A DNA stretch of 43,958 nucleotides from Myxococcota bacterium (lineage in GTDB: Bacteria > Myxococcota_A > Polyangia > JAAYKL01): positions 1 through 43,958 of the forward strand of contig JALOQD010000029.1 in the NCBI GenBank assembly GCA_025453525.1, in the 5' to 3' direction. The position numbers were made by a program, and so were the translations under genes. Shown in pieces: positions 1 to 43,958 of the stretch; position 1 is the first letter of the stretch; the number at the start of each line of letters is the position of its first letter. Under the pieces are notes generated by a model that was not told where the DNA came from, ran no database searches, and was given only the letters and a program-made list of their open reading frames with translations.

Positions 1-222
1 CAGGGCGCGCCTGGTGGCGTATGCACCAACACCGACTGGGGCCTCCAGATTCCGGGCGCCCTCGAAGGCGGCGCCTGCATCTTCTCCGATGGTCAAGGCC
101 ACTTCTTCTGCGGTCTCGTGTGCCATTACGAGCAGGGTGGCCAGACTTACACAGGCGATTGCCCGCTCAACACCACCTGCGCCGTCGAGGATACCCAGGG
201 CATCTGCATGCCGCCGGCCTGA
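1..222 (+). CDS. 3' end of a CDS entering from upstream: Cys-rich C-terminus of a probable secreted protein (partial)
   Basis: Frame 1 is open from base 1 to TGA at 220-222 (QGAPGGVCTNTDWG...TQGICMPPA). It has G/C-rich third positions and 7 Cys. The M-started track ORFs 14..292 and 21..275 are the other two frames and look like R/P/S-rich shadows. Confidence 0.45.
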   Translation, partial: QGAPGGVCTNTDWGLQIPGALEGGACIFSDGQGHFFCGLVCHYEQGGQTYTGDCPLNTTCAVEDTQGICMPPA

Positions 223-264
223 GACCACGACCCCTTCCTCCTCTGCCTCAATCGTTAGGCGCCA

Positions 265-1365
265 TCAGTCGATAGGCTCAAACGGTAAGTAAAGCATGAA
301 CAGCCCGATCCCAGTGGCTGCCTCGTCCCGATCGAGCTTCAGAATCGCCGGAGGACCCGTGGGTTTGGTCTTGCGGGCCCTGGCTTCTTTTTCCAATTGG
401 CTCCTTGCCTGCACCAGGGCGCTCGAGGGACCTTTTTGATAGATGCGGAGCACCCGCTGCGCGGGCAAGGTGGCGTGCTTGGGCATGTCGTGAATGGCGC
501 CGCCTGGACACACAGGTACGATGAGCGACTCGACCTGCGGCTCTTTCTGGGCAACGGCCACCTGCCTTTGGGGCAAATCGCTCACCAAGACCCTCCCCAG
601 GATCGGCGGCATGGGCGGTTGAAAGACCCGCTCGTCTGCCTGGCCGAGCGTCGCTTGCGTCACCGACTCTGTCCAGAGGACCGTCGAATCCCTGGAGATC
701 ACGCGTTTGTGGGGGATGAGCAGGCCGTCGACCTCTTTGTAGTCAGAAAGCTCGAAGCGCCACTTTGTCTGGCTTTCATCGCTTTTCTTTTCTGTAAATA
801 GCACCGAAGCCAGCCGTTTGTCCGGTCCGTAGTCCGCCAGGAGCTTCTGCTTGGTGCCGTTTTGCCGGAGCTCCACGGCCGTGTGACCAGGCATCTCAGA
901 GGCTCTCGTGCGAAGGGTCACGCCCCAGCCCGCGACGTCGGTGTGGGGAAAAACAAGGGACGACAGGACTCTCATGGGCTCGGCCCAGAGGGATTCCTGC
1001 GGGCTGCAGTCCGTCTGCACACCGTAAACGAGACGTTGGCACTCCTGCGCTCTCCACACGTAGGTCACGCGATCGTCGACATACTCAAAACTATAGCGAT
1101 CGGCGCTCAGCCGCCGCACCCGGACAGTCAGGGTGCGCTCTGGGGTTGCGACGTCTGCTTCGTAGGTGAGCTTGCCATGAACGAGGCGCCATCTCTCGAG
1201 CCCTCCGATGGCTTCGATCCCCTCTCGCACAGTGGCGATGGCTCTGTCGGAATCGGCGGTTGCCGCCTCGATGGCCGAAGGCGTTTGGGGCTGCGTCGCT
1301 CGGGGACCCGCGCATCCAAGAAGAGGCGAGAGAAGAAGGACGAGCCGCCTCATTGCCGTTTTCAT
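265..1365 (-). CDS. hypothetical lipoprotein
   Basis: 366-aa ORF. N-terminus MKTAMRRLVLLLSPLLGCAG is a signal peptide plus lipobox (LLGC). AAGGAG lies upstream of the ATG. The ATG overlaps the stop of the upstream gene (ATGA at 1362-1365). Confidence 0.7.
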   Translation of the reverse strand: MKTAMRRLVLLLSPLLGCAGPRATQPQTPSAIEAATADSDRAIATVREGIEAIGGLERWRLVHGKLTYEADVATPERTLTVRVRRLSADRYSFEYVDDRVTYVWRAQECQRLVYGVQTDCSPQESLWAEPMRVLSSLVFPHTDVAGWGVTLRTRASEMPGHTAVELRQNGTKQKLLADYGPDKRLASVLFTEKKSDESQTKWRFELSDYKEVDGLLIPHKRVISRDSTVLWTESVTQATLGQADERVFQPPMPPILGRVLVSDLPQRQVAVAQKEPQVESLIVPVCPGGAIHDMPKHATLPAQRVLRIYQKGPSSALVQARSQLEKEARARKTKPTGPPAILKLDRDEAATGIGLFMLYLPFEPID

Positions 1366-1931
1366 CGGTCTGTCTCCTTGGGGCCGTGGCCGGCCTCGAG
1401 CGCTTTTCGGGCGTCTCGCCTAAGCCCGAGCATGGTGAGGCCCATGAGGATGAAGGCCGCGAGGATGGGAAGAACCATGAACGCGGCGATGAGCGTCGGT
1501 GGGGAGAAATAGAGCACCGGTTTTCTCACCGAGCTTTCGTACATGAGCTGGTAGACAGCGGCCAGAAAGACGTTGAGCCCGAGTAAAGAGGCTTCGATGG
1601 TGAACCGGATACGGGCGAGCAGCTCGGCCCGAGTTTCGTCGCTTCCCAGCCAGTATCGATGCCCGGGGACGAGCAAGAACCTCCCGGGGAGCCTGGGCAG
1701 GAAAAGGTGAAGCACGAGGAGGCTGAGGTTGGCCGCTGCGGTGATGCCAATCCACGCCATGAAAAAAGCGGTCGAGTCCACGCCAGTCTCGTCCCTGGTC
1801 GCACCCATGGACTCTGAAAACGGGGCCGCGGTGGCCGCGAGAAACCCAAGATGAGCTGCCAAGGGGACGAGCCACAGGATTTTGGGGAGGTATTTCAAGT
1901 GGGCTGCCTCGTTTTCGTCAGCGCATTCCAA
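1362..1931 (-). CDS. hypothetical integral membrane protein
   Basis: 189-aa ORF with about 4 hydrophobic segments, translationally coupled to the lipoprotein gene. The start is uncertain. The track start at 1931 is TTG. An internal TTG at 1898, preceded by GAGG, would remove the 14-nt overlap with the protease gene. Confidence 0.6.
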   Translation of the reverse strand: MECADENEAAHLKYLPKILWLVPLAAHLGFLAATAAPFSESMGATRDETGVDSTAFFMAWIGITAAANLSLLVLHLFLPRLPGRFLLVPGHRYWLGSDETRAELLARIRFTIEASLLGLNVFLAAVYQLMYESSVRKPVLYFSPPTLIAAFMVLPILAAFILMGLTMLGLRRDARKALEAGHGPKETDR

Positions 1932-2892
1932 ACGAGGCGAAAAGCGGCATCACCACGTCGATTCGAATGCCGTAGTTGTATCCCGTGAGAGTCGTACCGC
2001 TTTGGGCATAGCCACCGGCGTTGATACCCACTACGCGACCTTGGGCATCGAACATGGGGCTGCCCGAGGTTCCGCCGCTGATAAAGGCCGAGTGCTGGAT
2101 GAGCACGTTGGTCGAGGAGTCTCCAGGCACGAGGCTCAACGTTGTGAGGCGTCCCACCTCACCGCGGGTGAACGTGGCTTCTGGGGCGACGAGTGTCGAA
2201 AGCCTGGCCGGAAAGCCGTACACGAAGATGGTCGAGCCCACTGCGAGGCTTCCGAGGTGCGGACCTTGGGCCAAGGTGCAGGCGGTCGGCAGAGGCCCTG
2301 CCACTTCCAGGAGCCCCACATCCGGCGAGAGCTGACCTTGGACGTACCCCGGATGCGCGAGCGTGCGCGTGACGGAATAGGATCTCCCAGCCGTGCCGTT
2401 CATCAAGGCGACGATGCCGCGGTACGCGCCTTGCGCCTCTCTGACGCAGTGGGCATTGGTGGCGAGCAAGTTGGAAGAGACCGCAAACGCTGTGCAGAAA
2501 CCCTCGAGGCCTGCCCCGCGATCTCCGGCCAAGAGAAAGACGTTGAATCGATTGCTCGCCGCGATCCCAGTGCCCACGGGCTCGCCGTAGTTGAAGGCCG
2601 TGTTCTGATAGACCGGCGCGTTGGGCTTGCGCCAAACGAGGGTGACCGAAAGGGCAATACCACCAGCGATGAGAACCGCGATGAGCCCAAGGACGAGCCA
2701 GGTTCTTCGCGCACTCGTCCGGAGCCGGTCCTCCACGAGCGCGACATAGTACCCGGTGGTCTTTTTGGGCCCGCGGCGCAGACCGGCTTGGGCAAGGACG
2801 CGCTGGATCATGAGCCCAACGGTGCGTTCTCCATAGGCCTTGGGCGGTGGGGAGTCGCCACTCGGGCCTGGTACTTTGTCGGTGACACTCAT
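1918..2892 (-). CDS. membrane-anchored trypsin-like (S1 family) serine protease
   Basis: Catalytic motifs are TNAHCV (His), DVGLLEV (Asp) and GGTSGSPMF (Ser). A TM helix WLVLGLIAVLIAGGIALSVTLVW precedes the protease domain. I chose the ATG at 2892 (MSVTDK...) because the longer ORF to 3078 would overlap the divergent lipoprotein gene and its RBS. Confidence 0.8.
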   Translation of the reverse strand: MSVTDKVPGPSGDSPPPKAYGERTVGLMIQRVLAQAGLRRGPKKTTGYYVALVEDRLRTSARRTWLVLGLIAVLIAGGIALSVTLVWRKPNAPVYQNTAFNYGEPVGTGIAASNRFNVFLLAGDRGAGLEGFCTAFAVSSNLLATNAHCVREAQGAYRGIVALMNGTAGRSYSVTRTLAHPGYVQGQLSPDVGLLEVAGPLPTACTLAQGPHLGSLAVGSTIFVYGFPARLSTLVAPEATFTRGEVGRLTTLSLVPGDSSTNVLIQHSAFISGGTSGSPMFDAQGRVVGINAGGYAQSGTTLTGYNYGIRIDVVMPLFASFGMR

Positions 2893-3046
2893 GAATTGCG
2901 TTCCATATCGCGTGGCAAAGTATATAGGCCCACGGGTCGCGCCGGCAAGAATCACTCTCGCAGTGGGCCAAAGGTTTGTGTTAGAGTCACTCCTGCCCCA
3001 AACGGCAAACGGTGGTCTCGTGACTTTTTTACAAGGAGAGAAGCGA

Positions 3047-3697
3047 ATGAAAGCGACATGGACGATTCTGGCTCTCACCCTGCTCGTTGGTCTCTTTGGC
3101 TATGCCGGGGTTGCCTGCGGCGACGACGATGATGAACCTGCCGGCGAAGGCGAAGGCGAAGGCGAAGGAGAGGGCGAAGGCGAGGGCGAAGGCGAAGGAG
3201 AGGGTGAAGGCGAAGGCGAGGGCGAAGGCGAGGGTGAAGGCGAGGGTGAAGGCGAAGGCGAGGGCGAAGGCGAGGGCGAAGGCTTCACCGTGAGCGGCGT
3301 GGTGACTCGTTCGCTCGGCGTGGGCAAAGACGACGGTATCGGCACTCTGTGCCTCGTCATCGTCGCTGGCTGTCCCTCGATGAGCAACCAGAGCCCCGAG
3401 CCACTCGAAGGGGCTGCTGCCACCATCGAGGACGCCGACATGTCTGAGGATGACGTGGAAATCGAGTACGAAATCACCGTGCCTGCCGGCGCGGCGGCTT
3501 CTGACACCGAATATTTCGTGATGGGTGTGCTGCGCCTGGACGGCAGCGCCTGCGACACCAACAAAGGCAAGCCGTCGAAAAACGATCTCCTCACCTTCGG
3601 AGGAATGGGTGGAGCCGCCTGCGGTAGCTTTACCTACGATGGCGACGCAGCATACACCGACGTGGCCGTTAACCTCAATTTCGCCATGCCCTTCTGA
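3047..3697 (+). CDS. lipoprotein with acidic (Gly-Glu)n low-complexity linker
   Basis: AAGGAGAG lies 8 nt upstream of the ATG at 3047. The signal peptide and lipobox are MKATWTILALTLLVGLFGYAGVAC|GDDDDE, followed by about 23 GE dipeptides and a ~140-aa globular C-terminal part. The track ORF start at 2840 is upstream of the RBS and signal peptide. Confidence 0.75.
   Translation: MKATWTILALTLLVGLFGYAGVACGDDDDEPAGEGEGEGEGEGEGEGEGEGEGEGEGEGEGEGEGEGEGEGEGEGEGEGFTVSGVVTRSLGVGKDDGIGTLCLVIVAGCPSMSNQSPEPLEGAAATIEDADMSEDDVEIEYEITVPAGAAASDTEYFVMGVLRLDGSACDTNKGKPSKNDLLTFGGMGGAACGSFTYDGDAAYTDVAVNLNFAMPF
3143..3283 (+). repeat. in-frame hexanucleotide tandem repeat (GGC/GGA/GGT-GAA/GAG)x~23 encoding (GE)n
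   Basis: Directly visible run of GGCGAA/GGCGAG/GGAGAG/GGTGAA units from 3143 to 3283. The other frames give the (KA)n and (SP)n pseudo-ORFs in the track. Confidence 0.9.
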
Positions 3698-3698
3698 T

Positions 3699-4427
3699 TC
3701 ACGCTCCGCGCTTGCGCGCGACCATCACCAAGAACCCGCCGAATCTGCCGAGCCGTGAGCGACTGGCCAGTCTTTCGACTTTGGGCATGACCTCTCGGAC
3801 GACTGGTAGACGCAAAAGAGCCGCGCTCGGCGTGAGCACGCGCACACCGTAAAACGCCTCGAGGGCCACGTCGGCAGGGAGATACGAGGCCGCTTCGCTC
3901 GGACTGTCCCAGCGGGTAAAGACCTCGCTTTCGTCGCGACTCTCGCTGATGCGGCCAGGGCGGGTCAGGCGCTTGGCCAAATACCGCACACTGTGGCGGT
4001 TGTAGAGCTCGGCGATGAGCAGTCCGCCTGGACGAAGCACGCGCGCCATCTCGGACAGGGCAGCGCGGATGTCAGGCACATGGGCGAGCACCTTGACCGA
4101 ATACGCGACATCGAAGCGCTCATCGCCAAAGGGCAAGGCCGTGGCTGATCCCTGGACGACTCCGTGGCCTCGCTCCCGCGCTTTTCGGACCATGCCCATG
4201 GACAGGTCCACACCGAGCAGCCGGCTCGGACTCGCCTTGGCGCCGGCGAGCCGTTCCATGATGAGGCCAGTCCCGCAGCCCACCTCGAGCACCTGCCGGC
4301 CCTCGCAATGAGGCGCGATGAGGCTCGTCTCGAGGTCGTCGAGCATCGCGTGGTAGCCGTGGTGACGCTGCTTCTCGTACCAGCTCGAAAAATCGTCGTA
4401 ATAGCGCCGCGCATGGGCGTCGTTCAT
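3699..4427 (-). CDS. class I SAM-dependent methyltransferase (Methyltransf_11-like)
   Basis: Motif I is VLEVGCGTGLIMERL, with an acidic residue after beta-2 (GVDLS) and RVLRPGGLL. ATGA overlap with the upstream GT4 gene at 4424-4427. Confidence 0.8.
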   Translation of the reverse strand: MNDAHARRYYDDFSSWYEKQRHHGYHAMLDDLETSLIAPHCEGRQVLEVGCGTGLIMERLAGAKASPSRLLGVDLSMGMVRKARERGHGVVQGSATALPFGDERFDVAYSVKVLAHVPDIRAALSEMARVLRPGGLLIAELYNRHSVRYLAKRLTRPGRISESRDESEVFTRWDSPSEAASYLPADVALEAFYGVRVLTPSAALLRLPVVREVMPKVERLASRSRLGRFGGFLVMVARKRGA

Positions 4428-5560
4428 CTGAGCACCTCGTCGTAAATGGTCTCTACAGCTTGGGACATCGCTGCGGCATTGAACGTCGTCGCCACAGCCG
4501 CCTCTCCTCTTTGGCCCAGGGTCTCGGCGAGGCTTGGCGTGGACAAAATGGTCGAGACCGCGGTGGCCAGACGGCCAGGATCTGCTGGGGCGACACCGAT
4601 GCCGCAGCCGGTCTCGAGGAGCTCGCTGAGCGGACCGACATCGGCGAGAACCACAGGGATGCGCTGACTCATGGCCTCGAGCACTACGAGGGGTGCGTCC
4701 ATCTTCGCATACAGAGTCTCCGCTGGCAGGACCACCGCGTCGCTCGCGCCGACGAGCGCGGGCATGTCTTGTACATGCTCGAGAAACACGACGCGACCTT
4801 CGCGTGTGTGGCTCTCCAGCCTTCGTTTGAGCTCCCCGAGCACCTGCGCCGCTGCCCCGGTCTTGGCGCGACAGGCCAGCACCAGCACCGCATCGGCGTT
4901 CTGTATCAAAATGCTCTCGGCGGCCGCGGCGACCGTGCGGCTCGCTGAGGAGAACTCCAGATCGCCGGGATACAGCACGATCCGGGACGTCGGGGGCAGG
5001 CCGAGCTCGCTCTTGGTCGCCGCGCGCTTCTCCTCTTTTGGCCTGGCAATGGGCTCGATGCCAGGTCTGACCACGGAGATCCGCGCTGCCGGAAAGCCCG
5101 AGGCGATACAGAGTCCCCGCGTGTGTTGGGACAGCGCGATGACGGCGTCAGCGAAAAGCAACGAAGCAAAGGCCTGGGTATTCCTCGGTATGGAGCAGAT
5201 GGTCTGAACGCTAGGGACGCCCGATATCTGAGCGAGCGCTCGCCCGGCAAGAGAGGTCACGGGATTGGGCGCGAAAAAGTAGTGGTACAAGGCCGCGCCC
5301 CGAGGTCGCACGCCGTAGAGAAAAACGCGCAGGTTTCGGCTGAGCCCGGCCGCGTACGTCCCCTGGTCGTCGTAGAGCGGCACACAGGTGCACTGCGGGC
5401 TCAAGGGACTGCTCCCGCGCTCTTTGGTGACAAGCGCTCGATAGCGATAGCCGCCTGCAAAACGAACCTGCGCATGGGCGATATTCTTGGCCGAATCGTC
5501 CCAGGGCGGGACGAGCGGCTTGGTCACGAGGAAGACCTCGGGTTTTTCTATGTCGTGCAT
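4424..5560 (-). CDS. GT-B fold glycosyltransferase (GT4-like)
   Basis: C-terminal Glycos_transf_1-type region ...VVLPAETLYAKMDAPLVVLEAMSQRIPVVLADVGPLSELL (EX7E-like). The ATG at 5560 (MHDIEKPEVFLV...) is preferred over the track start at 5656. Confidence 0.8.
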   Translation of the reverse strand: MHDIEKPEVFLVTKPLVPPWDDSAKNIAHAQVRFAGGYRYRALVTKERGSSPLSPQCTCVPLYDDQGTYAAGLSRNLRVFLYGVRPRGAALYHYFFAPNPVTSLAGRALAQISGVPSVQTICSIPRNTQAFASLLFADAVIALSQHTRGLCIASGFPAARISVVRPGIEPIARPKEEKRAATKSELGLPPTSRIVLYPGDLEFSSASRTVAAAAESILIQNADAVLVLACRAKTGAAAQVLGELKRRLESHTREGRVVFLEHVQDMPALVGASDAVVLPAETLYAKMDAPLVVLEAMSQRIPVVLADVGPLSELLETGCGIGVAPADPGRLATAVSTILSTPSLAETLGQRGEAAVATTFNAAAMSQAVETIYDEVLR

Positions 5561-5768
5561 GGGCTTTCTCTCCGGTCCCAAGGGTTTAGGGGATGGACCA
5601 CACGCCGTCAACTGGGTCAAAGGAAGGGCACCCCGGAAAATGCCCCACGGCTGCAACGCGGGTTGCCTCGCTGCAAGCTTTCACGAGGCAATCCCGCTGC
5701 GCGCCGGGGTCATTTTCATTCTCATTGGTGGTCGCAGCAGCGGCCATGAGCGTTTGATTGGACGATGC

Positions 5769-7322
5769 TCAGTGCGGGACCGGAGCGACGCTCTCGGTTC
5801 CGATGCTGCGAAATTCGCTGATGAACTCCATGACGGCTTCGAGGGCGGTTGCCTCGCTGGGCCCGCCGAGCAGGTCGTGTCCGCCTTTCTCTAGCCAGAC
5901 GAGCTCGCGCCGCACCGAGCGCACGGTTTCGTAGAGAACATTGGCCGAGACCGGAACGACGATGCGGTCATCTTTGGCTTGGATGATGCGAAGCGGCGTG
6001 TGCACGAGGCTCGCGTTGTCGAGGCTCTCCTGAATGTACTCGTAGAGCTCGGCAAAGGTGGCGGTGGGGAAGCGCGTGTAGCCCTTGAGCTTCGGCGGAC
6101 GCTCCTCGGCCATGAGACCAGCGGGCGTATGGGTATACTTGGCCGCCTCCGCAGCGGTGGACGCAAACCTCGCCCTGGGATCCTTGAGCTTGAATGGCGC
6201 CCCGACAGAGCATACCCCGGCGCACAGATCTGGATGCCGCGCCGCGAGCTCGAGCCCGACAAGGGCACCCATGCCAAATCCGACGACCACGACGTGCTCG
6301 CTCGTTTCGAGCAGAGACACGAGAGCGGCTCGGGCATCGACGAACCAATCTCTGGACGTGACGCCGATCATGTCTTGGGGCCTGGTTCCATGTCCGCTGA
6401 ACGTCGGAGCGGCAAAGGGGATGCCCTGGGAGGAGAGCCTTTCGAGTAAAGGAAAAAGCGCTGCTGGCGATGAGGCAAAGTCGTGCAGCGCGAGCACTCC
6501 GAGCGACAAAGAGCGATGTGGCTCCGCGACCGGCACTTGAAGGGGCGCGTAGTTGGCGCGATGATCCACGAGCTCGCTGATGGCCAGCATCAGCTCGTCG
6601 GTCAGCTCTCGGTACACTTCTCGAGAGAGCGTGCCAGTGCCGTGTTGGTCGTAGTAGATGGGCTCACCAAAACGAACGGTGACCGGCGTGGGTTGGGGCA
6701 TGCGCAAGAGCTCGAGCCGCGGATACACCTCTGGCGGCAGGGCTCTGCCTGTTCCAGAAATGCCGATCGGAACGATGGGAACCCCGGCGCGAAGGGCGAG
6801 CCGCACAGCGCCGGTTCTGCCGCGCAAAAGGCCAGTACGAGGGTCGACGAGGTGGCGTGGGATATCCTCCTCGCCTGGAATGGTGCCCTCGGGAAAGATC
6901 CCCATGGCCCAGCCGCGCCGAAGGGCATCGGCGATATTCTGCAGTCCGGAATCATCGCCTCCCCGGCGTACGAACAGCGACTCGGACAGGCGGACGAGGT
7001 GCCTCATGATGCGCCAAGAGGCGAACTCGGCCTTGGCCACGAAGTGCACCCGTCGCGGGCTCGCGGCGATGATCGCCGAGACGTCGAGCCAGCTCTGGTG
7101 ATTGGACGCGAGAATGACCCCTCCTCCGGCAGGGAGATTGTCCTCTCCCTGGACGTCGAGATCATTGATGCCGCGCAGTTGCGCGCGCAGGGCCATTCTC
7201 ACGGTGTTGTAGGCCGCGTCCGATAGCTTGGAAAGGCGACCTATGCGCTCCAACCAGCGCACGGTGACACCCAGAGCGGCGTCCGCGGGCCAGACCAGGG
7301 AATCGAGCATCAGGGAAGGCAT
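5769..7322 (-). CDS. fusion protein: lysophospholipid/1-acylglycerol-3-phosphate acyltransferase (PlsC-like) + carboxylesterase-like alpha/beta-hydrolase domain
   Basis: The N-terminal half has the acyltransferase motifs NHQSWLD (HX4D) and FPEGT. The C-terminal half aligns by eye to the YvaK/Est30 carboxylesterase pattern (LALHDF..., GHG, DW, AKDDRIV, GGHDL). The nucleophile elbow reads GFGMG instead of GXSXG. The track start at 7358 is TTG; the ATG at 7322 (MPSLMLD) is used here. Confidence 0.75.
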   Translation of the reverse strand: MPSLMLDSLVWPADAALGVTVRWLERIGRLSKLSDAAYNTVRMALRAQLRGINDLDVQGEDNLPAGGGVILASNHQSWLDVSAIIAASPRRVHFVAKAEFASWRIMRHLVRLSESLFVRRGGDDSGLQNIADALRRGWAMGIFPEGTIPGEEDIPRHLVDPRTGLLRGRTGAVRLALRAGVPIVPIGISGTGRALPPEVYPRLELLRMPQPTPVTVRFGEPIYYDQHGTGTLSREVYRELTDELMLAISELVDHRANYAPLQVPVAEPHRSLSLGVLALHDFASSPAALFPLLERLSSQGIPFAAPTFSGHGTRPQDMIGVTSRDWFVDARAALVSLLETSEHVVVVGFGMGALVGLELAARHPDLCAGVCSVGAPFKLKDPRARFASTAAEAAKYTHTPAGLMAEERPPKLKGYTRFPTATFAELYEYIQESLDNASLVHTPLRIIQAKDDRIVVPVSANVLYETVRSVRRELVWLEKGGHDLLGGPSEATALEAVMEFISEFRSIGTESVAPVPH

Positions 7323-7499
7323 ACTGTCTCGCAAATGTGGCCTCCAGTCCTCTTGCAAGAGGAAGGGTCTTTGCTGTTTCTAAACGTAATTTCTAAGATC
7401 GCCTTTGTCAGCGCAATGGGTTTCCTCATGTTTTCGACACGCGAGTTGACAGTTGGGTAAAAGGTGCGGTTCTCTAGCCCGCAAAGAAGGAGGTGAAAC

Positions 7500-8165
7500 G
7501 TGCCTACGCGACGAAGTGTCTTCGTTACCTTGATCGCCCTCTTGGCCGCGTGCGCCGCGGTGGCGAGCAGTCAGACAGCGACAGCGGAGGGGGTCATCGC
7601 CGAGGATGACGAGTCCGCATCGCCCAATCCGGTGGGCGGCTACCTTACCTTCATGCTCGGCTTGGGTGGACGCTACGACGACCTGCGGATGTGCGTGGCC
7701 TCTCCTGCTGGCGCCAAGGGCGGTCCGGTCGCCGAATTCGCAGGCTTGGGGCTGAGACTGCGGCCTAGCGCGGCCTTGTCCGTGGACGCCAATATTCCCC
7801 TCGGCCGAGCGCTGTTGTTCGCGATCGCGTTTCAGATGCTTCAGTGGGAGCCGGACATCGCGGTCAACTTTCACCTCGGCATCGACGAGCGATCCGAGGT
7901 CATCATCGGGCCGGCCCTGGGCGCGGCGTTTCACTTTGGCCCGGACTACCGCAGTGATCTCGACACCAAGCCGCGGCGAGACTTCTTTGCCATCGCACCC
8001 AAGGTTTCGGTGCTGCTCGGCTACGGCAAGTGGTTGTCGAGTGGGACCACCGAGCGCATCATCGGCGTGCGGCCTTTCTTCGAGTACTTCTTCGGCCAGA
8101 ACGACCGCCGGGGCGTCACCATCGGCGCCATGCTCGAATTCCAGTGGGCTCGCAAGCTGTTGTAA
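7500..8165 (+). CDS. secreted hypothetical protein, possibly a small outer-membrane beta-barrel
   Basis: GAAGGAGG lies 6-7 nt upstream of the GTG at 7500. The signal peptide is MPTRRSVFVTLIALLAACAAVASS. The rest has alternating hydrophobic/polar strand-like segments. Confidence 0.5.
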   Translation: MPTRRSVFVTLIALLAACAAVASSQTATAEGVIAEDDESASPNPVGGYLTFMLGLGGRYDDLRMCVASPAGAKGGPVAEFAGLGLRLRPSAALSVDANIPLGRALLFAIAFQMLQWEPDIAVNFHLGIDERSEVIIGPALGAAFHFGPDYRSDLDTKPRRDFFAIAPKVSVLLGYGKWLSSGTTERIIGVRPFFEYFFGQNDRRGVTIGAMLEFQWARKLL

Positions 8166-8167
8166 TG

Positions 8168-9511
8168 TCATTGGGGCTGTTTCTGAGGCAGACGCCTGCC
8201 AATGACCGACACGACGGTGATCCAAACGATCGCCAGCGCTGAATTGAACACCGCAAAGGCACTGATGCCCAGTCCAAGGCAGGCGGAGAACCCGAAGACC
8301 GCCAGGCCGCTCACCGCGTCGCCGGTGCGCCAAAAACACGTGTCGATGGCCGACTTGGCCTTGTACTTTTCCTCGCGGCTAACGCCGAGATAGAGCATCT
8401 CCCGCGCGGTGTTGCTCACGGAGTAGTCCACGGCGTTCTCGGCGATTTTGAGCACCCGCAAGATCGGCAGAATCGGCGCGATGGCGATGAGCGCGTAGCT
8501 CGCAAGACCCAAGATGGGCGCGAGCATCAGCGGCACGCTCAGCCTGAATCGCCGCACGAGCCATGGAACGAGAAACACCTGGAAGACCAGCACCAGCGTA
8601 TTTACCCAGAAATAAAAACGGGCGTAGAACGCGCCGATGAGCTCAGCCGCGGTCGCGCCTCCGGCTTGGCCTTTTGCCACGAGGGACAGGGCGTTTTCCG
8701 ACACGAGCCGGCCGAGCATGTATTCCGAGGTGGTATTGACCACATTGATGACGAGCACGAGCATGGCGATGAGAGTCAGCGTTCGGTTGCGCATCACGAG
8801 GCTCAAGCCGCCGCCCAACCTGCGAAAGGAAGACTCCGAGGATGTCGGCGCGCCAAGCCCATCATCCCTGGAGCGCGGGGAGACGAACCAGAGGATCACG
8901 GCGCCGATGACGAGCAGCAGGGCCGCGCCGCCCATGGCCAGGGCTGGCCCCTTTCCCTTGGTCAGTCCACTGACCACCGCGGAGCCGAAGACCGCCCCAG
9001 ACGACGCTCCAAAGGCCACGAGGGGAAAGGCGCGCTTGCCCTGGTCCGGGCTGTGCAAGTCGTTGCACAAGCTCCAGGTGGAAGAGATGGACAGCACATT
9101 GAACATGCCCACCCACAGGAAGAACACCACGCCGAGCCACGGAGCGCTCGTACCCGACACCCATGCGAACACCACGAGGTTCGAGGCGAGAAAAAGGTAG
9201 ACAGCGACCAGTAACTTGCGACCCGCGATACGCCGCGACAGCTCAGAGTAGGCCGGGACCAGGGCCACGAACAGCAAGGCTTGCAGACCGCCGGCATAGC
9301 TTTTCAGCTCCGCGCCTCCTGGGTGGGCCAAAATCAGGCTCTCGCGCAGGGGCTTGACAGCGAAATAGGCCGTAAACAGCAAGAAAAAGTTGAGCGCAAG
9401 CAAGCTGGCCTGGGCCAGCGCAGGCGCGTTGAGCCCGTCCAAGATCGGCAAGAGATGGGACCACGGGGCAGGTCGTCCATCGGGACGATCGTTCTCCGGG
9501 GCGTCCTTCAT
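8168..9511 (-). CDS. Npt1/Npt2 (TLC, ATP:ADP antiporter)-like MFS-type transporter
   Basis: 447 aa with about 11-12 TM segments. The N-terminal signature ALNFFLLFTAYFAVKPLRESLIL matches what I recall for the TLC/Npt family. Substrate is unknown. Confidence 0.6.
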   Translation of the reverse strand: MKDAPENDRPDGRPAPWSHLLPILDGLNAPALAQASLLALNFFLLFTAYFAVKPLRESLILAHPGGAELKSYAGGLQALLFVALVPAYSELSRRIAGRKLLVAVYLFLASNLVVFAWVSGTSAPWLGVVFFLWVGMFNVLSISSTWSLCNDLHSPDQGKRAFPLVAFGASSGAVFGSAVVSGLTKGKGPALAMGGAALLLVIGAVILWFVSPRSRDDGLGAPTSSESSFRRLGGGLSLVMRNRTLTLIAMLVLVINVVNTTSEYMLGRLVSENALSLVAKGQAGGATAAELIGAFYARFYFWVNTLVLVFQVFLVPWLVRRFRLSVPLMLAPILGLASYALIAIAPILPILRVLKIAENAVDYSVSNTAREMLYLGVSREEKYKAKSAIDTCFWRTGDAVSGLAVFGFSACLGLGISAFAVFNSALAIVWITVVSVIGRRLPQKQPQ

Positions 9512-9544
9512 GGACCTTCGCTATCAAGGAAATCCGTCACGAAG

Positions 9545-10846
9545 TCACTTTACGGGGCCTGCCTGGGGATTCCCATTTTTCTTCACTCCTGCAGAGCCCG
9601 CCGAAGAGGAGAGCTGCGCGACATCATGGCCGCTCGGCTGCTGGAACAGGCGCAGATCGAACTTGGGCGCAATGGTCATGACGTGGTCGAAGACATCTGC
9701 CTGGATGGCCTCGTATTGAGCCCACTGGGATGTCGAAGTGAAGGCGTAGATTTCCAAGGGCAGACCATCGGGTCCTGGCTCGCGGTGGCGCACCATGAGG
9801 GTCATGCCCTGGTGAATCCCGGGATGGGCACGGAGATAGGCCTCGATGTACGCTCGGAAGGTGCCGATGTTGGTCATGGCTCGACCGTTGCCCTCTGTGG
9901 CCTTGTTCTGCACATGAGCTTCGTTGTGAAGAGCGATCTCCTGGCGCCTGCTTCGCACGTACTCGCCAATGAGGTCCATCCCCTCGAGGCGATCGAGTTG
10001 GTCCTTTTTCAAGAACGCGAAGCTCGTGGAATCGAGAAGCAGGGCTCGCTTGATGCGGCGACCGCCCGAAGCGGTCATGCCGCGCCAGTTCTTGAAGGAG
10101 TCTGAGACGAGGGCATACGACGGGATGGTGGTGATGGTCTTGTCCCAGTTCTGCACCTTGACCGTGTGCAGCGAGATATCGATCACTTCGCCGTCCGCGC
10201 CGTACTTGGGCATCTCGATCCAATCGCCGATGGCCACCATGTTGTTGACCGTCAGTTGCATGCCAGCCACAAAACCCAGGAGCGTGTCCTTGAACACGAT
10301 GAGCAGCACGGCGGTCAGCGCGCCCATTCCCGACAACAGCAGCCAAGGCGAGCGATTGAGAATCACGGCCAGGCTGAGCACCATGGCAAACCCGACGAGA
10401 ATGATCTTGACGACGCCGGCAATCCCCTTGATGGGCCTGTGCCTCGAGACCGGATAGGTCTGGTAGATGTCGATCCCCGCGTCGATGGCCGACAGGAGCG
10501 CCAGCAATCCAATGATGAGAAGATAAACCACGGCGATTCGCTCGGTCAGCGCGTCGATGGGCGGCAAGAGCTTGGCGCAGAAAAAGAGCAGAAGGGCAGG
10601 GCCCAGGTGCGAAAGGCGTCGAAACAGCCTTCGCTCCATCAGGGCATCGTCCCATTTGGTTTTGGTGCGTCGGACAAAGGCCATGATGATCCGCACCACC
10701 AGGCCGCTCAGCAGGCCGTAAGCGGCCAGCATCAGGAGCACGAGCCCGAGGATCACAACGACCCAAGAACCCACTGCGGCAAGGCTCTCCGACACATGGG
10801 CTGCCTGGGCAAGCCACTGCTCTGTCCACTGCACGGGTGTGTGCAT
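9545..10846 (-). CDS. mechanosensitive ion channel family protein (MscS-like)
   Basis: TM helices are followed by the MscS beta-domain pattern IGDWIEMPKYGADGEVIDISLHTVKVQNWDKTITTIPSYALVSDSFKNW. GGAGG lies ~8 nt upstream of the ATG at 10846 (MHTPVQW...). The track start at 10897 is upstream of that RBS. Confidence 0.8.
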   Translation of the reverse strand: MHTPVQWTEQWLAQAAHVSESLAAVGSWVVVILGLVLLMLAAYGLLSGLVVRIIMAFVRRTKTKWDDALMERRLFRRLSHLGPALLLFFCAKLLPPIDALTERIAVVYLLIIGLLALLSAIDAGIDIYQTYPVSRHRPIKGIAGVVKIILVGFAMVLSLAVILNRSPWLLLSGMGALTAVLLIVFKDTLLGFVAGMQLTVNNMVAIGDWIEMPKYGADGEVIDISLHTVKVQNWDKTITTIPSYALVSDSFKNWRGMTASGGRRIKRALLLDSTSFAFLKKDQLDRLEGMDLIGEYVRSRRQEIALHNEAHVQNKATEGNGRAMTNIGTFRAYIEAYLRAHPGIHQGMTLMVRHREPGPDGLPLEIYAFTSTSQWAQYEAIQADVFDHVMTIAPKFDLRLFQQPSGHDVAQLSSSAGSAGVKKNGNPQAGPVK

Positions 10847-10971
10847 CTTGCATAACCTCCATTCGATGGGGCCCAGCCTATCACGCGACAGGGGCATGAT
10901 GATTTTTATTTCGGAACAAGAAGGTTAGCAACGACTTGAGGGCTGTGTACGTCTTTAAATTGAGCCAAGGG

Positions 10972-11000
10972 GTGACACGCTGCACCATGGTGTGTATCAT
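10972..11000 (+). promoter_or_regulatory. candidate sigma70-type promoter for the 11033 gene
   Basis: GTGACA (10972-10977), a 17-nt spacer, then TATCAT (10995-11000). This sits ~30 nt upstream of the AAGGAGAG RBS and ATG. It is a pattern match only. Confidence 0.3.
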
Positions 11001-11032
11001 CCTCGGACCATTTTAAAAAAAGGAGAGCAATA

Positions 11033-11608
11033 ATGCGACACTGGCTATCATTGGGAGCGTTTGTATTCGTGGCGAGCATGGCTGGAATGGCCTCGGCCGC
11101 GCAATGTGAGGGCGTGTCCATGCCCGACACAGTCGAGGTCGAGGGCAGCAAGCTCGTGCTCAACGGCCTGGGAATTCGAGAGGCGACCGTCCTCCAAGTC
11201 GACGTTTATGTCGCTGGCTTGTACCTTCCGGCCAAGACGAGCGACGGAGGCAAGGCAGCGAGCGACGACGTGGCCAAGCGCCTCGTGCTCAAATTCGTGC
11301 GCGAGGTGAGCGCAGCGGATGTGGCCAAGGCCTGGAGCGAGGGTTTCGAGAAGAATGCAGGAGCCGGCAAGAAAGCCTTCGACGACCGGATCAAGAAGCT
11401 GAACGGTTGGATGAGCGACCTGAAGGTTGGCGATCAGGCGATCTTCACCTACCTACCGGGCAAGGGCATCGAGGTCTCGGTCAAGGGCAAGGTCAAGGGC
11501 ATCGTCGAAGGCGTGGATTTCATGAAGGTGTTCTACTCGATTTGGCTCGGCAAGAGCCCTCCCAATCCCGGCCTCAAAAGCGGTCTGCTCGGCGGCAAGT
11601 GCGGCTGA
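11033..11608 (+). CDS. chalcone isomerase-like family protein (secreted)
   Basis: Signal peptide MRHWLSLGAFVFVASMAGMASA. The motif KLVLNGLGIREATVLQVDVYVAGLYL is typical of bacterial chalcone-isomerase-like (fatty-acid-binding type) proteins. Confidence 0.7.
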   Translation: MRHWLSLGAFVFVASMAGMASAAQCEGVSMPDTVEVEGSKLVLNGLGIREATVLQVDVYVAGLYLPAKTSDGGKAASDDVAKRLVLKFVREVSAADVAKAWSEGFEKNAGAGKKAFDDRIKKLNGWMSDLKVGDQAIFTYLPGKGIEVSVKGKVKGIVEGVDFMKVFYSIWLGKSPPNPGLKSGLLGGKCG

Positions 11609-12145
11609 TTATCGCAAGAAGCTCTTCGGCTTGCTCCGCGTATCGCGCATCTTGTCTCCTTCGCCCTCGGAGGTCACGGCCGCATACAACGTGGAGATGT
11701 CCTGGCTGGCCTTGTGGAGGAGCGACGCGATGCGGCTTGCGATCTCTCGAGTGATGAGAAGCCCGATGCGGGGCTGATCGTCGCCCAAGTTTTTAAAATC
11801 GTCTTTCGTCATGACAAAGCACTCGCACGGCGTTTCAGCGATGGCCGAGGCACTGCGCTTGCCGGATTCCACCAGCGCCGCTTCTCCAAAAAAGGAATGC
11901 TGGCCTTCGTCGAGATGAACCACGGAGTACATTCCGCCAGTGTCCGTGCGCTTTTGAACCTTCACCTGACCGTGGTGGAGCACATAGAGCTCGTCGCCGC
12001 TGTCGCCTTCGTTGTAGATGACCTCCCCGGCCTCGAAGTGACGCGGTGTCAGGATGGCGAGGAGCGCGCTGACCGCGCCGGGAACGGCCGCGGCCTTGGT
12101 GAAGATCGCGATCTTGGGGATTCGCTGCTGCAGGGTCAGACTCAT
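11609..12145 (-). CDS. cyclic nucleotide-binding domain protein
   Basis: cNMP-binding cassette GEVIYNEGDSGDELYVLHHGQVKV...FFGEAALV...KRSASAIA. AAGGAG lies 8 nt upstream of the ATG at 12145; the track GTG start at 12154 overlaps that SD. Its stop codon abuts the stop of the convergent gene (11608/11609). Confidence 0.75.
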   Translation of the reverse strand: MSLTLQQRIPKIAIFTKAAAVPGAVSALLAILTPRHFEAGEVIYNEGDSGDELYVLHHGQVKVQKRTDTGGMYSVVHLDEGQHSFFGEAALVESGKRSASAIAETPCECFVMTKDDFKNLGDDQPRIGLLITREIASRIASLLHKASQDISTLYAAVTSEGEGDKMRDTRSKPKSFLR

Positions 12146-12254
12146 AAAGGCCACTCCTTAATAAAAGGTTGCCAGGGAGGCTTTTTGCCTTTTCGCAAAT
12201 GGGAACCCCACTAATCTACTCCGTCATTGGCAGAGGCTCAACTCGCGAGCATCT

Positions 12255-14651
12255 TTACAGGCTTTCTCGACTCTGCTCGGCGATGGGCAAAACCTGGACC
12301 GACACAGAGAGATCGCGTTCGGATCTCACATGAGTGAAGGCTCCGTAGATATTCGGCATCTCAGCGGCGGGCCGCCATTCCACGAGCGCAACCTCGGCGA
12401 GGTCGAGTGTGGCCTCGCCCTGACTTGGCCGCTCCAAAACGAAATAGAGCATCACCATGTTGATGGCGTCGCGGTGCTCGGCCGGCAGCTCAATGGGCAC
12501 CTCGATGGTGGTCCAGGTCGGACCAAGGGCCGAAAGCGGCAGCTCGACGCGGCCAAGGGAAACAGAGCCCGCCGAAGCCGTGAGATCGGTGCTGTCGAAG
12601 TCTGAAAAATCGAGCCGTACGCGAGCTTGCTCACCTTCGGTTGCACGCCCCGTGATCATGAGGCTGTAGGAGGGCAATGGATCGAGCGGTTCGACGCCTT
12701 GGGGTTCCTTTAAACCGTAGAGCCGGTGCCGCGGCAGCTCCATCCTGGCCACGGGTCTGGACATCACCGAGGATTCGTTGCGGTCATCGCGGTAGAGTTC
12801 TAGATAGGTTTGGCCTTGCTCGACCAGGAGCTTCTCGTCTTCGCTGTCGAGGTTCCAGTGCAAGGCCCGCGGCGGGGTGTCGGTGGCGACGACATTGTCG
12901 AACGTGCCATAGCCTAAAAGGTCCCGTCCGAGCCAGACGCCCTCGAGCTCCCATGGCTCGAGACCCAGATGCGTGGGCCACAAGGCCCTTTCCGCTAGTG
13001 CGGTTGTCTGCCCCGCGGGAATGGACAGCTGCCGATCTTCGACGCGCGGCTCTTTTAGGACGCGCGCGGTTCCCCACTCCTGCCAAAGCCCAGTAGAAGG
13101 TGGACCTGCCGTGGGTGACAGCGGTACGACCTTGTCGGTCACAGGATCTCGATAGGAGCGCCAGCCGTCCATCGAGCTTTCCATCTGGCGCAGCCACACG
13201 CGAGCGGCAGCCGCATCCGTAAGCGGCAACGGACGGAAGTTGGAGATGGTCAAGGGGATGAAGCGTGCTTCGAGGATCTTTCCATCCTCGAGCACCACTC
13301 TGAGCATGGCGCTGTCAAAGGTGGCGAGAAGTGCTTGATCGAAGACCAGGTTTCCCAGGCTGTGCGCGATGAGGCCGCCTCTGTACCACTCCATGCCCTG
13401 GAGTACATGGGGATGATGGGCCACCACGAGGGTTGCGCCGGCGTCGATGGCCGCATAAGCGATCGTGCGGACATCATCGGCGACAATGTGCGAGAGCTCG
13501 TCGCCGGAGTGCAGCAGGACGATGGTCGCATCGCACTTGTCCGCTAGGGCCCGCACCGCTGCCGGCGAGCTCGCGTTAGACCACAGTGCCGCGCCTCCAT
13601 GACCTCGCCGCGCCACCAAGTCCTGGAGCTCGGGGTAAACCTCACTCAAGGCGGTCCATGCGGTAGAACGCGATTCCTGGCTCAGGCTGGATTCGGCGTC
13701 TTTGTACAAGGTCCAGGCTTCTCCTGGGCGCCGGTCGTCCACGGGAACGCTCCAATCGTCGAGCTCAATCCCAAAGGAGCGCGCTTCGTACATCCAAGTC
13801 CTGTCATCTGCGAGATCTGCAGGCGGGGTGTCTCCAGGGCCTGGCAGGGCGTCGTTGACTGAGTTCCCGGTGAGGGAAGTGTAGCCCAGAATGCCAAGCG
13901 TCAGCTCACCGATCCGCAGCTCGAGAGGCTCGTTTGCCTGCTCCTGCGTCATTCCCGCCCCCACGGCCCGTAACCCAGCGGCCTCCACGGCAAAGAGAGT
14001 GTCCTCGATGCCGGCGTCGAGCCAGTCGCGAAGGTGATTGTTGGCTAAAGTCACCACGTCCACGCCCATGAAAGGCAGGGCCTCGAGAGCCTCGGGCGGG
14101 CTGCGCAGCAAATAGCGTTTGCCTGGATACGCCAACGTGTCGGCGAGTCGGCTGACCACGGTTTCCAAGTTCACGATGCCAAGGTCCGAGGCGGTGAACG
14201 CTTCGGCGAGATCCGAAACGACCAGCCGAGCGCCCTGGGCTTCGGCGCCCACCTCGAGCAGGGGTTCGCCTTCGCTCGGGTCGAGAAAGCGCCTGCCGAA
14301 CATGACGTCTCCGCCGAGGTGCAGGACCACGCGCCTTCCGCCGAGATCCCGCAGCAGTCGAACGGACTGGGTCGTTTGGCCGCTGGCCCAGCCCAAAAGA
14401 GCGACCTCTTCCAGAAATCCAGGCGCGCTGATGCGCAGGACGGACGGGCGAGAAAGGACCAAGCGCGCGCGCCCCTTTTTGTCGCAGGTTTGGGCTCGGC
14501 CGAGGAAGGCCACCGTGGCGTTTGAAACGCTGGCCCCGTCCTCATCGACGACCTGCAGGAGAATGGAAATGCCGCCCTGGGGCTCGGCTTTCTCGCCTTG
14601 ACAGCCAGAAAGGCCGACCAGAACAAAGACCATGAATGAAAAAGATTTCAT
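12255..14651 (-). CDS. CapA/PGA_cap-family metallophosphatase-like lipoprotein with a long C-terminal extension
   Basis: Signal peptide and lipobox MKSFSFMVFVLVGLSGC. CapA-type motifs are ANNHLRDW, VVAHHPHVLQG and GNLVFDQ. I do not recognise the ~350-aa C-terminal region. Confidence 0.7.
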   Translation of the reverse strand: MKSFSFMVFVLVGLSGCQGEKAEPQGGISILLQVVDEDGASVSNATVAFLGRAQTCDKKGRARLVLSRPSVLRISAPGFLEEVALLGWASGQTTQSVRLLRDLGGRRVVLHLGGDVMFGRRFLDPSEGEPLLEVGAEAQGARLVVSDLAEAFTASDLGIVNLETVVSRLADTLAYPGKRYLLRSPPEALEALPFMGVDVVTLANNHLRDWLDAGIEDTLFAVEAAGLRAVGAGMTQEQANEPLELRIGELTLGILGYTSLTGNSVNDALPGPGDTPPADLADDRTWMYEARSFGIELDDWSVPVDDRRPGEAWTLYKDAESSLSQESRSTAWTALSEVYPELQDLVARRGHGGAALWSNASSPAAVRALADKCDATIVLLHSGDELSHIVADDVRTIAYAAIDAGATLVVAHHPHVLQGMEWYRGGLIAHSLGNLVFDQALLATFDSAMLRVVLEDGKILEARFIPLTISNFRPLPLTDAAAARVWLRQMESSMDGWRSYRDPVTDKVVPLSPTAGPPSTGLWQEWGTARVLKEPRVEDRQLSIPAGQTTALAERALWPTHLGLEPWELEGVWLGRDLLGYGTFDNVVATDTPPRALHWNLDSEDEKLLVEQGQTYLELYRDDRNESSVMSRPVARMELPRHRLYGLKEPQGVEPLDPLPSYSLMITGRATEGEQARVRLDFSDFDSTDLTASAGSVSLGRVELPLSALGPTWTTIEVPIELPAEHRDAINMVMLYFVLERPSQGEATLDLAEVALVEWRPAAEMPNIYGAFTHVRSERDLSVSVQVLPIAEQSRESL

Positions 14652-15028
14652 TTAAAGGCCTCGTGGGTTTTGGAGTCGCCCACTCTGGAGTTTAGCCACG
14701 ACAGCGCCCTCGGCACCTCTCCCTCGATGAATTGAATAAAAAGACGATGAAGTGTGATTATCGGAGAGGGTTTATTTGTCTCCGAAAGAGCTGAATAGCG
14801 GTTTCGAAGCACAAAGAGGAGAATCGTCGCAGTCATCGGCAATCGAGTATTCCAGAATAACTGTAATCTTCCCGGCATGCTGTTAAATACACTGATTTAA
14901 TGACAAAATTGATTTTCCGCCGTCCTTTTTTCCTTGCGACGCCTTCTCTCGGATGATAAGAAAGTCATCGTTAAACCGTCAGGACCATTTTCATGAAGCA
15001 ACAGTCACACAAAAAGGGAGGAGATCAA

Positions 15029-17113
15029 ATGAAGAGGAGTTTATTGGTTTTGTCTGCAATAGTATGCACTTTGGGCGGTGCGAATGCGGTGCAGGCACAG
15101 GTGATCTGCAAGAACATCGGCTACCCTGGCGGGTCTGCGGCCTGTCGTACCTACGCTGGAAGCGGCTGGACCCAAGCGACGGTCATGTCCGATTGCGCCG
15201 TGATCCCCGGTGGCACTGCGGGCACCCCGGCCTTTGGTGAGAGCTGCGCGGCGCCGGTTGTCGGCACTTGCATCACGGGCGCTGGCACGCCGACCGAAGC
15301 TCGCACCGCTTTCCTCTCTGGACCTGCGGAAATGCTTTCCTCTTACTGCGTGGGTGGTATGGCCGGCATCTGGGTCCTGCCCATCGCCGGTAGCTGCAAC
15401 CACGGCCTGGTGTTTGGCCCTCCGGGAACCCCGGCGATGAACGTCTGCACGCAGTACAGCGGCTCGAATTGGACAGGCACCTCGGCGCAGAACAACTGTG
15501 CGAGCGCTCCCAAGAACGGCACTTATAGCGCCTCGGCTTGCACCACCTCGACCATCGGTTTCTGCACCCTCGGTCAGGGCACGGCTGAAGAGAGCGCCAT
15601 TCACTTCTATCAGGGCAACGCCAGCCAGCTCAAGGGCGGCTGCGAGACCCCTCCGCCGTACGGCTTTGGCGGCGTTTGGACCGGAGCCGTTGTCGGCCCG
15701 ACGCTCGATCCCGCCGTCGTCACCGCGCTCCAAAGTGACGCGACGGTCACCGTCTCCCCGGCCAATTGCGTCACCGACGCGTGCATGGGCCAGCTGTATG
15801 GGGCCAACGGAGGCAAGGGCGCGGCGATCTTCTTCGAGCCAGCCGACGGCAGCGCCACCAAGGGCCTCATCCTCTACCCCGGCGGCATGGTCGAGCCACG
15901 CGCCTATGCTGTCGCGGCCCACGCGATTGCCGCCATGGGCTACGCGGTCGCGCTGGTTCCCTTCCCGAACAAGCTCGCCATCACCGATCCGATGCGCGGT
16001 ATGACCGCCGCCCTTCTCGCCCGCCCGTGGATCAACCAGTGGGCCATCGCCGGTCACTCCCTCGGCGGCGTCTCGGCCGCCCTCCTGGCTCAGGCCAACC
16101 CCATGGGCAACATCCAGGGACTCGCCATGTGGGCCTCTTACCCGGCTATCGGCAGCGAGATGCCAAGCGGCCAGCCCTGCGATCTGTCAGCCACTGGTCT
16201 TAAGGCCATTTCGATCATCGGAACCGAAGACGGCGGCATGGATTGGGAGCAGTACGAGGCTCGCAAGGCACTCATGCCCGCAGCGACCTATTACCTGAGC
16301 ATGCGCGGCGCCAACCACGCCCAGTTCGGCTATTACGGCAACCAGAACGGCGACAAGCCGGCCCTCATCAGCCGCGAGTCCCAGCACGAGCTCTTCGTCG
16401 GCGCCACGGCGCATCTCATGGCCCGCCTCGGTGTAGAGGCACAGGACGATGTCATCGATCCTATCTACGAAGTGCTGGATGATTACACCGACTACATTTG
16501 CGCCAACGCTCAAGTCGACCTTGCCAAATTCAAACCGTGGGATCTCAACACCCAGGATATCGTGAATGAGACCATCCCCTCGCGAGTCGACTTCGGAGCC
16601 GCAAAGCCCGGCTTCCCGACCGACGGTTCTGGTCTCGTGTCGGTCAAGACCTATGTCCATCAAGTCGCCAACCCCGATGACATCTCCTCCCCACCGATCC
16701 TCGACGGAGAGGTGTGGTGCAAGATGAAAACCCAAGAAGCGATCAAGGCCCAGTACGGCTTCAAGACCAAGCGCACAGAAGGCGACTGCGCCGACCTCAA
16801 CAAGCTTCTGTACAACCTGCTGCGCCTCGAGACAGCGCTCAAGGATCCTGAACTGGCCTTCCTCTACCTGTGGTCCGGCACCCAGGTCGACTTCGTCGAG
16901 GACTTCGCCGCCACCATGGGCCCTGAGTGGCTCAGCCACAACGTCGTCATCGCCCAGGGCACCGACGAGTACACGCACACGGTCCAGGCCTCCAAGCTGC
17001 GCACCGCCATGGAGCCAGGTTCCCCCTACGCTGGCAACTACTACTGCAAGCTCTGGGACTCCCAGACGATCGCCAAGTTCATCGTGAACCACGCCGACCC
17101 CATCGAGTTCTAG
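15029..17113 (+). CDS. secreted protein: duplicated Cys-rich N-terminal module + alpha/beta-hydrolase domain
   Basis: GGGAGGAG lies upstream of the ATG at 15029. The signal peptide is MKRSLLVLSAIVCTLGGANAVQA. Two ~95-aa Cys-rich modules share the pattern C-x2-Y-[AS]-GS-x-WT...C...G-x-C-x2-G-x-GT-x-E...C...G-x-W. A hydrolase core with nucleophile elbow AGHSLGG follows. Confidence 0.7.
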   Translation: MKRSLLVLSAIVCTLGGANAVQAQVICKNIGYPGGSAACRTYAGSGWTQATVMSDCAVIPGGTAGTPAFGESCAAPVVGTCITGAGTPTEARTAFLSGPAEMLSSYCVGGMAGIWVLPIAGSCNHGLVFGPPGTPAMNVCTQYSGSNWTGTSAQNNCASAPKNGTYSASACTTSTIGFCTLGQGTAEESAIHFYQGNASQLKGGCETPPPYGFGGVWTGAVVGPTLDPAVVTALQSDATVTVSPANCVTDACMGQLYGANGGKGAAIFFEPADGSATKGLILYPGGMVEPRAYAVAAHAIAAMGYAVALVPFPNKLAITDPMRGMTAALLARPWINQWAIAGHSLGGVSAALLAQANPMGNIQGLAMWASYPAIGSEMPSGQPCDLSATGLKAISIIGTEDGGMDWEQYEARKALMPAATYYLSMRGANHAQFGYYGNQNGDKPALISRESQHELFVGATAHLMARLGVEAQDDVIDPIYEVLDDYTDYICANAQVDLAKFKPWDLNTQDIVNETIPSRVDFGAAKPGFPTDGSGLVSVKTYVHQVANPDDISSPPILDGEVWCKMKTQEAIKAQYGFKTKRTEGDCADLNKLLYNLLRLETALKDPELAFLYLWSGTQVDFVEDFAATMGPEWLSHNVVIAQGTDEYTHTVQASKLRTAMEPGSPYAGNYYCKLWDSQTIAKFIVNHADPIEF

Positions 17114-17121
17114 TCGCATCG

Positions 17122-17155
17122 AGCCTCGCGTCGTGATAGGCGCGAGGCTTTTTTC
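17122..17155 (+). terminator. rho-independent terminator
   Basis: Stem AGCCTCGCG (17122-17130), a 10-nt loop, stem CGCGAGGCT (17141-17149), then TTTTTT. It begins 9 nt after the stop codon at 17111-17113. Confidence 0.7.
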
Positions 17156-17234
17156 CCCGCCCTTAATTCGTTTTCCTTGTTGGTAGACAACAACGACCTG
17201 CCCCAAAGCCGGAATTTGGCGTTCCCTTGAGGAC

Positions 17235-17296
17235 CGAGGACTGTTTGAGTCGTTTCATTCCATGTCTGAGTTCCGCAGGTTCGAAAGGGAATGCCA
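17235..17296 (+). repeat. conserved non-coding element, copy 1 (paralogous to 19193-19271)
   Basis: CGAGGACTGTTTGAGTCGT...CATTCC ATGTCTGAGTTCCGCAGG...GGAATGCCA. The blocks are shared with the second copy in the same order and orientation. It lies ~145 nt upstream of the Rieske gene. Confidence 0.55.
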
Positions 17297-17439
17297 GATT
17301 CTGGCGCACAACGTCAGACGGTATTGTGGCAAAGGCTTGGCGAGATTTTAGCCAACTCGTCTTCGGGTTTCAGATCATCCGAGAGTTTGAGCTGCGACCG
17401 TAGCCATGTCGAAGACGGACAAGACACAAGGAGAGCAAC

Positions 17440-17838
17440 ATGAATTCGCGTCGAACGTTTTTTAAGATGCTCGCAGGAGCCCTGGGCGCTGGCATGCTCC
17501 TCCTTTCGGGCAAAAGGGCCACGGCCAAGAACCTCGGCATCAAGCTCGAAAAGGTGCCAGCCCTGCAAAAAGTCGGCGGTTCGGCCAAGCTCAAGCTCGA
17601 GGGCCAGGAGATCCTCTTTATTCGGGACAGCGACACCTCGGTACGCGCGCTCAGCGCGCTCTGCACCCATCAGGAATGCCCTGTGACCTACGATTCAAAA
17701 AAAGGGAAAATCGAGTGCTCGTGCCACGGATCCTTTTTTGACCTCAACGGCAACGCGACCAAAGGCCCGGCGAAGAAGCCCCTTCGAGCCTATCCCGCGA
17801 CCCTCAAGGACGGCTCCATCGTCGTGACGGTGGACTGA
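17440..17838 (+). CDS. Tat-exported Rieske [2Fe-2S] domain protein
   Basis: AAGGAGAG RBS. Twin-arginine signal MNSRRTFFKMLAGALGAG. Rieske motifs are CTHQEC (CxH) and CSCHGSFF (CxxH). Confidence 0.85.
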   Translation: MNSRRTFFKMLAGALGAGMLLLSGKRATAKNLGIKLEKVPALQKVGGSAKLKLEGQEILFIRDSDTSVRALSALCTHQECPVTYDSKKGKIECSCHGSFFDLNGNATKGPAKKPLRAYPATLKDGSIVVTVD

Positions 17839-17840
17839 AG

Positions 17841-18488
17841 ATGAGACCTCCCGCGCCCCCGTGGTTTGCGCTCACCCTCGTCCTCTGCCTTGTGGTGAGC
17901 TCGGATTGGGCGACAAGCGAGACAGCCCCGCCGACAGCGGAAAGCGATGCCAAGGTCGAACCCGTCGAAGAAGTCGAAGCCGTCGAAATGGTGGATGCGA
18001 TCGAAACCACAGATGGATCAGCTCGCAGCGTTTCCCTGGCGCAGCAGATCATCGGAAGAAACCACCCCGCGCTCGTCCATGTGCCCATTGGCTTCATTCT
18101 AGCCGTGTGTCTTCTCGAGTTCCTTGCCCTGTGCTTTCCCAAAATCGAGCTCGGCCAGGCCACGTTCATCCTCTGCCTCGCGACTGTCGCGAGCTTCATC
18201 CCCGCCAGTCTCACAGGCTGGCTCCGGGCAGGCGAGCTGTTTGCCAGTCGGCAGGCTCCTGACCTCTTGTTCGAGCACCGCAACCTCATCATCGCGGCCT
18301 GCGCCATCTTCACTGTGTCGGTTCTTCTGCGGGTCTTTCGAAAGGACAAGCTCCAAGGCATGGCGAAAACCGTCTATCTAGGGTTGCTCCTCCTCTCCAT
18401 GGTGCTCATCGGTCTGGGAGGGCATCACGGCGGACAGCTCGTCTACGGCGAAAAGGCTCTAGTTGAGCAGGGCGCCACAAAAAAGTGA
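17841..18488 (+). CDS. DUF2231-like integral membrane protein
   Basis: It starts 2 nt after the Rieske stop. It has a signal/TM segment and several further TM segments, with HPALVHVPIGF and a C-terminal GGHHGGQLVYG resembling the DUF2231 family that I recall often neighbours Rieske proteins. Confidence 0.6.
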   Translation: MRPPAPPWFALTLVLCLVVSSDWATSETAPPTAESDAKVEPVEEVEAVEMVDAIETTDGSARSVSLAQQIIGRNHPALVHVPIGFILAVCLLEFLALCFPKIELGQATFILCLATVASFIPASLTGWLRAGELFASRQAPDLLFEHRNLIIAACAIFTVSVLLRVFRKDKLQGMAKTVYLGLLLLSMVLIGLGGHHGGQLVYGEKALVEQGATKK

Positions 18489-18627
18489 GACCCTTGCCCC
18501 AAAAGGGTGGGCCTATGGCCGCAGCATAGGGTAAAAACGGGTCAGTCCAATTGCCCGGTGTGTCGTTTTGTCCCAGCCGGGACAGGGAAGGTTAGCAGGC
18601 GAAGGTGCCGACAATGAGGAGAAGATC

Positions 18628-19143
18628 ATGATCAGAGAAAACATCCAAAAATCCATCAACGATCAAATCAACCACGAGGCCTTCAGCGCCTACTTGTACT
18701 ATTCCATGTCGGCCTACTTCGAGTCTCAGGGGCTCAAGGGTTTTGCCAACTGGATGAAGGTGCAGGCCATGGAGGAGCTGTTCCACACGAACAAGTTCTT
18801 CGGCTTCATCGCCGAGCGCGGCGGGCGAGTGGAATTGCGGGCGATCGACGCCCCCAAGACCGAGTGGAAAGGGCCTCTCGAGGTTTTCGAGGCAGCCTAC
18901 GAGCACGAAGTGGGCGTCACCCACCGCATTCACAAGCTCGTCGATCTCGCCCTCAAGGAGAGCGACCACGCCACCGCCAATTTCCTACAGTGGTTCGTGG
19001 CCGAGCAAGTCGAGGAGGAATCCTCGGTCGAGGAGATCATCGCCAAGTTGAAGCTCGTGGGCAAGGCCGACGGCGGCCTGTTCTTCCTCGACAACGAGCT
19101 GGCGACTCGCGTCTACACGCCTCCCGCGGCAGCGTCCAAGTGA
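18628..19143 (+). CDS. ftn: non-heme ferritin
   Basis: GAGGAG lies upstream of the ATG at 18628. MIRENIQKSINDQINHEAFSAYLYYSMSAYFESQGLKGFANWMKVQAMEELFH is a classic Ftn ferroxidase-centre pattern, and ~171 aa is the expected length. The track start at 18568 is upstream of the RBS. Confidence 0.85.
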   Translation: MIRENIQKSINDQINHEAFSAYLYYSMSAYFESQGLKGFANWMKVQAMEELFHTNKFFGFIAERGGRVELRAIDAPKTEWKGPLEVFEAAYEHEVGVTHRIHKLVDLALKESDHATANFLQWFVAEQVEEESSVEEIIAKLKLVGKADGGLFFLDNELATRVYTPPAAASK

Positions 19144-19192
19144 GAAGGTCAAAAGGGAGGCTCACAAAAAGTGGTGGCGTGCGCCGCAGCGA

Positions 19193-19271
19193 CGAGGACT
19201 GTTCGAGTCGTCATACCACGGAAGATGGAATGACCATGTTTGAGTTCCGCGAGGAGCGGAGGTGGATGCCA
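19193..19271 (+). repeat. conserved non-coding element, copy 2 (paralogous to 17235-17296)
   Basis: CGAGGACTGTTCGAGTCGT CATACCAC...GGAATGACC ATGTTTGAGTTCCGCGAGG...GTGGATGCCA. It lies ~55-130 nt upstream of the flavodiiron gene. Confidence 0.55.
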
Positions 19272-19324
19272 CCGCTTTTTGAGAAGTTACGACCAAAGCT
19301 TGAACGGGTAACAAGGACGAGGGC

Positions 19325-20539
19325 ATGAGCGTTTTTTCAGCACAGAAGATTACGGAAAACGTCTATTGGGTCGGCGCTATCGATTGGGCTCTGCGGAATT
19401 TTCACGGCTACCAAACCTCGCGAGGCACCACGTACAACGCGTTCCTCGTGCTCGGGGAGAAGCTCACCCTCGTGGATACGGTGAAAGGCGCGTTCTACGA
19501 CGAGATGATGGCGCGGATCGCCTCTGTCGTGGATCCGTCCCGCATCGAGGTGGTGGTCAGCAATCATGCAGAGCTCGATCACTCCGGCAGCCTCCCGCGG
19601 CTGCGAGAGAGCATCAAGCCATTGCAAATCGTGGCCTCTCCCATGGGCGCGGCGGCCCTCGCCGAGCACTTCCATTGGGATGCGAGCGTGACCGAGGTCA
19701 AGACCGGCCAAACCCTGTCCCTGGGCGACAAGAGCCTGCGGTTCGTGGAGACGCGAATGCTCCACTGGCCAGACAGCATGTTCGCGTACCTCGAAGACGA
19801 GAAAGTCTTGTTCACTAACGATGCCTTTGGCATGCACCTGGCCACGAGCGAGCGCTTTACAGACGAGCTCGACCACTCTCTCGTGGAGTGGGAGGCGAAG
19901 AAATACTACGCCAACATCCTCATGCCGCTGTCCTCGATTGTGAAGGTTTTGCTCAAAAAGCTCCCGAGCCTCAATCTCGACTTCGAGGTGCTCGCCCCAG
20001 ACCACGGTCCACTGTGGCGTAAGGAGCCGCACCAAATCATCGAGCTGTATGATCGCTGGGCCACGGCTAAACCCACGCGCAAGGCCGTGGTGGTGTTCGA
20101 TACCATGTGGCAGAGCACCGCGGCCATGGCCCGGTCCATCGGCGACGGGCTGCGCCACGGCGGCGCGAGCGCGATCCTGATGCCCCTCGAAGGTTCCCAT
20201 CGCAGTGACGTGGCCACCGAGGTGCTGGACGCCGGCGCCATCGTCGTGGGTTCTCCGACCATGAACAACCAGCTCTATCCCACCGTGGCGGAGGTGCTCA
20301 CGTATCTCAAGGGCCTGCGGCCCGTAGGCAAGTTGGGCGCGGCTTTTGGCTCCCATGGTTGGAGCGGCGAAGCCACTTCTCGCATCGAGGAGCAGCTCAA
20401 GGAAATGAAGGTGGAGCTCGCGGCCGAGGCGCTCCGCCACAAGTACGTGCCCACGACCGAGGTGCTCGAGCAGTGCTTCGCGATGGGAGCTCGTCTAGCA
20501 GAGAAGCTCGCGCAGCGGGTTGAAAACTCGGGCGAATGA
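19325..20539 (+). CDS. flavodiiron protein (A-type flavoprotein; O2/NO reductase, FprA/ROO-like)
   Basis: The N-terminal metallo-beta-lactamase-like domain has the diiron motif NHAELDHSG (HxExDH). The C-terminal domain is flavodoxin-like (VVVFDTMWQSTAAMA...). 404 aa is the canonical length. Confidence 0.9.
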   Translation: MSVFSAQKITENVYWVGAIDWALRNFHGYQTSRGTTYNAFLVLGEKLTLVDTVKGAFYDEMMARIASVVDPSRIEVVVSNHAELDHSGSLPRLRESIKPLQIVASPMGAAALAEHFHWDASVTEVKTGQTLSLGDKSLRFVETRMLHWPDSMFAYLEDEKVLFTNDAFGMHLATSERFTDELDHSLVEWEAKKYYANILMPLSSIVKVLLKKLPSLNLDFEVLAPDHGPLWRKEPHQIIELYDRWATAKPTRKAVVVFDTMWQSTAAMARSIGDGLRHGGASAILMPLEGSHRSDVATEVLDAGAIVVGSPTMNNQLYPTVAEVLTYLKGLRPVGKLGAAFGSHGWSGEATSRIEEQLKEMKVELAAEALRHKYVPTTEVLEQCFAMGARLAEKLAQRVENSGE

Positions 20540-20569
20540 AAGATCGCCTGCTATAAAAGGACAAGGAAA

Positions 20570-20731
20570 ATGACGAAATACGAATGCAAGGCGTGCGGAT
20601 ACATCTACGACCCAGCCAAGGGCCATACGGCTTCGGGCGTGGCACCGGGAACGAAGTGGGAAGACGTTCCACAGGATTGGGTTTGCCCTCTGTGTGGAGT
20701 CGGCAAGGAGTTGTTCGAGCCCGTGGACTAA
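20570..20731 (+). CDS. rubredoxin (53 aa; below the ORF-track size cutoff)
   Basis: My own translation is [53 protein letters not shown]. It has two CxxCG knuckles (CKACG, CPLCG). AAAGGACAAGGAAA precedes the ATG. Confidence 0.9.
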
Positions 20732-20776
20732 AGGTGCTGCATTTTTTTTGCGAAGAGTCGCGTAAAGGAGGGACCG

Positions 20777-21238
20777 ATGCCCCAAAAAGTCACCACCGAT
20801 GAGATTCTGAATTTCGCCATCAACGAAGAACACCAAGCAGCCGAGTTCTATACGCGCCTGGCGAGCAGAGCCAAGCACACTGGCATGCGGGACACCTTCC
20901 TGCAGTTCGCCGACGAGGAACGGGGCCACAAAGCCAAGCTCGTGGACATCTTGGCGGGCAAGCGTTTCCTGTCTCCGGCCGACGAGGCCAAGGTCCTCGA
21001 TCTCCAAATCGCCGAGTACACGGTAGACGAGGATCCCAACGCGGACATCGACTATCAAGGCGCTCTGCTCATCGCCATGAAGAAAGAGAAGGCCGCGTTC
21101 CGCCTGTACACCGACATGGCATCCCTGACCCAAGATCCGTCCATCCGGTCAGTGCTCCTCGGCCTGGCGCAGGAAGAGGCGAAGCACAAGCTGCGTTTCG
21201 AAATCGAGTACGACGAGCGAGTCCTCACCGACAACTGA
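20777..21238 (+). CDS. rubrerythrin/ferritin-like diiron four-helix-bundle protein (no rubredoxin domain)
   Basis: AAAGGAGGG RBS. Two E...ExxH pairs are present (EEHQAAEFY...EERGHKAKL and KKEKAAFRLY...EEAKHKLRFE). Confidence 0.7.
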   Translation: MPQKVTTDEILNFAINEEHQAAEFYTRLASRAKHTGMRDTFLQFADEERGHKAKLVDILAGKRFLSPADEAKVLDLQIAEYTVDEDPNADIDYQGALLIAMKKEKAAFRLYTDMASLTQDPSIRSVLLGLAQEEAKHKLRFEIEYDERVLTDN

Positions 21239-21264
21239 CCCTTATCACCACAAAGGAGAGCTCG

Positions 21265-21780
21265 ATGATCGACCCCGCGATCAAGTTAGTCGCAGAAGGA
21301 ATACTCTCGGCCATGCAGGCCGAAAACGAAGGTCAGCATTTCTATCTGATGGCCGCCCAGACCACCTCGGATCCCAAGGGACGCGAGGTGTTCGAGCGTC
21401 TGGCCAAGGAAGAACAGGACCACCTCGCGTTTTTGCGCGCCCAATACGAAAGCGTGCTGCGCACCGGAAAGCCAGACGTCCACCTCAAGCTCGGTCCTCG
21501 CACGGACCTCCTGGGGCCCAGCCCGATTTTTTCACCTGCTTTGCGCGCTCGGATCAAAGACGCCCACTACGAAATGACCGCGCTGGCCGTCGGCATCCAG
21601 CTGGAGAAATCGGCGCAGGATCACTACGCATCCATGGCGGCCAAGGCCTCGGATCCCACGGTCAAGCAGTTCTTTAGCGAGCTTTCCCAGTGGGAGGCCG
21701 GGCATTATCACGCTCTGCTCGCCCAGCAGGAGGAGCTCAAGGAGGACTACTGGGCAGGCGCCGGCTTTTCCCCGTTTTGA
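21265..21780 (+). CDS. rubrerythrin/ferritin-like diiron protein, second paralogue
   Basis: AAAGGAGAG RBS. Metal-ligand motifs are ENEGQHFY...EEQDHLAFL and EKSAQDHY...WEAGHYHAL. Confidence 0.7.
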   Translation: MIDPAIKLVAEGILSAMQAENEGQHFYLMAAQTTSDPKGREVFERLAKEEQDHLAFLRAQYESVLRTGKPDVHLKLGPRTDLLGPSPIFSPALRARIKDAHYEMTALAVGIQLEKSAQDHYASMAAKASDPTVKQFFSELSQWEAGHYHALLAQQEELKEDYWAGAGFSPF

Positions 21781-21807
21781 AGAACAAAGCCCAAGAGGAA
21801 AACCACG

Positions 21808-23703
21808 ATGAGTAAATTGAGCGACACCCTTCTGTGCAAGGAATCCCAAAGCGCCCTGCTCATGGGCAACTACGCCGTCGCGCGTGGGATGCTCGAGGCA
21901 GGGGTGAGGGTGGCCACGACCTATCCGGGTTCTCCCACCCCCGAGATCGCGGCCGCTCTTTCTTCGGTACCGCCTGAGCAGCGAACCTACTATTTCGAGT
22001 ACTCGACCAATGAAAAAGTGGCGCTCGAGGTGGCGGCAGGCGCGAGCATGAACGGCCACCTGTCCACGGTCTTTTTTAAATCGGTGGGACTCAACGTGGC
22101 CTCGGACGCGCTGATCCAGCTTCCGATGATGGAGCTCATCGGCGGCATGGTGGTCATCCTCGGCGACGACCCGGGCGCCAACTCGTCCCAAAACGAGCAG
22201 GACAATCGGCATTTCTCGCGGATGTCGTATCTGTCCATGCTCGAGCCAGCCTCGCCGCAAGAAGCCTACGAGATGTTCCTCGAGGCGGCCCGGTTGGCCA
22301 AGGCGTTGCGGACAGCGGTGCTCCTGCGGCTCACGACCCACGTGTGCCACGCCAAGGAGCTCGTGCGATTTTCCGCCCTCACGGCGGAGGGGCCAGACTG
22401 GACCCCGCGATTCGATCGCCACAATGGACCGTACGTACCCATCGTCGCCGATGTGCATCCGCTCAAGCTCAAGGCCCTGCGCAAGCTCGCGGCCCTCTCG
22501 GAGGAATCCGAGACGTCGCGGTTCAACGGGCTTCTGCAGCCTTGCGCCAGTGCCGCGAACGACGGCAGCCGATTGGGGCTCATCTCTGCCTCGATCCCGG
22601 CCAACAGCGCGTACGAGTGCGTGCTCGAGACAGGCGCCAAGGTCGACATCCTCAAGCTCGGGTTCACCTATCCGTTGCCGCGCAAGAAGCTCGCGCAGTT
22701 TCTCTCGACTCATGACGAGGTGCTCATCTTCGAAGAGCTCGATCGCGTGATGGAGCTCGAAATCAAAGCGCTGGCCTTTGATGAGGGCCTCTCGTGTCGC
22801 GTGCATACGAGAAGCGCCTTGGAGGAGCTGCAAGGAGAGTACGATCCCAAGCGCGCCTTTTCGCTCTTGTCTCGGATCTGGCCGAAGCAGTTCCCGCCCA
22901 AGCCGGCCGAGCCAATAGCGAGCGAGTGCATTGCGCCGCGGCTTCCCCAAATGTGCCCGGGCTGCGGCCATCGCTCCGCGTTTCATGCGGTCAAGGCCGC
23001 ATTGGAAAAGGCCGATATCACTGTCGCGGATATCGGTTGTCATTCCCTGGGCTACTTGCCGCCCTACAACATGGGCGAAATGCTCTACTGCATGGGCGCC
23101 TCGCCTGGGCTCGCCGCTGGGTTATCGCTTCATCAGAAATCGCGCAAGGTGGTGGCGTTCATCGGCGATTCGACGATGTTCCACGCGGGTCTGCCCGGGC
23201 TGCTCAATGCCGTGCTCTACAACCACGATTTCACGCTCATCTTGCTGGAGAATGGCACCACGGCCATGACCGGTCATCAAGTGCGAGCCGGATCGGGCGA
23301 GATCGGCGAGAAGATCAACATCCCCTCGTTGCTCGAAACACTTGGGGTGAAATTCCTTCGCGACGTCGACGCCTACAATCAGGCAAAGCTCACGGCCACG
23401 GTGAAGGAGGCCATGGCGCACGAGGGCTTCAGCTTGGTCATCGCTCGGCACCCCTGCATGCTCAAGTTCGTGCGCGATCAGCAGAAGAAGAACCCTGGCT
23501 TCAAGATGCAGCCAGTGCGTATCGACCAAGACACCTGCGATCATCGGATGACCTGCGTGGCGGAGTTTGGCTGTCCGTCGTTCGTGCGTCACGACGACGG
23601 TTCGGTCACAGTGCACGAGGAGCTGTGCATCGGCGACGGTTCGTGCCTGCCCACCTGTCCGGTCCAGGCCATCGGCCGCCCCAAAACAGGAGGTGCGAAA
23701 TGA
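21808..23703 (+). CDS. iorA: indolepyruvate:ferredoxin oxidoreductase, alpha subunit
   Basis: 631 aa. The N-terminus LLMGNYAVARGMLEAGVRVATTYPGSPTPEI is typical. The TPP region is GCHSLGY...FIGDSTMFHAG. The C-terminal ferredoxin-like segment has Cys clusters (CVAEFGCPS...CIGDGSCLPTCP). Confidence 0.85.
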   Translation: MSKLSDTLLCKESQSALLMGNYAVARGMLEAGVRVATTYPGSPTPEIAAALSSVPPEQRTYYFEYSTNEKVALEVAAGASMNGHLSTVFFKSVGLNVASDALIQLPMMELIGGMVVILGDDPGANSSQNEQDNRHFSRMSYLSMLEPASPQEAYEMFLEAARLAKALRTAVLLRLTTHVCHAKELVRFSALTAEGPDWTPRFDRHNGPYVPIVADVHPLKLKALRKLAALSEESETSRFNGLLQPCASAANDGSRLGLISASIPANSAYECVLETGAKVDILKLGFTYPLPRKKLAQFLSTHDEVLIFEELDRVMELEIKALAFDEGLSCRVHTRSALEELQGEYDPKRAFSLLSRIWPKQFPPKPAEPIASECIAPRLPQMCPGCGHRSAFHAVKAALEKADITVADIGCHSLGYLPPYNMGEMLYCMGASPGLAAGLSLHQKSRKVVAFIGDSTMFHAGLPGLLNAVLYNHDFTLILLENGTTAMTGHQVRAGSGEIGEKINIPSLLETLGVKFLRDVDAYNQAKLTATVKEAMAHEGFSLVIARHPCMLKFVRDQQKKNPGFKMQPVRIDQDTCDHRMTCVAEFGCPSFVRHDDGSVTVHEELCIGDGSCLPTCPVQAIGRPKTGGAK

Positions 23704-24278
23704 AGCCCATGAACATCTACATTTCAGGGGTGGGCGGCCAGGGCATCGGCCTCTTGTCCGAAGTGCTCATTCTAGCGTGTCAGGCAGCAGGACACACGGT
23801 CCACGGTTGCGACACGCACGGCCTAGCCCAGCGCGGAGGCATCGTCGTCTCTCACCTGCGCCTCGGAGACCACGTGCGCACCCCTCGCGTCTCGCCCGGC
23901 ACGGCGGACCTCGTGGTCAGTCTCGAGCGTCTCGAGGCTTATCGCGCGATGGTGACCATGCTCAAGCCCGGCGCCACGGTGCTCTATTACGACACCGTCT
24001 ACGAGCCCATTCATGTGCGCATGGGGCAGGCCACGTATCCGAACCGCAGCGAGCTCGAACAGGCCGCCGCGGTTCGAAAGGCGAGGCTCGTGCCAGTCAA
24101 GCTGGAGGGAATGGCAGATCCGCGCATGCAAAACGTCGCGCTGCTCGGCCGGCTATCGACGCTCGGCGTCATCGAGGGACTCGAAATGTCCCATGTGGAG
24201 AACGCGCTTCGCGAGGTCGTGCCCCAGCGGGCCATCGAACCCAACCTCGAAATCTTTGCCCGCGCGGCTGTTCTTTAA
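23700..24278 (+). CDS. iorB: indolepyruvate:ferredoxin oxidoreductase, beta subunit
   Basis: The ATG at 23700 overlaps the iorA stop (ATGA). MKPMNIYISGVGGQGIGLLSEVL is the POR-gamma/IorB-type GxGGQG motif. The track shows it only as the tail of the artefactual 22794..24278 ORF. Confidence 0.8.
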   Translation: MKPMNIYISGVGGQGIGLLSEVLILACQAAGHTVHGCDTHGLAQRGGIVVSHLRLGDHVRTPRVSPGTADLVVSLERLEAYRAMVTMLKPGATVLYYDTVYEPIHVRMGQATYPNRSELEQAAAVRKARLVPVKLEGMADPRMQNVALLGRLSTLGVIEGLEMSHVENALREVVPQRAIEPNLEIFARAAVL

Positions 24279-24297
24279 ACAAGAAAAAAAGAAGGAC

Positions 24298-24335
24298 GGG
24301 CCAAGCACACGCGGTTCCTGCCGCCGCGCTTGGCC
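24298..24335. terminator. imperfect long hairpin between convergent iorB and the OCD-family gene (possible bidirectional terminator)
   Basis: GGGCCAAGC...GCGG TTCCTG CCGC...GCTTGGCC, flanked by an A-run upstream and TAATTT downstream. No strong U-tract. Confidence 0.35.
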
Positions 24336-24359
24336 TAATTTCATGGCTCACCAGGTTTG

Positions 24360-25346
24360 TTAGAACGTGAAGTCCGAACCCACGCCCTTGGCCAAGGCTT
24401 GGCTGTACACGCGGGAGGCGACGGAGATGTCTTGAATGGCGAGGCCTACGCTCTTAAAGAGGGTGATTTCGCTGTCATTCGTTCGCCCCGAAATGCGACC
24501 GACAATGACGTCGCCCAAGGAGCCCGGGCACTTGTCCCAGCTCCACTCGCCCAGGTTTGCCGGGATCATGAGATCGCCGGCCTCTGCCTTGCAAGCATCG
24601 ACGAGATCGCAGATGACGCGGGATTTAACCACGGTCTTGCTGTCGAGCTCGCGCATGGCCGGAGCATGGGCGCCAGTGCCGTTGATGTGGGTGCCGGGCC
24701 GCAGCCAATCGCCGTCGATGATCGGGTCCTTGGCGCTGGTGATCAGGGTGAGCACGTCGGCCTGCTCCACGGCCTGCTGTGCGCTCTCGGCCAGGACGAT
24801 CTCGCATTTAACGATATCTTTGAGCGAATCGGCGAACGCGCGACGCTTGTCCATGGGATCGATAGAGAAGAGCACCAATTTCTCGATATCGCGAGCACAA
24901 GAGACCGCCCAGGCATGCGTCCGGGCCATGCCGCCCGTGCCGAACATGGTGTGGACCTTCGCGTCCTTGCGAGCGAGCAGCCGCGTTGCCAGACCAGCCA
25001 CGCCGCCGGTGCGCATGGCAGTGAGATAGCCGCCGTCCATCAGCGCCAAGGGAGCGCCGGTCTTTTCGTCGAGCAAGATGATCGTGCCCATGACCGTGGG
25101 AAGCTGAAACTTGGCCGGGTTGTCTTTGTAGACCGTGACGATCTTGGCGCCCAAAGCCCCCATGCCCTTGAGATAGGCGGGCATGAACAAGGCCACGCCG
25201 CCGTGGTTCGCAGCGGCGATCGGCGTCCGCTGCGGCATCACCGCTTGCTCGCTCGCGAGATCGGCGAACGCCTTCTCCAGGATGTCAATGGTCTCCTTCA
25301 TCGTCAGGACTTGTCTCACGTGTTCCTTGGATAACAGTTTCGTCAA
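24360..25346 (-). CDS. ornithine cyclodeaminase / mu-crystallin family protein
   Basis: The sequence runs LLSKEHVRQVLTMKETIDILEKAF...YLTAMRTGGVAGLATRLLARKDAK...GTGGMARTHAWAV (Rossmann GxGxxA). GGAGG lies 6 nt upstream of a TTG at 25346, giving ~328 aa, which is typical. The track ATG at 25418 lies in the repeat-adjacent region. Confidence 0.8.
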   Translation of the reverse strand: MTKLLSKEHVRQVLTMKETIDILEKAFADLASEQAVMPQRTPIAAANHGGVALFMPAYLKGMGALGAKIVTVYKDNPAKFQLPTVMGTIILLDEKTGAPLALMDGGYLTAMRTGGVAGLATRLLARKDAKVHTMFGTGGMARTHAWAVSCARDIEKLVLFSIDPMDKRRAFADSLKDIVKCEIVLAESAQQAVEQADVLTLITSAKDPIIDGDWLRPGTHINGTGAHAPAMRELDSKTVVKSRVICDLVDACKAEAGDLMIPANLGEWSWDKCPGSLGDVIVGRISGRTNDSEITLFKSVGLAIQDISVASRVYSQALAKGVGSDFTF

Positions 25347-25431
25347 AGGTGGCCTCCGTTTCGCGGGGTGTTTTGCGCAAGCCGAGAGACTACCAGGGGT
25401 GGCAAAGGGGAACAACACCTACTCGTAACGA

Positions 25432-25690
25432 GGGGACGGTGCCCGACATCGACGTAGGGGCGCCCCTTGTTTTCCCCACGCGATGTGGCCGCCGTTTCCC
25501 CACGCCCCCACGGGCAGGCACAAGGCCTGCCCCTACAGATGGGACGATGCCCGACATCGACGTAGGGGCGCCCCTTGTGGGTGCCCTTTCCCCGCGCGAT
25601 GTGGCCGCCGTTTCCCCGCGCGATGTGGCCGCCGTTTCCCCACGGGCAGGCACAAGGCCTGCCCCTACACAGGGGACGATGCCCGTCATT
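25432..25690. repeat. composite palindromic (REP/BIME-like) repeat cluster
   Basis: The order of units is A1(25432-25470), B1(25474-25501), C1(25509-25537), A2(25541-25578), B2(25590-25617), B3(25614-25641), C2(25641-25669), then partial A3(25671-25684). Unit A is GGGACGrTGCCCGACATCGACGTAGGGGCGCCCCTTGT, which contains the palindrome AGGGGCGCCCCT. Unit B is CCCCrCGCGATGTGGCCGCCGTTTCCCC. Unit C is CACGGGCAGGCACAAGGCCTGCCCCTACA, a hairpin GGGCAGGC/GCCTGCCC. Confidence 0.85.
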
Positions 25691-25727
25691 TTCGCGCTTC
25701 CACAAAAACGATGTTAAACTCCCCCCC

Positions 25728-26603
25728 ATGAAAGGCATCATTCTAGCCGGCGGTTCAGGCACGCGCCTTCATCCCATGACCAAGGCGGTCTCCAAGCAAC
25801 TCTTGTCTGTCTACGACAAGCCCATGGTCTACTATCCGTTGTCCACGCTGCTGCTCGCCGGCATCCGGGACATCTTGGTGATTTCCACGCCGTTCGATCT
25901 CCCCATGTTCAGGCATCTGCTCGGTGACGGCTCTGATCTCGGCGTGTCGTTTTCCTACGCAGAACAACCGCGCCCCGAGGGCCTCGCCCAGGCGTTCATC
26001 CTCGGTCGCGATTTCGTGGGCACAAGCGACGTCGCCATGATTCTCGGCGACAACATCTTCTTCGGCCAAGGCCTAGGAACGGCTCTGCGAGATGCCCGCT
26101 GCCGCAATCGCGGCGCCACGGTGTTTCTGTACTGGGTCAAAGACCCACAGCGCTACGGCGTGGCCGAGGTCGATGCGAACAAGAGGGTCACGAGCCTCGA
26201 AGAGAAGCCGCCTGCGCCAAGGAGCAACTGGGCGGTGACAGGTCTCTACTTCTATGACAACCAGGTGCTGGACATCGCCAAGAACCTGAGGCCCAGCAAG
26301 CGCGGCGAGCTCGAGATCACCGACGTCAACAAAACCTACCTCGAGATGAACGCCCTAGAGGCCGAGCTCCTCGGCCGCGGCACCGCCTGGCTCGACACCG
26401 GGACCGCAGACTCCATGCTGCAAGCCTCCAACTTCGTCGAGACCGTACAGAGCCGCCAGGGAATGATGATCTCCTGCATCGAAGAGGTCGCGCTGCGCAT
26501 GGGCAACATCGGTCTCGAGCAGTTGAGCCGGCTGGCCGAGGGCTATGGCAAGAGCACTTACGGCGACTACTTGCGAGAGCTGGTGAAGCAGGAGTCGCGA
26601 TGA
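25728..26603 (+). CDS. rfbA: glucose-1-phosphate thymidylyltransferase
   Basis: [53 protein letters not shown] is the canonical RmlA N-terminus, and ~291 aa fits. The track start at 25575 lies inside the repeat cluster. Confidence 0.95.
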
Positions 26604-27172
26604 GAGTGACACCACTGGCCATTTCGGAAGTGCTTCTCGTGGAGCCGGACGTATTCGAGGACAGCCGAGGCCTTTTCGCCGAGACTTACTCGACGCGCCG
26701 CTATCGTGAGCTCGGCATTGACTGCGAGTTCGTGCAAGATAATCTCTCGTTCTCGCGAGCCGGCACGCTACGCGGCCTGCACTACCAAATAGCACAGGAA
26801 CAAGCCAAGCTCGTGACCGTACTTCGGGGCAGAGTCTTCGACGTAGCCGTCGATATCCGAAGGGGCTCACCGACGTTCGGACAGCACGTCTCGTACGAGC
26901 TCTCGGCCGATGGCCTCAAACAACTGTACATCCCGTGTGGTTTTGCCCATGGCTTCGTGGCGCTCGAAGACAGCATTTTCCAATACAAATGCTCGGCGTT
27001 CTTCGCGCCCCAATTCGAGCGCGGCCTCGTCTGGGACGACCCAGCGCTCGCCATTGCTTGGCCGATGATGCCGACAGAAGTCTCGGACAAAGATCGCAAG
27101 CACAGAAGGCTGAGAGACATTCCCCCTGATGAATTGCCGTGTTTGGGTAAAGCCAGAGGAACCCATGCCTGA
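26600..27172 (+). CDS. rfbC: dTDP-4-dehydrorhamnose 3,5-epimerase
   Basis: ATGA overlap with rfbA. The RmlC pattern is [10 protein letters not shown]...[18 protein letters not shown]...[18 protein letters not shown]...IPCGFAHGF. Confidence 0.9.
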
Positions 27173-28265
27173 TCTGCACCCGCAGCGCATCCTGGTCACC
27201 GGCGGCGCAGGGTTCATCGGGAGCAATCTCGTGTACTTCCTCATCGATGAGCTCGGCGCGGAGGTCGCGAACATCGACAAGCTGACCTACGCGGGCAACC
27301 TGGCCTCGCTCGAGCGGGTCATGCAGAATCCGCGACACCAGTTTCATCGCGTGGATATTTGCGACCGTCCCGCACTGCGCGCAGTGTTCGAAGCCGTGAG
27401 GCCCGAGGCCGTGCTGCACCTGGCCGCGGAGTCCCACGTCGATCGCTCCATCGAGTCACCGGGAGATTTCATACAGACCAACGTGGTCGGTACGTTTTGT
27501 CTGCTCGAAGAGACGCGCCACTACTGGGCCAGCTTGCCTGCCGCTGAAAAAGAGACGTTCCGCTTTCTCGGCGTCTCGACCGACGAGGTCTACGGCTCAT
27601 TGGGCCCCACGGGCAAGTTCACCGAGCAGACGCCCTACGATCCCAGCTCGCCCTACTCGGCGAGCAAGGCCGGAGCCGATCACCTGCTGCGCGCCTACCA
27701 CCGCACCTACGGCCTGCCCACGCTGGTGACCAACTGTTCCAACAACTACGGGCCCTACCAGTTCCCGGAAAAACTCATCCCGCTGATGATCCTCAATGCT
27801 CTCGCGGGCAAACCGCTGCCGGTCTACGGCAAGGGCGAGAACGTCCGCGACTGGCTCTACGTCGGCGACCATGTGCGGGCTCTGTGGACCGTGCTCACCA
27901 GAGGCGCCGTCGGCGAGACCTACAACATCGGCGGCAATGAGGAGCGAAAAAACCTCGAGGTGGTCACGACGATCTGCCACGAGCTCGAGACGCTGCGGCC
28001 CAGAGGCGCCGGAAGCTACGATGCACTCATCACGTTCGTAAAGGACCGACCAGGACACGACTTCCGCTACGCCATCGACGCCGGCAAGCTGGAGCGCGAG
28101 CTCGAGTGGAAGCCCAAGCGCAGTTTCGAGGCTGGCATTCGAGAAACCGTGAGCTGGTATCTTCAGAATGACGAGTGGGTGAGGTCTACGACGAACAGCG
28201 AGTGTCGAAGCTGGACCGAGAGCCACTACAGCAATCGTGCGCCGCTAGCGCCGAGGCTCGAGTAG
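27165..28265 (+). CDS. rfbB: dTDP-glucose 4,6-dehydratase
   Basis: From the ATG at 27165 the sequence runs [21 protein letters not shown]...STDEVYG...[11 protein letters not shown]. It has the SDR extended-family GxxGxxG and YxxxK motifs, with an 8-nt overlap onto the rfbC end. Confidence 0.95.
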
Positions 28266-28315
28266 GCTAAATTCGCTCGCAGAGGGCGAAATGCACGCCA
28301 TGAATCAGTCGGAGA

Positions 28316-28340
28316 AACGCCGCATATGCGTTCATTTTTT
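28316..28340 (+). terminator. weak terminator-like hairpin after rfbB
   Basis: AACGC (28316-20), a 7-nt loop, GCGTT (28328-32), then CATTTTTT. The T-run overlaps the last codons of the convergent methyltransferase gene. The stem is short. Confidence 0.25.
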
Positions 28341-29492
28341 GTTCCCGGTGGTCACAAGGTAGCGGTAGCTGAGATAGGCCGGGCCTGCCGCACTGCTCGG
28401 TTGCACATCGATCACAAGCCCGCCCGCTGCCTCGATGATCTGAACGACATCGTTCCTTGAGACGCAGTGCATTTCCATGTGCGGCGTGTCGATTTCCGCT
28501 GGCTCATCGACCTTCGGGACCACCGTCCTTCGGAGTTCCTCGGTGGGAACGGCCTCAGCCAATCCGGCGACGCACACAATGATACGAAGCGTGTCGGAGC
28601 CCGACTGCCCGAACCACGCCACATGTTCCTGCACCATGTCGAGTTCGAGGATATAGGTGCCCGGGGTCTTCGGCACCTCAACGGTTATCGAAATCAGCAC
28701 GGTCTCGCCTGGGGCAATATCCTTGGGAATCGGCGTGCGGCCGTCATCAAACCGGATTAGTCGCTGGTCCGCGTCGTACCAATGGTTGCCGAGTTGAATG
28801 AGATAGCGACCGTCGCCAGCATGACCTTTGCGCCAGATCTCCATGCTGTCATTGCGGACGTTCACCAAAATGTCAAATGAGGCTCCTGGAGAAGCGGACA
28901 TCGACATGGTTTCGGCGCTTAGAGCTGCGCGGAACGCCTGACGGTGCAATTGCTCGACTTTGGCGCGACCGTCGTTCGATTCCGCGAGCTGCGCAGGAAC
29001 CTGAAACAGCGCGTAACCGCCTCCCGCAATCAGGCGCACAAAATCACGCATGTACTGCCGACTGTACACGGGCGCCATATGCTGTAACACGATGTTCGAG
29101 TAAATAAAATCGAACTCCCCGTCAGGGAAAGCCGATAGATCCGGCGCAGTGTTCAGCCGGTACTCGCAACGGTCACCGTAGAGGTTAAAACGGTTGGCGA
29201 GTTGGATCATCGACGGCGCGATATCCACGCCGACGCAGCGATCGAAGTGCGCGCACAGAGCCTGCGTGAGTCGGCCGACGCCGCAGCCAAAGTCGAGGGC
29301 CAGGCGGGTTCTGTAGCCTGGCACGGTTTTGTCCAGGTAGGTCTGGACACCGCGGACTTCCTCGACGCCAGAGTTGAAGAACTCCCCGACATCCCAACGA
29401 CCACCCCGTTTACCCGGTGCGGTCAGAATGGCCCATAGTGGATCTTTCTTTCCAAACGAATCCCAGTGGCGTTTCAATTCTTCAATCTGCAT
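28332..29492 (-). CDS. class I SAM-dependent methyltransferase with C-terminal beta-rich domain of unknown function
   Basis: AAGGAAGG RBS. The N-terminus has WDSFGKKDPLWAIL, motif I is ALDFGCGVGRLT, and SNIVLQHM follows. The C-terminal ~180 aa (...GTYILELDMVQEHVAWFGQ...) looks like a non-catalytic beta-sandwich-type module. Confidence 0.8.
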   Translation of the reverse strand: MQIEELKRHWDSFGKKDPLWAILTAPGKRGGRWDVGEFFNSGVEEVRGVQTYLDKTVPGYRTRLALDFGCGVGRLTQALCAHFDRCVGVDIAPSMIQLANRFNLYGDRCEYRLNTAPDLSAFPDGEFDFIYSNIVLQHMAPVYSRQYMRDFVRLIAGGGYALFQVPAQLAESNDGRAKVEQLHRQAFRAALSAETMSMSASPGASFDILVNVRNDSMEIWRKGHAGDGRYLIQLGNHWYDADQRLIRFDDGRTPIPKDIAPGETVLISITVEVPKTPGTYILELDMVQEHVAWFGQSGSDTLRIIVCVAGLAEAVPTEELRRTVVPKVDEPAEIDTPHMEMHCVSRNDVVQIIEAAGGLVIDVQPSSAAGPAYLSYRYLVTTGNKK

Positions 29493-29544
29493 AGGTGCCT
29501 TCCTTGTTCTGGACGAAACGGGTCAGGCCCGTACCGCCTGCAGT

Positions 29545-30882
29545 TTAAAGATACGCAATGTCGACTCCTAGACGCCGCGTGTCGTTGCCGATCCCCGACT
29601 CCGCCGGACACCAGTCATCGCTCAACGAAAATGAGTAGCGGAGTAGCTGGCCGGCGTACCGGGACGGTGTTTTGAGCGTGAAATCGATTCGATCGCGAAA
29701 CGAGCATTCCCCGAAGGGCTCTCCGAAAAGATCGACTTTCATCGTGATCTCGTTGCCCGCAGGATTAGGATTGCACAGCACGAGCCGCGCATCTTCGAAG
29801 CGATCCTGTAACAGTAACTCGAATTCCCGCTGCGTCCACAAGTGGTTCTCAGCCCCTCCGAACTCGAACGGGTATAGCCCCTTGTGATAGTAGGTCTGCA
29901 ATTCGCTGCGGGCCGCGCGGAAGCGGGAGAGCATGGAAGTGCCGTGGGCGATGGTCTCGTCGGGTACGCCACATTTCGCGCACAGCGAATGCCGGGCTTG
30001 ATTTCCTTCGATGTGCATCTGGCGGAACTCCTGCATAAGTGCGCCGTTCCACACCTCGGCTATGCTCTGGCGAGTCAGCTCGCCGAGGACGGCTTTGTAG
30101 TCGAAATCGTTGTGGCAGGGCAGCACCTTCCCATCAAATCCAATGACCAGGGTTTTCCAGGGTTCAGCGCAAATTCTGCCATCGGTTTCTCCGCTGCGCT
30201 CTGCCCCGAGCGCCTTCGCGTTTGCGTACTGGCCCGCGTAGTCGTCGAGGTGCTTGACCACCGGGTGTACGCCCGGGATTCCACGGAAACGGGCCTCGAA
30301 ACGCCCGATGTCGTACGCGTTCTCCGTCATGCGGATCATTTGGACAGCAACGCTTAGTGTGCTGTCACCCGCTCGCGCAAAGCACTCAATGAAGTTTTCA
30401 AGATTACGTATCACCTGCGTGAAGTTGCCGCCGCGGCGAATTCGCTCGTAGGTGCTCCCCTCGAGGGAATCAACGCTGATGATGAGCAGACCGAGTTTTG
30501 AGGCAATGAATGCCTCCGTTGCCGCCATGTCGAGGAGGGTCGCGTTTGTCGACATGGCCACGGTGATGCCCTTTCCCGATGCGTATTCGATCAGCTCGAA
30601 GAGTCGATCGTTCAGAAGTGGCTCTCCGAAGAAGTGCAGATAGATGAACTCGGTGTGGAAGGCCACCTGATCGATGATGTCGCGGAACAGGGCGGGATCC
30701 ATAGCGCCCGTGCGACGGGACATAGTGACGCGTGGACACATGATGCATTCGAGGTTGCAGCGGTTGGTGGACTCTATCACCAGGCAGGCGGGAAGCGCGC
30801 CGACGGTGAGGCTCCGAGACAAGTACGCCTCCAACAGCGTCTGCTGCCGCGCGTCGAGAAATCCTGGAAACTTCACATTCAT
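29545..30882 (-). CDS. radical SAM / SPASM(twitch)-type domain protein with ~110-aa C-terminal extension
   Basis: The CX3CX2C cluster is ESTNRCNLECIMCPR. The auxiliary-cluster pattern is C-x12-G-x4-C (CAEPWKTLVIGFDGKVLPC) plus a later CAKCG. The C-terminal tail ends ...GIGNDTRRLGVDIAYL. Confidence 0.85.
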   Translation of the reverse strand: MNVKFPGFLDARQQTLLEAYLSRSLTVGALPACLVIESTNRCNLECIMCPRVTMSRRTGAMDPALFRDIIDQVAFHTEFIYLHFFGEPLLNDRLFELIEYASGKGITVAMSTNATLLDMAATEAFIASKLGLLIISVDSLEGSTYERIRRGGNFTQVIRNLENFIECFARAGDSTLSVAVQMIRMTENAYDIGRFEARFRGIPGVHPVVKHLDDYAGQYANAKALGAERSGETDGRICAEPWKTLVIGFDGKVLPCHNDFDYKAVLGELTRQSIAEVWNGALMQEFRQMHIEGNQARHSLCAKCGVPDETIAHGTSMLSRFRAARSELQTYYHKGLYPFEFGGAENHLWTQREFELLLQDRFEDARLVLCNPNPAGNEITMKVDLFGEPFGECSFRDRIDFTLKTPSRYAGQLLRYSFSLSDDWCPAESGIGNDTRRLGVDIAYL

Positions 30883-30888
30883 GGCCGT

Positions 30889-33525
30889 TCACGCTCCAAT
30901 CAACAAGAACGGGTTTTCGAAGAAGAGAACCCCGTGTTCCCGAAAAAAAGACTCGGTTCGGTACCAGTATGTGCTTCGCATGCAAGCGGTGCAGGCGTCG
31001 GGGATCTTTTCGTCGAATTTCCACAGCCGTCGGTTCTTCTCGCTGTTGAAAATGTCGCTCAGGGATAACTCCCGCACGTTTCCTAGGTAGTGCTCGTCGG
31101 GAATGTCCGCGTGGTGCTTGCAGAAGGAGACGTCGCCGTTCGCGTAGACCTGCAATTCCATCATAGGAAAGAAACACTGCTGCGTCGGAGCAACAGCCTT
31201 ACGGTGCCAGTGGATATTGCCCCCGTTGTAGCGGTTAGACGCACCGTTCCAGTCACAATACTCGTGGTCCGATCCAAAGGGCAGTACGCGCCCAATGTGC
31301 CGCATCATCCATTCTTCGAACACCACGTCCGGCTTCGGCGCCAGAACCCGGAAACCGATTTTGAGACGCGACGGATCGCGCGTAAGCCTCACGAGCCGTT
31401 GGATGCTGCGGACTGCCCGCTCGAAGTCATTGCGACGTGTGAGGTGTAGATGCTCCTGCTGATCGAGACCATAGATCGAAATCTGCACTTTTGCGACGCG
31501 GGCCATCACTTCGGCGAGATCGTCGTCGCTAAGCAGATCAGAAGGGATCGCGTTTGTCGTGAAGCTCACCGAGTGGATCGCCGGATACCGCTCTATAAGT
31601 TCGAGCCGCTCGCGTAGTCGGCGATCGAGAAAGACCTCACCGACGACAGGCGTGAGCGATAGAAAGCCGCCGCCCATCGCGCTGTAGTCGCGGAGCACCT
31701 TCTCGAAGGTCGAGAGGGACATGATCTCCTTTGGACGGCGCATGACCGCACGCGTGCAGATTACGCAGTCGTTACAGCACATGTTCACTGTCTCGCAAAT
31801 CACCATCACGGGCCGGCTTAACACCGTGCCGTTGCTACCCAACGGCGTATAGAAGAGGTACGGTGCATATATCGGATCAGAGAGCAATGCGTGGGATTCA
31901 TACACATTAACGACGTCAACCCCAGTGTGGTCCTGCCTATCGGAGAATGGGTAACTGGTGGTGCACATAAGGGGCTCTTCGACCGAGTGCGAGTCCACTT
32001 TCGTACCGTGCGAATAGGAAATGAAGTGAATGGAGTAGCGAGTCGTTTCACAGAAATTGCCAACCCAGGAGGATTCTGCAGGCTCGCCGTTGATCAAAAC
32101 CGACTTCGAAGCGCTGTCCAGGAGGACATGGATTTCTCGCTTCTCACCTATCGGAATGGAAAGTTTCTTGTTCCAGTAGCCGAAGTGCCTGTCGGGATGA
32201 GCTGGAGCGTCTTTAGGGTAAATGTCCAGTGAGAGTTCATCGATATTAACGTTGCTCGCGTTGGTTAAAGTTAAGTCGAAGGTCTTCAACCAGGGCTTAT
32301 CGGAGTCGCATGGTTTGAGTGCTTCGCTCTGTTTAGGTGTCACACGGCAAGTGGGGCGGGCATCGACGGATTTGTCGTTTCGGCCGAAGGGATAGCGTTT
32401 TGAGCGTTCGATTCTCGCCTCTCGGATTGGCTTGGAGAAAAATTGATCGTCAAGAAAGTCGAGGTTCTTTGCCTTTGAAGCGTAAATCAAAACATAAAAC
32501 GGGAAGGAAAAGGACTTAAATTGGAAGGAGGCCATGGCATGGTAGAAAGGTGCAAATGGGGGGTTGTCCTGTCCATCGTATTTTTGAGGCATCGGGTAGT
32601 GCGAGCGTATCAGGTTTTTATCAAAGGAATCGGGTATGGCTGTCGGGTCGATGAGAAAGTAGGGAAACATCTTGATATGGGCGAATCCCGCACTGTGGAA
32701 CATTTCGTAAAAGTCCGTAAAATGGTAGCTCGATTTTCGGATCGAATGGTTGATGCGATCTTCGGTTTCCACGGTATTGACTTGTTGATCCACACTGAAA
32801 TTGACAATAGGTTCGACGGAGCAGAAGACGCCTTCGTCCTTGATGATTGTAGAAAGGCTGTCGAGGGCTCTCTGCAAGTTGGCGTAGTGGTGGAGTGTCA
32901 TGCTTGAATAGATGAGGTCGACGGAGGAGGGGGCTAGGAACTGGGTCTCGGCGTCTGCGATGATCCTTTCGAAATAAACATGGTATCGCTCGAAGAAGAC
33001 ACGCTTCGCGAGGCCTAACCCGTATTTATTTGAACGCACGATGTCGTTGGATATCGCTTTTATGTTGGGGAGATTCAATGAAAAGTGTTTTGTGGTCCAC
33101 CCGGTTTGCGTGCCGAGGTCGAGGAGGACGGGATGGTCCTTGTTTAGCAACATCTCCGAAATGAGGTCCATGTTCCAGGACAACACTCGCTGTTCGATTT
33201 TCCAGCATCGATTCTCGTCGAAGCCGCCAGAAGAAATGTCGAAGACGCGCGAGGGCGCGGGGAGCTCATCGAAATGGTCATCGCCGAGGCCGAGCTTGGA
33301 GAGTTTTGCTTCCCATCCGGCCGCTTCCTTTTGGACGCCTTCGCAGTCAGGAGAGGCTCCGAGCATATTGACCATTCCATCTTGGATTTCATAGCGGCTG
33401 TCGCATTTATCACATTTCAGTGCGCCTTCGCAGATCTCCCAGCAGTCTCTTTGAACGGGCTCCAGGAGGGTCAGAAAGGAATGACATCTCGGGCAGCACA
33501 TCAGATTTAAGGCTTGGTCTTTCAT
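30889..33525 (-). CDS. 878-aa multidomain protein: Trm112-like zinc ribbon + SAM methyltransferase + unknown middle domain + radical SAM/SPASM-type domain
   Basis: N-terminal zinc ribbon CCPRCHS...KCDKCDSRYEIQDGMVNML (Trm112p-like). The MTase-like region is VLLDLGTQTGW...IYSSMTLHH. The C-terminal radical SAM has CX3CX2C (MCCNDCVIC) and C-x12-G-x4-C (CFFPMMELQVYANGDVSFC) plus CTAC. The ATG overlaps the stop of the upstream gene (TCAT at 33522-33525). Confidence 0.8.
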   Translation of the reverse strand: MKDQALNLMCCPRCHSFLTLLEPVQRDCWEICEGALKCDKCDSRYEIQDGMVNMLGASPDCEGVQKEAAGWEAKLSKLGLGDDHFDELPAPSRVFDISSGGFDENRCWKIEQRVLSWNMDLISEMLLNKDHPVLLDLGTQTGWTTKHFSLNLPNIKAISNDIVRSNKYGLGLAKRVFFERYHVYFERIIADAETQFLAPSSVDLIYSSMTLHHYANLQRALDSLSTIIKDEGVFCSVEPIVNFSVDQQVNTVETEDRINHSIRKSSYHFTDFYEMFHSAGFAHIKMFPYFLIDPTAIPDSFDKNLIRSHYPMPQKYDGQDNPPFAPFYHAMASFQFKSFSFPFYVLIYASKAKNLDFLDDQFFSKPIREARIERSKRYPFGRNDKSVDARPTCRVTPKQSEALKPCDSDKPWLKTFDLTLTNASNVNIDELSLDIYPKDAPAHPDRHFGYWNKKLSIPIGEKREIHVLLDSASKSVLINGEPAESSWVGNFCETTRYSIHFISYSHGTKVDSHSVEEPLMCTTSYPFSDRQDHTGVDVVNVYESHALLSDPIYAPYLFYTPLGSNGTVLSRPVMVICETVNMCCNDCVICTRAVMRRPKEIMSLSTFEKVLRDYSAMGGGFLSLTPVVGEVFLDRRLRERLELIERYPAIHSVSFTTNAIPSDLLSDDDLAEVMARVAKVQISIYGLDQQEHLHLTRRNDFERAVRSIQRLVRLTRDPSRLKIGFRVLAPKPDVVFEEWMMRHIGRVLPFGSDHEYCDWNGASNRYNGGNIHWHRKAVAPTQQCFFPMMELQVYANGDVSFCKHHADIPDEHYLGNVRELSLSDIFNSEKNRRLWKFDEKIPDACTACMRSTYWYRTESFFREHGVLFFENPFLLIGA

Positions 33526-36500
33526 TTATTTGATCCCTTTTTTTTGTGTCGGGACTTCTGAGACATCACCAGCGAAGGTAAACGAGACGTAGGAGCGATC
33601 CTACCCTTTGCGTGATACTCGAGCAGAAGGCTGCGAACCTCAGGAGAAAGGAACGGGTGCGCTTCCAGACACCTAGAAGAAACGTGATACAGGTCTTCCA
33701 ATAAGCCACGGCGTTGGAGCAGAAGGCATAGGAAGAGGCAAAACCGTGGATTGATGCCGGGGTGAAGATCTGTCGCCAGTCTTAAATAACGCTCGGATTC
33801 ATCAAGTTCGCCCTTTCGCAGAAGGGCTGTCCCGAGTATTGCTTGCATCATCGGATCTGTGGGAGAGTAGATCGGTTCGACAAGTGCAATCGCACGATCT
33901 GGATTCTTGTCAACGACAGCGAAAGCCTCGCCCATTGTTTTCTGGCGATCGAGAATCGCAGTCGCTTGCTGTGCTAGACGCTCAAAGTGCGCAGCTTTTT
34001 CCGGAGATGGGAGTCTCGCGAGAGACTCGGAGTAGTTTCTTTTGAGGCTATCCGCCTCCTTGTGCCAAGAAAAAGAATCGACGAGATCGCGAAGGTTCGT
34101 CTGTTTTGGGCGGAGCAGTGAGTTGAGGACAGCTTTGCGAATGGAGGATGGATCGGAAGGATCGCAATATTCAACCGATTCGCCGAGATAGTCCCGAATG
34201 GTTCCCCAGTCGCTCGCGACAATGTTGCAACCTTGCCAGGCGGCTTCCAGGGTTACGAGACCTGGAAGTTCATACCAGCTGGGTAGGGCGTGTACCTTCG
34301 CTGCGGCGTAAGCGGATAGGAGCAGTTCTTCCGAGAGGCGCCCTGTAATGAGCGTTTTTCCCTTACGGACAAAAGAGGCACACATCTGTTCATACTCGGG
34401 TTGGGGAGAGGGGCTGTTAACAAAAACGAGAGGGACGTCGTCTTCCTTGAGTGCGTATAGGAGCATGAGCTGGTTTTTACGGCTCTCTAGTCTTCCGACG
34501 CAGAGAACAAAGTTGCGTAGGCCGTAGGTGTTTATAAATAGGTCCGGTCCAATAGCAGAGGCGTCTTTGGGACGTGTGAAACCGAGCGGCAGGTTGACAA
34601 TGGGCGCGATGGTCGAATAGGACGAACGAATCGTGGAAGCTTCGGCATTGCCGCTTACAAAAATCGTCTCGGCTCCTTGGTAGGTGAAGTCCGCGAGAAC
34701 TGGGACAGTGCATGCGGAGTGCGACCCAATCGAAACGAGGCGAGACTCAAGGCGAGAACGATTGTGCGAAGTGAAAAACTCGCGGAAGGCATTGACTACG
34801 TCAATTGCTTTTTGCGAGTAGCGAGAAGTATCTTCATGCATTGGTGTAATGAAATAGGGCTTGCGCTGTTTTGCAGCGTTCAAGGCATAAAGTTCAAAAT
34901 GATTGAAAATATGAATGAAGTCATAGAAGGATAGGTCGGTTTGGCAGTCACAGCTGAAGTCGACGATAAGGTCTACGTCTTCAAGTTCTTTTTTAAGTCG
35001 GATCATGACCTCCGTGTCTCCCCCTGGAAGGACGAAGGCGTTTTCTCGCCCCTGGAAGAGAACTCTGGGCTGCCGCTTTGGTAAGGGCGTGTCACGAGGG
35101 GGTGAAAGCTGCGAAGCGAGGGAGATGCTCTCGAGGCGTTTCGCGATGGCGAGTGCCGCGTGCGTCCTTGTGAAGTTGTCGATGATGTGGCGGCGACCTC
35201 TGCGTCCTTTCTCTGCAGCCTCTTTTCTATTTTCAAAGACATGCCGCATGAGTTTTTTTGTGTGAGCGAGAGAAGGCTCAGCCCACTTGTGGCCGGCGTA
35301 GGACGGGTTGTCGCGGATTTGTTCGTCGGGGACATTGTCTAGGCGCGTAACATCGATAAGATACGAGTTGTCGTCGTTCATAAACTCGAGGTTGCCGCCC
35401 CACCTCGTGGCAATGACTGGGATCTCCATGAGCATGCTTTCGCACAAGGGCATGCCCCAACCTTCCCCCCGCGTCGGCAGCACAAAGACATCGCCTGTTT
35501 TATAGAGTCGCGGCATGTCGTCGGTGGGGATCATTTCCTTGATGAGCTCGATAGACGGAATCTCGTTGGAGGAGTATCCAAGTGTCGATATGTATGATGA
35601 GAGCTGCTCCTCGATAGGGATTCTGTTCGGCCCAATGACCCCGCCCCCCAAATAGGAGCGGATAAGGAGACAGGTCTTTTCCTTTTGGTCGAATTCTTCT
35701 AGGTAGGCACGGACTAGTACGTCCCAACCCTTGCGCGTGGTCCATTCGAAAACCGACAAAAATCTAAATTCCGCGTTTGGGGCGTAGGGAAGGGGCGTTG
35801 TTGATTCCGGACGGTAGCGCGACACATCGACCCCGTGAGGGATGACGTGGATTTTGCTGCTGTCTACGCCTGCACACGCGAAGGCATGAGCATTGAAGCG
35901 ACTCGGGACCCAGATTTCGTCCATCGTGTTGAGGGGTTCGACCCAGTCGTCTGGGATCCTATCGGTTTCAAAAGTCGTGTATGACACATAAGCGCTCATA
36001 CCGGGATTGACGCGTCTGAACTGCTCGATGAAGTTGCGACCGTCGGGAGCCGTTGGTGGGTGATGGAGAACATGGACTCCACCAAAGGGAAGGCAAGACA
36101 TTTCGCAGATACTGCGAACCGTCGCTTCGTCCGCTGGGGAGAAGACGCAGACATCTTCGATACTGCCATTGAACAGCGCGCGAGCTACGACCCCTCCGGT
36201 TTGCTGTGAGGCGGAGTCTGCGTTCATCACTTTGCAGTCACCCCAGATGGGCTTAGCGTTGATCCGAACTCCTATCTCGGCAAGGCCGGCGAGATATTCG
36301 CGCGCGGCGGAGGCGTACCCGCTGAATCCAAGGCAAGGTCCCTCCCATGTGAGTCTCAGATCGCCAAAGCGTTCGCGGATGTCCAAACTCGGAATTCCCT
36401 GGTCGTCCATATCAATGTCAGAGACGGAAAACAGATCACGGGAAACCGAGGGGACGGCTTTTGCGAGTAGGTTGGATTTATCGACGCCGTCATCGGTGAC

Positions 36501-36962
36501 TTCGAGCACAAAAAAACCGCAATTCTCAAGGATCGTCCGCAAAGAAGTTCGGTCAAAGACTATGAAATGAAAGTTGCCGGCGTAGTCTTGGCCTCCATAG
36601 AGGCGCTCCACGATAGGGTCGACGATTGTTGAATCCTCTCGGCGCCAACCAACCGGTCGCTCGTAGTAGAGCTCGAGAAGACCTTCGAGGTTTGGTACGC
36701 GAATTTCGATGAAGCCGTTGGGAGAGAGTACGCGGCACCATTCCTTGAGGAGGCCGGAGACTTCGCGAAAGGGAAAGTGCTCCAGAATATCATGCGCCAA
36801 GATTTCCTGGACCATACCATCCATAAAAGGAAGAGAGCGCACGTCGCAGTATGCGTTGATGCCTGGGACGGGACGGGTGTCGAGATTGATGTACCCGGAA
36901 CGGGCATCGCCACCGCAGCCTAGGTTGAGCTTCAACTGCCGAGGTTTGCTAGGCGGCATCAT
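33522..36962 (-). CDS. giant multidomain glycan-synthesis protein: N-terminal SAM methyltransferase + two GT4-type glycosyltransferase domains + C-terminal TPR-like region
   Basis: The MTase motif is LKLNLGCGGDARSGYINLD...LSPNGFI. GT domain 1 is ...PTRGEGWGMPLCESMLMEIPVIATRWGGNLEF. GT domain 2 is ...GRLESRKNQL...PSWYELPGLVTLEAAWQGCNIVASDWG. The TPR-like tail is ...ILGTALLRKGELDESERYLRLA. The start is set at the ATGATG (36962/36959) rather than the track ATG at 37025, because the upstream small ORF stops exactly there and MTase domains normally begin a few residues before the GCG motif. Confidence 0.8.
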   Translation of the reverse strand: MMPPSKPRQLKLNLGCGGDARSGYINLDTRPVPGINAYCDVRSLPFMDGMVQEILAHDILEHFPFREVSGLLKEWCRVLSPNGFIEIRVPNLEGLLELYYERPVGWRREDSTIVDPIVERLYGGQDYAGNFHFIVFDRTSLRTILENCGFFVLEVTDDGVDKSNLLAKAVPSVSRDLFSVSDIDMDDQGIPSLDIRERFGDLRLTWEGPCLGFSGYASAAREYLAGLAEIGVRINAKPIWGDCKVMNADSASQQTGGVVARALFNGSIEDVCVFSPADEATVRSICEMSCLPFGGVHVLHHPPTAPDGRNFIEQFRRVNPGMSAYVSYTTFETDRIPDDWVEPLNTMDEIWVPSRFNAHAFACAGVDSSKIHVIPHGVDVSRYRPESTTPLPYAPNAEFRFLSVFEWTTRKGWDVLVRAYLEEFDQKEKTCLLIRSYLGGGVIGPNRIPIEEQLSSYISTLGYSSNEIPSIELIKEMIPTDDMPRLYKTGDVFVLPTRGEGWGMPLCESMLMEIPVIATRWGGNLEFMNDDNSYLIDVTRLDNVPDEQIRDNPSYAGHKWAEPSLAHTKKLMRHVFENRKEAAEKGRRGRRHIIDNFTRTHAALAIAKRLESISLASQLSPPRDTPLPKRQPRVLFQGRENAFVLPGGDTEVMIRLKKELEDVDLIVDFSCDCQTDLSFYDFIHIFNHFELYALNAAKQRKPYFITPMHEDTSRYSQKAIDVVNAFREFFTSHNRSRLESRLVSIGSHSACTVPVLADFTYQGAETIFVSGNAEASTIRSSYSTIAPIVNLPLGFTRPKDASAIGPDLFINTYGLRNFVLCVGRLESRKNQLMLLYALKEDDVPLVFVNSPSPQPEYEQMCASFVRKGKTLITGRLSEELLLSAYAAAKVHALPSWYELPGLVTLEAAWQGCNIVASDWGTIRDYLGESVEYCDPSDPSSIRKAVLNSLLRPKQTNLRDLVDSFSWHKEADSLKRNYSESLARLPSPEKAAHFERLAQQATAILDRQKTMGEAFAVVDKNPDRAIALVEPIYSPTDPMMQAILGTALLRKGELDESERYLRLATDLHPGINPRFCLFLCLLLQRRGLLEDLYHVSSRCLEAHPFLSPEVRSLLLEYHAKGRIAPTSRLPSLVMSQKSRHKKKGSNK

Positions 36963-37276
36963 CTCCAGTTGTCCTTCCGAGTTCGCGCCCTTCCGATGCA
37001 AGGCTCGATAGCCGGAGCGGTCCAAACGCGCTGTTGAACACTCATGACCTTAACACGCTTCTTCCTCGCGCCTTGAAAAGCAATTTTATTTACAGAAATC
37101 GGACCTGTGTTCCATTGCGCGATAATTTGCGAGACCAAGAAATAGCCGGGCACAATCGACAACAACCTAGCCCGAGGGGAGGCATCGAAGTTTCGAAACA
37201 GGAGTGCGTCCGGCTTTGCTGGCGTGGTGCAGTAGACCCGCTCGCCAAATTGGCGCAACGAAAAGGAACTTTTCAT
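36959..37276 (-). CDS. hypothetical 105-aa protein (operon-internal small ORF)
   Basis: The ATG is 1 nt after the stop of the upstream CgeB-like gene (TGAcATG). Its TGA overlaps the ATGATG start of the downstream giant gene. It fills what would otherwise be a ~315-nt gap in a tightly packed operon. I recognise no motif. Confidence 0.4.
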   Translation of the reverse strand: MKSSFSLRQFGERVYCTTPAKPDALLFRNFDASPRARLLSIVPGYFLVSQIIAQWNTGPISVNKIAFQGARKKRVKVMSVQQRVWTAPAIEPCIGRARTRKDNWR

Positions 37277-37277
37277 G

Positions 37278-38477
37278 TCAGATCATCCTTCTTGCCCGTC
37301 CTTTAAGCTCTTCGGCAATAGAGTCGAAGCGTTGCTGATAGGTGTGGAAGGAAGAGACTCGCTTGCGAGCAATGGCGACGACGTCGCGCGTTTCCTCCAA
37401 ATGTTCCTTCCAGTGCCCAACCTGCCATCGCAACTCCTCCACCCCCTCATAAACCACCGCCTCCTCGCCCACCTTGAACAACTCAAACATATCCGGCTGC
37501 GCGTCGCTGAGCACGAACCCTCCGGCCACGGGCACGTCGAACACTCTTTGATTGACCGCCGTGGGCATCTGGCAGCTCGTGGCATTAAGGACAATCGCTG
37601 ATGACGCATAGACCTTCGCCAGATCCTGTCCGTAGTTGACTGGGCCGTGGTGCTTGGCGTTCGGAACCAGGGTCTTCCAGCCGTCGTCTCCGTAGAGATG
37701 CAGGTCCGATCCTGCCAAGGCTCTTACGATTTGCAGGCGCTTTTTCGCTGTGGCGGTCCAGGTAGCGAGCTCCCAGATGTCCCAGACGTCGTCTCCTGGG
37801 GGCGGTTTTATGGGGCCGACGGTGTCGAGCAGGGTGTCGAATCTTGTCCCCTCGACCATCTTCTGCGCGAGCTCTTCAGCCAAGGCCTTGCCTTGCTTGC
37901 TCAGGTTCTTTTTCGCCTTGCGCTGGGCATGGGCCATGGAGTCGCCGACAAAGGTGATCGGCTTGTCTATCTTGGGCCGCTGCGCGAGCTCGAACTTGGC
38001 CGGGTCTGTGGCGAGCGGCAGGTAGTGGACGTGCTTGGCGCCTTTTTTTCGCATCACCGGTTCTAGGGTGCGCTCCCACAAAAACAGTCTAGTGACGTTG
38101 GGCGCTGGGAAGCTCGCCTGCTTGAGGATGAACAAGGGGCTGTCCACGTACCACACGGCCACGGGCATCTCGAGCTGCTCGAGCAGGTCTCCGATCTGGC
38201 CGCCATCGTCGAAGCCAAAGTGATTGACCGTGAAGATGAAGTCCGGCTTGTGCGTCACGAGCGCTGTGAGCAGGCTGCGGACCCAATCGCCCACGGGCTG
38301 GTCTTTATGGGTCTTGAGAGTAAAGACCTCGCAACCGAGCTTGGGCAAGGTCGAGATGGCCTCTTTTTGCAAGTGGTACTCGCTGTCGATGACGATAGCG
38401 CGATAGGGTTGTCTCTCGAATTTGGGGTACGACAGCGCTGCCTTGAGCCCAGTGTCCTTGATGCTGATGCTCGCCAT
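37278..38477 (-). CDS. CgeB-family glycosyltransferase (DUF3880-like N-domain + Glyco_trans_1_2-like C-domain)
   Basis: The N-domain has ...KPDFIFTVNHFGFD.... The C-domain runs VLNATSCQMPTAVNQRVFDVPVAGGFVLSDAQPDMFELFKVGEEAVVYEGVEEL...HTYQQRFDSI, which is the typical CgeB-like pattern. It starts 2 nt after the rfbD stop. Confidence 0.75.
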   Translation of the reverse strand: MASISIKDTGLKAALSYPKFERQPYRAIVIDSEYHLQKEAISTLPKLGCEVFTLKTHKDQPVGDWVRSLLTALVTHKPDFIFTVNHFGFDDGGQIGDLLEQLEMPVAVWYVDSPLFILKQASFPAPNVTRLFLWERTLEPVMRKKGAKHVHYLPLATDPAKFELAQRPKIDKPITFVGDSMAHAQRKAKKNLSKQGKALAEELAQKMVEGTRFDTLLDTVGPIKPPPGDDVWDIWELATWTATAKKRLQIVRALAGSDLHLYGDDGWKTLVPNAKHHGPVNYGQDLAKVYASSAIVLNATSCQMPTAVNQRVFDVPVAGGFVLSDAQPDMFELFKVGEEAVVYEGVEELRWQVGHWKEHLEETRDVVAIARKRVSSFHTYQQRFDSIAEELKGRARRMI

Positions 38478-38479
38478 GG

Positions 38480-39337
38480 CTAGCGAACCTCATGCAGGAA
38501 ATCTGCCAAGGTTTCTTCAAGGGGTCGCATGCGGCTCAAACCGAGGCGCTCGAGCTTGTCACACGACAGCCGGGAATCCAAAGGTCGGCGCAAACCCGCT
38601 GCGAGCTGCTCCGAAGATATGTCTTTCACCGCAACGTTCATCCCGGCCTGGGCAAACGTCAAACGGGCGAGCTCCGCCCACGAGATCCCCGGCGGATTCA
38701 CCGCGTGATACAGGCCCGCAGGCGCTTCGGTCTCGAGCAGTGTAGCGATTTGCCGGGCGAGATCGACCGTGTAGGTCGGGCAGCAGCGCTGATCGCAGAC
38801 CACGGAGACTTCACCTTTTTCCGCGCCGAGGCGCAGCATGGTGGTGACAAAGCTATGGCCGCTCTTAGCGCGGCATGGATTTCGCCCGAACAATCCCGTG
38901 GTGCGCACCACGAGAGTGTCTTCGTATTCGGCGCGGCACAGGTGCTCGCCCGCGAGCTTGGAGGCGCCGTAGACCATGAGCGGGGCAGGGCAGTCCTCCT
39001 CGGTGTAAGGTCGCCCGGCCGTTCCGTCGAATACATAATCGGTGCTGATGTGGACGAGCCGTGCTTTCACCTCGCGACACGCGCGACCGAGGTCTCGCAG
39101 AGCCGTCGCATTGAGGGCAAAGGCTTGGTCCGGCTCGCGCTCGCATTTGGGCACATCGTGAAACGCCGCGGTGTTGACGACGGCTGCGGGCTTGTGATGC
39201 GCGAGATAGGCTGCGAGCTTCGGCGAATCAGCAAGGTCGAGCTCGCCGTGGGTCGGGGCCAGGACCTCGTGACCGTCGAGGGCTGGGAGCAGGTCGCTCC
39301 CGAGCTGTCCCTTGGCGCCGATGACGAGGATTCTCAT
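38480..39337 (-). CDS. rfbD: dTDP-4-dehydrorhamnose reductase
   Basis: The sequence runs MRILVIGAKGQLGSDL...VVNTAAFHDV...LVHISTDYVFDG...YGASKLAGE, which is the RmlD pattern. 285 aa. Confidence 0.9.
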   Translation of the reverse strand: MRILVIGAKGQLGSDLLPALDGHEVLAPTHGELDLADSPKLAAYLAHHKPAAVVNTAAFHDVPKCEREPDQAFALNATALRDLGRACREVKARLVHISTDYVFDGTAGRPYTEEDCPAPLMVYGASKLAGEHLCRAEYEDTLVVRTTGLFGRNPCRAKSGHSFVTTMLRLGAEKGEVSVVCDQRCCPTYTVDLARQIATLLETEAPAGLYHAVNPPGISWAELARLTFAQAGMNVAVKDISSEQLAAGLRRPLDSRLSCDKLERLGLSRMRPLEETLADFLHEVR

Positions 39338-39429
39338 GCCGTGCTCCCGCGTGCCCTGGGTCTTACAAATTCACGTTCGAATAAAGACTACGCTAAATAG
39401 GCGAAGCGGCAACTCTCCATCGATTCGTC

Positions 39430-39503
39430 TTACCCCCTCACCACCACGACCTTCACCCCATCGCCCTCGACCTCCTCGATGCCGCCGCGCTCTTCCCAGT
39501 GGA
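39430..39503 (-). pseudogene. 74-bp relic identical (~95%) to the 3' end of the AAA+/PD-(D/E)XK gene at 41799-41872
   Basis: 70/74 nt match 41799-41872 in direct orientation. It translates as ...HWEERGGIEEVEGDGVKVVVVRG*, against ...PWEERGGIEEIEGDGVKVVVVRG* in the intact gene. An in-frame TAG lies 14 codons upstream of the W, and similarity is lost upstream of that W. Confidence 0.8.
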
Positions 39504-39596
39504 TCTCCAACTTGTCTATACCCCGGGACAGCGCGACCTAAAGAACGCGGCAATGATGTGGCGAGTCGCCACAAGCCCTTGCGGGCTGGCCTATTT

Positions 39597-40022
39597 TCAT
39601 TCTCGCAGCGATTGAGGTGTGAGCCACTCCTCTTGCACAGCGGGCACGATGCCCAAGGCCATCAGGCTGAGCAGCCTACGCCGATTTTCGCGGGCGAGGT
39701 GCTCCACGAAATCGATGACGGCCTTCTGCTTTTGAGCGGAGAACCTGGCCATCTCCATTTGGGAGCGCAGGCGCGATACGACGTTGCCCATGCCCCCGCA
39801 GGTGAGCCAAGACCGCAGGTCATCCACGGAGCTGCCCACCCGTCCGAATCGATCGCGCCCGAGGACATCCAAGGTCGTCTCGAACGCCCGCCGGAGAAAC
39901 TCTTGCCAGTTCTCATGCTCCAAGTTCTCGATGAGCGCCATGCCATGCACCTCGTGGCCAACGGACAGTCGCGCAACACCAAGTGTCGCCCGCCAGACCG
40001 ACCAGGTTTTCGAGGACGACAT
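39597..40022 (-). CDS. hypothetical protein (start uncertain; possibly ATG at 39941)
   Basis: This is the only frame in the interval with protein-like composition; the competing 195-aa frame is R/S/P-rich junk. GAGG lies 10 nt upstream of the internal ATG (MALIENLEHENWQEF...). Two small hairpins follow the stop (AGCCC-GCAA-GGGCT and GTGGCG-ACT-CGCCAC). No recognised domain. Confidence 0.4.
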   Translation of the reverse strand: MSSSKTWSVWRATLGVARLSVGHEVHGMALIENLEHENWQEFLRRAFETTLDVLGRDRFGRVGSSVDDLRSWLTCGGMGNVVSRLRSQMEMARFSAQKQKAVIDFVEHLARENRRRLLSLMALGIVPAVQEEWLTPQSLRE

Positions 40023-40067
40023 ACCACAGGTGTAGAGTTCTGAACGAAAAAAAGTCGTTCTGAGCGC

Positions 40068-40096
40068 TTTACATGCTCGATATGAGCGCTTATATA
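40068..40096 (+). promoter_or_regulatory. near-consensus sigma70-type promoter facing the 40317 gene
   Basis: TTTACA (40068-73), a 17-nt spacer, then TATATA (40091-96), in the most AT-rich part of the divergent intergenic region. It is bracketed by a 9-bp direct repeat TGAGCGCTT (40061-69 and 40083-91) and preceded by the inverted repeat GAACGA-N7-TCGTTC (40042-60). Confidence 0.4.
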
Positions 40097-40316
40097 GCCT
40101 GATATGCGCATGTTATCGACTGATTTCAGACAGGCACTGACAACCCTTGGCGAGCTGCTCGAGTCACGCGGCGTCTCTTGTGAGACCTGCAGCGGTTGCA
40201 GCCGAGCCTGCGGGAGCTCTTGGAGGCAGCGCGGTGGGCGCGAGGGCACGATCCGTCAGAAGGGTTCTTGACGATGTCGCGCCAGACGCTCGCACACTTT
40301 GGGGTGATCGAGGACG

Positions 40317-41480
40317 ATGTCGACCTTTAGCCACAACTTGGAGGAGCGACTCCTTGACCTCGCCTGGAGCCTGTGGACCGCGCTTGGCGTGCCCGGACAG
40401 CTCGACCACCACGGTGACTGCGCCGTCGATCCCGAGCCGCTCATCCTCTTTTCGGCCGGTCTCGGCGACGCGGACCCGCGGCTGCGCGACGAGGTCACGG
40501 ACTGGTGCATCTGCTATGGCCAGCTCATCTCGGGCACGCGACTCAAGAACCTCTTGCCCAAAGACAACGACGAGCTGAGAGCCCACTACGGCGAGCTCGC
40601 CGCGACGTTGGCTCAAGGCTCCTCATTGCGCTGGCCCGCGCCCACCACCGCGCGCCGGCATGTGCCGCGTGGCCGTTCGAATCTGCAAGCTTTCGTGCGC
40701 CCCTCGCAACTCGCGATGCGGCTTCGTGCCGTGCTCGGCGTCGGCGCGCGAGCCGATATCGTCCAGGTCTTCCTCTCACGCCCAGATGCCGCTTTCGGCG
40801 CGGCCGATCTCGCCGCTGAAACGGGTTTTATGAAGCGGTCAGTGGCCCAGACACTGGAGACGTTCAGGCTCGGGGGCTTGCTGCACGCGTTTCCGGTCCG
40901 CAATCAGCTTCACTTCCGCCTGCCACAGGGAGGAGCGGAGCAGCTCGCGCATCAGTTCGCGCCCATGCCGACTGCCTTCGTGAGATGGTCAGCGGTGCTC
41001 CCATTTCTGACCGCGGCACTCGAGCTCGCACGCAAAATGGAGTCCCGAAGTGACGCGGTCAGGTCCGTCGAGGCCCATGCGTTCGTGCTTGCCGAGGATG
41101 ACACACTTCGCGTTGCGTCTCTGCCAGCGCCACCGCGGGACCTCAAAGGCTCGCTGTTCTGGAACGACTTCGCAGCGTGGCTCATGACCGTCGTCGACAA
41201 CCTCTCTGCTGGTAACGAGCCCGCGACGGATCGGTTCAAGGTCAAGTGGGCGCGCCGACCCAACGCCAAGCCCGGCGAGGAAGACATGGAGCACGGCGAC
41301 TTCTGTGTTTGGGAGGACTCGAACGCCGCCGTTGACCACCACTGGGTGCTCGGTCTTTCTGATAGCACACAAGAGCTCGAGCCCGGTGTTCGGCACGCGA
41401 CCATCGCGGACGCCAAGCTCGCCGCGGAGCGTAGGCAGTTCGCCGTGGCGCTCGACCAGCAACGCCGTAATGGTGGGTAA
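40317..41480 (+). CDS. hypothetical 387-aa protein with a central winged-helix-like segment
   Basis: Long ORF with normal composition. The segment ARADIVQVFLSRPDAAFGAADLAAETGFMKRSVAQTLETFRLGGLLHAFPVRNQLHFRL reads like a wHTH. I recognise no catalytic motif. Confidence 0.6.
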   Translation: MSTFSHNLEERLLDLAWSLWTALGVPGQLDHHGDCAVDPEPLILFSAGLGDADPRLRDEVTDWCICYGQLISGTRLKNLLPKDNDELRAHYGELAATLAQGSSLRWPAPTTARRHVPRGRSNLQAFVRPSQLAMRLRAVLGVGARADIVQVFLSRPDAAFGAADLAAETGFMKRSVAQTLETFRLGGLLHAFPVRNQLHFRLPQGGAEQLAHQFAPMPTAFVRWSAVLPFLTAALELARKMESRSDAVRSVEAHAFVLAEDDTLRVASLPAPPRDLKGSLFWNDFAAWLMTVVDNLSAGNEPATDRFKVKWARRPNAKPGEEDMEHGDFCVWEDSNAAVDHHWVLGLSDSTQELEPGVRHATIADAKLAAERRQFAVALDQQRRNGG

Positions 41481-41539
41481 CGCAATGGGTGCCAGACATG
41501 AGACTTTCATTCCGTAGCTGACGAGCCCTCACCCCAGCC

Positions 41540-41555
41540 CTCTCCCGGGGGAGAG
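41540..41555. terminator. short GC hairpin between convergent units
   Basis: CTCTCC-CGGG-GGAGAG, 60 nt after the 40317 gene stop, followed by a moderately T-rich stretch on the plus strand. Weak. Confidence 0.25.
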
Positions 41556-41685
41556 ATGATTTCCTTGATTTGCGTTCTCCATCTTGAGAAGCGACGAGGG
41601 CAATTTGATTGAAGCGCTCCTCGATGGTTTGAGGGACAGCGAGTGGCTCACTGGAAGACGGGAAGCGTCGCGAGCTGAGCTTTCC

Positions 41686-41730
41686 TGTCACGATTTTTGA
41701 TATTGTGACAAAGATTATGTCACGATTTTT
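41686..41730. promoter_or_regulatory. array of three alternating 9-bp half-sites (operator/iteron-like)
   Basis: TGTCACGAT(41686-94), N7, ATTGTGACA(41702-10), N7, TGTCACGAT(41718-26). The two outer sites are extended to the identical TGTCACGATTTTT. Confidence 0.5.
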
Positions 41731-41798
41731 AGAACCGTGAGACCGCGATGGTCTTATCGCAGGTGGCTAAGCGGTCCCACGACGCGGCGCGGCAAGGG

Positions 41799-43349
41799 CT
41801 ACCCTCTCACCACCACGACCTTCACCCCATCGCCCTCGATCTCCTCGATGCCGCCGCGCTCTTCCCAGGGGACAGTCGACCTGGGGTCGAAAATGACGAG
41901 GTAGCCCACATCTCGTCCCAGGCGTTTGGCGTAGGAGACGGTCTGCTCGAGGCCCTCGGGCAAGGTGTGCTTGTCTCTCTGGAGCTTGATTTCTATGACG
42001 TCGTCGCGGCCGCCAAAGGTGACGACCAGGTCGGCCCGCAGGGTTCCCACGGCGAACTCCCGATGGATGTGGCCTCCCCCGTTGCAGACTCGTTGGAGCC
42101 AGGCCATGAGCACGAGGTGGGGGGCTGCCTCTTGGTAGGGCATGCCTCGCAACAGAACCTCGGCGTGACGCCTCCAGAAATCGAGGAACTTGCCGAGGAC
42201 TTTGAGCATGTCGAGGGCGCCGTCCTTGGCCACGTACCACTTGGGGTCCATGGCGATGGAGGTTTGCACCTGGTGGGTGAGGATCCTGGGGATGATCTCC
42301 TGGTAGATGGGGTTGGCGATGGCGCGCACGCCGTTTCGGATGGAGACGAGGCCGAGGTCGCGGACATAGGTCCAATCGTCGTCGTAGGTGGGGTCTGTGG
42401 CGAGCTCTCCGGTGAGGACCGGCTGGACCACCTTGCGTACGCGCTCTTCCTGAAGCCTCGCTACCAGGCTGTCGAGATGGGTGTCGCGCCTCTCGATGAG
42501 AATTTCACTCGCCTCTAGCACATGGTGTCGCTCGACGACGTGGGTGCGATCTCGGACCAGGGCGTCGTAGCTGGTGGTGAGCTGGGCCGCCAGGGCATTG
42601 GTGAGCCAGGGCTGACCTTGAGACTGCTCGAAAATTTCGGCGATGGCGTCATCGGCAAAGCGCTGGCCAGTCTGCGCGGTGTGCTGCTCGAGGAGCTCTC
42701 GCATTTCCTCCTGCGTAAAGCTCGCGAGGGTCAGCGAGCGGGTCTTGATGTTGAACGGGCTGGCTGTGCCCAGGGACTGGCTCTCGTCGCGGAGTTGAAT
42801 CTTGTAGTCGCGAACGTCCTTCATGCCCACGAGGGCAACGCTCTGGGGAAACGGCCCGGGGCGAGTGCAATAGCCATCGCGGAGCTGGCGCAGGATGGAC
42901 AGGAGGGTCTCTCCTGGCACGGAGTCGACCTCGTCGAACAGGACCACGAGCGGCCGGTCGATGGTGCGCGCCCAGTCGCTGAGCATGTCCTTGAGCCCGC
43001 CGAGGGGCCGGTCGTCGTACGCGGCGGGGTTGGGCGGAAGCAACTCCTTTGGGAGAAACACCGCGGCGTCTTGAGCGATACGGCGCAGTAGCTGCGGTAT
43101 GGAGCGATCCACGAAGGGGATGGTGAAGGTCTCGAGGGACACGGTGAGGGCCGCGTACGCACCTTCTGCGGTGAGCGAGCGAGACAGGTTGCGCAGGAAC
43201 GTGGTCTTTCCGCTCTGGCGCGGGGCATGAATGACGAAGAAGGCCTTGGCGGCGATCAGGTCTCGCACCTCGCCGAGGCGTTGCTCGGGCGGCAGCATGT
43301 AATGGTCTTCCGCGAGGCACGGTCCGGCGGTGTTGAAAAAACGAGGCAT
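41799..43349 (-). CDS. AAA+-type ATPase with C-terminal PD-(D/E)XK-like nuclease domain
   Basis: GGAGGTGAG RBS. The N-terminus is MPRFFNTAGPCLAEDHYMLPPEQRL, Walker A is HAPRQSGKTT and Walker B is LVVLFDEVD. The C-terminal part ...GHIHREFAVGTLRADLVVTFGGRDDVIEIKLQ carries the D...ExK restriction-endonuclease-fold motif. Confidence 0.8.
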   Translation of the reverse strand: MPRFFNTAGPCLAEDHYMLPPEQRLGEVRDLIAAKAFFVIHAPRQSGKTTFLRNLSRSLTAEGAYAALTVSLETFTIPFVDRSIPQLLRRIAQDAAVFLPKELLPPNPAAYDDRPLGGLKDMLSDWARTIDRPLVVLFDEVDSVPGETLLSILRQLRDGYCTRPGPFPQSVALVGMKDVRDYKIQLRDESQSLGTASPFNIKTRSLTLASFTQEEMRELLEQHTAQTGQRFADDAIAEIFEQSQGQPWLTNALAAQLTTSYDALVRDRTHVVERHHVLEASEILIERRDTHLDSLVARLQEERVRKVVQPVLTGELATDPTYDDDWTYVRDLGLVSIRNGVRAIANPIYQEIIPRILTHQVQTSIAMDPKWYVAKDGALDMLKVLGKFLDFWRRHAEVLLRGMPYQEAAPHLVLMAWLQRVCNGGGHIHREFAVGTLRADLVVTFGGRDDVIEIKLQRDKHTLPEGLEQTVSYAKRLGRDVGYLVIFDPRSTVPWEERGGIEEIEGDGVKVVVVRG

Positions 43350-43499
43350 GCGCTCTCACCTCCATAAATACGACGAATCAGTCACTTCTTTTACCATGAC
43401 CCTCGGATAGCGTCAGCAGAAGCCTCAAGGTTTTGGACTTTCGGGTCAATCTGGGACCGCGCAAGCTTGCGCCGTACGGTCGTCGCTACCCGAATATCT

Positions 43500-43727
43500 T
43501 CAATCGCTCACGTCGTCATCGTCGGCGGCCAGCCAGGCTTCGTATTGAGCCAGCGTGACCGCATAGCGTGCGAAGTTCCCTTCGTGAATGCCCACCAGCT
43601 TTGCTTCGACCGTTGCGATGAAACGCGCTCTGTGTTCGGCGGGAATATGCCCTTGGGTCCACTTTTGGGCGAGCTCGAGCGCCTTTGAGGCAGGCGCGCG
43701 GTTACGCAGTATCGCGACAGCAAACAT
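43500..43727 (-). CDS. hypothetical 75-aa protein (speculatively ribbon-helix-helix-like)
   Basis: The ATG is embedded in the half-site array (ATTGTGACATG). Short N-terminal strand-like MFAVAILRNR, then two predicted helices (SKALELAQKW / AEHRARFIATVEAKL) and an acidic tail DDDDVSD. A perfect 14-bp palindrome GCGCAAGCTTGCGC (43459-72) follows the stop. Confidence 0.45.
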   Translation of the reverse strand: MFAVAILRNRAPASKALELAQKWTQGHIPAEHRARFIATVEAKLVGIHEGNFARYAVTLAQYEAWLAADDDDVSD

Positions 43728-43785
43728 GTCACAATTTTGGTATCGTGACAGCGAACTGTCGCGATTGACGTTTTGTTGTCACAAT
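43711..43785. promoter_or_regulatory. array of five alternating 9-bp half-sites (operator/iteron-like)
   Basis: ATCGCGACA(43711-19), TGTCACAAT(43727-35), ATCGTGACA(43742-50), TGTCGCGAT(43757-65), TGTCACAAT(43777-85). Orientation alternates for the first four sites; the fifth repeats the orientation of the fourth. Start-to-start spacing is 16/15/15/20 bp. The consensus ATYGYGACA is the same as at 41686-41730. Confidence 0.5.
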
Positions 43786-43884
43786 TCCACCGCGTTCATC
43801 CCAAGGCTGTGCGGACTTGGGGTCGAAAATATCCAACGACCCGCTTACGAGCCGAAAATTGGCCAGGGGATCTGCGGACTGATC
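43729..43884 (-). pseudogene. probable degraded 3' end of a further AAA+/PD-(D/E)XK paralogue
   Basis: My reverse-strand translation gives ...LANFRLVSGSLDIFDPKSAQPWDERGGIV...*. The intact gene has ...GYLVIFDPRSTVPWEERGGIE.... An in-frame TAA at 43885-87 interrupts it, and upstream similarity is only arguable in another frame. Confidence 0.35.
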
Positions 43885-43958
43885 TTATGGTCAGGATGTC
43901 CCTCTTCAGCGTAGCCCCGGAACCAAGGTCAACATAGCGGTGCTCGCGGCGGAAGCGT

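Follow-up and report, generated by a model that had tools for sequence, protein, structure and literature searches.

Two BtrN-like radical-SAM enzymes in a compositionally atypical gene module of a Myxococcota bacterium belong to families that recur beside the export ATPase Wzt

Radical enzymes encoded beside the genes of export pumps point to an undescribed step in the synthesis of cell-surface sugar chains. Two radical-SAM enzymes of this kind, here termed rSAM-A and rSAM-B, are encoded on a Myxococcota contig, and the recurrence of both families beside the export ATPase Wzt, or fused with it, is the strongest lead of this analysis, one that was absent from the original prediction made on this DNA. 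The window is the entire contig of 43,958 bp, and all statements of absence cover the contig, not the genome. The reading that we favour, at just short of an even chance, is an acquired module for a methylated glycan, in which BtrN-like radical-SAM enzymes would act on sugar residues and contribute to an export-coupled cap at the chain end.

The module lies within a rhamnose locus. On the + strand, rmlA (glucose-1-phosphate thymidylyltransferase, 291 aa, 25728..26603; TIGR01207, E 9e-137), rmlC (dTDP-4-dehydrorhamnose 3,5-epimerase, 26600..27172; TIGR01221, E 2.5e-67) and rmlB (dTDP-glucose 4,6-dehydratase, 27165..28265; TIGR01181, E 4e-147) are convergent to a run on the - strand headed by rmlD (dTDP-4-dehydrorhamnose reductase, 38480..39337; TIGR01214, E 2e-82). 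All four exceed the NCBIfam equivalog cut-offs, as the predicted placement of rml genes around the run implied. The rmlA product is matched exactly by an entry of the protein collection; the start of rmlB is uncertain (27165 to 27183), its counterpart on the sister contig L067 being called at 366 aa. Where the convergent rmlB and MTase genes meet, there is a terminator-like hairpin with T-run (28316..28332, + strand), a consensus match only, and such sites across the region are no more numerous than expected from shuffling.

From rmlD (39337) down to 28332, ORF coordinates, families and codon GC define six genes on the - strand rather than the seven originally counted. The seventh, a 105-codon ORF (36959-37276, 105 aa), appears non-coding, with GC3 of 0.50, no coding signature, no Pfam or NCBIfam match and no equivalent in the related loci. 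It is held in a 315-nt spacer (36963..37277, - strand) that has no Rfam match. The junctions described earlier (gaps of 2 and 1 nt, overlaps of 1 and 4 nt, gaps of 6 and 52 nt) agree with the ORF coordinates; nevertheless, with the spacer ORF probably non-coding, six genes and a 315-nt spacer are left, and a single translationally coupled operon is therefore unsupported. More likely, the layout is an rmlD-glycosyltransferase (GT) pair plus a four-gene unit.

The composition follows the same division. The GC content of 1-kb windows averages 0.547 inside the region (minimum 0.489; range 0.49-0.59) against 0.615 ± 0.021 (mean and sd) in the flanks outside it, and the tetranucleotide distance reaches z = 11.3. 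The AT-rich interior is thus real, but it is restricted to 28.3-37.3 kb, which contains only the four genes, and the contrast is milder than the 37-52% versus 70% first estimated by hand (about 49-59% versus 61-63%). Outside it, rmlD (GC3 0.74) and the CgeB-like GT (GC3 0.77) are host-like. The four-gene module is also found in a Polyangiaceae MAG and on a JGI contig, at 56-71% identity, in another gene order and without rml genes, and the Polyangiaceae copy is likewise lower in GC than the sequence around it. Horizontal acquisition, as proposed, fits these compositions, except that the unit is the four genes and not the whole run from rmlD to 28332; the module (28332-36962) may thus have been inserted between host rmlACB and the host rmlD/CgeB-like GT pair.

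The CgeB-like GT of that pair (399 aa, 37278..38477, - strand) matches DUF3880 and Glyco_trans_1_2 (E 2e-27). The largest island gene (33522..36962, - strand) encodes a giant GT of 1146 aa, with an MTase at residues ~1-160, GT4 domains at ~200-610 and ~620-985 (two stretches each of Glyco_trans_1_4 and Glycos_transf_1; Methyltransf_11, E 1e-4) and then a TPR-like tail, the TPR signal being weak here and clear in homologues 56-57% identical. The next gene encodes an 878-aa fusion on the - strand. Its N-terminus (32680..33525) consists of a Trm112-like zinc ribbon (residues 1-55; Trm112p, E 5e-5) and a class I SAM methyltransferase (residues 119-282; NF038101, E 6.5e-11; Methyltransf_23, E 3e-11), and its C-terminus is the rSAM-A domain. 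The orphan middle (residues ~300-545; 31891..32628) is the lowest-GC stretch (0.494); no homologue in the protein search covers it and no Pfam family matches it even at E<=1, and its GC by codon position is still coding-like. The module is completed by rSAM-B and by a 386-aa class I SAM methyltransferase with a C-terminal Ig-like module (28332..29492, - strand; methyltransferase at ~60-170, Methyltransf_11, E 1e-16; Ig-like at ~200-300, N_BRCA1_IG, E 9e-6, below the Pfam cut-off), which is 71% identical to its partner in the Polyangiaceae module. The domain inventory drawn up before largely holds: three GT domains are detected by Pfam, and beta-rich modules are represented by the Ig-like match and by a predicted beta-sandwich in rSAM-B (349-444). 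In place of four SAM-MTase domains, however, Pfam detects three, plus the zinc ribbon.

Both radical-SAM proteins carry Radical_SAM and SPASM matches in Pfam together with the predicted C-x12-G-x4-C and CxxC motifs. In rSAM-B (445 aa, 29545..30882, - strand), C42/C46/C49 form the core and C238/C256/C301/C304 the auxiliary set, followed by a conserved predicted beta-sandwich (residues ~335-445); in rSAM-A (residues 546-878 of the fusion; 30889..31890, - strand) the corresponding residues are C583/C587/C590 and C784/C802/C845/C848. Each family alignment has CX3CX2C and exactly four more invariant Cys (3+4). The twitch enzyme BtrN is the top Foldseek match of both AF2 models, with DesII and anSME next (pLDDT 91 for rSAM-B; 83.5 for rSAM-A, where anSME precedes DesII), and the best PDB sequence match of rSAM-B (E 1e-19; profile E 2e-28), all four auxiliary Cys aligning with BtrN C169/C187/C232/C235. 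BlsE and SpeY are also among the sequence matches of rSAM-B, and DesII ranks high by fold, SpeY far lower in both Foldseek lists. The nearest relatives of both enzymes therefore include sugar- or cyclitol-acting radical-SAM enzymes, in keeping with the analogy drawn originally. Identity to BtrN is only ~20%, and the chemistry could differ, BlsE being a decarboxylase and DesII a deaminase. As for the modifications suggested before, neither family alignment has an extra invariant Cys as hydrogen donor, which argues against epimerisation, and the lack of a B12 domain in the proteins speaks against radical C-methylation.

Members of both families directly follow Wzm/Wzt in bacteria and methanogens. 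The order Wzm - Wzt(+Wzt_C) - rSAM-B - MTase - multi-GT4 is present in 8 of 13 distinct loci, mostly of Methanomicrobiales, and AglB is present in one of the Wzm/Wzt loci of rSAM-B. In the rSAM-A family (420 clusters at E<=1e-30), the association extends to fusion, with the Wzt NBD in an LPS-type locus (L069) and with Wzt NBD plus Wzt_C in P0132, P0277 and P0302; L084 is arranged as Wzm-Wzt-[MTase-MTase-Ig-rSAM-A], the Ig-like module lying immediately N-terminal to rSAM-A. Other fusions join rSAM-A to GT2 or to a CgeB-like GT with TylF/RMNT_CmcI O-MTases, or place it inside multi-GT/MTase proteins of 2-3.4 kaa, and P0025 joins rSAM-B to an MTase. The common neighbours of the two enzymes are MTases, GTs, a second radical-SAM enzyme and Wzm/Wzt. 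Both families are uncharacterised and not RiPP-associated: no close homologue of assigned function was found for either enzyme, their neighbours are not RiPP genes, and to our knowledge no member has been studied.

Several observations were counted against the favoured reading. As originally reported, Wzx/Wzy, Wzm/Wzt and initiating polyprenyl-phosphate transferase families have no match in any scanned gene of the 44-kb contig, which also lacks a ligase and an oligosaccharyltransferase, and the two closest homologous modules likewise have no export, initiation, ligase or oligosaccharyltransferase gene within 10 kb. The full rml set adjoins the module in this window only, relatives having no more than rmlA-, rmlB- or rmlD-like genes, and these in a few loci (L082, L131). 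Across the wider rSAM-A family, Wzm/Wzt matches occur in a minority of neighbour ORFs, from crude gene calls on many short contigs, and none of the rSAM-B, Ig-like and orphan modules shows homology to Wzt_C, the cap-binding domain. Finally, P0150, a relative of the giant GT (46% identity across GT4-GT4-TPR) with a fused TPR-rSAM 29% identical to rSAM-B, lies in a flagellar island (L150).

Under the favoured reading, the 1146-aa protein would synthesize and O-methylate a glycan, probably from the adjacent dTDP-L-rhamnose supply, and both twitch enzymes would modify sugar residues in it. That they act on a glycan is very probable, and that this glycan is rhamnose-based is rather likely; 'polyrhamnan with methyl cap' as a description is tentative, drawing on rml adjacency and the WsaE-like domain order. 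Reductive cleavage of SAM would yield a 5'-deoxyadenosyl radical that takes hydrogen from a sugar carbinol carbon, and the substrate radical would be oxidised to a keto-sugar by electron transfer to the auxiliary [4Fe-4S] cluster; such dehydrogenase-type chemistry is plausible, at somewhat less than an even chance. The keto-sugar might then be decorated by paired methyltransferases, rSAM-A being fused to its own and rSAM-B adjoining the MTase-Ig protein. As relatives of both enzymes stand at, or are fused to, Wzt in the position of a WbdD-type terminator, their most likely role is therefore a chain-end cap, tentative as that assignment is; the cap would stop polymerisation and license export by an ABC transporter, and the wzm/wzt genes of this organism would lie outside this contig.

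The main rival, unlikely in our estimate, is cytoplasmic O-glycosylation of flagellin or another secreted protein, in which rhamnose-containing, methylated glycans would be put directly on protein by the giant GT with its TPR tail and by the CgeB-like GT, and tailored by the radical-SAM enzymes and MTases. Requiring neither lipid carrier nor exporter, it accounts for the lack of wzm/wzt, wzx/wzy and initiating transferase on the contig and in the two closest modules. TPR-containing GTs, such as FlmG and GmaR, are typical of flagellin glycosylation, and P0150 is encoded between fliD/fliS genes beside an MTase and a CgeB-like GT 31% identical to that of the window. Nevertheless, flagellin, FliD and FliS genes are absent from the window and from the other ~148 loci with rSAM-A or rSAM-B relatives, the TPR signal of the window protein is weak, and true family members are tied to Wzm/Wzt and once to AglB, both acting on lipid-linked glycans. 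A polymethylated polysaccharide of MGLP/MMP type, kept in the cytoplasm as a store or chaperone and never exported, would also explain multiple MTases without an exporter, and the JGI module abuts GH57 and GT4 genes, an arrangement resembling the mycobacterial MGLP locus. These two genes, however, lie on the opposite strand and are a common pair of glycogen type, and the association of the families at large with Wzm/Wzt and AglB favours surface glycans, leaving this reading very improbable.

Other alternatives concern the substrate. The enzymes might tailor internal residues in every repeat rather than the chain end, for instance by oxidation and re-reduction with net epimerisation: action during polymerisation would suit those members that are fused to polymerising GTs or form part of multi-GT megaproteins (P0150, P0310, P0370, P0383, P0389), and the sugar epimerases NeoN and HygY have the twitch fold. 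The Wzt fusions and WbdD-like gene position suggest instead a once-per-chain event, a conserved donor Cys is lacking, and one SAM per residue would be costly in a polymer, so that we regard this as quite unlikely. Action on a nucleotide sugar before transfer, converting for example dTDP-4-keto-6-deoxyglucose or dTDP-rhamnose into an unusual donor, is suggested by the good matches to DesII and BlsE, whose substrates are nucleotide-linked, by the position of the module within rml genes and by SDR, rmlB-like and DegT genes near some relatives; it is improbable, as nucleotide-sugar genes are absent from the surroundings of the closest modules and fusions to Wzt, Ig-like modules and GT/MTase assembly-line proteins better suit a polymer. 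The slightest chance is given to peptide or protein maturases (RiPP or anSME-like) adjacent to glycan genes by accident. NCBIfam gives partial matches to sactipeptide, ranthipeptide and PQQ maturases and anSME, all far below cut-offs, anSME, SuiB, CteB and SkfB are among the fold matches, and some members carry the JGI name 'AslB'. Context largely refutes this option: there is no precursor peptide, the sole small ORF being non-coding-like and unconserved, the window has no sulfatase, neighbours and fusion partners are those of glycan assembly, and four auxiliary Cys contrast with seven or eight in SPASM maturases.

Among known systems, BtrN (2-deoxy-scyllo-inosamine dehydrogenase of the butirosin pathway, PDB 4M7T) shares with rSAM-A and rSAM-B the radical-SAM core and a twitch domain with four Cys for one auxiliary [4Fe-4S] cluster, and its substrate is a carbohydrate-like carbinol. 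It differs in identity (~16-21%), in lacking the conserved ~110-aa beta-sandwich of rSAM-B and the MTase, Wzt or GT fusions of rSAM-A, and in its aminoglycoside context, as opposed to glycan polymer assembly and export. SpeY, of the same class, is a more distant relative. HygY and NeoN, the basis of the original analogy, are likewise twitch enzymes acting on sugars, but these epimerases require a conserved Cys as hydrogen-atom donor, whereas the present families have no invariant Cys besides cluster ligands. DesII and BlsE also use radicals to convert deoxy- or uronic sugars, but their substrates are soluble nucleotide sugars of antibiotic pathways, and we know of no fusions of them to export or polymerase proteins. 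FlmG-type flagellin islands resemble the module in a TPR-bearing GT, a CgeB-like GT, MTases and the lack of an exporter, with L150 as a homologue among fliD/fliS; they differ in their flagellar genes, which true rSAM-A and rSAM-B members do not adjoin. WsaE of Geobacillus stearothermophilus is a trifunctional 2-O-methyltransferase and alpha1,2- and alpha1,3-rhamnosyltransferase whose methylation caps a polyrhamnan bound for Wzm/Wzt export (PMC2943079). By described domain order, the giant GT resembles it in having two GT domains behind an MTase at the N-terminus, with rml genes in the cluster; it differs in its TPR-like tail, the contig lacks wzm/wzt and a WsaP-type initiator, and the WsaE cluster has no radical-SAM genes. 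The position beside wzm-wzt held in E. coli O8/O9a by the terminator WbdD, a methyltransferase with or without kinase, is held by rSAM-A/-B relatives with an MTase, the radical-SAM domain standing in the place of the kinase, and by this analogy a two-step logic of activation and then methylation is conceivable.

The run headed by rmlD lies on the minus strand, with open reading frames (ORFs) at 38480-39337, 37278-38477, 36959-37276, 33522-36962, 30889-33525, 29545-30882 and 28332-29492, and the junction spacings given in the original prediction were reproduced exactly from these coordinates. The 33522-36962 ORF starts with ATG at 36962, and an upstream TTG is also possible. RmlD and the products of the convergent plus-strand genes rmlA (25728-26603), rmlC (26600-27172) and rmlB (about 27165-28265) score above the NCBIfam equivalog cut-offs of TIGR01214, TIGR01207, TIGR01221 and TIGR01181, respectively, and hence the dTDP-L-rhamnose pathway (RmlABCD) is complete beside the module, with four of four models. 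In Pfam, the 399-aa protein encoded next to rmlD is CgeB-like (DUF3880 and Glyco_trans_1_2), the 1146-aa protein matches part of Methyltransf_11 and, after it, has two GT1-family domains, the 878-aa protein combines Trm112p, Methyltransf_23, Radical_SAM and SPASM, the 445-aa protein has Radical_SAM and SPASM, and the 386-aa protein has Methyltransf_11 with a sub-threshold match to the Ig-like N_BRCA1_IG. The run thus contains three SAM-dependent methyltransferase (MTase) domains instead of the four expected, the fourth being absent even at E<=1, and six genes instead of seven once the 36959-37276 ORF is dropped as non-coding. Otherwise, the original prediction was largely right in its observations, and the thrust of its interpretation holds.

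In one-kb windows, GC averages 0.547 (minimum 0.489) inside 28332-38477, against 0.615 (sd 0.021) outside, while the tetranucleotide distance to background peaks at z = 11.3 at 32-34 kb and is again at background level by 37 kb. GC at third codon positions (GC3) is 0.50-0.65 in the 1146-aa glycosyltransferase (GT), 0.60-0.65 in the N-terminal two-thirds of the 878-aa fusion, 0.68-0.73 in the radical-SAM (rSAM) domains and the 386-aa MTase, 0.77 in the CgeB-like GT and 0.74 in rmlD, with host genes at 0.73-0.82. From per-gene GC3 and composition, therefore, a foreign-looking unit does exist, as had been proposed, but it is confined to four genes at 28332-36962 and does not extend over the whole run. 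The interval 36963-37277, which holds a 105-codon ORF, has a GC3 of 0.50; it was considered as a precursor peptide, small protein or riboswitch and rejected, having no coding signature, no family match, no homologue in 150 loci and no blastn conservation, with no Rfam match anywhere in the window. It is treated as a non-coding spacer, such that the four genes may or may not be co-transcribed with rmlD and the GT. No sigma-70-like promoter was found in the operon scan, and terminator-like sites occur at shuffle expectation. Direct and inverted repeats at the island boundaries are limited to short, chance-level matches, and no integrase, transposase or other mobility gene is present in the window.

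A search of 5.8 billion proteins detected no homologue of the middle region of the 878-aa fusion (31891-32628, minus strand, ~245 residues). GC is lower there than anywhere else in the window, but the codon-position GC pattern remains coding-like. Within the rmlACB operon, the GC3 of rmlC (26600-27172) is 0.67, noticeably below the 0.82 of rmlA and rmlB. L067 (JGI Ga0392394_0000797), a 35-kb contig that a different assembly yielded for this organism, ends inside the rSAM domain of the fusion, at positions 1-378 of L067, and that assembly therefore broke within the low-GC island.

The same module occurs elsewhere. The nearest homologues of the 445-aa protein, hereafter rSAM-B (29545-30882, minus strand), are 67-68% identical and come from a Polyangiaceae metagenome-assembled genome (MAG) and a JGI contig, both with the order rSAM-A, rSAM-B, MTase and MTase-GT4-GT4-TPR, where rSAM-A corresponds to residues 546-878 of the fusion. 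Their rSAM-A proteins (339 aa) are 61-64% identical to that of the window, their MTases 71%, and their MTase-GT4-GT4-TPR proteins (1127-1131 aa) 56-57%. In the Polyangiaceae MAG, the GC of the module is again below that of its flanks. The atypical composition in the window and the recurrence of the module with a GC dip therefore support horizontal movement of a four-gene cassette, which in this genome landed inside the rhamnose locus. No rml genes are found within 10 kb of the MAG and JGI modules. Of the suggested rml linkage, the wedging of the module at a full rml set stands for this genome, but full rml adjacency is seen only in the window.

Elsewhere in the window, a minus-strand trio at 3699-7358, comprising a class I MTase (242 aa), a GT4 (410 aa) and an acyltransferase/alpha-beta-hydrolase fusion (529 aa), has host-like composition and may serve another glycolipid or glycan function. 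The CapA/PGA_cap-family protein encoded at 12255-14651 (minus strand) has 798 aa, roughly double the typical length of that domain. The oxygen- and NO-stress block of anaerobe type at 17440-24300 encodes a Rieske protein, DUF2231, a ferritin-like protein, flavorubredoxin (FprA), a 53-aa rubredoxin (called on L067) and two rubrerythrins, followed by indolepyruvate:ferredoxin oxidoreductase alpha and beta, and suggests an anaerobic host.

Both rSAM proteins belong to the radical SAM superfamily (PF04055), scoring 57.4 bits (rSAM-B) and 36.8 bits (rSAM-A) against a cut-off of 29.5, and carry the invariant or near-invariant CX3CX2C motif, which binds the SAM-cleaving [4Fe-4S] cluster, at C42/C46/C49 and C583/C587/C590, respectively. 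In the rSAM-B family alignment (n=23), C42/C46/C49 are near-invariant, C238/C256/C301/C304 are invariant, and a C-terminal region of ~110 aa is conserved. Among PDB entries, rSAM-B matches BtrN best (E 1e-19 by phmmer, E 2e-28 with the family profile), followed by BlsE, anSME and DesII, and its four distal Cys align with C169/C187/C232/C235, the auxiliary-cluster ligands of BtrN. Its AlphaFold model (pLDDT 91), with a beta-sandwich at residues 349-444, also finds BtrN as the best fold match in Foldseek (E 3e-16, TM-score on target 0.75), ahead of DesII, SuiB, CteB, SkfB, BlsE and anSME, with SpeY much lower. Although rSAM-A shares only 24% identity with rSAM-B, its family alignment has the same pattern of three plus four invariant Cys, and its model (pLDDT 83.5) matches BtrN first, then anSME and DesII. 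In twitch (BtrN-type) enzymes, the SPASM domain is shortened and holds one auxiliary [4Fe-4S] cluster, with four Cys as its ligands. The Pfam SPASM model matches both proteins despite their four-Cys auxiliary motif, but a full-SPASM motif of seven or eight Cys is lacking, with only four invariant Cys after the core in either family alignment. Because of this four-Cys pattern and the BtrN fold, both are classed as twitch-type enzymes with one predicted auxiliary cluster instead of full SPASM.

NeoN/HygY-type epimerases need a conserved non-ligand Cys as hydrogen-atom donor. Beyond the three plus four cluster ligands, no invariant or near-invariant Cys exists in either family, which argues against a Cys-donor epimerase and would be compatible with two-electron oxidation of the BtrN/anSME type. 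Oxidation of a secondary alcohol to a ketone, as catalyzed by BtrN or SpeY, is proposed tentatively and at somewhat less than even odds, from the ranking of fold and sequence matches and the missing hydrogen-donor Cys. The aminoglycoside or aminocyclitol context of those enzymes is not shared, as the window has no aminocyclitol genes and the neighbours are rml genes, GTs and MTases. An anaerobic sulfatase-maturing enzyme was rejected (TIGR03942 22.8 bits against a cut-off of 349; no sulfatase in the window). Likewise unsupported is the proposal that the C-terminal beta-sandwich of rSAM-B, the Ig-like module of the 386-aa MTase and the orphan middle region of the fusion are cap-binding modules of Wzt_C type: when the profiles of these three were compared with each other and with Wzt_C by hhalign, probabilities were at most 21% and none was significant.

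Full-length rSAM-B proteins are few, at about 35 cluster representatives. Their distribution over species-representative genomes covers Methanoregulaceae, other Methanomicrobiales, Methanospirillum stamsii, a Bathyarchaeia MAG and the Polyangiaceae MAG. In 8 of 13 distinct loci, the gene is directly 3' of wzm and wzt (with a Wzt_C domain) and is followed by genes for a 390-490-aa MTase and then a 786-1109-aa multi-GT4 protein; one of the eight also has AglB. The MTases encoded after the rSAM gene in the archaeal loci and in L069, which encodes a Wzt::rSAM-A fusion, form a single conserved family with 39-58% identity between the two domains of life. Some rSAM-B variants carry a fused hexapeptide acyltransferase, others a fused MTase (P0025). 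Both twitch enzymes of the window are MTase-paired, rSAM-A by fusion and rSAM-B by adjacency or, in P0025, by fusion.

Individual rSAM-B loci differ in their surroundings. On the chromosome of the cultured methanogen Methanospirillum stamsii Pt1 (L009, 2500-18100), a full-length homologue stands beside a GT2, a GT4-GT2 fusion and an SDR, beyond which are three tandem PDDEXK_2 transposase genes and then PseB-like and DegT genes; no wzm or wzt is found within 10 kb. In Candidatus Desulfarcum epimagneticum (L005, 640-21400), two adjacent rSAM/SPASM genes, one of the rSAM-B family, are surrounded by NRPS-like adenylation/PCP/MTase proteins, a B12-rSAM, a GT4-MaoC-SDR fusion and a DegT aminotransferase, which looks like a hybrid glycan/acyl tailoring cluster. 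A CcdA/CcdB toxin-antitoxin pair with a PDDEXK gene is located at 12212-12765 of L004, amid a glycan cluster encoding Wzm/Wzt, rSAM-A and an rSAM-B::MTase fusion.

The rSAM-A family is larger, with 420 clusters (50% identity) at E<=1e-30 among 1.84 billion representatives, and its fusions are diverse. It is joined to the Wzt nucleotide-binding domain (NBD) in P0124, whose locus has lipid-A acyltransferase-like and heptosyltransferase genes, then genes for an MTase, a GT4 and a 1073-aa GT4-GT4-MTase, and to the Wzt NBD plus Wzt_C in P0132, P0277 and P0302. Other fusions are to GT2 (P0310, L095), to a CgeB-like GT plus O-MTases of TylF and RMNT_CmcI type (P0332 and relatives) and to plain MTases (P0300, P0327, L084, L088, L099), and rSAM-A is also found inside proteins of 2-3.4 kaa with GT2, GT4, GT9, MTase and TPR domains. 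In L084, wzm and wzt (NBD plus Wzt_C) precede a gene for an MTase-MTase-Ig-like-rSAM-A protein; the Ig-like part of this protein and the module at the C-terminus of the 386-aa MTase are homologues. In the wider family, flanking ORFs most often fall into the Pfam families of class I MTases, GT1-family GTs, a second Radical_SAM/SPASM protein and Wzm/Wzt. Since crude ORF calling and many short contigs weaken these counts, this is a tendency instead of a rule. A gene in the terminator position next to wzm/wzt (with Wzt_C) was seen in relatives at L003, L004, L007, L008, L065, L066, L068, L069, L071, L082, L084 and L087. Within the limits of the contig, no Wzm, Wzt, Wzx, Wzy or polyprenyl-phosphate transferase family was found among the scanned genes of the window, and an ABC-transporter pathway with a WbdD-type terminator is not seen there, since wzm and wzt are absent from the 43,958-bp contig, of which the window is the whole.

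Because rSAM-A is fused to Wzt and to GTs with sugar O-MTases, and because the genes neighbour Wzm/Wzt in bacteria as well as in methanogens, where AglB is a further neighbour, the rSAMs are linked to glycan assembly, and they very probably act on glycans. Maturation of peptides or proteins, as by a RiPP maturase, is essentially excluded by this context and by the four-Cys auxiliary motif: the sole small ORF is non-coding-like and unconserved, the surrounding genes belong to MTase, GT, rSAM and Wzm/Wzt families, and no RiPP-type family occurs among the flanking ORFs of the wider rSAM-A family. Checked against what had been named as refuting the proposal, the two enzymes have neither a characterised close homologue nor a RiPP context. 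The main rival is cytoplasmic protein glycosylation of the flagellin type, which would account for the absence of exporter and initiator in the window and in the two closest modules. A relative of the 1146-aa GT, P0150, carries an N-terminal TPR-rSAM 29% identical to rSAM-B and is encoded between fliD and fliS, with a CgeB-like GT (31% identical to that of the window) and an MTase. However, flagellar genes are absent from the window (Pfam/NCBIfam scan) and from the other ~148 loci, phmmer matches to FliC/FliD/FliS being confined to L150, and the true rSAM-A and rSAM-B families are linked to Wzm/Wzt and AglB.

In the preferred reading, the 1146-aa GT would make a methylated, rhamnose-containing chain, the rSAMs would take the hydrogen off a carbinol carbon of a sugar residue and oxidise that residue, the auxiliary cluster receiving the electron, and the MTases would decorate the oxidised product. 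That the glycan is rhamnose-based is somewhat probable. The rSAMs might instead tailor residues within the polymer, act on nucleotide sugars as DesII and BlsE do, or serve a cytoplasmic methylated polysaccharide; a cap added once per chain and coupled to export is favoured because relatives sit at the WbdD position and are repeatedly fused to Wzt, although the cap or terminator role is itself less likely than not. Taken together, a horizontally acquired glycan module with sugar-oxidising, possibly chain-capping rSAMs is held with slightly less than even confidence. Broader still, and unlikely on present grounds, is the proposal that rSAM-A and rSAM-B represent an unrecognised class of glycan chain terminators or cap-formers common to Bacteria and methanogenic Archaea. 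Such a twitch rSAM, sometimes in one polypeptide with the Wzt ATPase, would oxidise the sugar at the end of a lipid-linked polymer, and the cap would be completed by a partner MTase. In this way, radical chemistry would be tied to the control of chain length and to export where the assembly of O-antigen, S-layer and N-glycan depends on ABC transporters.

In the window, two uncharacterised families of the sugar-acting twitch rSAM class are built into polysaccharide assembly lines, and the recurrence of the fusions to Wzt, GTs and MTases and of the neighbourhoods in Bacteria and Archaea lifts a one-locus oddity to a hypothesis on a widespread, unstudied enzyme class. If the rSAMs act on polymer, theirs would be a new reaction type in surface-glycan biosynthesis, possibly yielding a keto-sugar or derived cap made anaerobically, and they might provide a new way of ending chains and of licensing their export. 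A terminal cap is what phages, antibodies and the Wzt binding domain would encounter. The hypothesis is testable, as the enzymes are small, Methanospirillum stamsii is cultured, and the natural Wzt::rSAM fusions offer a biochemical handle.

Among known systems, the 1146-aa protein resembles WsaE, with Methyltransf_11 at residues 39-85 and GT1-family domains at 403-537 and 816-951. In G. stearothermophilus, WsaE combines an MTase at the N-terminus with two GTs, polymerises rhamnose and adds a 2-O-methyl cap, which is thought to be read by Wzt (PMC2943079). The likeness is one of domain order, MTase then two GTs, and no named WsaE is among the 120 best homologues of the 1146-aa protein. In fold and predicted cofactor layout, both rSAMs belong to the BtrN twitch class, whereas by context they fall outside every characterised functional family; their relatives hold the gene position of the chain terminator WbdD next to wzm-wzt and are repeatedly fused to Wzt. 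A literature search that covered a minority of subscription-journal papers found no report connecting radical-SAM enzymes with Wzm/Wzt systems, with chain terminators or with the assembly of O-antigen. To our knowledge, sugar-acting twitch radical-SAM enzymes (BtrN, SpeY, HygY, NeoN, DesII and BlsE) have so far come from small-molecule antibiotic pathways, and the proposed transplantation of this chemistry into polysaccharide assembly and export is rated as the new element.
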